A stretch of 64,000 nucleotides of DNA, from assembly GCA_964640125.1 (NCBI GenBank), contig CAZXGG010000009.1:6398-70397 (forward strand). The letters are read 5' to 3'. This document shows positions 1 to 64,000 of the stretch, in pieces; the stretch's first letter is position 1; each line of letters starts with the position of its first letter. This stretch comes from an uncultured Rikenellaceae bacterium (GTDB taxonomy: Bacteria; Bacteroidota; Bacteroidia; Bacteroidales; VadinHA17). Under the pieces are notes generated by a model that did no database searches, had not been told where the DNA came from, and saw only the letters and a list, made by a program, of their open reading frames with translations. The translations under genes and the position numbers were made by a program.

Positions 1-1645
1 TCCGTATCCTGCTTCTTTTATTTTCCCAGTACCTTTTATCCCGGGCAATCTCCTGTAAATGGCGGTCAAACTTGATGTGATCCTCCCCTGCCTTTTCTGT
101 TGCTTCGGTTAGCACATCCTCAGGGAGCCCGATTTTTCTTGCGATTTCAAAGGCAAAGGAGCTACCTGGTCGTCCGATTTCCAGTTGGAAGAGCGGCTCC
201 ATTTTTTGCCTGTCAAACAGCATGGCTCCGTTTTCTATCCCCTGTTCGGATGCAGCGAAATGCTTCAGGTTGGTATAATGGGTTGTTATCACACCGTATG
301 TTCCTGTTTTGATCAATTTGCCAAGCATGCTTTCTGCAATTGCTCCTCCAAGCATGGGTTCAGTTCCGGTTCCAAACTCATCGATTAGGATCAAGGTACC
401 GGGATTGGCATTCTTCAGGTAATACTTCATATTGACAAGGTGGGAGCTGTATGTGCTCAGGTCATTCTCGATCGATTGCTCGTCCCCGATCTCAATAAAC
501 AGTTGGGTAAAAAGCCCGAATTCCGAATCTTCAAGGACCGGAACCAGCATTCCCGACTGAAGCATGTATTGCAGAAGGCCAACGGTCTGCAGGCAAACGG
601 ATTTACCACCTGCATTGGGTCCCGAGATCAGTAATATCCTGGTTACATCGTTCAGGAAGATATCCAGAGGAACAACCTCCTTTTCCTCCGGTTTTTCGGT
701 TCGGAATAAAAGTGGATGGATGGCACGTTTCCAGTTTAGCGCAGGTTCTCGGCCAAAAGCAGGCAGTACAGCATTTAATTTACGTGCAACCAGTGCTTTT
801 GCCCTGGTAAAATCGATTTGCCCCAGGAATTCATAGGACCTGAAGAGATCCTCAGTATAGGGTCGGATATCATTGGTTAGGGATAACAGGATCCGGATGA
901 TCTCTCTCTTCTCTGCATATCCAAGCTCCCGGATCTCATTATTCAATTCCACGATCTCCGACGGTTCAATGTATGCGGTCCTGCCGCTGGCAGACTCATC
1001 GTGCACAAGCCCTGAAATGCGTCGCTTATTTGATGAATTCACCGGGATAACCGTCCTGCCATCCCGAACAGCCAGGTTTACTCCACGCTCAACAATACCA
1101 TCTGAAATCGCCTGCTTGAGAATCTGATTCAGACGGGCAGATGCCTGTTTTTCTTTTTCACGCAAAGCCCTGCGTATCGACGCCAGTTCCTGTGATGCTT
1201 TATCCTTCACCTCCCCCTTATTATTCAGTATTTTATCGATTGAATCCAGGACAAACGGATAGATCACAATATCACGACTTAACCCTTTGAGAGCCGGATA
1301 ATCATGATCCTCTTTCGACAGGAAAGCCAGGATGGAGCGGATCGTGCCCTGTGATTTCCGTATCTGCAAAAACTCCCCTGCCTCAAGGTATGATCCCTCA
1401 ACCCGGAGTTTCTTCAGCGAAGGTGTAACATCGAAAAAATGATCCAGGGGAAAATCCTGATCAAGCAAAAGGATCTTCCGGAACTCATCCGTTTGTTGGA
1501 GAAGGATGGTTATTTCATCTGTCGAGGTTGAGAAATGCATCTCTACAGTCAGTTTCCTTCCCAGGTCACACAGGCAGGTATCCAGGATCATTTTCCTGAT
1601 CCGGTCGAAACCGACCTTCTCTTCAAAGTTTTTTGGATAAAACAT
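1..1645 (-). CDS. mutS2: Endonuclease MutS2, N-terminal ~548 codons (3' end lies beyond the window start)
   Basis: Absent from the ORF track because it has no stop in the window. The reverse complement from ATG at 1645-1643 reads MFYPKNFEEKVGFDRIRKMILDTCLCDLGRK... and stays open to base 1. An in-frame Walker A, LLISGPNAGGKSVCLQTVG, lies around 570-640. The plus-strand ORFs at 100-1127 are shadow ORFs. Confidence 0.85.
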   Translation of the reverse strand, partial: MFYPKNFEEKVGFDRIRKMILDTCLCDLGRKLTVEMHFSTSTDEITILLQQTDEFRKILLLDQDFPLDHFFDVTPSLKKLRVEGSYLEAGEFLQIRKSQGTIRSILAFLSKEDHDYPALKGLSRDIVIYPFVLDSIDKILNNKGEVKDKASQELASIRRALREKEKQASARLNQILKQAISDGIVERGVNLAVRDGRTVIPVNSSNKRRISGLVHDESASGRTAYIEPSEIVELNNEIRELGYAEKREIIRILLSLTNDIRPYTEDLFRSYEFLGQIDFTRAKALVARKLNAVLPAFGREPALNWKRAIHPLLFRTEKPEEKEVVPLDIFLNDVTRILLISGPNAGGKSVCLQTVGLLQYMLQSGMLVPVLEDSEFGLFTQLFIEIGDEQSIENDLSTYSSHLVNMKYYLKNANPGTLILIDEFGTGTEPMLGGAIAESMLGKLIKTGTYGVITTHYTNLKHFAASEQGIENGAMLFDRQKMEPLFQLEIGRPGSSFAFEIARKIGLPEDVLTEATEKAGEDHIKFDRHLQEIARDKRYWENKRSRIR

Positions 1646-1870
1646 AATCAAGGCAAAAGTACAAAGTAATACCGAAGGTATCCCTACGGGAAAAGTAAAA
1701 AGTAAATGAGACTATAATTTCAGGAGTAAATTTACGAACTGAAATCATAAAGTCGAATTTATCCCGCTGAAAAGCGGGATCTGAGTGAGACTCAAATTTC
1801 GTTTTTTGAAATTTGTTAGCTGAAACCATCCCGACATCTGCCAAGGTGGATCGTCGGAATCTACCTGAAA

Positions 1871-2103
1871 GGGTTATTGGGTTATTAAGGTGTCTATCGA
1901 ATAAAAAGCAGACTTTGAAGGAAAGAATACAATGAATAGTGAAAATATGAAATGCAACACCGAAGAATTTCCAGGTAAACCGCTATGTACTCAATAATCC
2001 CGAAAATTAGAAGATCAATGATCTTTGTTGATTTTCGAGGATCCTCGAGAATCATTCCCCATTGGGGTGATTCTCGGGACTTAATAACCACTAACCCAAT
2101 AAC
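1871..2103. repeat. MITE-like non-coding element (~233 bp) with imperfect inverted termini
   Basis: The left end, gggttattgggttattaagg (1871-1890), is the reverse complement of cttaataacc-caataaccc. That matches the right end, cttaataacc[actaacc]caataac (2080-2103), apart from a 7-nt indel. The right-end 23-mer recurs exactly at 13456-13478. The interior is AT-rich word-like sequence with several hairpins. Confidence 0.3.
2046..2076 (-). terminator. Stem-loop about 30 nt downstream of the TPR-SpoIIE stop codon (possible terminator)
   Basis: cgagaatca (2046-2054) pairs with tgattctcg (2068-2076), and cccc (2057-2060) pairs with gggg (2064-2067). No clear U-tract follows on the minus strand, so confidence is low. 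Confidence 0.3.
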
Positions 2104-2106
2104 AAT

Positions 2107-4590
2107 TCACACCTTAAACCCCACCACCAGGACATCATCGACCTGTGATTCATTCCCCATCCAGTCAACGAATGTTTTTTCAAGGATCTCTTTTTGGTGG
2201 TCAAACGGTTCCTGATGGATGGAAAAGAGCAGTTCCCTGAAGGGTTTGCTCATGAATTTCTTTTTCTCTTCTCCTCCAAATTGGTCTGCATAGCCATCCG
2301 AGTACATGTAGAAAACCTTTTCGGTTTTCAGGTCAAATTCGTGTTTGGAAAATATTTTTCCCTGCAAATCCTCATCTTCGATACCACCGATCGGCATTTT
2401 ATCTGCAAGGATGCGATGCATTTCTCCATCCTCTATATAAAGCAGGGGGTTCTTTGCCCCGGCATATTCCAGTATGTTTTTTCCCTTGTCGATCACACAC
2501 AATGCCATATCCATTCCGTCCCGGTTCTGATTTTCCTGCTGTTTCAGGGCTTTTGAAACTCCTTTATGGAGGTCAATCAGGATCTGATCTGCTGCTGTGA
2601 TCTTCCGGGCATCCACAATTTCATTCAACAGGTCATGGCCCATCATGCTGACAAATCCTCCGGGGACTCCATGGCCGGTACAATCAACGGCAGCAATGAC
2701 GATTTTTCCATTGACTTCATTAAACCAGTAAAAGTCTCCGCTGACGATATCCCGTGGCCGGTAAAAAATAAACAGGTTTGGAATTGCATTTTTTATCACC
2801 TCCATGCGTGGCAACATCGCATCCTGTATTCCTTTTGCATAATTGATGCTGTCGGTGATGTGTTTATTTTTGATCTCGATCTCAACTTTTTGTTCCTCGA
2901 TCTGGTTTTTCTGCTCTTCCAGGAGAATATTTTTCTGGTTCAGCAGTTCATTGGCTTTTTTCTTTGTCCGGTATCTGCTATAAAAAACCACCACCAGGAT
3001 AAGGACAAGCCCTGAGATGACGATAAATGAGTTTTTCTGATTTCGGCTCTTGATGAGGTTAAGTGTTTGTATTTCGTTCTCTTTCCGGAGCAAGGCATTT
3101 TCCTGTTCTTTTTTCTCCGTGTCGTACATGGTTTGCCACTGGGTAATTGCCTTCTGGTTCTCTTCCGTAAACACACTGTCCCTGTAAAAGGCTGATATCT
3201 TAAAGGATTCCAGGGCATTCCTGTAATCTCCCCTGGCAGCATAAAATTCCGACAATATCCGGTAAACGATTCGAAGCAGATCCTTGTCGTTTATCTCCTT
3301 TGCCATGTCGAGGCTTTGATTCAGGCAATTCAGTGCTTCAGTATAGTGCCCGTACTTCTGGTGAACGAATCCAATCGTTTTCATGGTATTTGCAATCCCC
3401 ATTGTATCCCCGATCTCCTGTTTCAACTCCAGTGCCTGCATATAATATTCAATTGCCCCCTGGTAATCATTCAGCCCTTTGTCATAGATATCCCCGATTT
3501 TTTTCATGGCGGAACTGATTCCCTGAAGATTGTTGAGTGACTGTTCAATGTTCAGGGCTGCCTGGTAAAACCCGATGGCATCGGGATAATTTTCGGTAAC
3601 TTCATGAATATAACCGATCTCGAGGTAACAGAACGCGACTCCTTCCTGGTCCTGGAGCCGGGTATAATTCCCCAGTGATAAACCGAAGTAATCTTTTGCC
3701 ATGTCGTAGTTGTGCATCGCTTTATAGACCGTTCCGATGTTGAACTGGGCCTGTGCAGTCCCGCGCAGATCAGCAATCTCCTCATATATTCTCAGGGCTT
3801 CCAGGTAGTTTTCCTGAGCTCCCCCGTAATCTGATTTCCGTTCAAAAATATTGCCAAGGGCATTGTAAGCTTTTGCGGTACCCTGCTTATCATTCACCTC
3901 TTCGGAAAGTTGGAGTGATTGTTTAAAATTTTCCTCAGCTCTCGCATAATCTCCCCTGTTGCTATAGATTTCTCCAATATTCAAAAGGGCATTGGCGATC
4001 CCTTCCTTGTTGTTGATCTCTTCATTCAACTGTAAGGACCGGTTGAAGTGATCCAGGGCTTCTGAGGATTTCCCCATATCGCTTAATACAACCCCTATGA
4101 TATTTAACGACGAGGCAATATTCTCCTTATCCCCCGACAGGCTGTCAATTTCAAATGATTGCCTGAAATAACCCAGTGCTCGTTCAAAATCATTCTGACT
4201 GCGGTAGATAATTCCGATGTTATACAAACAGGCTGAAATCCCTTCCTGGTAGTCAATCTCCCTTGCCAGGTCCAACCCTTCCTGATAGAATTCAAGCGCT
4301 TGCTGATCATCATACAGGTTTGACCAGGCTGATCCCTTCTCCTTAAGAGCCAGTACTTCCGACTGAGGATCATCCAGTTTCCTGGAAAGGGTTATAATTT
4401 GATCCGCATATTCGATATTTTGCTCATTATCATAAGGGTGGTTCTTAATCCATTCATACAGGATATCGATCTTCTCCTTATCGGGAACCACCTTCAGGGT
4501 ATCTTCCAATGATCTTTCCTGTCCCGTGGATGGAGAGATAAAAGCCAGATGAATAGCTACAACCAGAAAGTATAAAAGAAATCGCTTCAT
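2107..4590 (-). CDS. Sensor protein phosphatase: signal peptide, extracytoplasmic TPR array, one TM helix, cytoplasmic SpoIIE/PP2C domain
   Basis: 827-aa ORF. It has the signal-like segment MKRFLLYFLVVAIHLAFISPSTGQ and about 10 TPR repeats with the recurring NIGxxYxxxGxYxxAxxxFxxSL pattern. A TM helix (FIVISGLVLILVVVFYS) and a coiled coil follow. SpoIIE motifs are RPRDIVSGDFYWF, AAVDCTGHGVPGGFVSMMG and YSDGYADQFGG. Confidence 0.9.
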   Translation of the reverse strand: MKRFLLYFLVVAIHLAFISPSTGQERSLEDTLKVVPDKEKIDILYEWIKNHPYDNEQNIEYADQIITLSRKLDDPQSEVLALKEKGSAWSNLYDDQQALEFYQEGLDLAREIDYQEGISACLYNIGIIYRSQNDFERALGYFRQSFEIDSLSGDKENIASSLNIIGVVLSDMGKSSEALDHFNRSLQLNEEINNKEGIANALLNIGEIYSNRGDYARAEENFKQSLQLSEEVNDKQGTAKAYNALGNIFERKSDYGGAQENYLEALRIYEEIADLRGTAQAQFNIGTVYKAMHNYDMAKDYFGLSLGNYTRLQDQEGVAFCYLEIGYIHEVTENYPDAIGFYQAALNIEQSLNNLQGISSAMKKIGDIYDKGLNDYQGAIEYYMQALELKQEIGDTMGIANTMKTIGFVHQKYGHYTEALNCLNQSLDMAKEINDKDLLRIVYRILSEFYAARGDYRNALESFKISAFYRDSVFTEENQKAITQWQTMYDTEKKEQENALLRKENEIQTLNLIKSRNQKNSFIVISGLVLILVVVFYSRYRTKKKANELLNQKNILLEEQKNQIEEQKVEIEIKNKHITDSINYAKGIQDAMLPRMEVIKNAIPNLFIFYRPRDIVSGDFYWFNEVNGKIVIAAVDCTGHGVPGGFVSMMGHDLLNEIVDARKITAADQILIDLHKGVSKALKQQENQNRDGMDMALCVIDKGKNILEYAGAKNPLLYIEDGEMHRILADKMPIGGIEDEDLQGKIFSKHEFDLKTEKVFYMYSDGYADQFGGEEKKKFMSKPFRELLFSIHQEPFDHQKEILEKTFVDWMGNESQVDDVLVVGFKV

Positions 4591-4751
4591 TCGTTACCGT
4601 TACCGGGTATATACGATCAAAAATAGTAAACAAATCCCAATTATGTTTAAAAAAGTGCCCATTCGTTACAAATCACAATAAATAAAATTGTACATTAGAT
4701 TTCAAACAGGAGAGTAGCAAAATCACATAACACGCGGTATTTCACCCATCT
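4591..4751. promoter_or_regulatory. 161-bp divergent control region between the TPR-SpoIIE gene and the CHASE2-CHAT operon
   Basis: AT-rich gap between two divergently oriented start codons. It contains a tandem cgttac-cgttac, a third gttac, and two aaatcaca words. No clean TAnnTTTG box was found by eye. Confidence 0.4.
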
Positions 4752-5945
4752 ATGGTAAATTTTCAACTCATCCTTCGGAGTATATTTCGGACAATCCCAC
4801 TGAGGTTTATTGGTGAGGTGCTCCTTTTGGGATTAATCATCCTGTTTGTGGAATTTCGTATCACTGAGAAAAAAACCATCGACTGGCGGCAAATATACAG
4901 TGACCATAAGCGGGAAAAGACGATCGACCCGGACATTGTAATCGTTAAAATTGACGATTATGCCTTCCGCTCCATTGCGGGCGGAGAAGTAAGCCGTGAA
5001 TATATAGCCACGCTGGTGAATGAAATAAAAAGCTATTCACCCAGGGTGATCGGTCTGGATTTTCTGTTCACGGCACACTTTAGCGATAAGTATGACCAGA
5101 TACTATATGAAGTGAAGAAAATTGATCCGGAATATGCAGATCCTGACCAGAAGCTGATGCAGGCAATCCAGTCAGAGATACCGGTTGTACTGGGCGCAAA
5201 TCTCATCCTGAATGATAAAGAGAAAGTGCGTCTGATCCAACCCATTGACTCGTTTTTACAGGAGAATGTTACTGTCGGGGTTACCAAAGTCAACCTGGAT
5301 AAGGACGATGTTTGCAGGGAAGTATACCTGTATAAAAAGATAGCCGGCTCAGATGTACCTGCCTTCTCCACCCGGATCTGCCAGTCAGCAGGATCAGATA
5401 TTGCAGTGGAATATGACCCGGAGGTGATTCGTTACTTCACGCCATCCAAAACCTTTGCATCTTTCTCAAGCAAGGATATCCTGGATGGAAAGTTTCGTCA
5501 GGTTTCCGAAAACTGGTTCAGGGACAAGATCATCCTGGTGGGAGTTACCTATTCCGGCAGTAACGATTTTTTCAAAACACCATTGACCGGAATACTCAGA
5601 AACCAGGAGGAGCTGCCGGGTATCTTTATTCATGCGATGGTCATTAAGAATATTTTAAATCAGCAGTTTATCCCCGATCAAAAAAGGTTTTATAACCTCA
5701 TTGCTTTGTTCCTGACCATCATTATCCTGATAGAGGGAATAATCCTGAACAGGAAAACCATACCAACGCTTGCTTTTATGCTGACGGGGATACTTCATAT
5801 TCTGCTCTGTTTCCGGTTGTTCCTGAATAATGGGATGAATATACCTTTCCTGGTCCCCTTACTGATAATAGCCATCGGGTTGCTATGCCTGTTTTTCATC
5901 AGCAGGATCAGGAATGACTATACAAATGAACAAATAACATCATAA
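4752..5945 (+). CDS. CHASE2 domain membrane protein with no output domain
   Basis: 397 aa. It has an N-terminal TM segment (GEVLLLGLIILFV). CHASE2 hallmarks are DIVIVKIDDYAF...PRVIGLDFLF and ILVGVTYSGSNDFFKTPL...LPGIFIHAMVIKNIL. Three C-terminal TM helices follow, and the protein then ends. Confidence 0.8.
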   Translation: MVNFQLILRSIFRTIPLRFIGEVLLLGLIILFVEFRITEKKTIDWRQIYSDHKREKTIDPDIVIVKIDDYAFRSIAGGEVSREYIATLVNEIKSYSPRVIGLDFLFTAHFSDKYDQILYEVKKIDPEYADPDQKLMQAIQSEIPVVLGANLILNDKEKVRLIQPIDSFLQENVTVGVTKVNLDKDDVCREVYLYKKIAGSDVPAFSTRICQSAGSDIAVEYDPEVIRYFTPSKTFASFSSKDILDGKFRQVSENWFRDKIILVGVTYSGSNDFFKTPLTGILRNQEELPGIFIHAMVIKNILNQQFIPDQKRFYNLIALFLTIIILIEGIILNRKTIPTLAFMLTGILHILLCFRLFLNNGMNIPFLVPLLIIAIGLLCLFFISRIRNDYTNEQITS

Positions 5946-5965
5946 ATAACTTAAAACAAAACGAC

Positions 5966-6805
5966 ATGAGAAGAATTGGATTGTATTGTATGCTTTTACT
6001 GGTTTCTTTGGCCAGTATGGGACAGGGCAGCAAGGATTATGTAGCCATGCTGTTTTCATTGGATGGTGAAGGAGTGTACACCCGGGACGGGAAATCGGAG
6101 AACCTGATGGTTCCACAGAACTTCCTGAAAGGAGATAAGATCCTGCTTTCATCAGGAACAGCCACCCTGATGCTGTTTTCAGGGGATGAGGTGAACCTGA
6201 AAGCAAACGAAGAATATACCGTTTCCGGTTCAACAGGCACAGGCGCAGAATCGGAAAAAAATTCAACCTTTCAATCGGTCTCCGAATTGATTGATGAGGA
6301 TCACGAGCGGATATCCCAGCGGAATGCTGCCTATAAGGTCAGGGGTGCTTTCTCTGCAGTCAAAGCGTTTCCTTCACTCTCCGGTTTGATTGACGGCAGC
6401 TATGCCGAAGTTGTTCTGAATGTTGATGTGAATGCCGGCTTCCAGCTTTCCCTGGAAGTGTATGACCAGGCAACCGATGAAGTGGTCTGGAAATTGGATC
6501 GGATCACGGCCAAGGAAGTGTCTCTGAAGGATGTGGATTTTGTGCCCGGTGAAAGCTACTACTGGAGCCTGAGAGCAAGAGATGTTCTTGATATCGGGAT
6601 CATTAATGTATGGAATGATGAAAAGAAATCTGAACTAAAAAAGTTCGCATACAACGAAAAGATCGATTACCTGACCGCCTATAATTACTATAAGGAACAG
6701 GAACTGATGTATGATGCCCGGCATGTATTGAAACTGGCGATCCGGAAATATCCTGAAAGCGACCTGTTTGAATACCTGCTGGAAAACCTGGAGATACCCG
6801 ATTAA
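5966..6805 (+). CDS. Secreted FecR-like / DUF928-like protein
   Basis: 279 aa with signal peptide MRRIGLYCMLLLVSLASMGQG. There is a FecR-type segment, LKGDKILLSSGTATLMLFSGDEVNLKANEEYTV. The C-terminal half (FVPGESYYWSLRA, GIINVWNDE, YNYYKEQELMYDARHVLKLAIRKYPESDLFEYLL) resembles the DUF928 consensus as I recall it. This needs HMM confirmation. Confidence 0.55.
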   Translation: MRRIGLYCMLLLVSLASMGQGSKDYVAMLFSLDGEGVYTRDGKSENLMVPQNFLKGDKILLSSGTATLMLFSGDEVNLKANEEYTVSGSTGTGAESEKNSTFQSVSELIDEDHERISQRNAAYKVRGAFSAVKAFPSLSGLIDGSYAEVVLNVDVNAGFQLSLEVYDQATDEVVWKLDRITAKEVSLKDVDFVPGESYYWSLRARDVLDIGIINVWNDEKKSELKKFAYNEKIDYLTAYNYYKEQELMYDARHVLKLAIRKYPESDLFEYLLENLEIPD

Positions 6806-6848
6806 AACCCGGCCGGGAACTGAAAGTGAACCATTCAACAGACAAAAC

Positions 6849-7835
6849 ATGAAATGGAGATTCATTTTTATTCCAGCTCTGATACTGGTTTGTATCCTGT
6901 TACCCATGTGTGAGGAGGGGGATGTTATCGATCCGGAAAAGGTGGATGTATGGACCAACTATACACCCCAGAATGGCATGATTGACAATGAGATCTGGTC
7001 GATTACCGAGGATCTGTATGGAAACATCTGGGTAGGGACCGGTACCGGACTTTATCGGTTTGATGGCAATAAATGGGATCAGGTCGGTCAGGAAGCCTAT
7101 GTAGAGGGATATCCGATATATGCTGTTGCAATGGATGGAGACGGGATCCTGTGGGTTGGATCGTACTATGGACTGGACGTCCTGGTCCAGGGTAACTGGC
7201 TCTGGATCGACAGCCTGTTCGGATACCCGTTTACTGCACGAAGCCTTTACAGGGATAAATTCGGGGATATGTGGATCGGTACTTATGGGAGTGAATTTAC
7301 TCCCGGTGGATTGTTCGCGTTCGATGGACAATATTTCTACAAGTACACGGATCCGTTTGAACAGCCCGGATTTAACAACATCTATTGCATTACCGGTGAC
7401 CAGGGGAGTAATATCTGGGTAGGTACCGATGCCGGCGCTGTAAAGATGACACAATCCGGTTATGAAGTACTCGATTCCACCAACGACCTCGTATTCGATG
7501 ATGTAACCGCCATTCTCCTGGATGGCTGGCAGGATACCTGGTTCGGCACATTCAGCGGAAACCAGGTTGGAAGGTTGCACGGCAACCAGATGGAATTTCT
7601 GAGCCTCTTTCACAATTATTCTATTTCCGGCGTGATAACCATGACGGAAGATCATGACCACAACATCTGGTTCGGAACCGGTGCAGGGTTAGTTAAATAC
7701 AACGGGACCACTATGGATGCCAATGTAAAAGCCGAACTGAGTAACGGACTGATCTCCTGCTCCCTTACCGACCAGAAAGGGAAAGTATGGTTCGGGACAT
7801 TGGAAAAGGGATTGTTTGTCTATACACCGAAATGA
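6849..7835 (+). CDS. Stand-alone two-component-regulator-propeller (Reg_prop) repeat lipoprotein
   Basis: The start is moved from 6768 to ATG 6849, giving MKWRFIFIPALILVCILLPMC followed by EEGD. Seven Reg_prop-like blades are visible: IWVGTGTGLYRFDG, LWVGSYYGLDVL, MWIGTYG, IWVGTDAGAVKM, TWFGTFSG, IWFGTGAGLVKYNG and VWFGTLEKGLFVY. There is no Y_Y_Y, kinase or HTH part. Confidence 0.8.
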   Translation: MKWRFIFIPALILVCILLPMCEEGDVIDPEKVDVWTNYTPQNGMIDNEIWSITEDLYGNIWVGTGTGLYRFDGNKWDQVGQEAYVEGYPIYAVAMDGDGILWVGSYYGLDVLVQGNWLWIDSLFGYPFTARSLYRDKFGDMWIGTYGSEFTPGGLFAFDGQYFYKYTDPFEQPGFNNIYCITGDQGSNIWVGTDAGAVKMTQSGYEVLDSTNDLVFDDVTAILLDGWQDTWFGTFSGNQVGRLHGNQMEFLSLFHNYSISGVITMTEDHDHNIWFGTGAGLVKYNGTTMDANVKAELSNGLISCSLTDQKGKVWFGTLEKGLFVYTPK

Positions 7836-7851
7836 CAATAACCCTGTGAAA

Positions 7852-8916
7852 ATGATTATAGCTCTTGCGATGAGAAGAAATATCCTTTTATTTATAATTG
7901 CCGGTTTAACTGCCCATTGCTGGAGTCAAACCGGTGGGAATACCGATATACTGACCGAACGGGTCGTAGATCGTCCGTTAACCCTTCACGCCGGGCAGCT
8001 GCAGATCAATCCCGGGTACCAGCTGTCCATCGGTAGCAGGAAATTCGATGCCGATGGAGATAAAATCAACCTGGCTAAGGAGGGGACTGCCATGGTTCAG
8101 CACCTCTATAATCTTGAAATCAAGTACGGTATCCTCGAATTTCTTGAGGTATCTGCTGCCCTGAACTACAGTAGCCTGGGAGTAAGGGAGAAACAGGTCT
8201 GGTATTTTCATGGGGCGGAAACCATGTATACTACGCAACTTACTGAATGTAAGGGATTATCCGATCTGTTCGTTGGACTGGCTCTGCGGCTGCCTTTTGA
8301 TATTGATCACTTCGGCTGGAGAGTCTCTGCCGGAGCTTCTCTCCCTGTCGCAAACTATAAACCGGAAAAACCAACACACTCATCCACAACGGTTGTGGAT
8401 TCGTTAGGTGTTTTCCAGCAGGTCCGGTTCCATTACAACGATAAAGCCGGTAACGGAACCATGATCTACCATTTTGGCACCGCTGCACAGTTTTTTACAG
8501 ACAATATGGCCATTACGGGATGGGCTGATTATTCCCTCTGCTTTAGTGAAGCTGAAACCCACTACTGGGAGAGCCGGTTGTATGAAGATGAATTTTCCTA
8601 CCAATCAGTTCCCTACAAGACAAAACCCGGCAATACCCTTTCCTATGTCCTTACCTTTGACTATCAGGCAATTGACTGGTTTGATGTTTTTGGCAGATTC
8701 AGCGGGATGATGTACCACGGTGGCTGGGATGAGGAAGAGGGAGTACGGATCGGGCATCCAGAAAAAAACATAATGGCTGTTGGATTCGGTTATGAAATAC
8801 AGGTTGCAAGGCACCTGCGCCTGTTTCAATCCATGGATATACCCATTTTAGGTAAGAACGAGCTGGCTCCGCTGGTAATCTATACGGGAGCAAGCTTTAA
8901 CTTCCTTACACGATAA
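7852..8916 (+). CDS. Putative outer-membrane beta-barrel (MetA-pathway/transporter-like), paralog 1
   Basis: The start is ATG 7852 (or 7870), with signal peptide ...LLFIIAGLTAHCWSQ. The sequence has an amphipathic beta-strand character and ends ...YTGASFNFLTR. It shares motifs with the next ORF: RPLTLHAG/EPATLRKG, FDADGDK/FDENGEK, LEIKYGI/LELGYGI and PILGKN/PVLGKN. Confidence 0.6.
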   Translation: MIIALAMRRNILLFIIAGLTAHCWSQTGGNTDILTERVVDRPLTLHAGQLQINPGYQLSIGSRKFDADGDKINLAKEGTAMVQHLYNLEIKYGILEFLEVSAALNYSSLGVREKQVWYFHGAETMYTTQLTECKGLSDLFVGLALRLPFDIDHFGWRVSAGASLPVANYKPEKPTHSSTTVVDSLGVFQQVRFHYNDKAGNGTMIYHFGTAAQFFTDNMAITGWADYSLCFSEAETHYWESRLYEDEFSYQSVPYKTKPGNTLSYVLTFDYQAIDWFDVFGRFSGMMYHGGWDEEEGVRIGHPEKNIMAVGFGYEIQVARHLRLFQSMDIPILGKNELAPLVIYTGASFNFLTR

Positions 8917-8933
8917 AACTCAGAGCCCTGGTT

Positions 8934-9959
8934 ATGGAAACAATCAATAAATACAATATATCGGGCACGATTAAAAACATTTCTGGTTCACTGGCATTGC
9001 TTCTTCTACCCTCCCTGGCAAGCGGACAGACCGAGCAACAGGTGCTGCCGTCTGAGCTGAAAGAACAGACGGTCATTACCGAACCGGCAACCCTGAGGAA
9101 AGGTTTTTTTCGCGCTTCTTTTTTCGGATCGTATACATTAATTGATCAAGCATTCGATGAAAATGGGGAGAAAGGATATATTTTAAACACCAACGTTTGG
9201 ACACGAAGCTGGTTGTATCAACTGGAACTGGGTTACGGTATTTCAGACCGTCTGCAGGTTGTGTTGCGGCCGGTATTTGTCAATAAACAGGTTTTCGCTA
9301 CCACTGAAAACCGGTTCGGATCTGAGATAGAAACATGGTCTGCAAAACAGAGTGCTGTTGGTTTTGGCGATCTGGCTGTTGGCATTGATTACCAGATCCT
9401 TACGGAAACCGAAATCCGCCCCTCCCTGGTGGCAAAAACAACATTTACCCTGCCAACCGGACAAAAAAATCCAACCGAGATTAAAAGCTGGACAGACTAT
9501 AAGCTTCCAACAGGAGCCGGCCAATTTGTCATTGCACTTGACCTGAAACTTAGAAAGATCATCTATCCCTATTCATTCACCCTCTATGCAGGGTATGCTT
9601 ACTTTTTTGAAGGAGAGAAAATATTTCCATACTATTTCGAACCGGGTGACGAAGATTCTTTTAAGCAAACGTTTCGATTTAAAAGCGGTAACCGCGTTAA
9701 TGTTAGTGGCAGTTTTAATGTTCACCTGAACGACTGGATTGCACTTGAGAACCAGGTGTCCTTCTTTCATTGGATGGGTAATAAGATCTATGCAGAACCT
9801 GTCTATGAAGGAAACAAAGCCTGGTTCCTCATCTACATGCCTGTCCTTAATTTCCAGATCAGAAGGTTCAGGCTCTTTGAAAAAGTTTCCGTACCCGTTC
9901 TGGGTAAAAATATTGGTGCAGATCCGGATTATATCCTGGGTTTGTTGTATACATTCTAA
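8934..9959 (+). CDS. Putative outer-membrane beta-barrel, paralog 2
   Basis: 341 aa with signal peptide ...SLALLLLPSLASGQ. The C-terminus, ...YILGLLYTF, ends in an aromatic residue, as is typical of OM barrels. It shares motifs with the preceding ORF. Confidence 0.6.
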   Translation: METINKYNISGTIKNISGSLALLLLPSLASGQTEQQVLPSELKEQTVITEPATLRKGFFRASFFGSYTLIDQAFDENGEKGYILNTNVWTRSWLYQLELGYGISDRLQVVLRPVFVNKQVFATTENRFGSEIETWSAKQSAVGFGDLAVGIDYQILTETEIRPSLVAKTTFTLPTGQKNPTEIKSWTDYKLPTGAGQFVIALDLKLRKIIYPYSFTLYAGYAYFFEGEKIFPYYFEPGDEDSFKQTFRFKSGNRVNVSGSFNVHLNDWIALENQVSFFHWMGNKIYAEPVYEGNKAWFLIYMPVLNFQIRRFRLFEKVSVPVLGKNIGADPDYILGLLYTF

Positions 9960-9982
9960 TTCATTTTTGCAAGATCCGGAAC

Positions 9983-12811
9983 ATGAGAAAACCAAGCATC
10001 ATCCAAAATCGTTATCGCACCAGATGGTACCTGATAGGAATTATTGGTATTCTTCTCTCTTCCTGTACCACTCCCTCCATCATTGCTACCCGTGAACAGC
10101 AGCAGGGTGACTACTATAACAACCTGAATCAGTTCAATGAGGCAATCATACATTATGAAAAATACCTGGAGGCAAGCAAGCAGCTTGGGATCTACCGGAA
10201 TCTTGATATGGAAGCTGATGTGTGCCGAAAAGTAGCCCAGGCATACAGCACACAGGGTAATTTCTCCAGGGCAATTGAATATGTGGAAGAGTCAGTGAAA
10301 CTGGATACCATCCAGAACAATCCGCTGGAAATAATTGAAGATTACAGGATGCTGGGAAAAATCTACCTCTACAGCGGCAATTTTAACGAAGGGATCGGAT
10401 TTCTGGGAAAAGCCCTCCTGCTGAATGAGGGAATGGAAAGCAGCCTGAAAAGCATCAACCGGCTTTCTGTGGCAGATACCTACCTGTCACTTGGGCAGGC
10501 ATGTAATGCGCTCGGACGATTCCGGGAAACGGAACAACACACGGAGAACGCTCTTTCCATCTACAACGATCTGAACGACTGGCAGGGAATAATGGAAACA
10601 AATCTCATACTCGGGAATGCGATGATGCAACGGGGAGAAACCAAAAAAGCAAGAACCCTGTACCAGCAGTCGCTCGAGCTGGCTCAAATCCACGACCGGA
10701 ATGCAGCCCGGCAACTGCAGGCTATCGGAGAATCCTTTGAGGCAGAAGGAGAATATGAACAAGCCCTGAATGCAAAGCTGGAAGCACTTCAGAATGCTGA
10801 AGAGTCAAACATCATCCCCCAGATCATATGGAGTAACATTGGCGTGGGTGATGCATACTACCAGATCGGAAACCTTGAAAAAGCAAACGATTATTTCCTG
10901 CTGTCTGCACAGATACATGAGAAAGAAATAGTCCAGGCAGAAGCACTCGGAGCATCACTGGATATGAGGCTGGGCGATGTACAGCAAGCACAACAATACT
11001 TCGCCGGAGCCAACGCCCTGGTCGCAGCAGGACTGGCCAGCCTCCGCCTGGGCGAATCCCGTTTCCGGATGGGTGAGATCAATAGTAGCCTGGCAAGCTA
11101 TCAGGAAGCAATAGACTACTTCACACGCTCAGAAACCCGGGAGGGAACCGCTAAAGCCCATTTGAGGATAGGACACATACAACTTGAAGCGAAAAACCTT
11201 GCCGAGGCAAAAAGAAATCTCTTCATGGCAGCTAACCTGACAGAGCAGGAAGAAACGAAATGGCAGATCCTCTACCAGCAGGGACGGTTATTCGAAACAG
11301 AAGAAAAAATCGATTCTGCCATTAATGCATACGAGGAAGCAATCCGGATCATCGAAAACATACGGGGTAAATTTACCATCGATGAATTTAAAAGTATTTA
11401 CATCGATGATAAGATTGATGTGTACGACAGGCTGATCAACCTGCTCCTCAACCTCAACCTGAAAACGGAAGCATTTGCCTGTGCACAAAGAGCCAGGTCC
11501 CGCGCATTCCTTGACCTGATCGGAAACAAAAAAATCGATGTAAAAACAAGTGCAGATCCGGAACTGGTGGAACGGGAACAGGACCTGAGGTTCGAGATCC
11601 AGCAACTTACCAGGGCAATCATGAGGAATGACCTGAAAACAACCGGTGCGGATGCCTTACGGGGAGAAGCTAAATTTGAACTGGAAAGTGAGCTCCAACA
11701 AGCCAGGGATGAGTATTCCGATATCCTGAGCCAGCTGAAGTTAAAAAACCGGGAGTACCAATCCATGGTCGTGGTTGAACCGTCCGGCCTGGAATCCGTT
11801 CAAGCCCTGCTTGATGATAAGACAGCACTGGTGGAATACTGGTTGAGCGAGCAAAATTTAATCATCTGGGTGATCACCCGGAATGAACTTCATACCATAA
11901 CCACCGATGTTCCTGACAGTCGAATTCAACAATCGGTTGTGATGTGCCGCCGGTTCATCCAGCCCGGTTCTGGTGATGCATACAAAGACAGGTTGAAAAC
12001 ACTCTACCAGATCCTCTTCTCCCCGATCGAAGAATTGGTAAACCAGTATGATAACCTGGGGATCATCCCGCACAGGGAACTGCATATCCTTCCATTCCAG
12101 GCATTGATCGATAGCGAAGACCACTACCTGGTAGAGCGGTTCAATATTTTCTATGTTCCTTCAATCAGCGTCTATGAACAATGTGTCCGGAAGAAAGGAG
12201 CATACAATAATCAGTTTCTTGCAATGGCGCTTGGAGACATAGCTCTCGGGGACTTTTCGGGACTGCCGGGAACAATAAAAGAGGTGGAGGATATCTCCGT
12301 GCATTTTCCCGGGGGAACCATCCGGATTGAACAGCAGACCACTGAATCGTATTTAAAAAACAATGCATCCGGTTTTCAATACCTGCACCTTGCTACACAT
12401 GGCTTGTTGAATCCCGTGCAACCCATGTATTCTTACCTGCTCTTCGCCCCAACAGAAGCAGACGACGGCCAGCTGGCTGTTCATGAAGTATTCGGTTTGG
12501 ATCTGAATGCACAACTGGTAACCCTCAGTGCGTGCCAGACCGGGCTTGGAGAGATCAGCAGAGGAGATGAATTAATTGGTATGAGCAGGGCTTTCCTCTA
12601 TGCCGGAACACCCGCCGTTGTTGTTAGTCTCTGGAGCGTTGCCGACGAACCTACTGCCCTGCTGATGACCCGGTTCTACCAGTTCATGAAACAAAACAAC
12701 CTGCAGCATGCCCTTACTCTTGCCCAGCGTGATGTCCTAAAACAGTACAACAACCCCTTCTTCTGGGCACCCTTCCAGCTGATCGGATATGGAGGAGATG
12801 AAAAGTTATAA
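9983..12811 (+). CDS. TPR-CHAT (caspase-fold cysteine protease) lipoprotein
   Basis: 942 aa. The lipoprotein signal is MRKPSIIQNRYRTRWYLIGIIGILLSSC. Residues ~40-450 form a TPR array. The C-terminal CHAT domain carries a His/Cys dyad: YLHLATHG (His codon 12398-12400) and LVTLSACQTGLGE (Cys codon 12533-12535). These are followed by GMSRAFLYAGTPAVVVSLWSVAD. Confidence 0.85.
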   Translation: MRKPSIIQNRYRTRWYLIGIIGILLSSCTTPSIIATREQQQGDYYNNLNQFNEAIIHYEKYLEASKQLGIYRNLDMEADVCRKVAQAYSTQGNFSRAIEYVEESVKLDTIQNNPLEIIEDYRMLGKIYLYSGNFNEGIGFLGKALLLNEGMESSLKSINRLSVADTYLSLGQACNALGRFRETEQHTENALSIYNDLNDWQGIMETNLILGNAMMQRGETKKARTLYQQSLELAQIHDRNAARQLQAIGESFEAEGEYEQALNAKLEALQNAEESNIIPQIIWSNIGVGDAYYQIGNLEKANDYFLLSAQIHEKEIVQAEALGASLDMRLGDVQQAQQYFAGANALVAAGLASLRLGESRFRMGEINSSLASYQEAIDYFTRSETREGTAKAHLRIGHIQLEAKNLAEAKRNLFMAANLTEQEETKWQILYQQGRLFETEEKIDSAINAYEEAIRIIENIRGKFTIDEFKSIYIDDKIDVYDRLINLLLNLNLKTEAFACAQRARSRAFLDLIGNKKIDVKTSADPELVEREQDLRFEIQQLTRAIMRNDLKTTGADALRGEAKFELESELQQARDEYSDILSQLKLKNREYQSMVVVEPSGLESVQALLDDKTALVEYWLSEQNLIIWVITRNELHTITTDVPDSRIQQSVVMCRRFIQPGSGDAYKDRLKTLYQILFSPIEELVNQYDNLGIIPHRELHILPFQALIDSEDHYLVERFNIFYVPSISVYEQCVRKKGAYNNQFLAMALGDIALGDFSGLPGTIKEVEDISVHFPGGTIRIEQQTTESYLKNNASGFQYLHLATHGLLNPVQPMYSYLLFAPTEADDGQLAVHEVFGLDLNAQLVTLSACQTGLGEISRGDELIGMSRAFLYAGTPAVVVSLWSVADEPTALLMTRFYQFMKQNNLQHALTLAQRDVLKQYNNPFFWAPFQLIGYGGDEKL

Positions 12812-12901
12812 GTTAAAAGTTATTCGTTATAAGTTGATAAGAGGGAAGGGAGTGATGCACCATAGGCGTGCCTACGGCAAATGATGAATGATGAGTGCCT
12901 G

Positions 12902-12939
12902 CCACGTGAAATGCGACGAAGGAGCATATTTCACTGTGG
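12902..12939. other. Stem-loop flanked by gatgaatgatga direct repeats
   Basis: ccac-gtgaaat (12902-12912) pairs with atttcac-t-gtgg (12928-12939). That is 11 bp with a 1-nt bulge and a 15-nt loop. The word gatgaatgatga occurs on both sides. Confidence 0.5.
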
Positions 12940-13091
12940 ATGAATGATGATTGATGAGTTAGCATGGGGCTTGGGGCATGGAGCATCCGCCTTCGTTAAA
13001 ACTTCGGCGGACAAAGTAGGGCATGGGGAGGAGTACAGAGTTAAAAGAGAGGAGAAGACTTTGAGACGAAGGGACTGAAGGACAAAGAGGT

Positions 13092-13123
13092 TGAGACGGT
13101 GAGACGATGAGACTGTGAGACGA
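13092..13123. repeat. Four tandem copies of the octamer TGAGACNN
   Basis: The copies are tgagacgg, tgagacga, tgagactg and tgagacga, starting at 13092, 13100, 13108 and 13116. One further copy lies at 13062. Confidence 0.85.
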
Positions 13124-13155
13124 AAAGAATGCGTGCTGGGTGCTCGGTTCTCGGT

Positions 13156-13192
13156 CCTGCCCGCCCGACTGAACGTCGTTCGGGCGGGCGGG
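13156..13192. other. Strong GC stem-loop
   Basis: gcccgcccga (13159-13168) is perfectly complementary to tcgggcgggc (13180-13189). The stem can be extended by G-U and two C-G pairs to 13156/13192. The loop, ctgaacgtcgt, is 11 nt. Confidence 0.8.
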
Positions 13193-13271
13193 CTGGTTAC
13201 TGGGTCTCCTTCGCTACTAAAAATGTAGCTTCGGGAGTATGGTTATGCCACCTTTGGTACATTGTAAAGAA

Positions 13272-13349
13272 TACCCCAGAGGGGTATAATAATCAATAGC
13301 CCCGGGTGAGGGAACGGTAGTGACCGTAACCCGAGGCTAGTGTATACCC
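13272..13349. ncRNA. Candidate structured RNA element: nested long hairpin with a competing upstream helix
   Basis: The outer helix pairs gggtata (13282-13288) with tataccc (13343-13349). The middle helix pairs agccccgggt (13298-13307) with acccgaggct (13329-13338), with 1 mismatch. The apical helix pairs acggt with accgt around an agtg loop. The same ggggta segment can instead pair with tacccc (13272-13277). Strand and expression are unknown. Confidence 0.35.
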
Positions 13350-13455
13350 AAAAAATAATATGGTCCAACTGCATGGTAATTCTATAGGAAATTATTCCAT
13401 GGACCGAAATTCTCCAGCCGTTAAGGCAAAGGTTAATATCAATGGACTCAATAAC

Positions 13456-13478
13456 TTAATAACCACTAACCCAATAAC
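13456..13478. repeat. Second exact copy of the 23-mer ttaataaccactaacccaataac
   Basis: Identical to 2081-2103. Both copies are preceded by ggact, and this copy has a 7-nt caataac insertion between them. Confidence 0.9.
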
Positions 13479-13581
13479 TTTTCTTTAGAAGTATTTTTTA
13501 TGAAAATTTAAGTTCCATTCTGAAATGTGAAAAATGAATATAACAACCACTTTCCATTTGCATATTAAAATAGTTTATTTA

Positions 13582-13605
13582 ACTTTGTATTTCAAAGTAC
13601 TTTTA
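13582..13605 (+). promoter_or_regulatory. 24-bp conserved promoter/operator site, copy 1 (upstream of the membrane-protein/wHTH unit)
   Basis: actttgtatttcaaagtactttta is identical to 14568-14591. It contains the inverted repeat ACTTTG-n5-CAAAGT and the perfect palindrome AAAGTACTTT. It overlaps taactttg (13580-13587), which fits the Bacteroidota -7 motif TAnnTTTG. It lies 12 nt before ATG 13617. Confidence 0.6.
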
Positions 13606-13616
13606 AAACATGAAAG

Positions 13617-14249
13617 ATGGCTACAAAAGATGAACAGCTGGAAAGCCTGAATGAGATCAGATCGCTCATGGAACGCTCCACCCGGTTTATCTCGCTCAGC
13701 GGATTATCGGGCATTTTTGCCGGTGTCTTTGCGCTGATCGGTGCGGTGATTGCCTGGTGGATCCTTGGATTTGAAGCACCCGGCTATCCTGAAGGTATAG
13801 AATCAATCCCTGATCTCTCCTATAAACAACTCATGTGGTACCTGTTCCTGGATGCCACAATTGTATTGTTGCTGGCATTGGGTGCCAGTTATTATTTCTC
13901 CCACAGAAAAGCTCAAAAGAAGGGCGTTCCTTTCTGGAGTAAATCAACCAGGCGCCTAATGGCAAACCTGTTCATCCCCCTGACAGCAGGTGGCGTCTTT
14001 TGTCTGATCCTGTTCATTAACGGCAATGTGTCGATCGTGATCTCACTCTCTATGATTTTTTACGGTATTGCACTTTACAATGCCAGCAATTTCACACTGA
14101 ACGAAGTGCGTTACCTGGGTCTGGCGAATATCATTTGTGGTATCTTTGCATTACTATTCCCGTCTATCGGATTGATATTCTGGGCAATAGGGTTCGGAAT
14201 CTTTCACATTGCATACGGCTCATTCATGCACCTTAAATACGATAGATAG
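13617..14249 (+). CDS. Hypothetical multi-pass membrane protein
   Basis: 210 aa with about 5 hydrophobic helices. It sits 3 nt upstream of the wHTH regulator gene. Confidence 0.7.
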   Translation: MATKDEQLESLNEIRSLMERSTRFISLSGLSGIFAGVFALIGAVIAWWILGFEAPGYPEGIESIPDLSYKQLMWYLFLDATIVLLLALGASYYFSHRKAQKKGVPFWSKSTRRLMANLFIPLTAGGVFCLILFINGNVSIVISLSMIFYGIALYNASNFTLNEVRYLGLANIICGIFALLFPSIGLIFWAIGFGIFHIAYGSFMHLKYDR

Positions 14250-14252
14250 CGC

Positions 14253-14552
14253 ATGGAGAATCCAATTGAACACCTGGATAAAGTCTATGACAGCAGGATC
14301 CGCCTGGGAATCATGTCGGTCCTGATGGTGAACGAATGGGTGGACTTCAATTCATTCAAGGAGCTCCTTGAAACCACAGATGGAAATCTTGCCAGTCATT
14401 TGAAAGCACTGGAAAAAAGGGAATTGATCACTGTGCAAAAACAGTTCATCGGAAGGAAACCAAAAACCAGCTACAGGGCAACTGCAAAAGGGAAAATCTC
14501 CTTTCAAAACCACCTGGATGCAATGGAAAAGATCATTAAAGAACAAAAATAA
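14253..14552 (+). CDS. Small winged-helix DNA-binding transcriptional regulator
   Basis: 99 aa. The segment RIRLGIMSVLMVNEWVDFNSFKELLETTDGNLASHLKALEKRELITVQKQFIGRKPKTSYRATAKG is an ArsR/MarR-like wHTH. Confidence 0.75.
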   Translation: MENPIEHLDKVYDSRIRLGIMSVLMVNEWVDFNSFKELLETTDGNLASHLKALEKRELITVQKQFIGRKPKTSYRATAKGKISFQNHLDAMEKIIKEQK

Positions 14553-14567
14553 TTTTTTTATCTGTTC

Positions 14568-14591
14568 ACTTTGTATTTCAAAGTACTTTTA
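14568..14591 (+). promoter_or_regulatory. 24-bp conserved promoter/operator site, copy 2 (upstream of creD-like gene)
   Basis: Exact repeat of 13582-13605. It lies 16 nt after the regulator stop codon and 19 nt before ATG 14611. Confidence 0.6.
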
Positions 14592-14610
14592 TATATTAAA
14601 TTATACCACC

Positions 14611-15966
14611 ATGAACACAATCAAAGAGACAAGAGACTGGTTTGCAAACTCAATCACAGTTAAATTATCGATCACTGGCTTTATCATTCTCATGCTGCTG
14701 ATCCCTGCACAGATGATTAAGACCCTGATCACAGAGCGGGAGAATCTACGGGAGAGTGTTGAAGAGGATATCTTCTCGAAATGGGGCAACAGTCAAACCA
14801 TAGCTGGACCCATCTTATCTGTCCCCTACTACTGGTACAGTAAGGATGATAAAGAAACCATCCGACACGTGAACGTCGTTCACTTCCTGCCGGATGAACT
14901 GGTCATTACGGGAGAGGTCGCTACCGAGGTGCGTTACCGGGGGATCTATGAAGCGATCGTTTACCAGGCACGGTTAAACATCCGTGGAACCATCTCCCAT
15001 CCGGATTTTTCCACCTGGAAAATCCCGGAAAAAGAGATTCTTTGGGATGAAGCCTTTCTTTCACTTGGGATACCGGACCTGAGGGGTATCAAATCAGGAT
15101 CATCAGCCACCATTAACGGTAAACAGGTCGCGATACAACCTGGTCTGCAAAACACGGGTATGCTCCAATCGGGTATCCGAACGGATTTTCTCCTGGAGAA
15201 TGAAATCCCCTCAACAGGATATCCCTTTGAAATTCAACTGAACCTCAACGGAAGCGGATCGCTTAATTTTATCCCGGCTGGAAAAACGACCCATGTTACA
15301 CTGAGATCGGAATGGAGCCATCCCAGTTTCAACGGGGCTTTCCTGCCTGAAAGCAGGAGTATTACACCGGAGGGATTTTCTGCAGAATGGAATATCCTGG
15401 ATTTGAACCGTAATTATCCACAGCAATGGAAAGGGAGCGACTATGGATTTGACGGATCGGAGTTTGGTGTTAATTTTCTACTCCCGGTCGATCAGTATCA
15501 GAAGACATACCGTTCGGTAAAATATGCCATCATGTTTCTTTCACTCACTTTTTTGATCTTCCTTTTTGTTGAAATTCTCGGGGGAATGCGTATTCATCCG
15601 GTTCAATACCTTCTGGTGGGGCTGGCACTCCTCATTTTCTATGTTCTTCTCCTTTCGCTCTCGGAGCAGATAAGCCTGAACCTTGCCTATTTGTTCTCGA
15701 GCCTTGCGATCATCATCACGATCAGTTCGTATGCAAGAGCCATTTTTAAGAACTGGAAACAAACCCTGATCACGGCATCGTGCCTCATGGTTCTTTACGC
15801 ATTTTTATTCACTGTTCTTCAACTGCAGGATTTTGCATTGCTGCTGGGAAGCATTGGTCTGTTCCTTGCCCTGGGTATAACCATGTACCTTTCCAGGAAC
15901 ATCAACTGGTATTCCTCTTTTCTACGCAAGAGTGAGAGTACAAATCCTCAACGGATTGAGCCATGA
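14611..15966 (+). CDS. creD: Cell envelope integrity protein CreD family
   Basis: The start is moved to ATG 14611 (MNTIKETRDWFANSITVKLSITGFIILMLLIPAQMIKTLITERENLR...). It has an N-terminal TM, a large periplasmic part and about 5 C-terminal TM helices, which is typical CreD organisation. Confidence 0.8.
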   Translation: MNTIKETRDWFANSITVKLSITGFIILMLLIPAQMIKTLITERENLRESVEEDIFSKWGNSQTIAGPILSVPYYWYSKDDKETIRHVNVVHFLPDELVITGEVATEVRYRGIYEAIVYQARLNIRGTISHPDFSTWKIPEKEILWDEAFLSLGIPDLRGIKSGSSATINGKQVAIQPGLQNTGMLQSGIRTDFLLENEIPSTGYPFEIQLNLNGSGSLNFIPAGKTTHVTLRSEWSHPSFNGAFLPESRSITPEGFSAEWNILDLNRNYPQQWKGSDYGFDGSEFGVNFLLPVDQYQKTYRSVKYAIMFLSLTFLIFLFVEILGGMRIHPVQYLLVGLALLIFYVLLLSLSEQISLNLAYLFSSLAIIITISSYARAIFKNWKQTLITASCLMVLYAFLFTVLQLQDFALLLGSIGLFLALGITMYLSRNINWYSSFLRKSESTNPQRIEP

Positions 15967-16164
15967 AGAACAATCATGGAAATGACACGATCCAGAGCAC
16001 GTGGAGATCTTACTATCCGGTTTCCGTGTATCACCATCTTATGTTCTTCAGCACCTTGAATAAAAAAGCCAGGAAAGAGAGCCTCTGTCGGAAACTATTT
16101 TACTTAATTTCGTTTGTCTTATTTTACAAAGACCCATTTTCTTTTAACCAATAAACGTACTGAA

Positions 16165-17718
16165 ATGAAAACAATCCGACACTTTGGTTTTCTATTGCTG
16201 TTTCTGTTACCCTTACTGGTTTCAGCGCAAACGGAACCGGTTGATCTGGAGATGATCCATAAGATCAAGCAGGAAGGACTCAGGAACTCAATGATTGAAG
16301 ATCTCTCATTCTGGATGACTGATGCTATTGGTTCGCGTTTACCCGGATCCACCGGAATGAAGCGTGCCACAGAAATGGCAAAACAAAAAATGGAGGAGAT
16401 TGGTCTCACCAATGTGGCTCTCGAATCCTGGGGTGAATTTGGCAAAGGTTGGGACAACACCAGATGTTATATTGCCATGGTCGCTCCCTACTACGTTCCC
16501 CTGATTGCTACACCAAAAGCCTGGACTGCCGGGACGGATGGTCTATTGAAATCGGAGGTAGTTCTGGTGGACATCCAGGATGAAGATGATTTTGAAGCCT
16601 ACAAAGGCAAACTACAGGGAAAAATTGTCACCTCATCCATCGTAACAGAGACACCTCCTGAATTTGAACCACTCGCAAGGCGCCTGACCGAAGAAGACCT
16701 GGAAAGGATTTCCTCGTTAGCAGCTCAGGGAGATCGGCGACGTTTCAATGAGGCTGACTTTGCCCGGTACAGGCAGATGAGGCAACTGCGGAACCAGATG
16801 AGCACCTTTTTTAAGGAGGAGGGTGCTGCTGCCATACTGACCCCATCCGGATCATTCGGAACCATCCGGTCAAGCGGAGCATCAGCCTCAGCAGAGGAGC
16901 CGGCAATTACCGAAATATTACTTACTACCGAACACCATGGAAGGATTGTGCGTCTCCTGCAACACGATATCCCGGTGGAGGTTGAAATGGAGGTAACGAA
17001 TGTTTTTCTTGACGAAGACCTGAACGATTACAACGTCATCGGTGAGATCCCGGGTACGGATAAGAATCTAAAGGATCAGGTCGTTATGGTTGGGGGTCAT
17101 CTCGATTGCTGGCATGGTGGTACAGGAGCCAATGACAATGCTTCCGGGTGCATTGTTATGATGGAAGCGCTGCGGATCCTGAATGCCATAGGGGTTAAAC
17201 CGCGACGGACAATACGCATAGCATTGTGGGGAGCCGAAGAGCAGGGTTTACTTGGTTCCCGGGGGTACGTTTCCAAACATTTTGCCGATCGATCCTCCAT
17301 GGAGACAAAACCGGAGCATGCAAAACTTTCGGCTTACTATAACATCGATAACGGGTCTGGCAAAGTGCGCGGGATCTATATGCAGGAAAACGATATGCTA
17401 CGACCCATTTTCGAAGCGTGGTTAAAGCCGTTTGAAGACATGGGTGCTTCGACCGTCACAAACCGTAATACCAGCGGGACGGATCACCTTTCATTCAATG
17501 CAGTTGGCCTCCCTGGATTCCAGTTCATCCAGGACCCGATCAATTATGGAAGAGGATATCACACCAATATGGATACCTACGAACGGCTTATGCTGGATGA
17601 CATGAAGCAAACAGCAATCATCGTTGCCTCATTCGTCTATCACACCGCCATGCGGGATGAACTTTTACCACGGAAACCGATGCCCGAACCACAGGAAAGG
17701 GGTGAGAGAAGGTTTTAG
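16165..17718 (+). CDS. M28 family metallopeptidase (with PA-like insert), secreted
   Basis: The start is ATG 16165 (MKTIRHFGFLLLFLLPLLVSAQ). M28 metal-binding motifs are GGHLDCWHGGTGANDNASG, ALWGAEEQGLLGSRGY and SGTDHLSF. Confidence 0.85.
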   Translation: MKTIRHFGFLLLFLLPLLVSAQTEPVDLEMIHKIKQEGLRNSMIEDLSFWMTDAIGSRLPGSTGMKRATEMAKQKMEEIGLTNVALESWGEFGKGWDNTRCYIAMVAPYYVPLIATPKAWTAGTDGLLKSEVVLVDIQDEDDFEAYKGKLQGKIVTSSIVTETPPEFEPLARRLTEEDLERISSLAAQGDRRRFNEADFARYRQMRQLRNQMSTFFKEEGAAAILTPSGSFGTIRSSGASASAEEPAITEILLTTEHHGRIVRLLQHDIPVEVEMEVTNVFLDEDLNDYNVIGEIPGTDKNLKDQVVMVGGHLDCWHGGTGANDNASGCIVMMEALRILNAIGVKPRRTIRIALWGAEEQGLLGSRGYVSKHFADRSSMETKPEHAKLSAYYNIDNGSGKVRGIYMQENDMLRPIFEAWLKPFEDMGASTVTNRNTSGTDHLSFNAVGLPGFQFIQDPINYGRGYHTNMDTYERLMLDDMKQTAIIVASFVYHTAMRDELLPRKPMPEPQERGERRF

Positions 17719-17817
17719 ATGACTCTCGGTTTCTTACTGCAAACTGAAGATTGAGGGGTGGATCCTGATTTCCTTAATGTTCAGGTATAAACTTATCTAC
17801 TTATACAAACGAGTGGA

Positions 17818-18594
17818 GTGAGCGAGTATTACACATTAATCACGGGCAGCAGCTCGGGAATAGGAAAAGCGTTGGCAATGGAATGTGCCCGGAGAAAGCA
17901 AAATCTTCTCCTGGTTGCTTTACCGGGTACTGCCCTTGAAAAATTCTCAGAAAAACTCAATAATGAGCTGGGGATACGATCTGATTTCTTTGGTACAGAC
18001 CTTACGGAGAAGGGAGCTGCACAGGAAGTATACGAATGGACCAGGGAAAAAAATTATAGCGTCAACATACTGATCAACAACGCTGGAATAAGTTTCGAAG
18101 GTCCATTTGAACAGTGCTCAACTGAATTTTATGAAAAAAGCCTGAAGTTGAATATGGGAGCTTTAGTGTCACTAACCCGTTTATTCATACCCGATATGAA
18201 AGAGCTTCCAAAAGCGCATATTTTAAACGTCGCCAGTGTGGCTTCCTATTTCCCCATCCCTTATAAATCGGTTTATTCAGCCTCAAAAATGTTTGTTCTT
18301 TCCTTTAGCCGGTCGTTGCGTGAAGAGTTTAAAAAAACAAATATCCGGATTTCAGTAGTTGCACCCGGACCGGTGGTCACAAATAGAAGAACGGCAATCA
18401 GTGCAATCGAAAAAGGGAAAATTGCACGGATGATGCATTCAAGGGTTAACTGCGTGGCACACTACGCTATTGAGAAGATGCTGCAAAACAAAGCCTTTAT
18501 CAAGCCCGGTTTCTTAAGTAAATCCATTTTCCTGATTGAAAAGATCCTGCCAACAACCATAAAAATGAAGTTAGCTACACTTATATTCAGATAA
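17818..18594 (+). CDS. SDR family oxidoreductase
   Basis: GTG start. It has the TGSSSGIGKA cofactor motif, NNAG, and YSASK catalytic residues. Confidence 0.85.
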   Translation: MSEYYTLITGSSSGIGKALAMECARRKQNLLLVALPGTALEKFSEKLNNELGIRSDFFGTDLTEKGAAQEVYEWTREKNYSVNILINNAGISFEGPFEQCSTEFYEKSLKLNMGALVSLTRLFIPDMKELPKAHILNVASVASYFPIPYKSVYSASKMFVLSFSRSLREEFKKTNIRISVVAPGPVVTNRRTAISAIEKGKIARMMHSRVNCVAHYAIEKMLQNKAFIKPGFLSKSIFLIEKILPTTIKMKLATLIFR

Positions 18595-18596
18595 AC

Positions 18597-19526
18597 ATGG
18601 TAAATATAGGTATCATCCAGCATGCTCCGGTTAACATGGATCTCCCAAAGAGCCTTGATAAAGCAGTTTCTCTCATACAGGAAGCGGCACAAAAGGGTGC
18701 AGAATTAATCCTCTTCGGCGAATCCTGGTTGTCCGGTTATCCGGCATGGCTTGATCATTCACCGGATGTATCCCTCTGGGACCACGATCCGATGAAAAAT
18801 GTGTTTTCCAGGATGATGCAAAACAGCATTCAGATTCCCGGAAAGGAGACCAAACTAATTGGTAGAATCGCCCGGAAGCTGAACGTTATTATCGGAATGG
18901 GTGTCAATGAACGTATCAATCAAGGATACGGAAACGGTAGCTTATTCAACAGCCTGATCCTTTTTGCTCCATCCGGTGATATTGTGGTTCATCACAGAAA
19001 GCTTATGCCAACCTATACGGAAAAATTGCTGTATGGACAGGGTGATGGGTTTGGGCTAATAACCTATCCTGCCCGTTTTGGTAGAATAGGAGGATTAATT
19101 TGCTGGGAACACTGGATGCCCCATGCAAGGCAAGCACTGCATCATGATGGAGAACTGGTTCATATTGCACTTTGGCCAAGTGTACACGAAGTTCATCAGT
19201 TGGCCAGCCGGCATTATGCATTTGAAGGTAGGTGCTTTGTTATCGCCATAGGTCAAATGATGAAGGTTGCAGATATCCCGGATGAATTAACCATTCCCAA
19301 TGATTTACGAAGAGGTTCTGACCGGTATATCCTGAATGGAGGAAGTTGCATTATCAGCCCCACCGGAACCTTCATTCTTGAACCGGTTTTCGATGAGGAG
19401 AAAATAATCCTTTACGGAATTGAACCTCAGGATGCGATCGGGGAAAAGATGACACTCGATACAGCCGGTCACTATTACAGACCGGACATATTTACTTTCG
19501 ATATCAACAGGGGCAGACCGGAATAG
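18597..19526 (+). CDS. Carbon-nitrogen hydrolase (nitrilase family)
   Basis: E-K-C triad contexts are present: LILFGESWLSGYP, HHRKLMPT and GGLICWEHWMP. Confidence 0.85.
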   Translation: MVNIGIIQHAPVNMDLPKSLDKAVSLIQEAAQKGAELILFGESWLSGYPAWLDHSPDVSLWDHDPMKNVFSRMMQNSIQIPGKETKLIGRIARKLNVIIGMGVNERINQGYGNGSLFNSLILFAPSGDIVVHHRKLMPTYTEKLLYGQGDGFGLITYPARFGRIGGLICWEHWMPHARQALHHDGELVHIALWPSVHEVHQLASRHYAFEGRCFVIAIGQMMKVADIPDELTIPNDLRRGSDRYILNGGSCIISPTGTFILEPVFDEEKIILYGIEPQDAIGEKMTLDTAGHYYRPDIFTFDINRGRPE

Positions 19527-19534
19527 AAAACCGG

Positions 19535-19909
19535 TTACTCAAACTCAATGAAGTTGAAATTGGTATCCAGTATGGAAGCGTAATATTCTCCCCGCTCGAG
19601 GATATCATCATCCCCCTCTTCATAGAACCAGTTGATCACCAATCTCAGTCCCATTTCAGTTAGCCTGCTGAGTTGCTGAAGAATGGTTAAAATATACTTC
19701 GCCGAGCCACTGTTGAAATATTCAAGTTTAATCTCAACGGTGGTCACCTCTTTTGGACTTTTACAATAATCCTCGATCCAGACAACCAGGGGATCAAAAA
19801 ATTTTGCCGGGTCTTCGTGTATCGACCGGCCGTTCATCTTAATCAACCCTTCCGGATCCAGAATAATGGCTGGTGTCTTCTTTGTGCTCTCAACAACGAC
19901 TCGTTCCAT
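19535..19909 (-). CDS. SiaC/DUF1987-like regulatory phosphoprotein
   Basis: 124 aa. TKKTPAIILDPEGLIKMNGRSIHEDP...VVWIEDY...IKLEYFNSGSAKYILTILQQL...VINWFYEEGDDDILERGEYY follows the SiaC pattern, including the NxxS(A/I)K phospho-site region. Confidence 0.7.
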   Translation of the reverse strand: MERVVVESTKKTPAIILDPEGLIKMNGRSIHEDPAKFFDPLVVWIEDYCKSPKEVTTVEIKLEYFNSGSAKYILTILQQLSRLTEMGLRLVINWFYEEGDDDILERGEYYASILDTNFNFIEFE

Positions 19910-19987
19910 ACGCTATTCTTTCAAGGAATAAAGATATAATTTTGTTCCATAAAATGAAAAGATGCTCATTTTTTAATTTCTCTGTAA

Positions 19988-21124
19988 TCAGTTTACTTCC
20001 AGGTTATCTCTGGAAGGCAATTCAGGAAACGGAATGTGTGGTTCGGTCTGGTACCAGAACGCTACGGAAGAGATGTCATCCTGAAGTGGCAGATACCTTC
20101 CTCCGCTTCTCCACCCCAGTGCCTGAATGGTTACTTTCAGGTCCTTTTCGAACCGAACGGGATCGGTAATGTGCCATCGATACATTCCCAGCCGGGTTTG
20201 CGATTCCCATAACCCATCCGGTTTAAAAACATGAAAGCCGGCATAGGGTGTCGTGTATTCTTTGTAATCACCTTCAGAGGTAAAACCATACGATCCGCAA
20301 AAATAATCTTCAGTTCCTGTGCCACAGATGGTTGGAAACTCAGCATCGCCATCCATGTAAAATTTGATCTCTCCTTCGCCCCACCATCCGGAATTATTCG
20401 ATCCCCAGGCAAGATAGGTACCAACGTAATGGCCCTGTCCCTTCACCCTGTCCAGGATGGTGTAGACCTTTTTATAGGGAAGTGGGTTTTCCCTCCTGAA
20501 CTGGGCATGGAAATAAGCAGCATCATCCGGCACAGCGGTTAAGGTATAGTTAATCTGATAATAGAGCGTCATGCGGTTATCATCGATGTTCTCAACCGTG
20601 ATTTTGCATCCCTTCCGGAAAGGCATTACCCAGTAACAGTTTAGTCCACTGCCGGGATTCACGCAGACTGCCAGGGATGATATCTGCTTGAATTTGCCCC
20701 ATCCTACACCAAAGAAATCACCCAGAGGAACTTCCACGGAAGGGGCCTTTTCATTGTCCCAGTAAATCCGCAGGATCGAGAATCTCCAATTGCCGGATGG
20801 AGTCATCCAGATTTGCTGAACTGCTCCCGGACCTTCGATCTCAGCGATGGTAAAAGTCTGTCCCGGTTCAATGTGGATATAGGGATTCACTTTCCATCCC
20901 TGTCCCAATTCCCGGGCAGCATGTCCAGCATTCCCCTCCTCCAGGGTAGCCATACCTCCCTTTCCCTGCTCTCCTGTAAAATTTTCGGGACTAATGGATC
21001 TGGTCTTTGCATTCGAAAGACGGTACAGGTTATTCAAATGCACATTCAATCCGTTAAAACCTTCCTGTGCCATAGCAAGAATAAAAATAGAAAATAATGT
21101 TAAACAAAGGGTCAATTTTTTCAT
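19988..21124 (-). CDS. Secreted DUF2961 / GH172-family glycoside hydrolase
   Basis: Signal peptide MKKLTLCLTLFSIFILAMAQ. Motifs are YFHAQFRRENP, GQGHYVGTYLAW, WWGEGEIKFYMDGD and PTICGTGTEDYF. Confidence 0.75.
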   Translation of the reverse strand: MKKLTLCLTLFSIFILAMAQEGFNGLNVHLNNLYRLSNAKTRSISPENFTGEQGKGGMATLEEGNAGHAARELGQGWKVNPYIHIEPGQTFTIAEIEGPGAVQQIWMTPSGNWRFSILRIYWDNEKAPSVEVPLGDFFGVGWGKFKQISSLAVCVNPGSGLNCYWVMPFRKGCKITVENIDDNRMTLYYQINYTLTAVPDDAAYFHAQFRRENPLPYKKVYTILDRVKGQGHYVGTYLAWGSNNSGWWGEGEIKFYMDGDAEFPTICGTGTEDYFCGSYGFTSEGDYKEYTTPYAGFHVFKPDGLWESQTRLGMYRWHITDPVRFEKDLKVTIQALGWRSGGRYLPLQDDISSVAFWYQTEPHIPFPELPSRDNLEVN

Positions 21125-21170
21125 GGTTCCGGTTTTTTGATTTATCGATACTTGATACTTGTCAGGTGGT

Positions 21171-22190
21171 TTATATAGGGAACCGGGCTACAGGCGATAC
21201 GTCCAACCCGGAAAATTCTTTTTTCAAATACTTGTAGTAACCGGTAGTTGCTATCATTGCCGCATTATCTGTTGTATATCTGATCTCCGGGATATAGATC
21301 TTCCAACCCATTTTTCCGGCATGTTTTTCCAGTGCGGTACGTAAACCGGAATTTGCCGATACACCTCCCGCAATGGCGATCTGCTGAATACCCGTTTCTT
21401 CCGATGCAGACACCAGTTTTTCAATCAATACCTCAACAATAGTTGACTGGAGAGCAGCAGAGAGATCCGGCAGGTTTTGCTTGATAAACTCCGGGTTATC
21501 TTTTACGTGGTCGCGGATCAGGTACAGAAACGAAGTTTTCAGTCCACTGAAGCTAAAATCCAAGCCGCTGATCTGCGGTTTCGAAAATCTGAAAGCCTGG
21601 GGATTTCCTGATTTGGCAAGCCTGTCAATCTGGGGCCCTGCAGGGTAGGACAGCCCCACCACCTTGCCGCATTTATCAAACGCTTCCCCGGCTGCATCAT
21701 CAATGGTTCTCCCAATGGTTTCCATCTCAAGATAATCCCTGACAACGACCAGTTCGGTATGGCCTCCTGAAACCAGCAAGCACAAGAACGGGAAATCCGG
21801 GTATCTCTTTTTCTCTCCTTTCTCCCGGATAAAATGGGTCAATACATGAGCCTGCAGGTGATTGACCTCAATTAGGGGTATCTCTCTGGCAAGAGCAAAT
21901 CCTTTTGCAAAGCTTGTTCCCACCAGAAGCGATCCGAGTAGCCCCGGACCTTTCGTAAAAGCAACAGCTGATAGGGATTCAATGGGTATCCCGGCATCAC
22001 TCAATGCCCGGTCAACCACGGGAACAATGTTTTGCTGATGTGCCCTGGAAGCCAGTTCAGGAACCACACCACCATACGATTTATGCACATCCTGGTTGGA
22101 AATTATATTCGACAGAATAAACCCGTCCCGGACAATTGCCGCAGATGTATCGTCACAGGAAGATTCAATACCGAGGATGATGATGCTCAT
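21171..22190 (-). CDS. tsaD: tRNA N6-adenosine threonylcarbamoyltransferase
   Basis: ILGIESSCDDTSAA, VNHLQAHV and LLVSGGHTE are present, and the length of 339 aa fits. Confidence 0.92.
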   Translation of the reverse strand: MSIIILGIESSCDDTSAAIVRDGFILSNIISNQDVHKSYGGVVPELASRAHQQNIVPVVDRALSDAGIPIESLSAVAFTKGPGLLGSLLVGTSFAKGFALAREIPLIEVNHLQAHVLTHFIREKGEKKRYPDFPFLCLLVSGGHTELVVVRDYLEMETIGRTIDDAAGEAFDKCGKVVGLSYPAGPQIDRLAKSGNPQAFRFSKPQISGLDFSFSGLKTSFLYLIRDHVKDNPEFIKQNLPDLSAALQSTIVEVLIEKLVSASEETGIQQIAIAGGVSANSGLRTALEKHAGKMGWKIYIPEIRYTTDNAAMIATTGYYKYLKKEFSGLDVSPVARFPI

Positions 22191-22226
22191 TTTAATACCC
22201 TAATATACTGGTAATTTGAACTATTT

Positions 22227-25200
22227 TTGCTTTTTTTACGTTTTATTATAAACATTAAATTTATCAAAAAAAGATATAAAATATCATTCCTTATCCTGCT
22301 TATCCTTCTCCTTGTTCCGGTGAGTGGTTATTTTGCATTGCAAAACAGCAAGGTGCAAACCTTCCTTGTACATCGTATTACAAAGGAGCTGTCTGAAAGC
22401 CTTAATGCCAAATTTACGGTAGAATCCGTTCATTTTAAATTCTTTAACAGGCTGGTTCTCCATAACGTGATGGTTGAAGATCAGCAGCAGGATACATTGT
22501 TATTTACCAGGCAGTTAACCGGTCACATTAAATCCTTTAACCGCAAAAAGAAAAAAATCGCATTATCCAGGGTTATTCTTGAACAGACAAGCTTTAACCT
22601 GAAGACAGACTCTGCCGGTACAATCAACCTGAAATTCATCATCCATGCGATCAAGAGCCGGCAAGACACTTCCGGTGCTAACCTGGATCTGAGCATTTCC
22701 AGAATCGAGTTACGCGAATCCTCCTTCTCCCTGAAGCTATACAAGTCCAGACAAAAAAAGGAAGGTATCAACTTCACAGATCTTAATCTGAATGATCTTT
22801 CAGTTGAACTGGATGATTTTTATATTCTCAATGATACTGTCGGATTTCAAATTAACGACCTTGCATTTACCGATAAAAGTGGATTCCATGTTGACCGGTG
22901 GAATACCCATTTTCAGATTTGCCCAACCTGCCTGGAATTTACTGATGTATCTATCATTACACCCCTTTCCGAACTGTTTGCAGAAAAATTATCCTTTAAC
23001 TACCGGGATTACGATGATTTGAAAGATTTCATTAACAGGGTGGATCTTGACCTTGGGATCAATGCCTCAGACCTTGATTTTCAAGATATTGCTTACTTTG
23101 CCCCCGGTTTGAGCTGGATGAATCAGAACATAGACCTTAGCGGCAGGTTTACAGGCAATATCAGTGACTTCAAGGGGAAACGTGTATTGATTCAATTTTC
23201 CGATTTGACGCGGATAGAAGGCAATTTTGAGATTGAGGGCCTGCCGGACATCAATGAAGCATTCCTATTTGTCGACATCAAAAACATGACCACAAGCATT
23301 GAGAACCTGGAGCAGTTTGAAAAACCAGGAACGGGAGAAAAGATCGTGCTGCCTGAAAGCTTTAAACGATTAGAGATCATCAATTTTGATGGAAATTTTA
23401 CCGGTTTTATCGATGATTTTGTTACCTATGGCACGTTCACTTCAAACCTGGGAGCCATCTCTACTGACCTGTCAATAAAACCCGACACAGCCGGATTCCT
23501 GGACTTCAGGGGCAGGCTCAAAACATTCGATTTCGATATTGGCAAACTAACCAGCAGCGAGAAATTCGTTGGCAAATTGAATATGAATGTCATTCTGGAC
23601 GGACAGATCCAGTCGGCTGAAGAATTTATCGCATCGCTGGAAGGAATTGTTGAAGGCATAGAAGTTAACGGATACGATTACACGAACATTAGTGTTGAAG
23701 GTGATTTTACCGAAAAAGCGTATGATGGATCCATTTCCATTGAAGATCCTAACGTGAAGCTTGATTTTCTCGGTCGGCTTGATTTCTCAGGTGATATCCC
23801 GGAATTTGATTTTACGGCGAATGTTCTGAGGGTTAAGCTGCATAACCTGAACATCGATAAAGCCGATACAAACTCGCTCCTCTCTTTTTTACTGACAGCC
23901 AATTTTACCGGGAACAACATGGATAATATGAATGGAGATATCAAACTTCTTAACCTAAATTTTGACCGGCTTGGTAAAAACCTCCAGGTTTACGATTTTA
24001 CCCTGACAGCTGATAACCAGATTGATACAAGCTCCATTAAACTCAGGACAGATTTTGTTGACGGGGAACTGATTGGTAAATATGAATTTGCTTACATGCC
24101 CTCTTCCATTCAATCCTTTGTTTCCCAATATATTCCGGCAATCTTTGGATCACGTATAGATACCTCAGGCATCAACCTGAACCAGTTTGGATTCGATCTC
24201 CGGTTTAAAAATACAGATAAACTGACCTCTTTTTTCTTCCCGGACTATTCCGTCTCTGAAAATGCCAGATTAAGTGGTCAGTTTGATCCTGTAAGAAACA
24301 GGCTATCGATGGAAGGCAAAGCAGACCAGCTTGTATTTAAAGGAAATGAAATCAATAATCTTCTATTTACTTCCGAATGCATCGACAGCCTGTTCTACCT
24401 CAACCTGCTTAGTGATGATATGACTATCGGAGGAAATCTTGATTTTCAGAATATTCACATTTCATCCGATGCAATAGATAACAGGCTGGATCTTACCATA
24501 AAATGGATGAATGTGGATAGCTTACGGAATGAAGGGATTCTGAATGCAACAGCCAATTTTTCCCGGGAAAATGATGTGAGCAAACCACACATCGACATAT
24601 TGATCGATCGTACAAACATTTACATCAAAGATTTGTTATGGCTCATTAATCAGAGCACAATAGAGGTGGATTCAACGTTGATCACCATCAATGATTTCTC
24701 TGTAGCCAGAGAGGACCAGCTTTTCCTGGTTTCCGGAACAGTTTCTGAACATGAAACCGATACGTTGCATGTGGAATTTCAAAACCTGATGCTTTCTTCA
24801 CTCAACGCATTAACAAAAACCGACAGGATTCAACTGGATGGTATTGCTAACGGTGAAGCCGATTTCTCGGGAGTGTATCATAATCCGCTTTTCCGTTCCG
24901 ATATTGAGATTGAAGACCTGGTTATCAATGAAGAATTTCTCGGAAATTCGCGGATAGTAAGTACCTGGGATACGTTGAATAATAACCTTCATCTTCATAC
25001 ATACACTAAACGGGGAGAGTTAACCACCCTGGATCTTGAGGGTGATTATTCCCCTTATAACAAGGAAATTGATTTTTCCCTGAACCTTAACAAACTGAGA
25101 TTAAACATATTCCGCCCTTTCCTGAGGAATCTTGCATCCGATCTCAATGGAATAGCTACCGGGGAGATCCGGGTTGAGGGGACACTCAATCAACCGCTCA

Positions 25201-26717
25201 CTAACGGAATGATTACACTCCAAAAAACCTCTTTTATCATCGACTACCTGCAAACGAAGTATAATTTTACGGATGAGTTTACCATTACCGATAACATCAT
25301 CTCGTTTAGTGATGTCCAGGTTTTTGATCCTTACGGAAATGTTGCAATAACCAGAGGAACCATATCGAATGAATACTTCAGAAATTTTGTTTTTAACATC
25401 ACGCTTGAACCCAAAAAATTCCTCTTCCTGTCAACCCGTGAAGAGGATAATAATGATTTTTTTGGCACTGCCTATGGAACCGGGATTGTTAAAATTACAG
25501 GTCCTCCCAAAAACCTGATGCTCGATGTTTCGGCGAAAACCGAAAGCGGTACCCGGTTTTTCATACCCTTGAATCCGGAAGGGGATGTTGCCGCATATAG
25601 TTTTGTAACCTTTATTAGCACAGGCGTTCAGGAAACCGTTGAAAAGGAAAATAACCGGTACGAAGTTAATCTGTCCGGTATTGAAATGAAGTTTGACCTT
25701 GAAGTAACTCCCGAAGCGGAAGTCCAGCTGGTATTCGATTCAAAAATCGGAGATATCATAAAAGCCACCGGATCGGGAAAAATAACCCTGTTGATCAATA
25801 CCCTTGGAGACTTCCGCATTTATGGTGACTACCAGATTGAAAGTGGAGATTATCTCTTTACGCTTCAGAATGTGATCAACAAGAGATTCACCGTACGCAA
25901 AGGGGGTACCATTACCTGGAACGGAGACCCGGCGGATGCTTACATTAACCTGCAGGCAGTCTATAACGTCAGAACATCTCTTCGAAACCTCTTTAACGAT
26001 GAGTCCTATAACAAACGATATCCCGTCGAGTGTCAGTTAAACCTGTCCAATAAACTGACGAATCCGGATATCCAGCTTGATATCCTTCTCCCTACTGCTG
26101 ATGAGGAGACAAAAACCCTGTTGAAAAATTCGTTGAATACGGAAGAGAAGTTAAGCAAACAGTTTCTTTCCCTGCTGGTTATTAACAGTTTCCTGCCCGA
26201 TCCCAACCTGGCATCTTCAGCGGACCAACATTCCAGGACATCGGATTACGCTCCTGCTGTCGGGGTAACCACCAGCGAATTGTTATCGAATCAGTTGAGT
26301 TATTGGCTTTCGCAGATCAGCAATGATTTTGACATCGGTTTCAGCTACATGCCAGGGGATGAAATTACCACCAATCAGGTAGAGGTAGCATTATCAACCC
26401 AGTTGCTAAACGACCGGGTAACCATAAATACAAATCTGGGTGTGGGAGGACAAAACGTGGAAGCACAGAATGCCCCTACGGGCGAATCATCAGAAAATAC
26501 TTCCAACATCGTGGGTGATTTTTCTGTCGATATCAAATTAACACGGAGTGGTAAACTCAGGATGAAGGCGTTTAACAGAGCCAATGACAACCGGTTGTAT
26601 GAACTGGCTCCCTATACTCAGGGTATTGGATTGTTTTACCGTGAGGACTTCAATAGTTTTAAGGAGCTCATGAACAAGTATTGGAGCAAGCTTTTCTCCC
26701 AAAAGAAGGAGCTCTGA
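22227..26717 (+). CDS. tamB: Translocation/assembly module protein TamB-like (DUF490 C-terminus)
   Basis: 1496 aa with an N-terminal TM anchor (ISFLILLILLLVPVSGYFAL). It has a long beta-rich repetitive body and a C-terminal DUF490-like part. The only in-frame start before the TM segment is TTG 22227, so the start is uncertain. Confidence 0.7.
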   Translation: MLFLRFIINIKFIKKRYKISFLILLILLLVPVSGYFALQNSKVQTFLVHRITKELSESLNAKFTVESVHFKFFNRLVLHNVMVEDQQQDTLLFTRQLTGHIKSFNRKKKKIALSRVILEQTSFNLKTDSAGTINLKFIIHAIKSRQDTSGANLDLSISRIELRESSFSLKLYKSRQKKEGINFTDLNLNDLSVELDDFYILNDTVGFQINDLAFTDKSGFHVDRWNTHFQICPTCLEFTDVSIITPLSELFAEKLSFNYRDYDDLKDFINRVDLDLGINASDLDFQDIAYFAPGLSWMNQNIDLSGRFTGNISDFKGKRVLIQFSDLTRIEGNFEIEGLPDINEAFLFVDIKNMTTSIENLEQFEKPGTGEKIVLPESFKRLEIINFDGNFTGFIDDFVTYGTFTSNLGAISTDLSIKPDTAGFLDFRGRLKTFDFDIGKLTSSEKFVGKLNMNVILDGQIQSAEEFIASLEGIVEGIEVNGYDYTNISVEGDFTEKAYDGSISIEDPNVKLDFLGRLDFSGDIPEFDFTANVLRVKLHNLNIDKADTNSLLSFLLTANFTGNNMDNMNGDIKLLNLNFDRLGKNLQVYDFTLTADNQIDTSSIKLRTDFVDGELIGKYEFAYMPSSIQSFVSQYIPAIFGSRIDTSGINLNQFGFDLRFKNTDKLTSFFFPDYSVSENARLSGQFDPVRNRLSMEGKADQLVFKGNEINNLLFTSECIDSLFYLNLLSDDMTIGGNLDFQNIHISSDAIDNRLDLTIKWMNVDSLRNEGILNATANFSRENDVSKPHIDILIDRTNIYIKDLLWLINQSTIEVDSTLITINDFSVAREDQLFLVSGTVSEHETDTLHVEFQNLMLSSLNALTKTDRIQLDGIANGEADFSGVYHNPLFRSDIEIEDLVINEEFLGNSRIVSTWDTLNNNLHLHTYTKRGELTTLDLEGDYSPYNKEIDFSLNLNKLRLNIFRPFLRNLASDLNGIATGEIRVEGTLNQPLTNGMITLQKTSFIIDYLQTKYNFTDEFTITDNIISFSDVQVFDPYGNVAITRGTISNEYFRNFVFNITLEPKKFLFLSTREEDNNDFFGTAYGTGIVKITGPPKNLMLDVSAKTESGTRFFIPLNPEGDVAAYSFVTFISTGVQETVEKENNRYEVNLSGIEMKFDLEVTPEAEVQLVFDSKIGDIIKATGSGKITLLINTLGDFRIYGDYQIESGDYLFTLQNVINKRFTVRKGGTITWNGDPADAYINLQAVYNVRTSLRNLFNDESYNKRYPVECQLNLSNKLTNPDIQLDILLPTADEETKTLLKNSLNTEEKLSKQFLSLLVINSFLPDPNLASSADQHSRTSDYAPAVGVTTSELLSNQLSYWLSQISNDFDIGFSYMPGDEITTNQVEVALSTQLLNDRVTINTNLGVGGQNVEAQNAPTGESSENTSNIVGDFSVDIKLTRSGKLRMKAFNRANDNRLYELAPYTQGIGLFYREDFNSFKELMNKYWSKLFSQKKEL

Positions 26718-26846
26718 ACAGACCCTTCAAATTATTTGCAGGTTTTTTCTGTTTTTCAACAAAACGCATAACCGTTGTTAATATTTTCTGTAAATTCGCA
26801 GCTTTCAAAGTTGCAGTATTCAAGATTACCTGATCAAATTTTTCTA

Positions 26847-26865
26847 TTTTTGTTGTCAACAAAAA
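26847..26865. promoter_or_regulatory. Perfect 9-1-9 palindrome 17 nt upstream of the antiporter start codon
   Basis: The sequence is tttttgttg-t-caacaaaaa. Its half-site tcaacaaaa (26856-26864) also occurs exactly 100 bp upstream (26756-26764). Confidence 0.4.
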
Positions 26866-26881
26866 ACCGGATAGCTGAGAT

Positions 26882-28297
26882 ATGTTTATAGCGATGGTTG
26901 TGGTTTTTATTCTGGGGTATACAGCTATTGCCCTGGAACATCCACTCAAAATTGACAAGGCTGCATCTGCCCTGCTTACCGGAGTAATTCTCTGGGTTCT
27001 ATACATCGTTGGAGCAGGCAATATTCTTCCAGGAAGTGATTCTTTCCGGGAATTCCTGGAACAGAATGCAGATGTTGCCGGCATGAGCTCATTTCACCAG
27101 TACATCGAGTTTATCACTGAACATGAGGTAATTCACCACCTGGGGGAAATATCAGAAATTCTGTTCTTCCTCCTGGGAGCCATGACGATTGTTGAAATTA
27201 TTGATACCCACGAAGGATTCCGGATCATCACCGATAAAATCAGAACTACCAACCGGGTTAAACTCTTGTGGATCCTGAGCCTGATCACATTCTTTATGTC
27301 TGCTGCACTGGATAACCTGACTACAACCATTGTCATGGTTGCCCTGTTGAGAAAGCTTATAGGAGATAAGAAAGACCGTTGGTTTTTTGCCAGTATGGTG
27401 GTTCTGGCAGCCAATGCCGGTGGAGCCTGGTCTCCGATCGGTGATGTAACAACCATTATGTTATGGGTTGGGGGACAGGTCACAACCATAAGCATTATTC
27501 TGAGAGTGTTTTTACCCAGTTTAGCAACGTTGATAGTGCCGCTGATTATTGTCTCCTTTATTATGGGAGGTACGGTCCAACGACCCGTTTCAAAGGTTGT
27601 CGGCACAACAACAAAGGAAGAGACCACTAAATTCGAACGGACATTCATATTCTTCCTTGGAGTCGGTTCATTGCTGTTTGTACCGGTTTTTAAAACACTG
27701 ACACACCTTCCTCCCTATATGGGAATGTTACTGGGCCTGGGTAATATGTGGGTCATAACAGAGATCATGCATCAGAGCTCGACGCTTGAAAAACGGTCAA
27801 AACTTACGGTGGTGAATATTTTACGAAAGGTGGATGTTCCAACCATTTTCTTCTTCCTCGGTATCCTTTCTGCCGTTGCCAGTCTTCAATCCGCCGGACA
27901 CCTGAAGATTTTGGCCGGTTTCCTGGATGATAAACTGCACAATGTCTTTCTCATTGACATAGCAATTGGAATTCTTTCCGCCATCGTTGACAATGTGCCC
28001 CTTGTTGCCGGTGCCATGGGCATGTATCCTGTCCACACCTTTGGCTTCATTAACCTGATGACTGATCCGGCAGCTCAGGAATATGCCCGCTTTTTTGTAC
28101 AGGACGGTGTTTTCTGGGAGTTCCTGGCGTATTGTGCCGGGACTGGCGGCAGTATTCTGATCATCGGTTCTGCTGCAGGTGTCGCTGCAATGGGAATGGA
28201 AAAGATAGATTTTATCTGGTACCTGAAGCGGATCTCCCTGCTGGCACTTCTTGGCTATCTTGCAGGAGCCGGTGTTTATTATATCATGTTCGCATAA
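26882..28297 (+). CDS. NhaD/ArsB-superfamily Na+/H+ antiporter-like transporter
   Basis: 471 aa with about 12 TM helices. The pattern AALDNLTTTIVMVAL...ANAGGAWSPIGDVTTIMLW...SAIVDNVPLVAGAMGMYP is typical of NhaD-type antiporters. Confidence 0.7.
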   Translation: MFIAMVVVFILGYTAIALEHPLKIDKAASALLTGVILWVLYIVGAGNILPGSDSFREFLEQNADVAGMSSFHQYIEFITEHEVIHHLGEISEILFFLLGAMTIVEIIDTHEGFRIITDKIRTTNRVKLLWILSLITFFMSAALDNLTTTIVMVALLRKLIGDKKDRWFFASMVVLAANAGGAWSPIGDVTTIMLWVGGQVTTISIILRVFLPSLATLIVPLIIVSFIMGGTVQRPVSKVVGTTTKEETTKFERTFIFFLGVGSLLFVPVFKTLTHLPPYMGMLLGLGNMWVITEIMHQSSTLEKRSKLTVVNILRKVDVPTIFFFLGILSAVASLQSAGHLKILAGFLDDKLHNVFLIDIAIGILSAIVDNVPLVAGAMGMYPVHTFGFINLMTDPAAQEYARFFVQDGVFWEFLAYCAGTGGSILIIGSAAGVAAMGMEKIDFIWYLKRISLLALLGYLAGAGVYYIMFA

Positions 28298-28384
28298 TAA
28301 TGTTGCCGATCTGCTAAAAGAGAATATACTAAACGGATATTGATCCCGTTTTTTTTATAACTTCGCATAACCAAATATTCAGAA

Positions 28385-29083
28385 ATGAGTAATTTATTTC
28401 TTTTCCCTCAGATTAATTTATCCGATACGGTCTCCGCCACCGTTGAAGAGGCACAGGAAATCACACTCTCTTACTGGGATCTTGCCTTTAAGGGAGGATG
28501 GGTTATGGTGCCCATTGTCCTTTTATCTATCATCGCGGTATATATTTTCGTGGAACGGTTTTTTGTCATCCGTAAAGTTTCGGGTGAAGATCTCCATTTT
28601 ATGAACAGAATCAAGGATTATATTCATGATGGCAAGGTGGAATCTGCATTAACTCTATGCGAATCAACCAGCAATCCCGTGGCACGCATGATTGAAAAAG
28701 GGATCAAAAGAATAGGCAGACCCCTGAATGATGTCAGTGCAGCCATTGAGAATGTAGGTAAACTGGAAATTTACAAGCTTGAGAGGGGATTGCCTACACT
28801 GGCTACGGTTGCAGGTGCCGCCCCAATGATCGGATTCCTTGGAACAGTCATTGGAATGATCCGTGCTTTTTATGATATGTCAACTGCAGGCAGTAACATC
28901 GATGTTTCTACCCTTTCAAATGGTATCTATACGGCGCTTGTTACTACTGTCGCCGGTTTGATCGTAGGCATCATTGCCTATTTTGCATACAACATTCTTG
29001 TTGCACGCGTAGAAAAGGTGGTGAACCAGTTGGAAGCCAAGGCGACTGAATTCATGGACCTGCTGAATGAGCCGGTAAGCTGA
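28385..29083 (+). CDS. exbB: MotA/TolQ/ExbB proton channel protein
   Basis: 232 aa with 3 TM helices. The motif LATVAGAAPMIGFLGTVIGMIRAF is present. Confidence 0.85.
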   Translation: MSNLFLFPQINLSDTVSATVEEAQEITLSYWDLAFKGGWVMVPIVLLSIIAVYIFVERFFVIRKVSGEDLHFMNRIKDYIHDGKVESALTLCESTSNPVARMIEKGIKRIGRPLNDVSAAIENVGKLEIYKLERGLPTLATVAGAAPMIGFLGTVIGMIRAFYDMSTAGSNIDVSTLSNGIYTALVTTVAGLIVGIIAYFAYNILVARVEKVVNQLEAKATEFMDLLNEPVS

Positions 29084-29148
29084 GGAATGCCGGTTAATCA
29101 GACCTGCTACTCAGTCATGAATGTTACATTAACCTGATAAACAGAACC

Positions 29149-29541
29149 ATGGCATTGAAAACCAGAAATAAGGTCAGCTTTACCTTCAGCCTTCCCGGTA
29201 TGGCAGATATTATTTTCCTTCTGCTGATCTTTTTTATGATCACCTCCACACTGATCCATCCAACTGCCCTGAAGCTTCTGCTGCCACAAAGCAGTTATCA
29301 AACCTCAGCGAAACCCCTTACAACGGTTTCCATTACGCGTGATTTACAGTTTTATGTTGAAAACGTACCCGTAGATGTGAATGATTTGGAACGGGTTTTG
29401 CAGGAAAGAATTGGAGGGAATACAGATATTTATATATCGCTGCATGCCGAACGGAGTGTTCCCATTGAGCATGTTGTTAAGGTAATGAATATTGCAAAAA
29501 AGAACCAATTCAAACTAATTCTGGCTACCAGCCCCAGATAA
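29149..29541 (+). CDS. exbD: Biopolymer transporter ExbD/TolR
   Basis: 130 aa. The motif MADIIFLLLIFFMITST and a periplasmic domain are present. Confidence 0.85.
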   Translation: MALKTRNKVSFTFSLPGMADIIFLLLIFFMITSTLIHPTALKLLLPQSSYQTSAKPLTTVSITRDLQFYVENVPVDVNDLERVLQERIGGNTDIYISLHAERSVPIEHVVKVMNIAKKNQFKLILATSPR

Positions 29542-29543
29542 CA

Positions 29544-30455
29544 ATGAAAAAGTTTTTCATTGAACACCGGAAGGGACTTTTCGGAACAATTGTGTTCCAC
29601 ATTATTCTGGCAGTTGTCTTCATTATTTTTGGATTTGCCACACCACTGCCTTTGCCTGAGGAGGAAGGGATATTGATCAACTTTGGAGTGGATGATGACG
29701 GATCCGGCTTAATTGAACCGTCAGCAGCTGCCCAACCACCGCTGGAAACTATTTCGGTCCCGGAAGCCAGTTCGGCAGAGGATGCCGCATCTGAATCTGC
29801 CGAAGAGGATATCCTTACCCAGGACCTGGAAGAGGCTCCCGAGGTTCAGGCTGCCCCTGAAAAAGATCCGGAAGCTGAAAGAATAGAACGGGAAGCACGT
29901 GAAGCCGAGCAGAAACGATTAGACGAACTCGAACGGCAACGTCAGGAGGAACTCGAAAGACAGCGACAGGAAGAGCTGGAAAGACAGAGACAGGAGGAGG
30001 AACAACGACGAATTAACGAAATCCAGGACAGGACAAGGAATGCGTTGGAGAGTGCACGAAATAATGAAGAGAATACCAGTAAAAGTGAGGGGGAAACAAC
30101 AGGAACAGGAAACCAGGGCCGTGAAGATGGAGCCGTTGATGCAACAAGCCATACGGGTGGTCCCGGTGGACTGGGGGATGAAGGGATCTCGTTCAGCCTG
30201 GAGGGAAGAACCCCGCAATCACTTCCTCCACCCGAATACAACTACCAGGTGGAAGGCATTGTCGTTGTGGAAGTTACCGTTGATCGAAACGGCAATGTAA
30301 CCGCGGCTAATCCCGGAGTGAAAGGCTCATCTACCTTAAATGAACATTTGATGGCTGCCGCCAAAAAAGCGGCCCTGGCAGCAAAATTCTACCGCAAACC
30401 GGATGCCCCGGCTTTTCAAAAAGGAACAATCACCTACCACTTTATGCTGCAATAG
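29544..30455 (+). CDS. tonB: Energy transducer TonB-like protein with acidic and ER-rich linker
   Basis: It has an N-terminal TM (GTIVFHIILAVVFIIFGF), an acidic linker and (ELERQRQE)x3. The C-terminal TonB_C-like fold reads VEGIVVVEVTVDRNGNVTAANP...QKGTITYHF. Confidence 0.8.
   Translation: MKKFFIEHRKGLFGTIVFHIILAVVFIIFGFATPLPLPEEEGILINFGVDDDGSGLIEPSAAAQPPLETISVPEASSAEDAASESAEEDILTQDLEEAPEVQAAPEKDPEAERIEREAREAEQKRLDELERQRQEELERQRQEELERQRQEEEQRRINEIQDRTRNALESARNNEENTSKSEGETTGTGNQGREDGAVDATSHTGGPGGLGDEGISFSLEGRTPQSLPPPEYNYQVEGIVVVEVTVDRNGNVTAANPGVKGSSTLNEHLMAAAKKAALAAKFYRKPDAPAFQKGTITYHFMLQ
29925..29996 (+). repeat. Three tandem 24-nt units encoding ELERQRQE inside tonB
   Basis: The units are gaactcgaacggcaacgtcaggag, gaactcgaaagacagcgacaggaa and gagctggaaagacagagacaggag. 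Confidence 0.9.
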
Positions 30456-30471
30456 AAAAAGCAGTAATGCA

Positions 30472-30494
30472 GGAAAGTTTAACAAAACTTTTCC
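30472..30494 (+). terminator. Possible terminator hairpin after tonB
   Basis: ggaaagttt-aaca-aaacttttcc forms 9 bp with a one-nucleotide bulge, followed by ttcatttg. Confidence 0.4.
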
Positions 30495-30588
30495 TTCATT
30501 TGAATCACACTGACCGCAAAAGAATGGTGATTTCTTGTATTTTTTTCCTAATTTTCGTGAACTTTAGGCTACTTATTTATTTACACTA

Positions 30589-31923
30589 TTGACTTCAATA
30601 ATTCGCATCAACAGATTCATTCAGGGAACCATGCTGTTCATGATCATATCAGGATGTGTTACCCGTACTCCATATAATGAAAAATACGTTTCAGATAACA
30701 TTGAAAAGAGGTCCGGGGTTGGTCTTCCGGCTGAATTTTCTGATTCTATCAGTTTCCCTCCAGGTGTTTTGTTTGAAGATAGCTTAACAGAGAAAGAATC
30801 CGTAGCCATAGCGCTATGGAATAATCCTCAGCTTCAGGTCGATCTGGCTGACCTGGGCTTTGCCCGTGCCGATCTGATCGAAGCAGGCATGCTCAACAAC
30901 CCTGCTTTTTCTCTGCTTTTCCCCCTCGGACCAAAACAGCTGGAATTTACACTTTCTTATGCTATCGACATTCTCTGGCAACGACCCTACAGAGTCGCAT
31001 CTGCCAAACTGAATAGTGAAAAAGTCGCCGAAAACCTGGTTCAGAATGGTCTTGCACTGGTACGAGACGTATATATTTCATTTGCGAATCTGAACAAGAC
31101 CCAGGAGCAACTCAAAATACTGGAAGATGAAGTGAGCCTGGATATTGAAATCGCTGAAATTGCTTCTGCAAGACGTCTGATAGGAGACATCAGTGAATTG
31201 GAAGAAACTGCATTTTATCTGGCAACTTCACGGACAAGAGAAAACGTATTGCAGGCCCGCCGGGATAAGGAAATACAAAAGATCCGGTTTTTAACACTCC
31301 TTGGATTAATATCTGAACGGACGGATATAGAGATTGCTCCAAGCCCTTTCCAGTTATCGGAAATGCCCGAACCTGAAGAGATTATTAAAACTGCACTTGC
31401 CTGCCGTCCCGATATCAGGGCAGCTGAACTTGAAATCGAAATAGCCGGAAAACAGCTTGGATGGGAAAAATCAAAGATTTTTAACCTGACTGCCATGCTG
31501 GATGCCAACGCAGAGGGAAAAGAAGGCTTTGAAATGGGACCGGGTGGGCAAATAACAATTCCATTGTTTTATTTCAACCAGGGAGGCACAGAAAGAGCCC
31601 GGACTGAGATTGAACGGGCAGCAAATAATTACCTTGCCATACAACAGTCCATTCGAAAAGAAATTCTTGAAGCATACCAGGGTTATCTGGCAGCCCGCTC
31701 AACTTATGAAATGCTCCATAATGAAATCTTAACCAAAGCAAAAAGTGCTGTTGATAATGGGGAATTGGCATACCTTTCAGGAGAGATCTCATACCTGGAA
31801 TTCCTGGAATATAAGAGGCAATTCATGAATGCCCGTTTAAGATTCATTGCAGCTGAAGCAGAAACAAGCATAAATATGGCGAACCTGTATTATAGTGTTG
31901 GCTGGAAAACGATACCTTTTTAG
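30589..31923 (+). CDS. TolC-family outer membrane efflux protein (CzcC/CusC-like)
   Basis: 444 aa from TTG 30589; the alternative start is ATG 30631. It has a lipobox-like ISGC and two repeats of the outer-membrane-efflux helical pattern. It is the first gene of the RND operon. Confidence 0.8.
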   Translation: MTSIIRINRFIQGTMLFMIISGCVTRTPYNEKYVSDNIEKRSGVGLPAEFSDSISFPPGVLFEDSLTEKESVAIALWNNPQLQVDLADLGFARADLIEAGMLNNPAFSLLFPLGPKQLEFTLSYAIDILWQRPYRVASAKLNSEKVAENLVQNGLALVRDVYISFANLNKTQEQLKILEDEVSLDIEIAEIASARRLIGDISELEETAFYLATSRTRENVLQARRDKEIQKIRFLTLLGLISERTDIEIAPSPFQLSEMPEPEEIIKTALACRPDIRAAELEIEIAGKQLGWEKSKIFNLTAMLDANAEGKEGFEMGPGGQITIPLFYFNQGGTERARTEIERAANNYLAIQQSIRKEILEAYQGYLAARSTYEMLHNEILTKAKSAVDNGELAYLSGEISYLEFLEYKRQFMNARLRFIAAEAETSINMANLYYSVGWKTIPF

Positions 31924-31944
31924 AAGACATAACAATACAAGAAA

Positions 31945-33159
31945 ATGGATCTAAGATTTGAATTACAACCATGGATACTCCGGTACCTTTCCCTGGTACT
32001 CATTTTCAGTTTTAATGGTTGTAGCAACAGGAATCCTGAAGGGGAAACCGCACAAAAACCCGCAGTGGTAATAAACCAGGTGAAGGAGAATACCCTGACG
32101 GAGGTGCGCCTGACACCTGAAGCCGAAATTCGGCTTGGCATTGAAACAAGACCGGTGGAATTAAAAAATATGCCAAAAACACTTACGGTTGGTGGAGAAA
32201 TCATGTCCCCTCCCGGCCAGGATGTTAAAGTCACTTCACCTGTTGCCGGTATTGTCATAGGAGCGCAAAGCGGTTATTTCCCTGTTGCGGGATCATTCGT
32301 CAAAAACGGGCAGGAAGTGATGCGTCTGATCCTGATTCCACCGGAAATGGATATCATCAGTGCACAGGAGGAAGTAAGGGTAAAACAAATGGAATACGAT
32401 GTAGTCCTGGCTGAAGCAGAGCGGGCTGAACATCTCCTCACCACCAAAGCGATCAGTGAAAAGGCGTTTGAAGCAACACGGGCTCGTCTGGCCAGATCAG
32501 AAGCATCACTCACTGCAGCCAGAGGGCGGTTAAACCTTTATCAGGGAAGGGATCTCGATTCTGTTGCAATGGCTCTTTCAACGTATCATGTTGAATCCCC
32601 TGTAAATGGTGTTATCCAGAATATGTTTGTTACACGGGGCCAAACCATTAGTGCATCCTATGTCATGTTCGAAGTTACACCCATGGATCGTTTCTGGATT
32701 CGTGTTCCTGTTTATTCCGGGGATGTTCTGAATGTCGACCGCAACCGGAAAGCTTCCATTTCAGCAATGGGAAAGGATGACGAAGCAGGGCTCATTCATG
32801 CCAATCCAATTCATGGGCCCATGCGCAGTGATGCAGGCAGTGCTTCATCTGATCTTTACTATGAAGTTGACAATAAGGGGGGTCTTTTCAGGGCTGGCCA
32901 GAAAGTGAGTGTAACCCTCACCTTGAAATCAGCAGAAGAAAGCCTGGTAGTACCCTATTCTTCAATAATATACGATATGTATGGCGGGAGTTGGGTCTAT
33001 GTGAAATCGGATTTGCAGTTATATACCCGCACAAGAGTTGAACTCAGTCATGTTTCCGATACACTGGCGGTATTGACACGGGGAGTTCAACCAGGTGATG
33101 AGGTTGTATGTACCGGTGTTGCCGAGCTTTACGGAACAGAATTTGGAGGAGGAAAATAA
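31945..33159 (+). CDS. Efflux RND periplasmic adaptor (membrane fusion) subunit
   Basis: 404 aa with lipobox FNGC. It has lipoyl, hairpin and beta-barrel segments (VTSPVAGIV..., [16 protein letters not shown]). Its stop overlaps the next start (TAATG). Confidence 0.85.
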
Positions 33160-36100
33160 TGAGGTGGCTCATATCAACTGCATTGCGTTTACGGGTAGCT
33201 ATCGTAATCCTGATGGTTATCCTTCTGGTTGCCGGTACCCGGATCGTGAGCCGCACGCATTTTGATGTTTTTCCTGAGTTTGCCCCTCCCCTGGTTGAGA
33301 TACAAACAGAAGCACCCGGATTATCCACCGCAGAAGTGGAAATACTGGTTACCGTGCCGATTGAAAATGCCATGAACGGAGTTTCCTGGCTGAAGCTCAT
33401 CCGTTCAAAATCTGTTCTCGGGTTATCGTCCGTTGTACTCTATTTTGAAAATGGGACCGACCTCATGCAAGCCCGTCAAATGGTTCAGGAACGACTTACC
33501 GTTATCTCCGGCAAACTTCCGGGTGTTGCAAAACCACCGGTCATGCTATCACCCCTTTCATCAACCAGCCGGGTTCTGAAAATCGGGATTACATCAGACT
33601 CTCTATCTCAAATGGAAATGACAACTCTTGCTAAATGGACTATCCGTCCACGATTGATGGCAATTCCAGGTGTGGCAAATGTAGCAATCTGGGGGCAGAG
33701 AGACCGGCAGATACAGGTATTGATCAATCCCAACCACCTGCAAACTCACGGTGTTACGACCAGCGAAGTTGTGACGGCAGTACAAAAGGCAGCTGAAATA
33801 GGCGGTGGAGGTTTCATGGATACTCCCAACCAGAGACTGGCCATATCTTTTGTTTCCACGGTAAAATCTCCCGAAGACCTGTTTAATGTGCCTGTAGCCG
33901 TGCGCAATGGAGTTCCCATAAAACTGGGTGACCTGGCTGAGATTGTGGAGGGTTTTCCTCCTCCTATTGGCGATGCGATCGTAAATGACCAACCCGGACT
34001 TTTACTCATTGTTGAAAAACAACCCTGGGGGAATACACTTGAAGTAACCCGTCAGATAGAAGAAACACTGGATGCCTTAAAACCCGGCCTGAAGGATATT
34101 GAAATTGATTCAACAATCTTTCGTCCGGCCACATTCATTGAGATGTCGCTCCGAAACCTGAACCGTGCCTTATTGATCGGTTGTATCCTTGTGATTGCTG
34201 TACTGGCATTCTCACTGAATGATTGGAGAACAGCCCTGATCAGTGTTCTTGCCATTCCTGCATCACTAATTACTGCAGCTCTGATATTAAACTACCAGGG
34301 TGGCACAATCAATACTATGGTTCTGGCAGGTCTTATCATTGCCCTTGGCGAACTGGTGGATGATGCCATTATAGATGTAGAGAATATCATGCGGCGGCTG
34401 AGGCAAAACAGGGAAGCTGGTCATCCCGACTCAGCGTTCAAGGTCGTACTGAATGCATCTCTCGAAGTAAGAAGTGCTGTAGTCTATGGAAGCCTTATCG
34501 TAGCACTGGTACTGATGCCTGTATTTTTCCTTACCGGATTGGCAGGGTCCTTTTTTCGGCCACTTGCTTTTTCCTACATTCTTGCCATCATGTCTTCCCT
34601 CATGGTTGCATTAATTCTGACTCCAGCCCTTTCGCTGATTCTGCTCCCCAGGGCTTCCGAAAAAAAAGAGACAACAGTTATGATACGGCTAAAATCCTGG
34701 TATGAAAAACTGTTATCCCGTATCGTGCGGTATCCAAAGCGGCTGTTTATCATCATCAGCGTTGTACTGCTGGCATCACTGGTTTCTCTTCCATTTCTCG
34801 GGGAGGAATTTCTTCCCGATTTTAAAGAATACGATTTCCTTATGCACTGGGTAGAGAAACCCGGTACTTCCATCGAGGCTATGGATCGGATCACCATCCG
34901 GGTAAGCAAGGAATTGCGGTCCATACCCGGTGTGAGGAATTTCGGTGCACATATCGGCCGGGCAGAAATTGCAGATGAGGTGGTCGGTCCAAATTTTACT
35001 GAACTCTGGATTAGCCTCGACCCGGATGTTAAATACAGTAAAACGGTAAATAAAATACAGGAAGTTGTGAATGGATACCCCGGTCTTTACCGTGATCTGT
35101 TAACCTATCTTCGTGAACGGATCAAAGAGGTGCTTACCGGATCAAGTGCAACCCTGGTAATCCGGATATATGGAGATGATCTGGAAATAATACGAAATAA
35201 ATCCGAAGAGGTAAGAGATGCCATCATGGATATTCCCGGCGTAGTCGATCTTAAAGTGCAACCTCAGGATATGGTGCCCCAGATTGAAGTCAGGATTAAA
35301 CCCGAAAAAGCATTACAATATGGCCTGACAGCCGGAAACGTCAGGGAAGCAGTAAACATCTATCAGAAAGGGATCAAGGTTGGTGAATTTTTTGAAAACC
35401 AGAATATTTTTGATGTTACTGTCTGGGGAGTACCGGAGGTTCGGTCCAATATCAATGCCCTTCAAACACTTATGCTGGATATTCCCACAGGAGGACTTGT
35501 CCCACTGAACGAAGTGGCAGACGTCCTGATTTTACCGGTACCCAATCAGATCACCCGCGAATTCGCTTCAAGGTATACAGAGGTAACATGCAATGTAAAA
35601 GGCCGTGACCTCAGCAAAGTAGCGGGTGATATAGAATCCCGGTTGGAAAAAGTTCCATTTGACCGGGGTTATCATCCTGAACTTCTGGGAGAGTATGCGG
35701 CTCAGCAGGAGGCTAAAAACCGCATCCTGGCGCTCTCACTCCTGGTACTCATTGGGATATTTATAATACTCCTCTCAGATTTTGGATCCGCCCGTCTGGC
35801 AATCCTGGTATTTGTAGGTTTACCCTTTGCCCTGACCGGTGGGGTAATTTCAGCTATCCTAAGTGGAGCGGTTCTCTCCCTGGGTTCATTGATCGGGTTT
35901 ATAACTGTTTTAGGTATAGCAGCCAGGAACAGCATTATGCTGATCAGCCATTACCGTCACCTGGAGCTTTATGAAGGGGAAGAATTTGGGCTTCCTCTCG
36001 TTATTCGGGGTGCCAGGGAACGTCTGATGCCAATCCTGCTGACAGCAATAACAACTGCACTCGCACTGCTTGCAATCGTTGTTGGAGGGAATCGTCCCGG

Positions 36101-36230
36101 ACAGGAAATTGAATACCCAATGGCACTGGTTATTTTAGGCGGATTAATCACTTCCGCTTTGCTCAATCTGTTAGTCATGCCAATCATCTACTGGAAATTT
36201 GGCCGTGTTTCAGTCAAAGAGGAAAATTAA
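33159..36230 (+). CDS. CusA/CzcA-family heavy-metal efflux RND permease
   Basis: The start is moved to ATG 33159 ([20 protein letters not shown]...). The motif [37 protein letters not shown] is typical of HME-RND pumps. It has 12 TM helices and is 1023 aa long. Confidence 0.88.
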
Positions 36231-36283
36231 CCGGCATGATTCATAAATAATGCGGGTTAATTCCTCCCCCATCCAATTCATCT

Positions 36284-37060
36284 TTACTTAATCCAACTTG
36301 CCAGAAGAGTAAAGAACCCAAGAAGTTTAAGTGAAGAGAAAAAGAGTGCTGCCAGCAGTATAATCCGTACAAACCGGGGACCCCAGCTTACAGCTACTCG
36401 GGTTCCAATGAAGGAGCCCATCATGTTCCCAACAGCCAGAATCAATCCCAATTTGTAATCAACCTGTCCATAGATCATAAAAATGGCAAGTGCAAAGGGA
36501 GTATACAGCAGGATGATGAACAATTTCAGTGCATTGGCTTTGATAAGATCAGCCCCAACCCCCATCACCAATCCTGCCAGCAGGAAAAAACCAACCCCTG
36601 CCTGAATAAATCCGCCATATATTCCGATGAGAAAAAAAATAATGCTATTTACGAGGGTTGGTTTTGTTGAATACCTTCCTTCCTGTCCCTTTATCCATTT
36701 TTCGGGTTTGAAAATGATAATGAAAAACATGAATAATAAAAGACCGGCAATGGTCTTTTCCATGATCTCTTCATTAAAATTAATAGCAATTCCTGCACCC
36801 ACCAGGGAACCGATAATTGCCGGAATAGCAAGCCATAGTCCCTCCTTCAGATCAATGATCTTTTGCTGGCGGAAACTGCCAACCCCAACAACATTCTGAA
36901 GCAATATGGCTATCCGGTTGGTCCCGTTCGCAACATTGGGAGGTAATCCAAGAAACATCAATAACGGCAGGGTCAGTAACGAACCACTTCCGGCGAGTGT
37001 ATTGACAAAACCTGCCACTACACCAACACCTATAACAGCAACATATAAATACCATTCCAT
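36284..37060 (-). CDS. TauE/SafE family sulfite exporter-like membrane protein
   Basis: The start is moved to ATG 37060 (MEWYLYVAVIGVGVVAGFVNTLAGSGSLLTLPLLMFLGLPPNVANGTN...), which is typical TauE. Confidence 0.85.
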   Translation of the reverse strand: MEWYLYVAVIGVGVVAGFVNTLAGSGSLLTLPLLMFLGLPPNVANGTNRIAILLQNVVGVGSFRQQKIIDLKEGLWLAIPAIIGSLVGAGIAINFNEEIMEKTIAGLLLFMFFIIIFKPEKWIKGQEGRYSTKPTLVNSIIFFLIGIYGGFIQAGVGFFLLAGLVMGVGADLIKANALKLFIILLYTPFALAIFMIYGQVDYKLGLILAVGNMMGSFIGTRVAVSWGPRFVRIILLAALFFSSLKLLGFFTLLASWIK

Positions 37061-37156
37061 GATTCGAAAGACTGTTTTACAAAGATCAAAGATGCACGAT
37101 TTTATCGAGAATCGGATAGGGCATTCCCCATAATCCACTCTTGGTGATCAGTATAA

Positions 37157-39541
37157 TCATTCTTGCCGAATGGAATCTGCAGGATTGGTGAGAGCTGCCT
37201 GGTAGGACTGGACACTCACGGTGATCAATGCAATGATCAAAGACAGGGCACCCGCTACAACAAATATCCACCAGGGCGTATTGGTCCGGTAAGCAAAATT
37301 TTCCAACCATTTGTTCATAAGAATCCATGCCACAGGAATCGCAATAACATTTGCCAATATTACCCACCGGGTGAATTCCATGGAAAGCATCTTTATTATC
37401 CCCGGAACGGTACTCCCAAGTGCTTTTCGAATGCCTATCTCTCTTGTTCGTTGCTGAGCCATAAAAGAAGCCAGCCCCAGCAGACCTAAGCAGGAAATGA
37501 AAACTGCCAGAAGAGTGAAATAGGTGAATAACTTACGGAGTCTGATTTCCGGAAGATAGAGTTGTTCATAATCCTCATCTAAAAAATGGTATTCAAAGGG
37601 ATAGTCGGGATTCGATTCATCCCAGAGTGATCTGATCCGATCAAGAGTCAGTTGAACGTCAGTGTCGTTTACCCTGATTATAATATACCGAAGATAATCA
37701 CCTACCCGGATTACAAGCGGTTCTACTTTTGTTCTTAATGATTTGAAATTAAAATCTTTAACCACTCCAATGATTACTCCCTTATTACCTGATTGAGAAA
37801 ACCATTGGTTCAGAGGATCCTTCTTCCCCATTATCCGGGCAGCTGTTTCATTTATGATGTAATTGATGCTATCTGAATGATATGAAAAATTACGTCCGGA
37901 TGATAATTGGATACCAAGAGTAGGGATTAAATCAAAATCAGTAGTATAAAAATTCATCAGGGTATTATCATCCGGGTTCTTCCCTTCCCAATCCAATCCA
38001 CTCCATAGATGGATAGTGTTTAAAGGGATATCGGATGATATGGTTACACCCTGGATGTTATTATCCTGTAAAAGTTTTTCTTTAAAGGAATTATAATAAT
38101 CCATATACCTGCCACGTGCCGGCATATAGATCACATCTTTCTTCTCATATCCCAAATCTGTTTTGCGAACAAATTCTAATTGCCGATGAACAATGAAAAC
38201 GCTGCTGATCAGGATGATTGAAATAGAGAATTGTATCAGAACCAGGGCTTTCCTGAAGGCTGATTTCTTCAGGCCTGATTGCACCTCATTTTTCAATACT
38301 CTTATCGTCTGGAATGAAGAGAGAAGGATGGCTGGATATATCCCGGATATAAAACCAGCAACCAAAGCTATTCCAAAAAAAATAAGCATCGTATTTATAT
38401 TCAGGATATGGTTTAATTCCAGGGATTTCCCTGTTAACTGATTAAAGGTATTCAACAGGAAAAGGACTATAACAAATGCCAGTACAAAAGCTATGAGTGC
38501 TGTAAAAACAGATTCTCCGAAAAACTGCTGAATTAACCGTATTCGTGAAGCCCCTGATATTTTTCGCATCCCTATCTCTCTAGTCCGGGTGCCTGATCTG
38601 GCCGTAGTAAGATTTACAAAATTCAGACAGGCGATAAGAAGGATAAAGATTGCTATGATAGAGAATATGTATACATCATTGTTCATCTCTGATGTACTGT
38701 TGTTATAGTCAATATCAAAATCAGATCTCAAATGAACATCTCGCAAAGCCTGAAGATAAACGTAAATGCTGATTTCTGAATCCGGAGATCTTTTTTTCAA
38801 TGCCTCTTCTATCTTCTGGCTGACAATTTCAGGAGAAGTACCGGGTGAAAGAAGGAGATATGCATTAAAATAATAATTACCCCATTCATTTTCAAGGTTT
38901 TGACCAAACAGGTTACCAAATGGTATGATAAAATCAAAACAGATATGAGAATTCAGTGGCGGATCCTTCAAGACTGCCGTAACAGTCCCAATCCATCTCT
39001 TATTGAACATTGCTAGTGATTTTCCCATCGGATCCTCGTCACCAAAATACTTCAAAGCAGTACTTTCTGTAATAACGATTGAGTTTATCCCCACAATTGC
39101 CTTGTCAGGATCTCCTTTAAGAAATTCATAAGTAAACAGGTTAAAAAAAGTCGAATCTGCAGCTATAATTCTCTCCTCATAAAACTGCTTCACATACCCA
39201 TCTTTTTCGGTGGATTCATATTCAACCAAAACATTGTCGGAAAAGGGACGTAACCGAGTAAAACCGATGATCTCAGGGATCTCATCATTCAGGTAGGCTG
39301 CCATCGGGTATGGAGTGACTACTGCTTTGAACAATGCATCAGCATTTTCTACCTGATCCACCAACCTGTAAAGATCTTCATAATTTTCGTGGAACCGGTC
39401 GTAACTAAACTCATCTTTAACCCAAATAAAGATCAGGAATGAACACGCCATTCCTATTGCAAGTCCGCTAATATTAATAAACGAGAAAAATTTGAATCGT
39501 CTGAAATTACGGAGAGCAACTAGAATATAGTTTTTTATCAT
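37157..39541 (-). CDS. FtsX-like ABC transporter permease (MacB-type, duplicated), no ATPase adjacent
   Basis: 794 aa with two FtsX modules (NLTTARSGTRTREIGMRKISGA and FMAQQRTREIGIRKALGS). A large periplasmic domain follows TM1. Confidence 0.88.
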   Translation of the reverse strand: MIKNYILVALRNFRRFKFFSFINISGLAIGMACSFLIFIWVKDEFSYDRFHENYEDLYRLVDQVENADALFKAVVTPYPMAAYLNDEIPEIIGFTRLRPFSDNVLVEYESTEKDGYVKQFYEERIIAADSTFFNLFTYEFLKGDPDKAIVGINSIVITESTALKYFGDEDPMGKSLAMFNKRWIGTVTAVLKDPPLNSHICFDFIIPFGNLFGQNLENEWGNYYFNAYLLLSPGTSPEIVSQKIEEALKKRSPDSEISIYVYLQALRDVHLRSDFDIDYNNSTSEMNNDVYIFSIIAIFILLIACLNFVNLTTARSGTRTREIGMRKISGASRIRLIQQFFGESVFTALIAFVLAFVIVLFLLNTFNQLTGKSLELNHILNINTMLIFFGIALVAGFISGIYPAILLSSFQTIRVLKNEVQSGLKKSAFRKALVLIQFSISIILISSVFIVHRQLEFVRKTDLGYEKKDVIYMPARGRYMDYYNSFKEKLLQDNNIQGVTISSDIPLNTIHLWSGLDWEGKNPDDNTLMNFYTTDFDLIPTLGIQLSSGRNFSYHSDSINYIINETAARIMGKKDPLNQWFSQSGNKGVIIGVVKDFNFKSLRTKVEPLVIRVGDYLRYIIIRVNDTDVQLTLDRIRSLWDESNPDYPFEYHFLDEDYEQLYLPEIRLRKLFTYFTLLAVFISCLGLLGLASFMAQQRTREIGIRKALGSTVPGIIKMLSMEFTRWVILANVIAIPVAWILMNKWLENFAYRTNTPWWIFVVAGALSLIIALITVSVQSYQAALTNPADSIRQE

Positions 39542-39719
39542 ATGACGAATTTATCGGTATCCAGATAAAAGACTCCTGGGAATCAAAACTATTACCAAAT
39601 GGCATTCTGTTATAAAACAGTGTCTTTTATCTCATTTCTGTCTGGCCATGTCACCAAAGAGATCCAGGTTAAGCTTATCACTTGCCAAAAAAGCAATGAT
39701 TACGGTTGTCCTGTAAGAA

Positions 39720-41000
39720 TCAATATGCAAACAGTGGAAACCCTTTTATGAGTTTATGCACATCCTCTTTCACTGCAACCAAATTCTCTTCATCCTCAGT
39801 GTTCATGATAACGCGGTCGATCAGATCTACGATAGTTTCCATATGCTCCTCCCTGAGCCCCCGGGTGGTTATTGCGGGTGTACCCAGTCTAAGGCCGGAT
39901 GTTTGAAACGGTGATCGTGAATCAAAGGGAACCATATTTTTATTGACAGTAATATCAGCTTTCACAAGGGTATTCTCAACAAGTTTCCCGGTAATCTCAG
40001 GTACTTTGGTTCTCAGGTCAATTAACATGGAATGGTTATCCGTACCACCTGACACTACATGATAGCCCCGGTCAATAAATGACTGAGCCATGACACGGGC
40101 ATTTTTTTGTACCTGGGTTTGATACTCTTTGAATTCGGGCTCTAACGCTTCTCCAAATGCAACTGCTTTAGCTGCAATGATGTGTTCAAGCGGTCCACCC
40201 TGTGTTCCCGGGAAAACACCGGAGTTTATCAGGGACGACATCATTCGTATTGCACCTTTTTTCGTAGTTTTTCCCCATGGATTTTCATAATCTTTACCGA
40301 TCAGGATAAATCCACCCCTGGGTCCTCTCAACGTTTTATGGTTGGTGGAGGTGACAACATGAGCGAATTCAAGAGGATTATCAAGCAGTCCGGCTGCGAT
40401 TAAACCAGCCGGATGTGCCATATCCACCATGAGCAGGGCACCAACTCCGTCAGCAATTTCCCTCATCCGTTTATAGTCCCACTCTCGGGAGTAGGCGGAT
40501 GCCCCGCCGAGGATCATTTTTGGTTTTTCTCTCTTTGCTATCTCTTCCATCTTATCGTAGTCGATCAAACCGGTTTTCTCATCCACACCATAGGCAACCG
40601 GCCGGTATAAAATCCCGGAAAGATTCACCGGTGATCCGTGTGAAAGGTGGCCTCCATGGGCAAGATCGAGTCCCATAAACGTATCGCCGGGTTCAAGAAT
40701 GGTGAGGAATACAGCCGCATTCGCCTGCGCACCGGAATGGGGTTGAACATTCGAAAATTCAGCACCAAAAAGTTCCTTTACCCTGTCAATTGCTAACTGC
40801 TCGGTTTCATCCACCACTTCACAACCTCCGTAATACCGGTGACCCGGGTACCCCTCTGCATATTTATTGGTAAGTACCGAACCCATTGCTTCAAGCACCT
40901 GTTGGCTTACAAAATTCTCTGAAGCGATCAATTCAATTCCGTTCAACTGACGTTGATACTCCTTTTCTAAAAGGTTGAAAATCTCTGAATCTCTTTTCAT
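39720..41000 (-). CDS. glyA: Serine hydroxymethyltransferase
   Basis: IELIASENF, and [14 protein letters not shown] containing the PLP lysine. 426 aa. Confidence 0.95.
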
Positions 41001-41139
41001 GTAAAGTAGTTCTTTTGTGTAACAGAGCTCAAATTTAAAGTATTCATGAGAATTTTGGAAGAGATTTCTTTGATTTCAAAAAAAACATAGTTACATTTAG
41101 CCTAATCATCCAACCTAATCTCTTACTAAATTTTATATT

Positions 41140-41679
41140 ATGGAAGAAGAAGAAAAAAAAGAACCCATGGAAGAGCAAAAAGCTGAACCACAAGAAGAAC
41201 CAAAAGCCGAAGTGGTTGAACCACCACAGCCAGCGGCACCCACACAGGAAAGACCTACTTTTCTGACTGTTCTATGCATCCTGAGTTTCATCGGAATTGG
41301 AATCCAGGTAATTCAGGGCCTCATTTCCCTTTTCGCCAAAAGTGCCGGTTCCATGCTTATGGAAGCTGCTGAATCTATTGAGGGATATCAAGAAATGCCC
41401 GGAACGGAATATGTTGAAGAATCATTGAGTTATGCATCCACCCTGGGTATTGTGAGTATACTGGCAGCACTGGTATGCCTCTGGGGTGTTCTCTGGATGT
41501 GGAACCTGAAAAAAACGGGGTATTATATTTACATAGTCGGTGAATTGGCTCCAGTAATCGTCTCCTTTATCCTGGTAGGATTTGGTAGTTTCCTGGGTGG
41601 TTTCTTCGCTTTTGTCGGATTAATCTTCCCGGTTCTGTTCATCATCCTGTATGGACTGAATGTTAAACATATGTCGTAA
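41140..41679 (+). CDS. Hypothetical membrane protein with acidic/proline-rich N-terminus
   Basis: 179 aa. It begins MEEEEKKEPMEEQKAEPQEEPKAE, followed by 4 predicted TM helices. Confidence 0.6.
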   Translation: MEEEEKKEPMEEQKAEPQEEPKAEVVEPPQPAAPTQERPTFLTVLCILSFIGIGIQVIQGLISLFAKSAGSMLMEAAESIEGYQEMPGTEYVEESLSYASTLGIVSILAALVCLWGVLWMWNLKKTGYYIYIVGELAPVIVSFILVGFGSFLGGFFAFVGLIFPVLFIILYGLNVKHMS

Positions 41680-41795
41680 TCACCGGAAGAAGATGCCATA
41701 AAGGATATCTTTGAAGATAACCTCTAAAGGACTTTTTAGGAAGTCCTTTTTTTTGTCCCTATGGAAAAACAGGATTGCCAAAGAGCGCTATTAAA

Positions 41796-43571
41796 TCACT
41801 CTTCAGAATGCTTTTGAAGCACTTTCCGGTAAGCAGAAAAGATTCTTGATTTCGAGATAAAACCGATGTATTTATCTCCATCCAGAACGGGCAGGTTCCA
41901 TGCATTGCTCTCATTGAACTTCTCCATAACGGTTTCCATCGTATCCTCCAGCAGGACATAGGTTGGTGGTGAAACCATCAGGTCACGGACATAGGTATCA
42001 TTGTACATCTCCCGGTTAAACATGATGTCTCTGACGTGATCAAGAAGCACAACTCCAATCAAATGATTTTCTTCATCAATTACCGGAAAAAGGTTTCGTT
42101 TCGATGTTGATATCCGTTTTACCAGCTCACCCAGTGTGTCATCCTGGTGAACGGTCTTCAGGTCTTTCTCAATCTCTCTGTCCCATTTCATCAGTGTCAG
42201 AATGGCCCTGTCTTTGTGGTGTGTAATCAGTTCGCCTCTTCTTGCAAGCCGTTTGGTATAGATGGAATGTGGTTCAAAATACATGATGGTCATGAACGAA
42301 ACGGTTGATGTTATGATCAGCGGTACAAGCAAACCATATCCACCGGTGATCTCTGCAATCAGGAATATGGCAGTCAGTGGTGCATGCATTACACCCGCCA
42401 TAAGGCCTGCCATTCCTGCAAGCGTAAAGTTGCTTTCGGTAAGGCGTACTGTCTCCAAACCGTTTACGAGCCGGGCGAAAAAGAATCCTGTAACGCCCCC
42501 CATGAACAGCGTGGGAGCAAAAATACCACCCACACCACCTCCTCCGGTTGTTACTGACATGGCCAAAACCTTACACACCATGATCATGGCAAGGTAACCC
42601 AGCAATAACCAGTAATTATCACGAAAAACATAGAAAAAGCTGTTCTCCACCACACTGGCTGTATCTCCATTCAGCAGGGCTGTTATGGTTGTATAACCCT
42701 CTCCATACAAGGGAGGAAAAAGAAAAATCAGAATGCCCAGTGACACTCCTCCGAGAAGTAGTCTGATGTACTGGTTTTTCAGTTTCCCGAACGAAGATTC
42801 GACGAACATGGTCATCCGGGTAAAATAGAGGGAAAGCAACCCGGCAAAGATCCCCAGGAGGATATAAAAGGGAATATTGTTCAGGATAAACGGTTCGGTC
42901 AGGTGGTGGGAAAAAAGAACCTCTTTGCCCATCAGAAAGAAAGCGATGGTGGCTCCGGTAACAGAGGAGATCAAAAGGGGAACAATGGATGAGATCGTAA
43001 GATCAAGCATCAGCACTTCAAGCGTGAAAACGATTCCGGCAATGGGAGCTTTGAAAATTCCCGCAATGGCTCCTGCCGCTCCACAACCTACCAGCAGGGT
43101 TATCGATTTATAATTGAGCCGCAAAAGCCTTCCAATGGTAGATCCGATGGACGCACCGGTCAGGACAATCGGAGCCTCTGAACCTACAGACCCTCCAAAT
43201 CCAATCGTAACCGTAGTAGCAAGAATAGACGAATAGTTGTTGTGTGGTTTAAGAATACTGTTCTTTTTTGAGATGGCATAGAGAATTCTCGCAACCCCGT
43301 GAGCAATGTTGTCTTTAACCACATAACGGACAAACAGTACCGTAATCAGAATGCCAAACAACGGATAGGCCAGGTAGAGGTAGCTTTCTGATTCGATATC
43401 AAATCCACGGGTCAGCAGGACTTGGGTATAATGTATCGTGTTTTTGAGCAGAACAGCTGCCAATCCACTGATGATCCCGACAACGAAACTCAGGATGTAG
43501 ATCAATTGGCGCTGACTGATATGCTTTAGACGCCAGATAAGGAACCGTGCCAGTAAACTCTTTTTTTCCAT
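41796..43571 (-). CDS. ClC-family chloride channel with C-terminal CBS pair (paralog 1)
   Basis: The start is moved to ATG 43571 (MEKKSLLARF...). Motifs are GFGGSVGSEAP, GIFKAPIAG and GGIFAPTLFMGG, followed by two CBS-like repeats. Confidence 0.88.
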   Translation of the reverse strand: MEKKSLLARFLIWRLKHISQRQLIYILSFVVGIISGLAAVLLKNTIHYTQVLLTRGFDIESESYLYLAYPLFGILITVLFVRYVVKDNIAHGVARILYAISKKNSILKPHNNYSSILATTVTIGFGGSVGSEAPIVLTGASIGSTIGRLLRLNYKSITLLVGCGAAGAIAGIFKAPIAGIVFTLEVLMLDLTISSIVPLLISSVTGATIAFFLMGKEVLFSHHLTEPFILNNIPFYILLGIFAGLLSLYFTRMTMFVESSFGKLKNQYIRLLLGGVSLGILIFLFPPLYGEGYTTITALLNGDTASVVENSFFYVFRDNYWLLLGYLAMIMVCKVLAMSVTTGGGGVGGIFAPTLFMGGVTGFFFARLVNGLETVRLTESNFTLAGMAGLMAGVMHAPLTAIFLIAEITGGYGLLVPLIITSTVSFMTIMYFEPHSIYTKRLARRGELITHHKDRAILTLMKWDREIEKDLKTVHQDDTLGELVKRISTSKRNLFPVIDEENHLIGVVLLDHVRDIMFNREMYNDTYVRDLMVSPPTYVLLEDTMETVMEKFNESNAWNLPVLDGDKYIGFISKSRIFSAYRKVLQKHSEE

Positions 43572-43712
43572 ACCAGCCGCAAAAGTAACAATTTTGTGAA
43601 TATACAACCTTGATACCTGCTGGTGATTATGATAATTTTAACAACCTGAAACCCTGCAGGTAATGAAGGGTAATGGGGACTTTTCAACTTGTCAGATGAA
43701 TTACGAACTTAG

Positions 43713-43770
43713 CTTTGCGTGCTTTTTTTCACGCAAAGAACGCAAAGGACTCGCAGAGGGCGCAAAGAGA
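43713..43770. repeat. CGCAAAG-word array and hairpin flanking the GxxExxY gene (arm 1)
   Basis: The hairpin is ctttgcgtg-cttttttt-cacgcaaag (43713-43738). It is followed by cgcaaag at 43741 and 43761, tcgcagag at 43751, and ends in aaagaga (43764-43770). Confidence 0.8.
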
Positions 43771-43785
43771 GTATACTAATGTCGA

Positions 43786-44163
43786 TTATAGGTTGTTTAC
43801 AATTCTATGGATATTATCTTTCAAAAGCTTGCAGTTGAAATTTATCAATAAGCCCAGTTTCAAACCTGAAAGTTTTAGGTAGGTAAGGGTCTGTGCAAAA
43901 TGAACAGGAGCTAATGCCTCCAAAGATTTTACTTCCACGATTACTTTTTCCTCAACCAATAAGTCAATTCGATACCCAACTTCTTGTTTTACATCTTTGT
44001 ATATGAACGGCATCGGGACCTGCTGCCTGACTTTTAACCCAATCTGAGTTAAATCATAGGCAAGAGCATGTTCGTAGACTGATTCAAGCAAACCTGGACC
44101 AGTATTTTTGTGCATATCAATTGCCACACCGATTATCTTATATGAAATTTCATTTTCTGTCAT
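43786..44163 (-). CDS. GxxExxY family protein (PD-(D/E)XK nuclease-like fold)
   Basis: 125 aa. It has the signature GPGLLESVYE (G-xx-E-xx-Y). IDLLVEEKVIVEVKS supplies the D...E-x-K nuclease-like motif. Confidence 0.85.
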   Translation of the reverse strand: MTENEISYKIIGVAIDMHKNTGPGLLESVYEHALAYDLTQIGLKVRQQVPMPFIYKDVKQEVGYRIDLLVEEKVIVEVKSLEALAPVHFAQTLTYLKLSGLKLGLLINFNCKLLKDNIHRIVNNL

Positions 44164-44173
44164 ATTTTGGTTA

Positions 44174-44246
44174 TCTCTTTATGGGCTTTGCATGTGTTTA
44201 TTCTTTGCGGACTTTGTGTGTGTTTTTTCTTAGCGTGCTTTGCGTG
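44174..44246. repeat. Inverted CTTTGCG-word array flanking the GxxExxY gene (arm 2)
   Basis: tctcttt (44174-44180) is the reverse complement of aaagaga (43764-43770). ctttgcgtg (44238-44246) is the reverse complement of cacgcaaag (43730-43738). Intermediate copies are gctttgcatg, tctttgcgg and actttgtgtg. Confidence 0.8.
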
Positions 44247-44257
44247 ATTGTTTTCTT

Positions 44258-46030
44258 TTATTCTTCCGAGAAATCGCGGATGATCGAGCGGTAGGTAGAA
44301 AAAACATTTGCCCGGGAAACAAATCCGATGTACTTGCCATCTTTCAGCACCGGTAAGTTATAATGGGTGGATGTCTGGAATTTTTGGGCTACCTCTTCCA
44401 TCGATTCATCCGGGGAAACCGATGGTTCGGGCATGAACATCAGGTCCCTGACCAATGTTTTGTTATACAACTCCTGTTTAAAAACAATGTGTCGGATATC
44501 GTTAACCCACACAACACCCAGCAGTATTCCATCTTCATCAACAACCGGGAAGATATTTCGTACCGAGTTAGAGATCACATTTACCAGCTCCCCCAGGGTG
44601 GCATCAGGACCGATCGTATTGAAGTTTCGTTCAATCAGTTTATCAACCTTCATGAGCGAAAGAGCAGCTTTATCCCTGTCGTGTGTCATCAGTTCCCCTC
44701 TTTTAGCCAGCTGTATGGTATAAACAGAATTGGTTTCAAAGATCCGGATGGTGGCATAGGATACCGTAGCAGTGATCATTAGCGGCATGAACAGTCCATA
44801 TCCTCCTGTCACTTCAGCAATCAGGAATATAGCGGTCAGGGGTGCATGGATCACTCCGGCAAGCAATCCGGCCATACCCACCAGGGCAAAATTACTTTCC
44901 GGAATATCAAATCCCAGTTGATTGCACACTTTTGCAAAAAACAGTCCGGAATTGGCACCGAGAAAAAGAGTAGGGGCAAATATTCCACCAACGCCCCCGC
45001 TGCCGAACGTGACAGAAGTAGCCACCACTTTGAATAAGATAATGACCACCAGGATAATCAACATCGCAACAATATTATCCCGCTGACCATAATATAAGGA
45101 ATAATCGAACAGGTAGGAGAAGTCTCCGTTCAGGCAGTTGTTTATAGCCTGGTATCCCTCCCCATACAGGGATGGAATAAAAAAGATCAGGACACCCAGT
45201 ATCACACCACCCAGTAAGAGTTTATTATGCCAGGAATGTATTTTATCAAACAATCCTGTAACAAACATGTACATCCGTGTAAAATAGACCGATACCAATC
45301 CACAAAATACACCGATAACGATGTAAAAGGGAATATTTCCCATCTGGAAAGTATGCTCCAGTTCGAACGAATACAAGACATCCGGTCCCAGGAAAAAATA
45401 GGAGGTCAATGCAGCTGTTACTGAAGAGATTAATAAAGGGACTAATGATGACATGGAGAGGTTCAACATGATCACCTCCAGCGCAAAAACAATGGCTGCA
45501 ATCGGTGCTTTGAAAATGGCAGACATGGCACCTGCGGAAGCACATCCCAGCATCAGGATGATTTGCCTGTAATTCAAACGCAACAGCCTCCCAAGGTTTG
45601 ATCCTAAGGCAGCCCCGGTGGCAACAGTAGGCCCCTCCAGCCCAACAGAGCCTCCAAATCCCACGGTCAATGCACTCGTAATAATGGATGAAAACAGGTT
45701 GTGAGGTTTTACCCTCCCGTTGGTTCGCGAAATAGCATACAGAACACCGGGAATCCCATGACCCACTGGCTGCCTGAGGATGAATTTAACAAACAGAACC
45801 GTGAGCAAAATACCAACCGTTGGAAAAAGAAAATATAAATAGTTATTGGCTTCCCTGTCAAAACCGCTGGTTAATAAGGATTGTATCAGGTGTACCGAGT
45901 TCTTTATGATCACAGCCCCAAAACCCGCAGAGAAACCAATAATAACACTTAGAAGAAGAACAAACTGCCTGTCATTAATGTGTTTTGTTCTCCAACGGAA
46001 AAGCTTGATCAGTAACCTGTTAATATGCAT
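44258..46030 (-). CDS. ClC-family chloride channel with C-terminal CBS pair (paralog 2)
   Basis: 590 aa. It is collinear with paralog 1 and identical at roughly 55-60% of aligned residues by eye (GFGGSVGLEGP, IFKAPIAAIVFALEV, GGIFAPTLFLG). Confidence 0.9.
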   Translation of the reverse strand: MHINRLLIKLFRWRTKHINDRQFVLLLSVIIGFSAGFGAVIIKNSVHLIQSLLTSGFDREANNYLYFLFPTVGILLTVLFVKFILRQPVGHGIPGVLYAISRTNGRVKPHNLFSSIITSALTVGFGGSVGLEGPTVATGAALGSNLGRLLRLNYRQIILMLGCASAGAMSAIFKAPIAAIVFALEVIMLNLSMSSLVPLLISSVTAALTSYFFLGPDVLYSFELEHTFQMGNIPFYIVIGVFCGLVSVYFTRMYMFVTGLFDKIHSWHNKLLLGGVILGVLIFFIPSLYGEGYQAINNCLNGDFSYLFDYSLYYGQRDNIVAMLIILVVIILFKVVATSVTFGSGGVGGIFAPTLFLGANSGLFFAKVCNQLGFDIPESNFALVGMAGLLAGVIHAPLTAIFLIAEVTGGYGLFMPLMITATVSYATIRIFETNSVYTIQLAKRGELMTHDRDKAALSLMKVDKLIERNFNTIGPDATLGELVNVISNSVRNIFPVVDEDGILLGVVWVNDIRHIVFKQELYNKTLVRDLMFMPEPSVSPDESMEEVAQKFQTSTHYNLPVLKDGKYIGFVSRANVFSTYRSIIRDFSEE

Positions 46031-46142
46031 AAGTTAACAAAGATAATACTTCCCTGATAATTCAGAAACGATGAGAAAGACTTATTTTTTTTAAGTTTGT
46101 AATGGGTGTAGATGAAATTATAACTGATGGATTATTATCGAT

Positions 46143-47084
46143 ATGAAAACTGCTGTTACTGAACTGTTCAAAATTGAATACCCTGTTATTCAGGGAGGAA
46201 TGATCTGGTGCTCCGGTTGGAAGCTGGCAACTGCCGTATGTCAATCAGGAGGTCTGGGGCTAATTGGTGCCGGTTCAATGCATCCCGATACACTCCGTGA
46301 TCATATCCGTAAAGCAAATGGAGTGGCAAAGGGGAAATTCGGAGTTAATGTACCGTTGATCTATCCGCAAGTGGAGGAGATCATGGAGATCATCATGGAG
46401 GAAAACGTAGGTGTTGTCTTTACTTCAGCCGGCAATCCCAAAACCTGGACCCGGGTATTAAAAGAAAAAGGGATTAAAGTTGCCCACGTGGTATCAAACC
46501 AGCGTTTTGCCATAAAATCTCAGGAAGCAGGAGTGGACGCTATTGTTGCCGAAGGGTTTGAAGCCGGGGGGCATAACGGAAGGGAAGAAACCACAACCCT
46601 GACTCTCATCCCATTGGTTCGATCGGTGACATCACTGCCACTAATTGCTGCAGGAGGTATTGCCACCGGACGAGGGATGCTTGCTGCTTTCGCACTGGGA
46701 GCTGATGGTGTTCAAATGGGAACACGCTTTGCCGCATCAAAAGAATCTTCAGCTCATGATAATTTCAAAAACAGGATCGTGAGTACCGGTGAGGGGGAAA
46801 CAGAACTCGTACTGAAAAAAATCGTTCCGGTGCGGTTAATTAAAAACCCCTTTCATACCCGGGTAAGTTATGCCGAACAAGCTGGAGCTTCTGCCGAGGA
46901 ACTATCGGTTATTCTCGGTAAAAACAGGGCAAAAAAAGGAATGTTTGAGGGAGACCTCGAAGAGGGTGAATTGGAAATAGGACAGGCATCTGCCATGATA
47001 CGTGAGATCCTGCCGGTAGCTGATATCATGCAAAACCTGCTGTCCGAATTCCACCAGGCAAAACGGGAGCTGCTCTCAATCTGA
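46143..47084 (+). CDS. NAD(P)H-dependent flavin oxidoreductase, nitronate monooxygenase / FabK-like family
   Basis: 313 aa. Motifs are IEYPVIQGGMIW, DAIVAEGFEAGGH and IAAGGIATGRGMLAAFALGADGVQMGTRF. Confidence 0.8.
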   Translation: MKTAVTELFKIEYPVIQGGMIWCSGWKLATAVCQSGGLGLIGAGSMHPDTLRDHIRKANGVAKGKFGVNVPLIYPQVEEIMEIIMEENVGVVFTSAGNPKTWTRVLKEKGIKVAHVVSNQRFAIKSQEAGVDAIVAEGFEAGGHNGREETTTLTLIPLVRSVTSLPLIAAGGIATGRGMLAAFALGADGVQMGTRFAASKESSAHDNFKNRIVSTGEGETELVLKKIVPVRLIKNPFHTRVSYAEQAGASAEELSVILGKNRAKKGMFEGDLEEGELEIGQASAMIREILPVADIMQNLLSEFHQAKRELLSI

Positions 47085-47117
47085 TCTATTCTGCAAAATC
47101 CATTCATACAATCCACC

Positions 47118-48359
47118 ATGGTTGAACTGGAAAAATTCGAACTCGATAATGGACTGAAAGTTATTATCCATCCTGATCCATCGACTCCCCTTGTTGCTCT
47201 AAATCTGCTTTATAATGTCGGGGCACGGGATGAACATCCTGAAAAAACCGGTTTTGCCCACCTGTTCGAACACCTTATGTTTGGCGGTTCAATCCACATC
47301 CCAAACTACGACCAACCCCTGCAGAATGCCGGTGGTGAAAATAATGCTTTTACCACCAACGACTTTACCAATTACTACCTTACCCTGCCAAAAGAGAATA
47401 TTGAAACAGGATTCTGGCTCGAATCAGATCGGATGCTCTGTCTTGACTTCTCGCAGCATAACCTCGATATCCAGAGACACGTTGTAATCGAAGAGTATAA
47501 ACAGCGTTACCTGAACCAACCCTATGGTGATGTCTGGCTATTGATGAGCCCCCTGGCATACAAACTCCATCCCTACCGGTGGCCAACCATCGGTAAGAAT
47601 ATCCAACATATCGGAGAAGCGGCATTGGATGATGTAAAAAATTTCTTCTTTAACCATTATGCCCCGAACAATGCAATCCTGGTCATTGCAGGAAATATTG
47701 AAAGGAAGAAAGCACAGACCCTGACAAAACGATGGTTTTCCGGTATTGAAAAGAGAAGAGTCCCTGAAAGAAACCTTCCCGAAGAACCGGTGCAGCGATC
47801 CGAAAGAAGAAAAACCGTTCAGCGTGATGTGCCTTACGATGCCATATACAAAGCTTTTCATATGTGCAGGAGAAGCGATGCGGATTTTTACACTTCAGAT
47901 ATCATTTCCGACATCCTGGCAAGTGGAAAATCATCAAGATTATACCAGCACCTTGTGCAGGAACAAAGACTATTCAGTGAACTGAATGCTTACGTCACCG
48001 GAAATATTGATCCCGGATTATTTATTGTAGCAGGAAAACTGATAAAAGGAGTGGAAATGGAACGGGCGGAAACAGAGATCATAAAAGAACTGGAAAAACT
48101 GAAACATGATCCTGTACCTGTAAGAGAACTGAACAAGGTGAAAAACAGGATTGAATCCACGCTGGTCCTTGAAGAGATCAACATATTGAGTAAATCGATA
48201 AGCCTTGCATTCCATGAATTGCTTGGAGATGCCGCGAATATCAATTCGGAAGTGCAAAAATACCGGAGTGTAACAGGGGAACAAATTGCCAGCATTGCCA
48301 GTGGGCTGTTCGCTACGACCAATTGCTCAACATTATATTATAAAGCCAAAACCGGTTAA
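47118..48359 (+). CDS. M16 (pitrilysin) family zinc peptidase, active-site-bearing subunit
   Basis: HxxEH motif in GFAHLFEHLMFGG. 413 aa. Confidence 0.88.
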   Translation: MVELEKFELDNGLKVIIHPDPSTPLVALNLLYNVGARDEHPEKTGFAHLFEHLMFGGSIHIPNYDQPLQNAGGENNAFTTNDFTNYYLTLPKENIETGFWLESDRMLCLDFSQHNLDIQRHVVIEEYKQRYLNQPYGDVWLLMSPLAYKLHPYRWPTIGKNIQHIGEAALDDVKNFFFNHYAPNNAILVIAGNIERKKAQTLTKRWFSGIEKRRVPERNLPEEPVQRSERRKTVQRDVPYDAIYKAFHMCRRSDADFYTSDIISDILASGKSSRLYQHLVQEQRLFSELNAYVTGNIDPGLFIVAGKLIKGVEMERAETEIIKELEKLKHDPVPVRELNKVKNRIESTLVLEEINILSKSISLAFHELLGDAANINSEVQKYRSVTGEQIASIASGLFATTNCSTLYYKAKTG

Positions 48360-48426
48360 GGAATTTAGGATAACCCGGAGAAATATGATTCATAATACAT
48401 TAATAAAATCCGTAAGGGTCTGAGAA

Positions 48427-49716
48427 ATGATGCAAGCACCAAACCGGCAGAAAATTCCGCGGGTCGAACCGGTTGAAAAGATCGACTATGTCCGCGCAGA
48501 AAAAATGGTTCTCTCAAACGGGATCCCGCTATATTTGATAAATGCAGGAACACAGGAAGTTATAAGAATTGAACTGCTGTTCAGAGCGGGAAGTTGCGTT
48601 GAACCTGCTCCATTAATTGCCTCCGCCTCCAATGCCATGCTGAGAGAGGGTACTGAAAACAGGACAGCTGAACGTATTGCTGAATCATTTGAATACTATG
48701 GTGCCTATTTTCAATTAAATGCCGATAAAGACAACGGGACCATAGTGCTTTATACACTTTCAAAATACCTGGAACAGACACTTGAGATTGTAGCGGATAT
48801 CCTTTTTCATTCCACATTCCCTGACAAGGAATTTCAAACCTATGTCAGGAAGACAGAACAACAGTTCATCGAGGATCATGGGAAAGTCAAAATCATGGCG
48901 CGAACAGGTTTCTTAAAGGCGATCTTCGGAAATGATCATCCCTATGGAAGGGAAATCGTCGTTGAAGATTTTCACAGGGTCACATCCCCCATGCTGGCTG
49001 ACTTTTACCACCTGCATTACCGTAATCGTCCGTTCTGCATTATTGTTTCCGGTAAACTTTGGACCGGACTGGAGCGCATCATCGATGATCATTTTGGGAA
49101 AAACAGGATAGAAGAGTACCACCTGTTCGAAAACAGAGCTGCATACGTACCGGAAAAGAATCCTGAAAAGCTGCTTATTGAAAAGGAAAAGGTGTTCCAG
49201 TCTGCAATCCGGATCGGAAAAAGGCTCTTTAACAAGCACCATCCCGACTTTACAGCAATGCAAATTTTAAACACCATACTGGGAGGATACTTCGGATCAC
49301 GACTGATGAAAAACATACGGGAAAACAAAGGGTATACCTACGGTATCGGGTCCATGGTCCTTTCCATGCACCATGCCGGCTATTTTGTTATCGCATCAGA
49401 AGTGGGTAAAGATGTATGCAAAGCTGCCCTGAAAGAGATCTATAAGGAAATTAAAATCCTGCGGGACACCATCATCCCGGAAGATGAACTGACAATTGTA
49501 AAACATTATCTTATGGGGGAACTGATCAGGATGTTTGACGGGCCGTTTGCCCTGGCGGAAAGTTTAAAAGCAGTCATTGAATACGGATTGGATTATGACT
49601 ATTATGACAAAGCAATTGATACGATAAAAAGTACTACAGCAAAACAGCTGCTCGATCTGGCAAATCAATATTTTGCACCCGGGACATTTACTGAGATCGT
49701 TGCCGGGAAATACTAA
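48427..49716 (+). CDS. M16 family peptidase-like protein lacking HxxEH (non-catalytic partner)
   Basis: 429 aa with M16 fold-like sequence but no HxxEH motif. It is paired with the preceding gene. Confidence 0.8.
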   Translation: MMQAPNRQKIPRVEPVEKIDYVRAEKMVLSNGIPLYLINAGTQEVIRIELLFRAGSCVEPAPLIASASNAMLREGTENRTAERIAESFEYYGAYFQLNADKDNGTIVLYTLSKYLEQTLEIVADILFHSTFPDKEFQTYVRKTEQQFIEDHGKVKIMARTGFLKAIFGNDHPYGREIVVEDFHRVTSPMLADFYHLHYRNRPFCIIVSGKLWTGLERIIDDHFGKNRIEEYHLFENRAAYVPEKNPEKLLIEKEKVFQSAIRIGKRLFNKHHPDFTAMQILNTILGGYFGSRLMKNIRENKGYTYGIGSMVLSMHHAGYFVIASEVGKDVCKAALKEIYKEIKILRDTIIPEDELTIVKHYLMGELIRMFDGPFALAESLKAVIEYGLDYDYYDKAIDTIKSTTAKQLLDLANQYFAPGTFTEIVAGKY

Positions 49717-49737
49717 ACGATTGAAAACGGAGTTTCT

Positions 49738-51261
49738 ATGATGTATCCCGGGAAAATGGTACTGCATAACATACAGCAAATTCTTTTACCGATCCTGCTC
49801 GGTTACCTGCTAACCGGTCCCGCTTATGGTCAGGACACGGAGAGACCGATTAGTCCGGATTTACAGATCGTAAGTGTTAATCCGCTTACCGGTAAGGCCT
49901 GGTTGGAGTGGCAATTGAGTCCCTCAGCTGATGTTGAAGCGTACATCATCTACATCGACAAAAACAGCAGCTGGATCGCTATCGATACCCTCTGGAACCC
50001 TTTTGCCACATCCTATGTCAATGCCTCTTCCAATGCCGATTTCTTCCCTGAATCGTATGTCATCGCAGCATACGATACAGCCGGAAATCCAAGTCCGCTA
50101 ACGGAACCCCATACAACCATGTTTACTGCACTCTTTTTTGACTCCTGCCTGATCCGTGTGAACCTGGACTGGACTCCCTACCTGGGATGGGATGAGGAGC
50201 TTGAGAACTATGAGGTCATCGTGAACATTGACGGTAGCCCGGACAGCCTGTTACAAACCATTGAATCCGGCACAACTAATTTTATTCACCAGGGAATAGA
50301 ATCCTACACCAACTATTGCTACCATATCAGGGCAAACCATAGTAACGGCTGGGTATCAACATCAAACAGGGTCTGTACCTATACCCAGATGCCCAAAATC
50401 CCGGAGTACATTAATGCTGATTACGCAAGTGTGGAGAACGGGAACGAAATACATCTCTCATTTACCATCGACTCTCAATCTGAGATTTACACATTTCGGC
50501 TCTTAAAAGGAAATGATACCACGAGCATTACAGAAATTGTTACCGAATTCAATAATCCGTCTTCATGGAATATCAAGTATGTTGATACGATTGACAATCC
50601 TGTCCAACGATACTATTACCGGTTAAAAGCAATCAATGCCTGCGATAGTGTGGTTGCAGAATCGAATGTGGCAAGCAATATTGTACTGACGGTAAAAAAC
50701 CAGGAAATAATCAATGAGTTAACCTGGCAGCCTTACTATGACTGGTTGGATGAAGTTGAAACCTGTACTATTTATCGTTTGATCGGAGAATTCCTGCCAG
50801 AACTGGTTGCTTCTCTTCCCGGAACAGATACTACCTATCTCGATGATATTTCGGCTTTCCAGTATACAGCACCTTCAGGCAGGTTTTGCTATTATGTTGA
50901 AGCGATGGAAGGGAGTCAGAATCCATACGGTATTGCCGGATCATCCAAATCAAACACTTCCTGCGGTGAGGTGCCGGTAAAAGTATTTGTCCCTAACGCA
51001 TTTACACCCAATGCAGACAATAGAAATGATGTTTTCAAACCCATTCTGTCATTTACTCCAAGCCAGTATCTGTTAACCATACAGAATCGTTGGGGTAACC
51101 TCCTTTTTGAATCTGGTGATCCCCTGAGAGGGTGGGATGGGACAATAAACGGGGACACACCGGCACCGGAGGGTATTTATATCTATTTTCTCCGTGTTGT
51201 AAGTGACGAAGGTGAAATCATAGAGAAAAGCGGGCATATAACCCTGATCTATCCAAAATAA
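49738..51261 (+). CDS. T9SS type-B sorting domain (gliding-motility C-terminal domain) surface protein
   Basis: It has a signal peptide and Fn3/Ig-like repeats. The C-terminus reads VFVPNAFTPNADNRNDVFKPI...GWDGTINGDTPAPEGIYIYFL. Confidence 0.85.
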   Translation: MMYPGKMVLHNIQQILLPILLGYLLTGPAYGQDTERPISPDLQIVSVNPLTGKAWLEWQLSPSADVEAYIIYIDKNSSWIAIDTLWNPFATSYVNASSNADFFPESYVIAAYDTAGNPSPLTEPHTTMFTALFFDSCLIRVNLDWTPYLGWDEELENYEVIVNIDGSPDSLLQTIESGTTNFIHQGIESYTNYCYHIRANHSNGWVSTSNRVCTYTQMPKIPEYINADYASVENGNEIHLSFTIDSQSEIYTFRLLKGNDTTSITEIVTEFNNPSSWNIKYVDTIDNPVQRYYYRLKAINACDSVVAESNVASNIVLTVKNQEIINELTWQPYYDWLDEVETCTIYRLIGEFLPELVASLPGTDTTYLDDISAFQYTAPSGRFCYYVEAMEGSQNPYGIAGSSKSNTSCGEVPVKVFVPNAFTPNADNRNDVFKPILSFTPSQYLLTIQNRWGNLLFESGDPLRGWDGTINGDTPAPEGIYIYFLRVVSDEGEIIEKSGHITLIYPK

Positions 51262-51356
51262 ATATTACATCCTGTGCGATCGGGAAGTCAATTGCGTTTC
51301 AAAATTCATTAAATTTGTGCATGGTTTTTCCATTAACCATTACCTTAAAGTTGTAG

Positions 51357-53603
51357 ATGTCCATACTCACCCCGAAAGAGAAGAAACTGATAAACGAGAA
51401 GTTCGAGGATCTTCTCCAGCATTGTGTGCGTTGTAATTCTGAGGCAGACCGAACGCTCATAAAAAAAGCGTTTGACCTGGCAAACGAAGCGCACAAGAAC
51501 ATGCGGAGGAGATCAGGTGATCCCTATATTCTCCATCCCATAGCGGTTGCAAAAATCGTTACTCATGAAATCGGGCTGGGTGCAAAATCGGTTGCCTGTG
51601 CTTTAATGCACGATGTTGTTGAAGATACGGATTATACGCTGGAAGATATCGAAAATCATTTTGGGAAAAAGATCGCATCCATCATAGATGGCCTTACCAA
51701 GATCGCAGGCGTATTTGACAACAAGTCCTCACTCCAGGCTGAGAATTTCCGAAAAATGCTCCTTACCCTTTCGGATGATGTTCGTGTAATCCTCATAAAG
51801 CTGGCAGACCGGTTGCATAACATGAGGACACTTGATTCCATGCCTCCGAACAAACAAATGAAAGTGGCAGGCGAAACAGTATACCTGTATGCCCCCCTTG
51901 CACACCGGTTAGGCCTGTATGCCATTAAAACGGAATTGGAGGATCTGAGTTTAAAATACCACCATCCGGAAGTATATACCGAAATCCAAAACAAGATCAG
52001 GGACAATGAGAAGAGAAGGGTTACCATGATCAACCGTTTCTCTCTGCCCATCATTGAAAAACTCGAATCGAACAAGTACAAGTTCGATATCAATGGAAGA
52101 CCCAAATCAATCGCCTCAATCTGGAACAAAATGCAGCGGAAGGGGGTCCCTTTTGAAGAAGTTTATGACCTCATGGCAATCCGTATCATTTTTGAGCCGA
52201 AGAAAAATGTTCCTGAAAAAACACAATGCTGGAGCATCTACTCCATGATCACGGATATTTATATGCCAAAACCGGATAGGATCCGCGACTGGGTAAGTAC
52301 ACCAAAAGCCAATGGATATGAAGCCCTTCATGTTACCTTTATGGGACCTCACGGGAAATGGGTGGAAGTCCAGATCCGAACAAACCGAATGGAAGAGATT
52401 GCTGAACGGGGTTATGCAGCCCACTGGAAATACAAAAACAGCGGAACGGGAGAAGGAGAGCTGGATAAATGGATCAAAAAAATACGGGAATTGCTCGAGG
52501 ATCCCCTCTCCAACGCCCTCGAATTCCTGGATGAGTTTAAATTGAATCTTTTTGCTTCCGAAATCCTTGTATTTACTCCAAAAGGACAGATAAAAAGCCT
52601 GCCTAAGAACGCATCAGCTCTTGATTTTGCCTATGAGATCCATACCGAAATAGGAAATAAAGCCATTGGGGCTAAAGTAAATTACAAGCTCGTTGCCCTA
52701 AGCCACACTTTGAACAGCGGCGATCAGGTGGAGATACTGACTTCCGACAAGCAAAAACCACATCGCGAATGGCTCGATTATGTGATTACAGCCAAAGCTA
52801 AATCCAGCATTAAAAATTCCTTGAAATCTGAAACCAAAAACCGGATCGAAAAAGGGAAAAAGATCCTGGAAGAAAAATTAAAGGAATTTAACCTGATGCC
52901 CAGCTCCCGTGTGTTTAAAAAACTGATCCCGGAATACGAGGTGATCAGTAAAGATGATCTGTACAGTAAAATTGGACTCGGTCTGATTACCCTCGATGAC
53001 CTTAAAAAAGTGCTGCGGAAAAAAACCAAAAACAAATGGATCAGGTATTGGGAACTGCAGTTTGGAAAATCTTCAACGGAAAAAGAAGAACCGGTTGAAG
53101 AAATACCGCCGAAAGAGCAAAAATTCGATTATAAAATACCCCTTATCCTGCGCGAAAACATCGACGACGCAGAAACCACCTATACCCTGGCTACATGCTG
53201 CAATCCCATCCCCGGTGATGATGTGGTAGGGTACAGAAACCTGAACGATAAAATCATCATTCACCGATCAAAATGCCCCAATGCCATCAAACTAATGTCC
53301 AGAGAAGGCAATCGAATAGTGACGGCAAAGTGGACAACCCATAAAATTCTCTCTTTCCTGGCAAGTATCCGGGTTATGGGAATCGACAGAATTGGCATGA
53401 TCAACGAAATTACCAATGTCATTTCCAAAGAACTCAGTGTGAATATGAGAACCGTTAATATTGAAGTTCATGACGGTATCTTTGATGGCTCACTCGATCT
53501 CTATGTCCATAGCACAAAGGACTTGAATAACCTGATAATGAACCTGATAAAAATCAAAGGAGTGGATTCTGTTAAACGAATCGAGTCCATTGAAGAGTCC
53601 TGA
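51357..53603 (+). CDS. Bifunctional (p)ppGpp synthetase/hydrolase, RelA/SpoT homolog
   Basis: It has an HD domain (HPIAVAKIV...MHDVVEDT) and a synthetase region (GRPKSIASIWNKMQRKG, DLMAIRII, GYEALHV). TGS and ACT-like domains form the C-terminus. Confidence 0.92.
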   Translation: MSILTPKEKKLINEKFEDLLQHCVRCNSEADRTLIKKAFDLANEAHKNMRRRSGDPYILHPIAVAKIVTHEIGLGAKSVACALMHDVVEDTDYTLEDIENHFGKKIASIIDGLTKIAGVFDNKSSLQAENFRKMLLTLSDDVRVILIKLADRLHNMRTLDSMPPNKQMKVAGETVYLYAPLAHRLGLYAIKTELEDLSLKYHHPEVYTEIQNKIRDNEKRRVTMINRFSLPIIEKLESNKYKFDINGRPKSIASIWNKMQRKGVPFEEVYDLMAIRIIFEPKKNVPEKTQCWSIYSMITDIYMPKPDRIRDWVSTPKANGYEALHVTFMGPHGKWVEVQIRTNRMEEIAERGYAAHWKYKNSGTGEGELDKWIKKIRELLEDPLSNALEFLDEFKLNLFASEILVFTPKGQIKSLPKNASALDFAYEIHTEIGNKAIGAKVNYKLVALSHTLNSGDQVEILTSDKQKPHREWLDYVITAKAKSSIKNSLKSETKNRIEKGKKILEEKLKEFNLMPSSRVFKKLIPEYEVISKDDLYSKIGLGLITLDDLKKVLRKKTKNKWIRYWELQFGKSSTEKEEPVEEIPPKEQKFDYKIPLILRENIDDAETTYTLATCCNPIPGDDVVGYRNLNDKIIIHRSKCPNAIKLMSREGNRIVTAKWTTHKILSFLASIRVMGIDRIGMINEITNVISKELSVNMRTVNIEVHDGIFDGSLDLYVHSTKDLNNLIMNLIKIKGVDSVKRIESIEES

Positions 53604-53739
53604 TCAGCTTCAGGAATGCCCCTGCTCCTGCCACTTCCACCATCCCATCCGGTGCGATGCACTGATTTGATCTAAATAAAGTGTTGTATTTCACAAAAAA
53701 ATCCATAATTTTAAACCACTATTTTAAATTAGACTATAT

Positions 53740-54186
53740 ATGGTTAGTGACGACACGAAACAAACTGTAAAGCAAATATTTACAGAATACCTGGAGAAGA
53801 AGGGGCATAGAAAAACCCCCGAACGGTATGCCATTCTTGATGAGATTTATTCCAGAAGCGGACACTTTGATATTGAATCGTTGTACATTTTCATGAAGAA
53901 TAAGAACTACAGGGTTAGCAGGGCAACCCTCTATAATACCATCGAGTTGCTGCTTGATTGCAACCTGGTGATCAAGCATCAGTTCGGCAAAAATATTGCA
54001 CAGTTTGAACGTGCATACCAATGCAGCCAGCACGATCATTTGATTGATACCGAAACCGGTAAAGTGATTGAATTCTGTGACCCCAGGATCCACGAAATCA
54101 TCAAGACTGCCTGTGAACTCAATAATTTTAAGCCGCTGTACCACTCTCTCTATATTTACGGGGTTGTTGAAAAGAAAGATAAATAA
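53740..54186 (+). CDS. Fur family transcriptional regulator
   Basis: 148 aa. Motifs are [23 protein letters not shown] and [16 protein letters not shown]. The usual CxxC pair after the HHDH motif is not present. Confidence 0.85.
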
Positions 54187-54187
54187 A

Positions 54188-55465
54188 ATGAAAGTTGATA
54201 TCTTACTGGGGCTTCAGTGGGGTGATGAAGGGAAAGGGAAAATTGTTGACGTCCTGACACCAGAATACGATGTTATAGCCCGGTTCCAGGGAGGTCCAAA
54301 TGCCGGTCATTCCCTGGAATTCAATCGGATCAAACACATTCTGCACTCTATCCCCTCCGGAGTATTCAGAAAGGACAAGATCAATATCATTGGGAATGGA
54401 GTAGTGATTGATCCATCGGTATTTAAGAAAGAGGTTGAAGCACTGCATGATCTGGGAGTTCAATTAACGAACCAGCTATTTATTTCAAAAAAGGCACATC
54501 TGATCTTACCCTCTCACCGGATACTGGATGCTGCTTCAGAAGCTGCCAAGGGAAAATCCAAGATTGGATCAACCCTGAAGGGCATTGGTCCTGCTTATAT
54601 GGATAAAACAGGGCGTAATGGATTGCGCGTTGGAGACATACTTGGTGAAGGATTTAAGGAGAAGTATGATTTTCTGGTAATTAAGCACAGAGAGATCCTT
54701 CAGATGTATGACTTCCCCTACGATATCAATGAACATGAAAAGGACTGGTTTGAGGGGATTGAGTTGATCAGGTCTTTCCCCATTGTAGACAGTGAATACC
54801 TGGTGAATGACCTGCTTGCTGGCGGAAAATCCTTACTCGCAGAAGGGGCACAGGGTACCCTGCTTGATATTGATTTTGGATCCTACCCCTTTGTAACATC
54901 ATCGAATACGGTTTGTGCCGGAGCATGTATCGGATTAGGGATCTCCCCGGCTGCCATTGGCAACGTCTTCGGAACCGTTAAAGCTTACTGTACCCGTGTG
55001 GGGGGTGGTCCCTTCCCTACCGAACTCGTTGATAATACAGGTGAAATAATGCGGGAACAGGGTGCTGAATTTGGAGCCACAACCGGCCGTCCAAGAAGAT
55101 GTGGCTGGCTTGACCTTCCGGCACTGAAATATTCAATCATGTTAAATGGTGTAAACCAGCTCTTCATGACAAAAATTGATGTCCTCACTGGTTTCCCGGA
55201 GCTAAAGGTATGCACCCATTATAGCATCAATGGAGAACGGGTGGATCGTATCCCGTTTGACATGTCTGGCGAAATTGAACCGGTCTATAAAAGGTTCCAG
55301 GGATGGAGTGAAGATATTTCTTCCTGTACCGAATTCATGTCATTACCCGATGAACTGAAACAGTACATTCGTTTCATTGAAAATGAGGTTAAAGTGCCCA
55401 TCACCATGATCTCTGTCGGCCCCGACAGGACCCAGATTATAAGGCGGCACCCCAGCAAGGTGTGA
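54188..55465 (+). CDS. purA: Adenylosuccinate synthase
   Basis: The start is moved to ATG 54188 (MKVDILLGLQWGDEGKGKIVD), 1 nt after the fur stop. Motifs are GGPNAGH and TTGRPRRCGW. Confidence 0.95.
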   Translation: MKVDILLGLQWGDEGKGKIVDVLTPEYDVIARFQGGPNAGHSLEFNRIKHILHSIPSGVFRKDKINIIGNGVVIDPSVFKKEVEALHDLGVQLTNQLFISKKAHLILPSHRILDAASEAAKGKSKIGSTLKGIGPAYMDKTGRNGLRVGDILGEGFKEKYDFLVIKHREILQMYDFPYDINEHEKDWFEGIELIRSFPIVDSEYLVNDLLAGGKSLLAEGAQGTLLDIDFGSYPFVTSSNTVCAGACIGLGISPAAIGNVFGTVKAYCTRVGGGPFPTELVDNTGEIMREQGAEFGATTGRPRRCGWLDLPALKYSIMLNGVNQLFMTKIDVLTGFPELKVCTHYSINGERVDRIPFDMSGEIEPVYKRFQGWSEDISSCTEFMSLPDELKQYIRFIENEVKVPITMISVGPDRTQIIRRHPSKV

Positions 55466-55627
55466 AACCATACTCTCCATCCTTGCAAAGTCCCCTATTG
55501 ATCCGGTTGATACCCATTATAAAGTACCTCTACTTTTTTGTAAAAGAAAGGTTTTTTAGTAATTTAACAGATTACTAAACCGTTGTTGTTGTTTTGCTTT
55601 TTCTCACATTTTACAACTTGATTTACC

Positions 55628-56320
55628 ATGAAAATAGATCTTTCAAAATATGCATTTGACAGGGTTAGAGAAAAGGAACAAAAAGTAAGTTGTGCCGGCC
55701 CTGTGGTGACCATTTCAAGAGAGTTTGGTTGTCCTTCCAAAATAATTGCCAGAAAACTGGTTAGCACCATCAACCGGATCACCGGAAAAGATCGTTGGGA
55801 TTGGATTAGCAAGGAAATCCTGGAACGATCGGCTAAAGAGCTTGAGGTCAAGCCCGAGGAGATCAAATATGTTTTTGAATATGAAGAAAAAGGAATATTC
55901 GATGAGATCCTGGCCGCCCAATCAAAAAAATACCACCGCAGCGATAAAAAGATCAGGAAATCCATTGCCAATGTGATAAAAGCAATCGCCTATGATGGCA
56001 ATGTGATCATTGTTGGACGAGGGGGGGTGGCAATAACCAAAGATTGTCCCAACAGTTTTCATATCAAATTGCAGGCCCCGCTAGAATGGAGAGTAAACGG
56101 TGTGATGGACAGAAGGGAAAACATGAGCTATGAAGAAGGGGTTAAATACACTGTTGAATACGATCGAAAAAGAAAGCGGTTTCTGGATTATTACTGGGGA
56201 AGCGAATCGGACAATTCTATTTTTGACGCTATCTACAACTGCGCAACCATGTCAGTGGATGAGATTGTTGAATCCACCATCCTCATCCTGAAGATGAGAA
56301 ACCTGATCGAGGTAAAATAA
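55628..56320 (+). CDS. Cytidylate kinase-like family protein
   Basis: 230 aa. VVTISREFGCPSKIIARKL and IIVGRGG are present, in a Cytidylate_kin2-like arrangement. Confidence 0.6.
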   Translation: MKIDLSKYAFDRVREKEQKVSCAGPVVTISREFGCPSKIIARKLVSTINRITGKDRWDWISKEILERSAKELEVKPEEIKYVFEYEEKGIFDEILAAQSKKYHRSDKKIRKSIANVIKAIAYDGNVIIVGRGGVAITKDCPNSFHIKLQAPLEWRVNGVMDRRENMSYEEGVKYTVEYDRKRKRFLDYYWGSESDNSIFDAIYNCATMSVDEIVESTILILKMRNLIEVK

Positions 56321-56413
56321 AGTTCGGGTTTTGGTTTACACTCTCCTGGAGTTTCCAAAGAATTAACTCAAGTTATACCCTTAGATCTGGTTCATTCTGT
56401 AAAACCAGGAACC

Positions 56414-56540
56414 AAATCACAAATCCCAAAAAACAAATAGCAAATAAGTTCCAAAAACCAAATTGCAATTACCAAACCAAAATCAAACTCAATGAATATT
56501 GTGATTTTGGTATTATTTGTATTTTGTTATTTGTGAGTTG
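56414..56540. repeat. Long AT-rich imperfect inverted repeat between convergent genes
   Basis: The core, accaaaatca (56476-56485), is perfectly complementary to tgattttggt (56502-56511). The outer arms aaatcacaaat...acaaatagcaaata and tatttgtattttgttatttgtgagtt are partly complementary. Confidence 0.5.
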
Positions 56541-56652
56541 TTTTTTGCTGTTCAATAACTTAACAAGGCGTAAAACATTACTGCCCTATGGATGAAAGAC
56601 TATTCCTGTATCATGGTTACAGGTACAAATATGCTTTCTGCCTGGTAAATCC

Positions 56653-57132
56653 CTACTGATTAATATACAACCACGCTTCCAACTCCACAGTATCCCTGAA
56701 ATGTTCCAGTTGAACAAGGGCTTCACCGATGTTATCAAACGCCCTGGCAGAGACCACATTGAAATCATATTCGTTAAACAGGATATCCGTTTCATACCCC
56801 ATTTTCCGGTAGTACTCTGAATAGAGATTCGCATATTCCGGTGTTTTAAAGCTACCAACAATGATATGGTATTTAAACTTGGCAAGACGTTCTCTTTCCG
56901 CTTCCTCGATTGTCCTGATGGAATCCAGCCTCGTTTGCTCGATCATCCTTTCTGCCTCAAGCACTTTGTTGATCGAATCGGCAACGCCGATGCTGTCCAT
57001 CCTCGCCTGGTAAGCTGCAAGGGTATCAGCATCCCTTTTAAACCAACCCTTTTCTTCAATGAATTTGCACGATGTAACTGCAATGAATAGAATAAGCAAT
57101 GGTACTAACTTTTTCATTTTTGAATAAAGCAT
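56653..57132 (-). CDS. SPOR-domain-like lipoprotein
   Basis: It has a signal and lipobox (LILFIAVTSC). The C-terminus, YHIIVGSFKTPEYANLYSEYYRKMGYETDILFNEYDFNVVSARAF, resembles a SPOR repeat. Confidence 0.55.
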   Translation of the reverse strand: MLYSKMKKLVPLLILFIAVTSCKFIEEKGWFKRDADTLAAYQARMDSIGVADSINKVLEAERMIEQTRLDSIRTIEEAERERLAKFKYHIIVGSFKTPEYANLYSEYYRKMGYETDILFNEYDFNVVSARAFDNIGEALVQLEHFRDTVELEAWLYINQ

Positions 57133-57232
57133 TTTATTAGAATTTGTTATGCAAAAGTAATCATTTATTTATTCATTCCCCTGAATCATAATTTTTGTAT
57201 ATTCGGGTATCATAAACAAAATCCTTTCTTAC

Positions 57233-59143
57233 ATGAAAACAATCATCACTTTTTTTGAAGAGAGTGTAAACCAATTCGGGGACAATATCTATATGTGGGA
57301 AAAGCGGGATGGTGAGTACCGGGGTTCAACCTACAAGGAGATTCAGGAGCTGGCACAACAATTCGGAGCCGGTCTGATCTCGATGGGGATCAACAAGGAA
57401 GACCGCATAGGTTTGATTTCTGAAGGCTGCAATAATTGGATTATCAGCGAATTAGGCATGCTGTATGCTGGTGCAATAAATGTCCCCCTGTCGGTCAAAC
57501 TGGAGGAACCCTCCGATGTACAATTCAGGCTTGAGCATTCCGGATCAAGAATGGTTATCGCTTCACGAAGTCAGATGAAAAAGATCCGGGCTATAAAATC
57601 AAGCCTCAAGGCACTGGAACTGGTCATTCTCCTTAACCCGGAAAGCGAGTATCAGGAAAAAGAGATCTATTTCGGTGAAGTCATTGAAAAAGGAAAGGCA
57701 TTTCTTGAAAAAGAGCTGGAGACATTTGAGAAACGCAGGAACTCGATTGGAGAAAATGACCTGGCAAACATCTGCTATACTTCCGGTACCACTGCCGATC
57801 CGAAAGGTGTTATGCTTTCCCACCTCAATTACGTTGCCAATGTCGAACAGGGTTATTCACGAATGCACATCCCCTCCTATTACAGGACATTGCTTGTCCT
57901 CGCCTGGGACCATTCCTATGGCCATACTGCCGGCTTGTATGCCTTTATGGGCAAAGGGGCAAGCGTAGCATCGGTTGAAATCGGAAAAAGCCCCATGGAA
58001 ACATTGAAAAATATTCCCATAAACATCAAGGAGATCAGGCCCCATATTTTCATGAGTGTGCCGACCATGGCAAAAAGTTTTCGCAAAGCCATTGAAAAGG
58101 CAATCCGGGCTAAAGGACCATTTACTGAGAAACTGTTTCATCGGGCATTGAAACTGGCGTACAACTATAATCAAGAAGGGTATAACCGTGGAAAGGGAAT
58201 CCAGGCATTGAAAAAACCACTCTATATGCTTTACGATAAGATACTGTTCAAAAAGATCAGGGAGGGGATTGGACTGGACAGGATTGAGTTTATTCTCGGG
58301 GGCGGAGCTCTTCTCGATATTGATTTGCAACGCTTCTTTTATGCTATCGGGACACCCATGCTTCAGGGATATGGCCTCACGGAAGCTGCACCCATCATCT
58401 CGGTAAACGCCATGGACAGACATAAACTGGGATCATCCGGTATCGTGGTGGACAACCTTGATCTGAAAATATGCGATAATGAAGGAAATGCAGTACCGGC
58501 CGGGGAAAAGGGTGAAATCGTTGTGAAAGGACAGAATGTGATGCCAGGGTACTGGAAAAATAAAACTGCAACTGAAGAAACAATAAAAAACGGGTGGTTG
58601 CATACCGGCGATATGGGTTACCTCGATGAGGATGGATTTCTTTATGTACTGGGACGCTTTAAAAGCCTGCTGATTGCCGACGACGGGGAGAAATACAGCC
58701 CGGAAGGGATTGAAGAAGCATTCACCGAACAATCACCCTACATCGAGCAGTGCATGCTCTATAATAACCAGAGCCCCTATACCATTGCACTGGTCGTTAC
58801 CAGTAAGGAAGCATTGAACCGGTATTTGGCAGATCAAAAATTATCCGGTGACACCGAAGAAGGAAAATTGGCTCTTCTTCAGCTTATCCAGGCAGAATTG
58901 AACGAATACCGTACAGGAGGTAAGTTTGGCACAATGTTTCCACAACGTTGGTTGCCGGCAGCCATCGGTGTGCTTGAGGAAGGATTTACGGAAGAGAACC
59001 AGTTGATGAACTCAACCCTGAAAATTGTCAGGGGTAAAATAGCGGAACGGTATGCGGATCTGATTGATTTTCTGTATACACCCGAAGCGAAAAACATAAC
59101 CAACAACCGTAACCTGGAGGCAATAACTTCAATTACAAAATAA
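57233..59143 (+). CDS. AMP-dependent synthetase/ligase (long-chain-fatty-acid-CoA ligase-like)
   Basis: ICYTSGTTADPKGVMLSH, GYGLTEA and TGDMGYLDEDGFLYVLGRFK are present. Confidence 0.88.
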   Translation: MKTIITFFEESVNQFGDNIYMWEKRDGEYRGSTYKEIQELAQQFGAGLISMGINKEDRIGLISEGCNNWIISELGMLYAGAINVPLSVKLEEPSDVQFRLEHSGSRMVIASRSQMKKIRAIKSSLKALELVILLNPESEYQEKEIYFGEVIEKGKAFLEKELETFEKRRNSIGENDLANICYTSGTTADPKGVMLSHLNYVANVEQGYSRMHIPSYYRTLLVLAWDHSYGHTAGLYAFMGKGASVASVEIGKSPMETLKNIPINIKEIRPHIFMSVPTMAKSFRKAIEKAIRAKGPFTEKLFHRALKLAYNYNQEGYNRGKGIQALKKPLYMLYDKILFKKIREGIGLDRIEFILGGGALLDIDLQRFFYAIGTPMLQGYGLTEAAPIISVNAMDRHKLGSSGIVVDNLDLKICDNEGNAVPAGEKGEIVVKGQNVMPGYWKNKTATEETIKNGWLHTGDMGYLDEDGFLYVLGRFKSLLIADDGEKYSPEGIEEAFTEQSPYIEQCMLYNNQSPYTIALVVTSKEALNRYLADQKLSGDTEEGKLALLQLIQAELNEYRTGGKFGTMFPQRWLPAAIGVLEEGFTEENQLMNSTLKIVRGKIAERYADLIDFLYTPEAKNITNNRNLEAITSITK

Positions 59144-59261
59144 TCGGGTAGAGTATATTTATTTTACCTTTCCGCTGAAAAATGATAATTTTGATGATAG
59201 GAAAACAGGATTCCTGTAATTGATTATACAGTTTACACCAAATTTCAAAACAGTTATCTCC

Positions 59262-61262
59262 ATGATGACAAAACCAATTGACAGGTTTGTTTCATTGATT
59301 GCTGCTCTGCTCATAGCGAACCAGACAATCATTGCACAGCCAAAAAGTGAACGGATCGTCCATTATACCATGAAGGTTGCCCTGGATACGGAAGAAAAAA
59401 TCGTGGATGGGAAAATGGATCTGGTGTGGAAAAATCCCTCGAACGACACAATCAATGAGCTGCAGTTCCACATGTACCTGAATGCATTTAAGAATACGGA
59501 ATCCACTTTTATGAAAGAATCCGGTGGCCAGCTAAGGAGGATTAGTGTCAGGGCTTCGGATCCCCTGGTCTGGGGTTGGGTTGATGTTGTTGAAATGCAG
59601 ACAGCCAGTGGTACCGACCTTACTCAGAATATGAGATATATCCAGCCTGATGATGACAATGAAGAGGATCAGTCGGTTATCTCGGTAGCTCTTGAGGAAC
59701 CGGTAATGCCCGGGCAATCCATCAAACTGAAGATCAACTTCAAATCGAAATTACCCAGGGTATTTGCCAGGTCGGGCTATATGGATGATTTCTTCCTGGT
59801 TGCACAATGGTTCCCAAAAATCGGAGTATATGAACCGGAAGGGATGCGATACGCTGAACAGGGGCAATGGAATTGCCACCAGTACCATGCCAACTCGGAA
59901 TTTTACGCCGATTTCGGAGTGTATGAAGTGGAAATCACCTTGCCAAAGGAATTTGTTGTCGGTGCTACAGGGGAACTGAAAAGCCAGCACGATAATACGG
60001 ATGAAACAAAGACACTCACCTACATCGCCGAAGATGTGGTTGATTTCTCATGGACTGCCTCGCCCGATTACCGGGTGGTGGAGGACCAATGGAAAGACGT
60101 TAAAATCATGGTCTTCCTTCAGCCGGACCACCTCCCCCAGGCAGGCAGGCATACGGAATCCGTTAAAGCAGCCCTGGACTATTTTGAAAAACACCTTGGG
60201 AAATATCCCTATTCCACACTCTCCATTGTTGATCCGCCACTGAAGGGCATGGGCGCATCCGGAATGGAATATCCCACCTTCATTACAGCCGGATGCATCT
60301 GGGGTGTCCCCGATTGGATGCGGTTAACGGAAATGGTAACAATCCACGAATTCGGTCATAACTATTTCATGGGAATCCTGGCATCCAACGAATTCGAGGA
60401 GGCATGGATCGATGAAGGATTCAACTCCTACTTTGAAATGCGGATCATGGACGAAACATACGGAGAGAGGCATTCCTTTATGGGATATGAAAAATTTCAT
60501 TATGGCGACTGGGAATACCAGCGCCTGGGTTATACCAGATCCAGCAACCCCAAAATCGCAGAACCATTTAGAAATTCCTGGGAATTCAAGCATGGCGGGT
60601 ACGGGACCATGAGTTACAACAAGACAGCCATCTGGATGGCTACACTGGAAAGAATTGTAGGCCGGCTGACCATGGACGAGATCATGAAAACATTTTACAA
60701 TCGATGGAAGTTTAAACACCCCTGCGGACAGGATTTTATTGATGTGGTAAATGAAGTGGTCACTAAAAATCATGGGACAAAATTTGGCGAGGACATGAAC
60801 TGGTTTTTCGATCAGGTACTCTATGGATCTGAAGTCTGTGACTATAAACTCGCCAGAATAAGCAACAGCAAAACAAAACCACCGGAAGGGATCCATGAAG
60901 AAGGAGGGAATAAAAGGACCTATAAAAACATAGAGTATGAAAGCACCATTTATACATCTTCCGTTCGGGTTCACCGGATTGGAGAAGTGATCATGCCGGT
61001 TGAAGTGCTTATCCATTTTGAAGATGGAGAAGAGATCCTTGAACGATGGAATGGAAAAGAAAGATCCTGTGAATTTACCTATGAAAAACCGGTAAAGGTA
61101 CTGTGGGCTAAAATCGATCCGGAAAATAAGATCCTTCTGGATGTAAACATGATGAACAATAGCCTAACAACCAAACCCAAAAGGGCTGCTCTGTGGAAGA
61201 TAACATTAAAATTCCTCTTCCGGCTCCAAAACACCATGCAGTTTTTCTCAATATTTTCATAA
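59262..61262 (+). CDS. M1 family metallopeptidase, secreted
   Basis: The start is moved to ATG 59262 (MMTKPIDRFVSLIAALLIANQTIIAQ). It has the zinc motif HEFGHNYF plus a downstream WIDEGFNSY. Confidence 0.85.
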   Translation: MMTKPIDRFVSLIAALLIANQTIIAQPKSERIVHYTMKVALDTEEKIVDGKMDLVWKNPSNDTINELQFHMYLNAFKNTESTFMKESGGQLRRISVRASDPLVWGWVDVVEMQTASGTDLTQNMRYIQPDDDNEEDQSVISVALEEPVMPGQSIKLKINFKSKLPRVFARSGYMDDFFLVAQWFPKIGVYEPEGMRYAEQGQWNCHQYHANSEFYADFGVYEVEITLPKEFVVGATGELKSQHDNTDETKTLTYIAEDVVDFSWTASPDYRVVEDQWKDVKIMVFLQPDHLPQAGRHTESVKAALDYFEKHLGKYPYSTLSIVDPPLKGMGASGMEYPTFITAGCIWGVPDWMRLTEMVTIHEFGHNYFMGILASNEFEEAWIDEGFNSYFEMRIMDETYGERHSFMGYEKFHYGDWEYQRLGYTRSSNPKIAEPFRNSWEFKHGGYGTMSYNKTAIWMATLERIVGRLTMDEIMKTFYNRWKFKHPCGQDFIDVVNEVVTKNHGTKFGEDMNWFFDQVLYGSEVCDYKLARISNSKTKPPEGIHEEGGNKRTYKNIEYESTIYTSSVRVHRIGEVIMPVEVLIHFEDGEEILERWNGKERSCEFTYEKPVKVLWAKIDPENKILLDVNMMNNSLTTKPKRAALWKITLKFLFRLQNTMQFFSIFS

Positions 61263-61279
61263 TGTAATTCTTCCCGATC

Positions 61280-62149
61280 ATGAATATCTTCAGAGCATAT
61301 ATCAGCGGATTTAAATCAACCGGCAGGACCTGGGCAATGCCCACGTTTATCTATGTTGTCAACCTGATCCTGGGCATACTATTCGCCATTCCTTTCCTCG
61401 GAACATTAAAACAGAAAGCAGGATTTACAATGTCAATCCAGGATGTGCTATCGGGTTATGACCATACGGTTTTTCAGGAACTCTTCAATGAAGCAAATGT
61501 ATATATCGGACAGTTTATCCGGCAGGGATTATGGATCGCTGTTCTGTTTTTCATCATCAGCATTTTTCTTACCGGTGGGATCCTGCACATCTTTTCTGAT
61601 AAATCCTTTCCCTTTACTTTTGAGCGGTTCTTTTCCGGCAGCCTGAAATTTTTTCTCCGGTTTCTCAAATTAAGTTTTTATATGCTGGTCATATATCTGT
61701 TGTTAACAGCACTTATCTTTCTCATTGTTTTCCTGATCTCGGCCGGAGTATTCAGTGGTACAGGGTCAGAAAAAACACTTTTTTTCATTGTTTTCCCCGG
61801 ATTCTGTTTCTGGCTGCTGGTTATGATCTTTTTTCTGATCATAGCTGATTATGCCCGGTTCTCCATTGTAAGGAGTGATACCAGGAACGTTTTTATTACC
61901 ATTTTCAGATCCCTGAAGTTTGTCTCCAGGAAATTCCCATTCACCTATGGTCTCTACCTGATGCTACTCGTCGCCCCGGTGGCATTGATTTATATCTATA
62001 CCCTGCTCTCAAATGTTATTGGGATGGCATCCGGTAGTACGATCCTGGTGATGTTTCTCATTCAACAGCTGTTCATCTGGGCAAAAGCATTCACACGGGT
62101 CTGGACATTTGCCAGCCAGTTTGATTATTATCTGGGAAGAGCATTTTAA
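61280..62149 (+). CDS. Hypothetical multi-pass membrane protein
   Basis: 289 aa with 6-7 hydrophobic helices. I recognise no motif. Confidence 0.6.
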   Translation: MNIFRAYISGFKSTGRTWAMPTFIYVVNLILGILFAIPFLGTLKQKAGFTMSIQDVLSGYDHTVFQELFNEANVYIGQFIRQGLWIAVLFFIISIFLTGGILHIFSDKSFPFTFERFFSGSLKFFLRFLKLSFYMLVIYLLLTALIFLIVFLISAGVFSGTGSEKTLFFIVFPGFCFWLLVMIFFLIIADYARFSIVRSDTRNVFITIFRSLKFVSRKFPFTYGLYLMLLVAPVALIYIYTLLSNVIGMASGSTILVMFLIQQLFIWAKAFTRVWTFASQFDYYLGRAF

Positions 62150-62176
62150 CGATCATTATACATCTCCTTGCGGATT

Positions 62177-64000
62177 TTGAAAAGAAGATTTTCATATAAG
62201 AAATTAGTGGTAAAGCACCTGGTACGGGTGATTGTAGGACTTCTGGTGTTTTATTCAATGACTGCCTTTACACAGACAGGAAATCCGTTCATCACTAATT
62301 TCAAGCTTCCCGAGGGGGTTGACAACCAGAACTGGGCCATCGTGCAGGATAACTCGGGAGTGATGTTTTTTGCCAACCGGAAGGGAATCCTGGCTTTTGA
62401 CGGACTGGAATGGGATTTTGTCAATCGAAAAGATATTCCCTATTCCCTGATTTATGAGCCGGTTACTGAGCGGGTTTTTGCAGGATGCTACAACAGTTAT
62501 GGGTACCTGGAGAAGAACAACTTTGGCAATTTTGACTACCACGTTATCTCTTCAGAATTTTCAGAGGTGGGAGTGATAACAAAGGTCATTTTTGACGAAT
62601 CGGATCTTTACTTTTACAGTGACCGGACCATCTCAAGGCTTTCCATTCACAATTTTGATGATAAGGAGATCTGGCGTTCGGAAAATAATCATCCGTTTAC
62701 CGGTATGGCACTGTTGCAGGGAAAGGTCTATGTCAACATCAATGGGAAGGGGCTTTATGCTATCGACGGTAATTCATTCATGCCTGTACCCGGCGGTGAT
62801 CTGATCGACCGAAATGAAATCATATTCTCACTTCCGTTTAACCAGGAGCAGACCCTGATCGCAACCGATAACAGCTTTCTGTACCTCTTTAATGGTGATG
62901 AACTGATTGACTATATCATTGATGATGAAGATTACATTATGGAGAGTGTCCTGTGTGGTGGGGTCTCATTAAATGAGGAGGAAATTGCGCTGGCGACACT
63001 TACCGGAGGTTGCCTGATCATCGAGAAGGAATCGGGAGAAACAAAATTTACCCTGAACTACCAGACCGGTCTTCCGGATGATGAGATCTATGCCATCGGA
63101 AAAGACCAATCCAACGGACTCTGGTTATCGCATGAATTTGGCGCTTCACGGATCGATTTTTCAGTTCCGGTATGGAGCTACAGCTCATACCCTGGCCTTG
63201 AAGGAAACCTGATTGCCGTTTTAGATTTTAACAACACAATCTATGTTGCTACCAGTGAGGGTGTTTACTTCCTGAATGAAGTGACGGATTACAAGGAAAT
63301 AGAAGTCCTGGTAAAGAAGAGAGAGCCTCTGGAACCGCTTGATGTGCGCAAAACAAGGCAACCTGCAAGACAACAATATACTCCATCAGTGGTTGAGCGG
63401 GAGTCACAACAGGCTGAAGCTGAGCCGGAACAGGAAGAAGAATCCAAAAAGGGATTTTTCTCAAGATTGTTCAGAAAAAAAGGAGAAGAGGAACAGGAAA
63501 CAGAAGATACAGTGATGAGGCAATCCCCGGATATCCTGCCCGCTGTCGAAGAACCTGAGGAAGAACCTCCCCCGGTTACCATATCCACAATACAAAATGA
63601 ATCCGTTCCGGTCTATACAACAAAGCGGACCTATGCGATTCAGTCGATCAGTCATAAGTTTACAAAAATTAATAACCTGGATGATAAATGCAGACAACTG
63701 GTCAGGTTCCGGGATCAGATCCTGGTGGCTACAAATACCGGATTGTACCGCATACAAAATAACGAGGTGAAATTTATTGCCACCTATACCTATATTCATT
63801 ACATCCTTCCCTCACAGCACATCCCGGGACTCTTTTACGTGGGAACACCGGAAGGGGCTTTTACGGTAAAATTCATACAGGGTGAGTGGGAAGTGAACAG
63901 GAATTTCTTTCCCTGGGATGAACCGGTCTATTCCATCTTTGAAACCACTGAGGGAATCTGGTTAGGATCTGAAACGAAAGTGTTCAGACTCTCCTACCCT
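62177..64000 (+). CDS. Reg_prop/beta-propeller sensor-like protein, N-terminal part (continues beyond window end)
   Basis: Not in the ORF track because there is no stop in the window. The frame is open from 62150 to 64000. Candidate starts are TTG 62177, GTG 62207 and ATG 62258, with a signal-like segment KKLVVKHLVRVIVGLLVFYSMTAFTQ. Propeller-like blades are VMFFANRKGILAFDG, LWLSHEFGASRIDF, IYVATSEGVYFLN, ILVATNTGLYRIQ and IWLGSETKVFRL. Confidence 0.7.
   Translation, partial: MKRRFSYKKLVVKHLVRVIVGLLVFYSMTAFTQTGNPFITNFKLPEGVDNQNWAIVQDNSGVMFFANRKGILAFDGLEWDFVNRKDIPYSLIYEPVTERVFAGCYNSYGYLEKNNFGNFDYHVISSEFSEVGVITKVIFDESDLYFYSDRTISRLSIHNFDDKEIWRSENNHPFTGMALLQGKVYVNINGKGLYAIDGNSFMPVPGGDLIDRNEIIFSLPFNQEQTLIATDNSFLYLFNGDELIDYIIDDEDYIMESVLCGGVSLNEEEIALATLTGGCLIIEKESGETKFTLNYQTGLPDDEIYAIGKDQSNGLWLSHEFGASRIDFSVPVWSYSSYPGLEGNLIAVLDFNNTIYVATSEGVYFLNEVTDYKEIEVLVKKREPLEPLDVRKTRQPARQQYTPSVVERESQQAEAEPEQEEESKKGFFSRLFRKKGEEEQETEDTVMRQSPDILPAVEEPEEEPPPVTISTIQNESVPVYTTKRTYAIQSISHKFTKINNLDDKCRQLVRFRDQILVATNTGLYRIQNNEVKFIATYTYIHYILPSQHIPGLFYVGTPEGAFTVKFIQGEWEVNRNFFPWDEPVYSIFETTEGIWLGSETKVFRLSYP

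What the first reader, a model, noticed from the sequence alone, without database searches (positions are those of the whole stretch)
4752..12811. Six-gene, fully exported operon: CHASE2, FecR/DUF928-like, beta-propeller, twin OM barrels and a TPR-CHAT caspase-fold protease
Seen in the sequence:
- Six same-strand ORFs are separated by only 20, 43, 16, 17 and 23 nt, so they are very probably one transcript.
- Every product carries an export or membrane signal. The set is a CHASE2 protein with TM helices, a signal-peptide FecR-like protein, a lipobox beta-propeller, two signal-peptide barrels ending in aromatic residues, and a lipobox TPR-CHAT protein.
- The CHAT protein has an intact His/Cys dyad (HLATHG and LSACQTG).

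Established knowledge:
- CHAT is a caspase/separase-fold cysteine protease.
- The prokaryotic CHAT proteases characterised so far, to my knowledge, act in the cytoplasm. Examples are the type III-E TPR-CHAT protease and gasdermin-activating proteases.
- CHASE2 is an extracytoplasmic sensor module that is normally fused to a cytoplasmic output domain.

Inference:
- This is an envelope-located sensing and proteolysis module with no cytoplasmic output of its own.
- From memory, CHAT + CHASE2 + DUF928 neighbourhoods, often with a two-partner-secretion-type OM transporter, recur in cyanobacteria without an assigned function.
- This locus looks like a Bacteroidota counterpart in which the OM component is a pair of MetA/transporter-type barrels.
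- I know of no experimental description of such a system.
Basis: partly seen in the sequence, partly recalled or inferred. Interest (0 to 1): 0.8.

Follow-up and report, generated by a model that had tools for sequence, protein, structure and literature searches.

The report
Exported CHAT protease outer-membrane cassette
This uncultured Rikenellaceae genome joins a widely conserved but unstudied four-gene cassette (a surface propeller lipoprotein, two FapF-like outer-membrane barrels and a periplasm-facing caspase-like TPR-CHAT protease) to a separate CHASE2 sensor module, which points to caspase-fold proteolysis working in the cell envelope rather than the cytoplasm.

Summary
The six same-strand ORFs, their spacing, and the CHASE2, Reg_prop and TPR-CHAT assignments are real, and the His806/Cys851 dyad is intact. 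FecR is not supported for gene 2. That gene belongs to a small family of about 270-aa proteins with weak DUF928 affinity.

The two barrels are paralogues of the FapF/COG4313 (Phenol_MetA_deg) 12-strand type.

The "six-gene operon" is a lineage-specific fusion of two modules.
- **Module B** is propeller, barrel A, barrel B and TPR-CHAT. In 80 metagenome loci this order is near-universal (58/59, 48/48, 44/48). CHASE2 and gene 2 lie upstream in only 3 of 32 loci, all close relatives.
- **Module A** is CHASE2, the DUF928-like protein and a divergently transcribed periplasmic-TPR/cytoplasmic PP2C (SpoIIE) phosphatase. It occurs without the cassette in another Bacteroidales genome.

The modules are still linked by recurring associations:
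- a P2-like gene sits beside three exported TPR-CHAT genes in one locus;
- CHASE2 plus a P2-like gene occurs in Bernardetia;
- caspase/CHAT–CHASE2 fusion proteins sit beside signal-peptide TPR-CHATs on two cyanobacterial plasmids.

The propeller carries a surface-export-type lipoprotein signal, and the CHAT protein does not.

Best reading, by inference: an outer-membrane proteolytic relay, wired here to an inner-membrane sensor and a phosphatase. I found no experimental description.

The parts
2107..4590 (-). TPR-SpoIIE: signal peptide (…STG|Q), about 500 aa of periplasmic TPR array, one TM helix (res 517-541) and a cytoplasmic PP2C/SpoIIE phosphatase. Transcribed divergently from CHASE2. Candidate cytoplasmic output of Module A.
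   Evidence: Pfam TPR_12 1.9e-61 and SpoIIE 3.6e-17. Sequence and hydropathy. Conserved next to P2-family genes in L008, L012-L015 and L017-L020.
4752..5945 (+). P1: stand-alone CHASE2 protein. Topology is TM, periplasmic CHASE2, then 3 TM helices, with no output domain.
   Evidence: Pfam CHASE2 1.8e-39. TM segments 11-38 and 312-388. Orthologues are only 9 clusters at >=56% identity; the next relatives are CHASE2-cyclases and CHASE2-HisKA proteins.
5966..6805 (+). P2: periplasmic protein with a signal peptide, two beta-sandwich domains joined by a long helix, and C-terminal helical hairpins. It belongs to a small DUF928-like family and is not FecR.
   Evidence: No Pfam or NCBIfam hit. Only 58 representatives among 1.84 billion proteins. 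7 of 46 relatives hit DUF928 weakly and none hit FecR. One relative is named DUF928 by NCBI. AF2 pLDDT 89.3. Only weak Ig/FnIII-like fold matches.
6849..7835 (+). P3: lipoprotein consisting of a single Reg_prop beta-propeller. Lipobox Cys21 (6909-6911) is followed by EEGD, a surface-export (LES)-like signal.
   Evidence: Reg_prop 3.8e-23. PDB 3v9f 1e-24 and 4a2l 3e-21, both periplasmic sensor domains of Bacteroides hybrid two-component systems. 50/50 homologues have the Cys and 39/50 have >=2 D/E at +2..+6. LES definition from PMC5080379.
7852..8916 (+). P4: outer-membrane barrel A, a divergent paralogue of P5. SPI signal peptide. The likely true start is 7870.
   Evidence: No Pfam hit. hhalign against the P5 family gives 99.6%, E 4.8e-24, over the full length. 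Lies directly upstream of barrel B in 58/59 loci.
8934..9959 (+). P5: outer-membrane barrel B of the FapF/COG4313 (Phenol_MetA_deg) type. It has two PTG motifs (res 174-176 and 192-194; 9453-9515) and a conserved N-terminal segment (res 39-60) that is a candidate plug.
   Evidence: Profile against FapF 5.5e-11. AF2 pLDDT 87.8. Foldseek FapF 7e-17 and COG4313 5e-12. PTG motifs; the FapF paper describes the same two motifs.
9983..12811 (+). P6: TPR-CHAT lipoprotein. Lipobox Cys28 (10064-10066) is followed by TTPSI with no acidic residues, which points to the periplasmic face of the OM. About 600 aa of TPR. CHAT domain res 669-935 with His806 (12398-12400) and Cys851 (12533-12535).
   Evidence: Pfam CHAT 1.3e-64. 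Dyad alignment and invariance. 63/63 homologues have C-x-T-P-S and none has D/E at +2..+6.
12812..13616 (.). 805-nt non-coding spacer that ends the array. It holds a GC-rich hairpin at 13156-13196 and a TAnnTTTG motif (the Bacteroidetes -7 promoter consensus, from my own knowledge) at 13580-13587 that belongs to the next operon (210-aa gene, HTH_34, CreD).
   Evidence: The sequence around the motif is also conserved in L008. No Rfam hit.

Best explanation
The locus is a lineage-specific fusion of two envelope modules.

MODULE B (6849-12811)
- It is a conserved four-gene outer-membrane cassette made of:
  - a surface-exposed Reg_prop propeller lipoprotein;
  - two paralogous FapF-like 12-strand barrels;
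  - a TPR-CHAT cysteine protease tethered to the periplasmic face of the outer membrane.
- I propose it works as an outer-membrane proteolytic relay.
  - The propeller binds an external ligand. It is homologous to the ligand-binding sensor propellers of Bacteroides hybrid two-component systems.
  - The barrels pass this state across the membrane, probably through their conserved N-terminal plug-like segments.
  - This switches on the TPR-regulated CHAT protease, which makes a site-specific cut in a periplasmic protein.

MODULE A (2107-6805)
- It comprises stand-alone CHASE2, the DUF928-like periplasmic protein P2, and a periplasmic-TPR/cytoplasmic PP2C phosphatase.
- It is an inner-membrane sensing unit.
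- In this clade it is placed to receive the proteolytic signal, with P2 or the periplasmic TPR/CHASE2 domains as substrate or ligand. It would then convert the signal into a cytoplasmic dephosphorylation output.

SHOWN
- Domain identities.
- Conserved order of the cassette.
- Separability of the two modules.
- Export signals of contrasting type on the propeller and the protease.
- An intact catalytic dyad.
- Recurrent pairwise associations among CHASE2, P2-like, TPR-CHAT and TPR-SpoIIE genes.

INFERRED
- Physical complex formation.
- Ligand binding by the propeller.
- The substrate of the protease.
- The direction of signal flow.
For: ANATOMY
- Domain assignments.

CASSETTE CONSERVATION
- Barrel A lies upstream of barrel B in 58/59 loci.
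- The propeller lies upstream in 48/48 loci.
- TPR-CHAT lies downstream in 44/48 loci.
- The sample is 80 metagenome loci plus genomes of Bacteroidales and Cyclobacteriaceae.

TOPOLOGY
- Propeller: lipobox Cys followed by acidic residues in 39/50 homologues.
- CHAT: Cys followed by xTPS and no acidic residue in 63/63 homologues.
- The LES rule comes from PMC5080379.

ACTIVE PROTEASE
- The dyad is invariant.

SIGNALLING FLAVOUR
- The propeller's best PDB relatives are HTCS sensor domains.
- No conserved cargo gene sits in the cassette. The upstream gene varies between a PKD lipoprotein, T9SS cargo and unknowns.
- TPR-CHAT relatives with known function (Csx29, separase) are partner-regulated, site-specific proteases. 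This is established knowledge, and the Craspase papers are listed.

LINKS BETWEEN THE MODULES
- The six-gene array is kept down to 65% CHASE2 identity (L012/L013; L022-24).
- L017: TPR-(SpoIIE) homologue | P2-like | three signal-peptide TPR-CHATs.
- L095: the cassette is followed by a TPR-SpoIIE gene. L038: the barrels are followed by one.
- Bernardetia: stand-alone CHASE2 plus a P2-like protein (A3 HMM 3.1e-8).
- Cyanobacterial caspase/CHAT-TM-CHASE2 fusion proteins in Nostoc and Tolypothrix; in Tolypothrix exported TPR-CHATs lie beside the fusion.
- Aureibacter: sigma factor, hypothetical protein, then CHAT.

CO-TRANSCRIPTION
- No TAnnTTTG promoter motif occurs on the + strand between 4400 and 6849. 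The 43-nt gap before the propeller gene leaves little room for a promoter.
Against: - There is no direct evidence for a complex, a ligand or a substrate.
- The cassette usually occurs with neither CHASE2/P2 nor an adjacent TPR-SpoIIE gene (29/32 loci). Its general function therefore cannot depend on Module A.
- TPR-SpoIIE paralogues are probably common in Bacteroidota (my own knowledge, not counted here), so some adjacencies may be chance.
- The closest structural relative of the barrels, FapF, is a polypeptide exporter, and COG4313 has been proposed as an uptake channel for hydrophobic compounds. Neither is known as a signal transducer.
- In the cyanobacterial fusion proteins the caspase/CHAT-like domain is cytoplasmic, which is a different topology from the one here.
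- Three loci (L036, L037, L038) have the barrels but no CHAT gene directly downstream.
- LES-based surface exposure is a sequence-rule prediction. It was established in Capnocytophaga, Bacteroides and Flavobacterium, not in this organism.
Confidence: 0.4

Rival explanations
1. Fap-like secretion and processing machine. The two FapF-type barrels export an unfolded polypeptide, or help display the propeller lipoprotein itself. The periplasmic CHAT protease plays the role that the C39 protease FapD plays in Pseudomonas: it processes the cargo or unplugs the channel. CHASE2/P2 is merely a neighbouring regulatory module.
For: - FapF is the best sequence and fold match.
- The two PTG motifs described for FapF are conserved in P5.
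- FapD is a periplasmic Cys protease that is essential for secretion (PMC5557850).
- The cassette is sometimes preceded by PKD lipoproteins or T9SS cargo genes.
Against: - No conserved cargo gene sits in or next to the cassette.
- I saw no gene matching the Fap subunits (FapA/B/C/E) in the cassette, though I did not search for them specifically.
- The barrels have only about 25 mature residues before the barrel, which leaves no room for FapF's periplasmic coiled coil.
- The protease belongs to a different clan.
- The associated genes are signalling proteins (CHASE2, PP2C, sigma factor).
Confidence: 0.25
2. One six-gene, self-contained envelope sensing-and-proteolysis operon with no cytoplasmic output. 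It would be the Bacteroidota counterpart of the cyanobacterial CHAT + CHASE2 + DUF928 systems, with the barrels replacing a TPS transporter.
For: - Tight spacing and no internal promoter motif.
- The array is conserved within the clade.
- P2 has weak DUF928 affinity.
- CHASE2-CHAT clustering occurs on cyanobacterial plasmids.
Against: - CHASE2/P2 are absent upstream of the cassette in 29/32 loci.
- L008 keeps CHASE2/P2 at the same chromosomal site without the cassette.
- The conserved divergent TPR-SpoIIE gene supplies a plausible cytoplasmic output.
- FecR is not supported.
- No DUF928/P2-like gene and no barrel was found in the cyanobacterial loci examined.
Confidence: 0.12
3. Nutrient or hydrophobic-compound uptake unit. 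A surface binding lipoprotein works with COG4313-type channels, analogous in logic to SusD/SusC. TPR-CHAT would be a periplasmic processing or quality-control peptidase with no signalling role.
For: - The COG4313 channel (4rl8) is the second-best fold match, and family members carry PF13557.
- The surface-lipoprotein-plus-barrel arrangement is typical of Bacteroidota uptake systems.
- Glycoside hydrolase or esterase genes lie nearby in L006 and L007.
Against: - No catabolic or inner-membrane transporter genes are conserved with the cassette.
- Flanking genes differ in every lineage.
- A 940-aa TPR-regulated caspase-fold protease is an unusual choice for bulk degradation.
- The cassette keeps a strict 1:1:1:1 stoichiometry of genes.
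Confidence: 0.12

Closest known systems
Pseudomonas Fap amyloid secretion system (FapF outer-membrane channel plus FapD periplasmic cysteine protease)
   Same: - P5, and through paralogy P4, are homologues of the FapF 12-strand barrel. Profile E 5.5e-11; Foldseek E 7e-17; the two PTG motifs are conserved.
- A periplasmic cysteine protease is encoded in the same operon as the channel.
   Different: - The protease is clan CD TPR-CHAT, not C39.
- There are two paralogous barrels instead of one homotrimeric FapF.
- There is no room for the FapF periplasmic coiled coil.
- I saw no FapA/B/C/E-like genes, though I did not search for them specifically.
- An extra surface propeller lipoprotein is present.
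- The host is Bacteroidota.
Trans-envelope cell-surface signalling (FecA-FecR-FecI; SusC-like/anti-sigma/ECF-sigma pairs of Bacteroides PULs)
   Same: Works-like analogy only. An outer-membrane barrel with a surface ligand-binding partner relays occupancy to a periplasmic component. Regulated proteolysis then carries the signal to a cytoplasmic regulator.
   Different: - The barrels are 12-strand FapF-like, not 22-strand TonB-dependent transducers.
- No FecR domain was detected.
- No sigma/anti-sigma pair is present in this locus.
- The protease is a CHAT lipoprotein.
- The output candidate is a PP2C phosphatase.
Type III-E CRISPR TPR-CHAT (Csx29, 'Craspase') and other cytoplasmic CHAT proteases (SAVED-CHAT, gasdermin-activating)
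   Same: - Same two-part architecture: an N-terminal TPR array followed by a C-terminal CHAT domain with a His/Cys dyad.
- In known members the TPR part mediates partner-dependent activation of a site-specific cut.
   Different: - P6 scores 55.9 bits against the Csx29 model, whose cut-off is 300.
- P6 has a lipoprotein signal and is predicted to be extracytoplasmic.
- Pfam scans of the neighbouring genes showed no Cas or cyclic-nucleotide sensor domain, and none of the seven proteins matched a PADLOC defence-system model beyond generic TPR hits.
Cyanobacterial CHASE2-CHAT clusters (Nostoc sp. UHCC 0926 pn1; Tolypothrix sp. PCC 7712 plasmid), uncharacterised
   Same: - A CHASE2 sensor is genetically coupled to caspase-fold proteases.
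- Signal-peptide-bearing TPR-CHAT proteins of about 940 aa lie in the Tolypothrix cluster.
   Different: - In the cyanobacteria, CHASE2 is fused to a cytoplasmic caspase/CHAT-like domain.
- Those loci have no FapF-like barrels, no Reg_prop propeller and no P2-like protein.
- DUF1822 and a sigma-r4-like protein are present there instead.
COG4313 / Phenol_MetA_deg outer-membrane channels (Pput2725, PDB 4rl8)
   Same: Same barrel superfamily. Many P5 homologues carry PF13557. Foldseek E 5e-12.
   Different: COG4313 channels are, as far as I know, single genes associated with hydrocarbon catabolism. Here there are twin paralogues locked to a protease and a propeller.
T9SS attachment complex (PorU clan-CD peptidase, PorZ propellers, PorV and PorQ barrels)
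   Same: Compositional analogy: a clan-CD cysteine peptidase, a beta-propeller protein and two outer-membrane barrels in Bacteroidota.
   Different: - The PorZ model scores 46 bits against a cut-off of 260.
- No T9SS C-terminal domains are present.
- P6 is CHAT, not a C25-type peptidase.
- The barrels are FapF-like, not PorV/FadL-like.
- P6 is predicted to face the periplasm.

Membership tests
CHAT (PF12770, clan CD caspase-fold peptidases) | HMM match above the gathering score across the whole domain | tested here: met
   218.9 bits against a cut-off of 24, profile positions 2-288 of 289.
CHAT (PF12770, clan CD caspase-fold peptidases) | Catalytic His and Cys present and aligned with known CHAT proteases | tested here: met
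   His806 and Cys851 align with LATHG/LAAC of 8rot_B and with TPR-CHAT 7zoq. Both are invariant in 9 homologues.
Type III-E Csx29 TPR-CHAT | NCBIfam NF041237 above its cut-off, plus genomic association with Cas7-11/gRAMP | tested here: not met
   55.9 bits against a cut-off of 300, CHAT part only. The neighbours are barrels and a propeller. A lipoprotein signal is present.
CHASE2 (PF05226) | HMM above the gathering score, with TM-domain-3TM topology | tested here: met
   136.3 bits against a cut-off of 26.3. TM helices at 11-38 and three between 312 and 388.
CHASE2 sensor proteins (canonical architecture) | A cytoplasmic output domain fused after the last TM helix | tested here: not met
   The protein ends 9 residues after the last TM helix. 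Non-orthologous relatives carry Guanylate_cyc or HisKA domains.
FecR (PF04773) | HMM or fold match of P2 to the FecR periplasmic domain | tested here: not met
   No hit for P2. No hit in 46 family members. No FecR structure among the top 50 Foldseek PDB matches.
DUF928 (PF06051) | HMM match | tested here: inconclusive
   P2 itself gives no hit. 7 of 46 relatives hit weakly, best E 4.6e-4. One relative, P0133, is named a DUF928 domain-containing protein by NCBI.
FapF / COG4313 (Phenol_MetA_deg, PF13557) barrels | Sequence-profile and fold match to the 12-strand plugged barrel | tested here: met
   - P5 alone is sub-threshold: 18 bits against a cut-off of 22.
- The P5 family profile hits FapF at 5.5e-11.
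- The AF2 model matches FapF at E 7e-17 and 4rl8 at 5e-12.
- P4 is linked to P5 by hhalign at 99.6%.
FapF proper (NF058560) | [quoted passage not shown] | tested here: met
   P5 has PTG at residues 174 and 192, both nearly invariant in the family. P4 has none.
FapF proper (NF058560) | N-terminal periplasmic coiled coil; equivalog score; fapA-E neighbours | tested here: not met
   21.7 bits against a cut-off of 700. Only about 25 mature residues precede strand 1. I saw no Fap subunit genes in the cassette.
Reg_prop propeller (PF07494), sensor domain of hybrid two-component systems | Repeats above the gathering score and homology to solved HTCS sensor domains | tested here: met
   79 bits with 6 repeats. 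3v9f 1e-24 and 4a2l 3e-21. P3 lacks the Y_Y_Y, kinase and receiver domains, so it shares the domain but is not an HTCS.
T9SS PorZ (NF052228) | Equivalog score and a T9SS C-terminal domain | tested here: not met
   46 bits against a cut-off of 260. No Por_Secre_tail hit.
Bacteroidota surface lipoproteins (LES-bearing) | Lipobox Cys followed by a polar or basic residue and >=2 D/E at about +2..+6 | tested here: met
   P3 has C-EEGD. 39/50 homologues have >=2 acidic residues. P6 homologues have none in 63/63. The rule comes from PMC5080379. Actual surface exposure cannot be tested with these tools.
Known anti-phage defence systems (PADLOC) | Match of any of the seven proteins to a defence-system model | tested here: not met
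   Only generic TPR models matched.

The most novel reading that the evidence does not exclude
This would be the first envelope-resident separase/Csx29-type protease switch. A surface propeller receptor and a pair of FapF-like barrels would couple an extracellular cue to site-specific CHAT proteolysis on the periplasmic face of the outer membrane. The cleavage product would be read by a CHASE2/DUF928-like/TPR-PP2C unit in the inner membrane. Together this would be a trans-envelope proteolytic signalling pathway that uses neither TonB-dependent transducers nor sigma/anti-sigma pairs. It would be related in logic to the uncharacterised exported-CHAT/CHASE2 clusters of cyanobacteria.
Probability: 0.2. 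Interest if true: 0.85.

Novelty: new variant of a known kind. Interest (0 to 1): 0.62.

Why it matters
- To my knowledge, every prokaryotic CHAT protease characterised so far acts in the cytoplasm, in defence or cell-death pathways. The literature searches turned up no exported one.
- This locus, its more than 80 relatives and the cyanobacterial clusters point to a large, unstudied population of exported TPR-CHAT proteases that carry conserved sorting signals and dedicated outer-membrane partners.
- The cassette also extends the FapF-type barrel family into Bacteroidota, in a strict pairing with a protease. That could show how such 12-strand channels are gated.
- The recurring network of CHASE2, DUF928-like, TPR-CHAT, TPR-PP2C and WD40 genes gives a testable context for two domains whose signals or functions are largely unknown: CHASE2 and DUF928.
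- The study gives concrete handles for experiments: Cys851, the lipobox and LES residues, the barrel N-terminal segments and the P2 linker.

Tried and rejected
- **FecR identity of P2.** There was no HMM hit in P2 or in 46 relatives, and no fold match.
- **Anti-phage defence system.** PADLOC gave only generic TPR hits.
- **Craspase-like or T9SS attachment-complex membership.** Scores were far below the cut-offs, and no Cas genes or T9SS C-terminal domains were present.
- **Mobile-element insertion of the cassette.**
  - I saw no integrase, transposase or flanking direct repeats.
  - The rest of the window is ordinary chromosome, with TamB, RND efflux, MacB, CLC and RelA/SpoT genes.
  - Whether the cassette was inserted, or was lost from L008, cannot be decided.
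- **ncRNA or riboswitch in the 805-nt spacer or elsewhere in 1-20000.** Rfam gave nothing.
- **Sigma-70-type promoter and terminator scan.** The counts were not clearly above the shuffled expectation (promoters 12 against 16 ± 4; terminators 15 against 8.5 ± 3.2), so they were not used.
- **P2-family members next to the cassette in distant loci.** An HMM of alignment A3 found none outside the window's clade. It also found none in the cyanobacterial loci.
- **P2 as the equivalent of the PKD lipoprotein** that precedes the cassette in other lineages. P2 has no PKD hit, and it belongs with CHASE2 by synteny.
- **Literature on exported CHAT, CHASE2+CHAT or DUF928.** Five searches found no experimental work. 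Only one paper mentions DUF928 at all.
- **Sequence search of the P4 family against the PDB.** No hit.

Full report
**1. The observation**

- The window comes from an uncultured Rikenellaceae (Bacteroidales) genome. Its closest genome match is the MAG contig CAYMFM010000014, at 97% amino-acid identity for the CHAT protein.
- Six + strand ORFs lie at 4752-5945 (P1), 5966-6805 (P2), 6849-7835 (P3), 7852-8916 (P4), 8934-9959 (P5) and 9983-12811 (P6). The gaps are 20, 43, 16, 17 and 23 nt.
- Pfam confirms three assignments:
  - CHASE2 in P1 (1.8e-39);
  - six Reg_prop repeats in P3 (3.8e-23);
  - a TPR array plus a full-length CHAT domain in P6 (1.3e-64).
- P2 and P4 have no significant Pfam or NCBIfam hit. 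P5 has only sub-threshold hits to Phenol_MetA_deg, FapF and CglE.
- The CHAT dyad is His806 (12398-12400) and Cys851 (12533-12535).
  - It aligns with LATHG/LAAC of the solved CHAT protein 8rot_B and with TPR-CHAT 7zoq.
  - It is invariant in nine homologues, down to 38% identity.

**2. The individual proteins**

*P1*
- P1 has one N-terminal TM helix, the CHASE2 domain and three C-terminal TM helices. It stops nine residues after the last helix.
- Its orthologues form only nine 90%-identity clusters at >=56% identity. The next relatives are CHASE2-cyclases and a CHASE2-HisKA protein.

*P2*
- P2 has an SPI-type signal peptide (…SMG|QGS).
- A profile search of 1.84 billion representative proteins found only 58 relatives, mostly about 270 aa long.
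- Seven of 46 relatives hit DUF928 weakly and none hits FecR. NCBI names one relative a DUF928 domain-containing protein.
- The AF2 model has pLDDT 89.3. It shows two beta-sandwiches joined by a long helix, followed by C-terminal helical hairpins. It has only weak Ig/FnIII-like matches in the PDB.

*P3*
- P3 is a single propeller. Its best solved relatives are the periplasmic ligand-binding domains of Bacteroides hybrid two-component sensors: 3v9f at 1e-24 and 4a2l at 3e-21.

*P5 and P4*
- The P5 family comprises 98 clusters, many carrying PF13557.
- Its profile hits FapF at 5.5e-11.
- Its AF2 model (pLDDT 87.8) matches FapF (E 7e-17, TM 0.64-0.80) and then the COG4313 channel 4rl8.
- P5 keeps the two PTG motifs that the FapF paper describes at the base of loop beta5-beta6.
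- The P4 family is a full-length paralogue of the P5 family (hhalign 99.6%, E 4.8e-24).

**3. Sorting signals, checked by comparison**

- All 50 propeller homologues with an intact N-terminus have a lipobox-like Cys. In 39 of them it is followed by at least two acidic residues at +2..+6, for example C-EEGD, C-EEDPD and C-EKTDYD.
- All 63 CHAT homologues have a Cys followed by x-T-P-S-[IVM], with no acidic residue at all in that stretch.
- In Bacteroidota, a polar or basic residue followed by two or more acidic residues just after the lipidated Cys is the lipoprotein export signal that sends lipoproteins to the cell surface (PMC5080379).
- The propeller is therefore predicted to be surface-exposed. 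The protease is predicted to stay on the periplasmic face of the outer membrane.
- P2, P4, P5 and the TPR-SpoIIE protein all have signal peptides that end just before Gln, which fits the Bacteroidetes Q-rule (PMC5837995, abstract).

**4. The six genes are two modules**

- Relatives of the cassette at 45-52% CHAT identity (L004-L007) keep propeller, barrel A, barrel B and CHAT. L007 lacks a clear propeller. Upstream they have a PKD lipoprotein or T9SS cargo genes, not CHASE2/P2.
- The same four-gene order occurs in Cyclobacteriaceae MAGs and on a 439-kb metagenome contig.
- A scan of metagenome contigs with the barrel B profile returned 80 loci. The counts are:
  - barrel A directly upstream in 58/59;
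  - the propeller upstream in 48/48;
  - TPR-CHAT downstream in 44/48;
  - CHASE2 and P2 upstream in only 3 of 32 loci with enough flank, all close relatives of the window.
- Conversely, locus L008 (Bacteroidales MAG CP070687) has the following genes:
  - TPR-SpoIIE on the minus strand (69% identity to the window);
  - CHASE2 (56%);
  - P2 (74%);
  - then, directly, the 210-aa gene (59%), an HTH_34 gene and a CreD gene, which in the window lie after the CHAT gene;
  - no cassette.
- The full six-gene array, together with the divergent TPR-SpoIIE gene, is kept in L001, L012/L013 and L022-L024, down to 65% CHASE2 identity.
- In L012 a MutS2 gene lies beyond TPR-SpoIIE. In L004 MutS2 lies directly beside the PKD gene and the cassette. 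Module A therefore occupies the place of the PKD gene.
- I cannot tell insertion of the cassette from its loss. I saw no integrase, transposase or flanking direct repeats.

**5. Module A has a plausible cytoplasmic output**

- The divergent gene at 2107-4590 encodes:
  - a signal peptide;
  - about 500 residues of TPR;
  - one TM helix (517-541);
  - a cytoplasmic SpoIIE/PP2C domain.
- A homologous TPR-SpoIIE gene sits beside P2-family genes in every P2-family locus whose upstream flank could be read.
  - These are the window's clade (L008, L012-L015) and the distant Bacteroidales loci L018, L019 and L020.
  - The distant loci have no CHASE2 and no CHAT, and a WD40 protein of about 1130 aa lies next to the phosphatase gene.
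  - In L017 the homologue is cut by the contig end, so only its TPR part is seen.
- A stand-alone CHASE2 gene followed by a P2-family gene also occurs on a plasmid of the cultured Cytophagales bacterium Bernardetia sp. (A3 HMM 3.1e-8). No TPR-SpoIIE gene is annotated beside that pair. L016 is too short to tell.

**6. The modules are nevertheless linked**

- In L017 (Salinivirgaceae), a TPR-(SpoIIE) homologue and a P2-like gene are followed by three tandem TPR-CHAT genes. These have SPI signal peptides and intact dyads. No barrels or propeller are present.
- L095 has the cassette followed by an unknown gene and a TPR-SpoIIE gene on the same strand. L038 has the barrels followed by a convergent TPR-SpoIIE gene.
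- Two cyanobacterial plasmids carry a single ORF that fuses a cytoplasmic caspase/CHAT-like domain, a TM helix, CHASE2 and two further TM helices.
  - In Nostoc sp. UHCC 0926 the scores are PF12770 6.4e-10 and PF05226 3.5e-63.
  - In Tolypothrix sp. PCC 7712 the scores are 4.1e-5 and 2.7e-23.
  - In Tolypothrix the fusion lies beside several CHAT proteins with signal-peptide-like N-termini, including a 938-aa TPR-CHAT of the same architecture as P6.
- In Aureibacter (Cytophagales), a CHAT protein follows a sigma factor gene and a small hypothetical gene.
- PMC5587647 mentions a WD40/CHASE2/DUF928 cluster in Nostoc punctiforme.
- Together these results give a network of pairwise associations among CHASE2, DUF928-like, TPR-CHAT, TPR-PP2C and WD40 proteins. 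It does not support the idea of one fixed six-gene unit.

**7. Transcription**

- The TAnnTTTG motif is the Bacteroidetes -7 promoter consensus (my own knowledge).
  - It occurs 37 nt before the 210-aa gene, at 13580.
  - It does not occur upstream of P1 or P3 on the + strand within 4400-6849.
- The array ends in an 805-nt non-coding spacer that contains a GC-rich hairpin.
- Co-transcription of the six genes in this clade is therefore plausible but not shown.
- The generic sigma-70 and terminator scan was uninformative.

**8. How it most likely works (inference)**

- CHAT proteases of known function with TPR or helical regulatory arms (Csx29, separase) are partner-gated, site-specific enzymes. 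This is established knowledge.
- The propeller belongs to a ligand-sensing family. The cassette carries no conserved cargo gene. Its recurrent neighbours are signalling proteins.
- I therefore favour an outer-membrane proteolytic relay (confidence 0.4), with these steps:
  - a surface propeller acts as the receptor;
  - twin FapF-like barrels pass the signal across the membrane, perhaps through their conserved N-terminal plug-like segments (P5 residues 39-60, with T46, T53, K56 and G57 invariant);
  - the TPR-CHAT protease acts as the periplasmic effector;
  - in this clade, CHASE2, P2 and TPR-PP2C receive the signal and form the cytoplasmic output.
- The main rival (0.25) is a Fap-like export or processing machine, in which CHAT plays the part of FapD (PMC5557850).

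**9. Novelty and verdict**

- All the domains are known. The following are not described in any paper I could find:
  - the strictly conserved combination of propeller, two FapF-like barrels and TPR-CHAT;
  - its predicted split topology across the outer membrane;
  - its fusion to a CHASE2/DUF928-like/PP2C module.
- It fails the membership tests for the Fap system, Craspase, the T9SS attachment complex and known defence systems.
- I rate it a new variant of known kinds: protease-associated FapF-type channels and extracytoplasmic CHAT/CHASE2 clusters. There is roughly a 20% chance that it represents a genuinely new trans-envelope proteolytic signalling route.
- Interest: 0.62.

Noticed in passing
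window 12812-13616: An unusually long (805 nt) non-coding spacer follows the CHAT gene. It holds a GC-rich 20-nt inverted repeat at 13156-13196, degenerate GAGACG-rich direct repeats at 13048-13139 and AATGATGA repeats at 12880-12959. There is no Rfam match. The corresponding spacer in L008 is only 230 nt.
   Followed up: partly
window 13580-13587; L008 about 11030-11040: A TAnnTTTG motif (TAACTTTG), the Bacteroidetes -7 promoter consensus, lies 37 nt upstream of the 210-aa gene. The surrounding sequence is also conserved in L008. It marks the 210-aa/HTH_34/CreD genes as a separate operon.
   Followed up: partly
L001 8919-9974; L006 9009-9992: The barrel B ORF is split into two pieces in two MAG loci. 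This could be a frameshift, an assembly error or a pseudogene.
   Followed up: no
L015 6147-6338: After CHASE2 and P2, only the first 63 codons of the propeller gene remain (67% identity). An unrelated 143-aa minus-strand ORF with no Pfam hit follows. The related contig L014 carries an IS200-type Y1 transposase gene nearby. The cassette may be disrupted, or the contig may be chimeric.
   Followed up: partly
L017 3402-11262: Three tandem paralogous TPR-CHAT genes (934, 951 and at least 660 aa) with near-identical SPI signal peptides lie directly after a P2-like gene in a Salinivirgaceae MAG.
   Followed up: partly
L018 2127-5516; L019 3189-6593; L020 2170-5574: A WD40 protein of about 1130 aa is conserved next to the TPR-SpoIIE/P2-like pair in three distant Bacteroidales loci. 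This echoes the WD40/CHASE2/DUF928 cluster reported for Nostoc punctiforme (PMC5587647).
   Followed up: no
L103 7630-10017; L105 4160-6619: Cyanobacterial plasmid ORFs fuse a cytoplasmic caspase/CHAT-like domain to CHASE2. Each is preceded by a DUF1822 protein. In Nostoc a protein with a weak sigma-70 region 4 hit also lies upstream; in Tolypothrix the corresponding upstream gene has no Pfam hit.
   Followed up: partly
L102 5690-9957 (Aureibacter tunicatorum pAT1): A sigma factor gene, a 237-aa hypothetical gene and a CHAT protein gene lie in a row. The CHAT N-terminus shows no obvious signal peptide.
   Followed up: no
window 7852-7870: The P4 start is probably the second ATG (7870, MRRNILLF…). 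Homologues start at the equivalent Met. The gap between the propeller and barrel A genes would then be 34 nt rather than 16.
   Followed up: partly
window 41796-46030: Two paralogous CLC chloride-channel/CBS genes lie close together on the minus strand. The rest of the window (TamB, an RND efflux operon, MacB/FtsX, RelA/SpoT, M1 and M28 peptidases) looks like ordinary chromosome.
   Followed up: no
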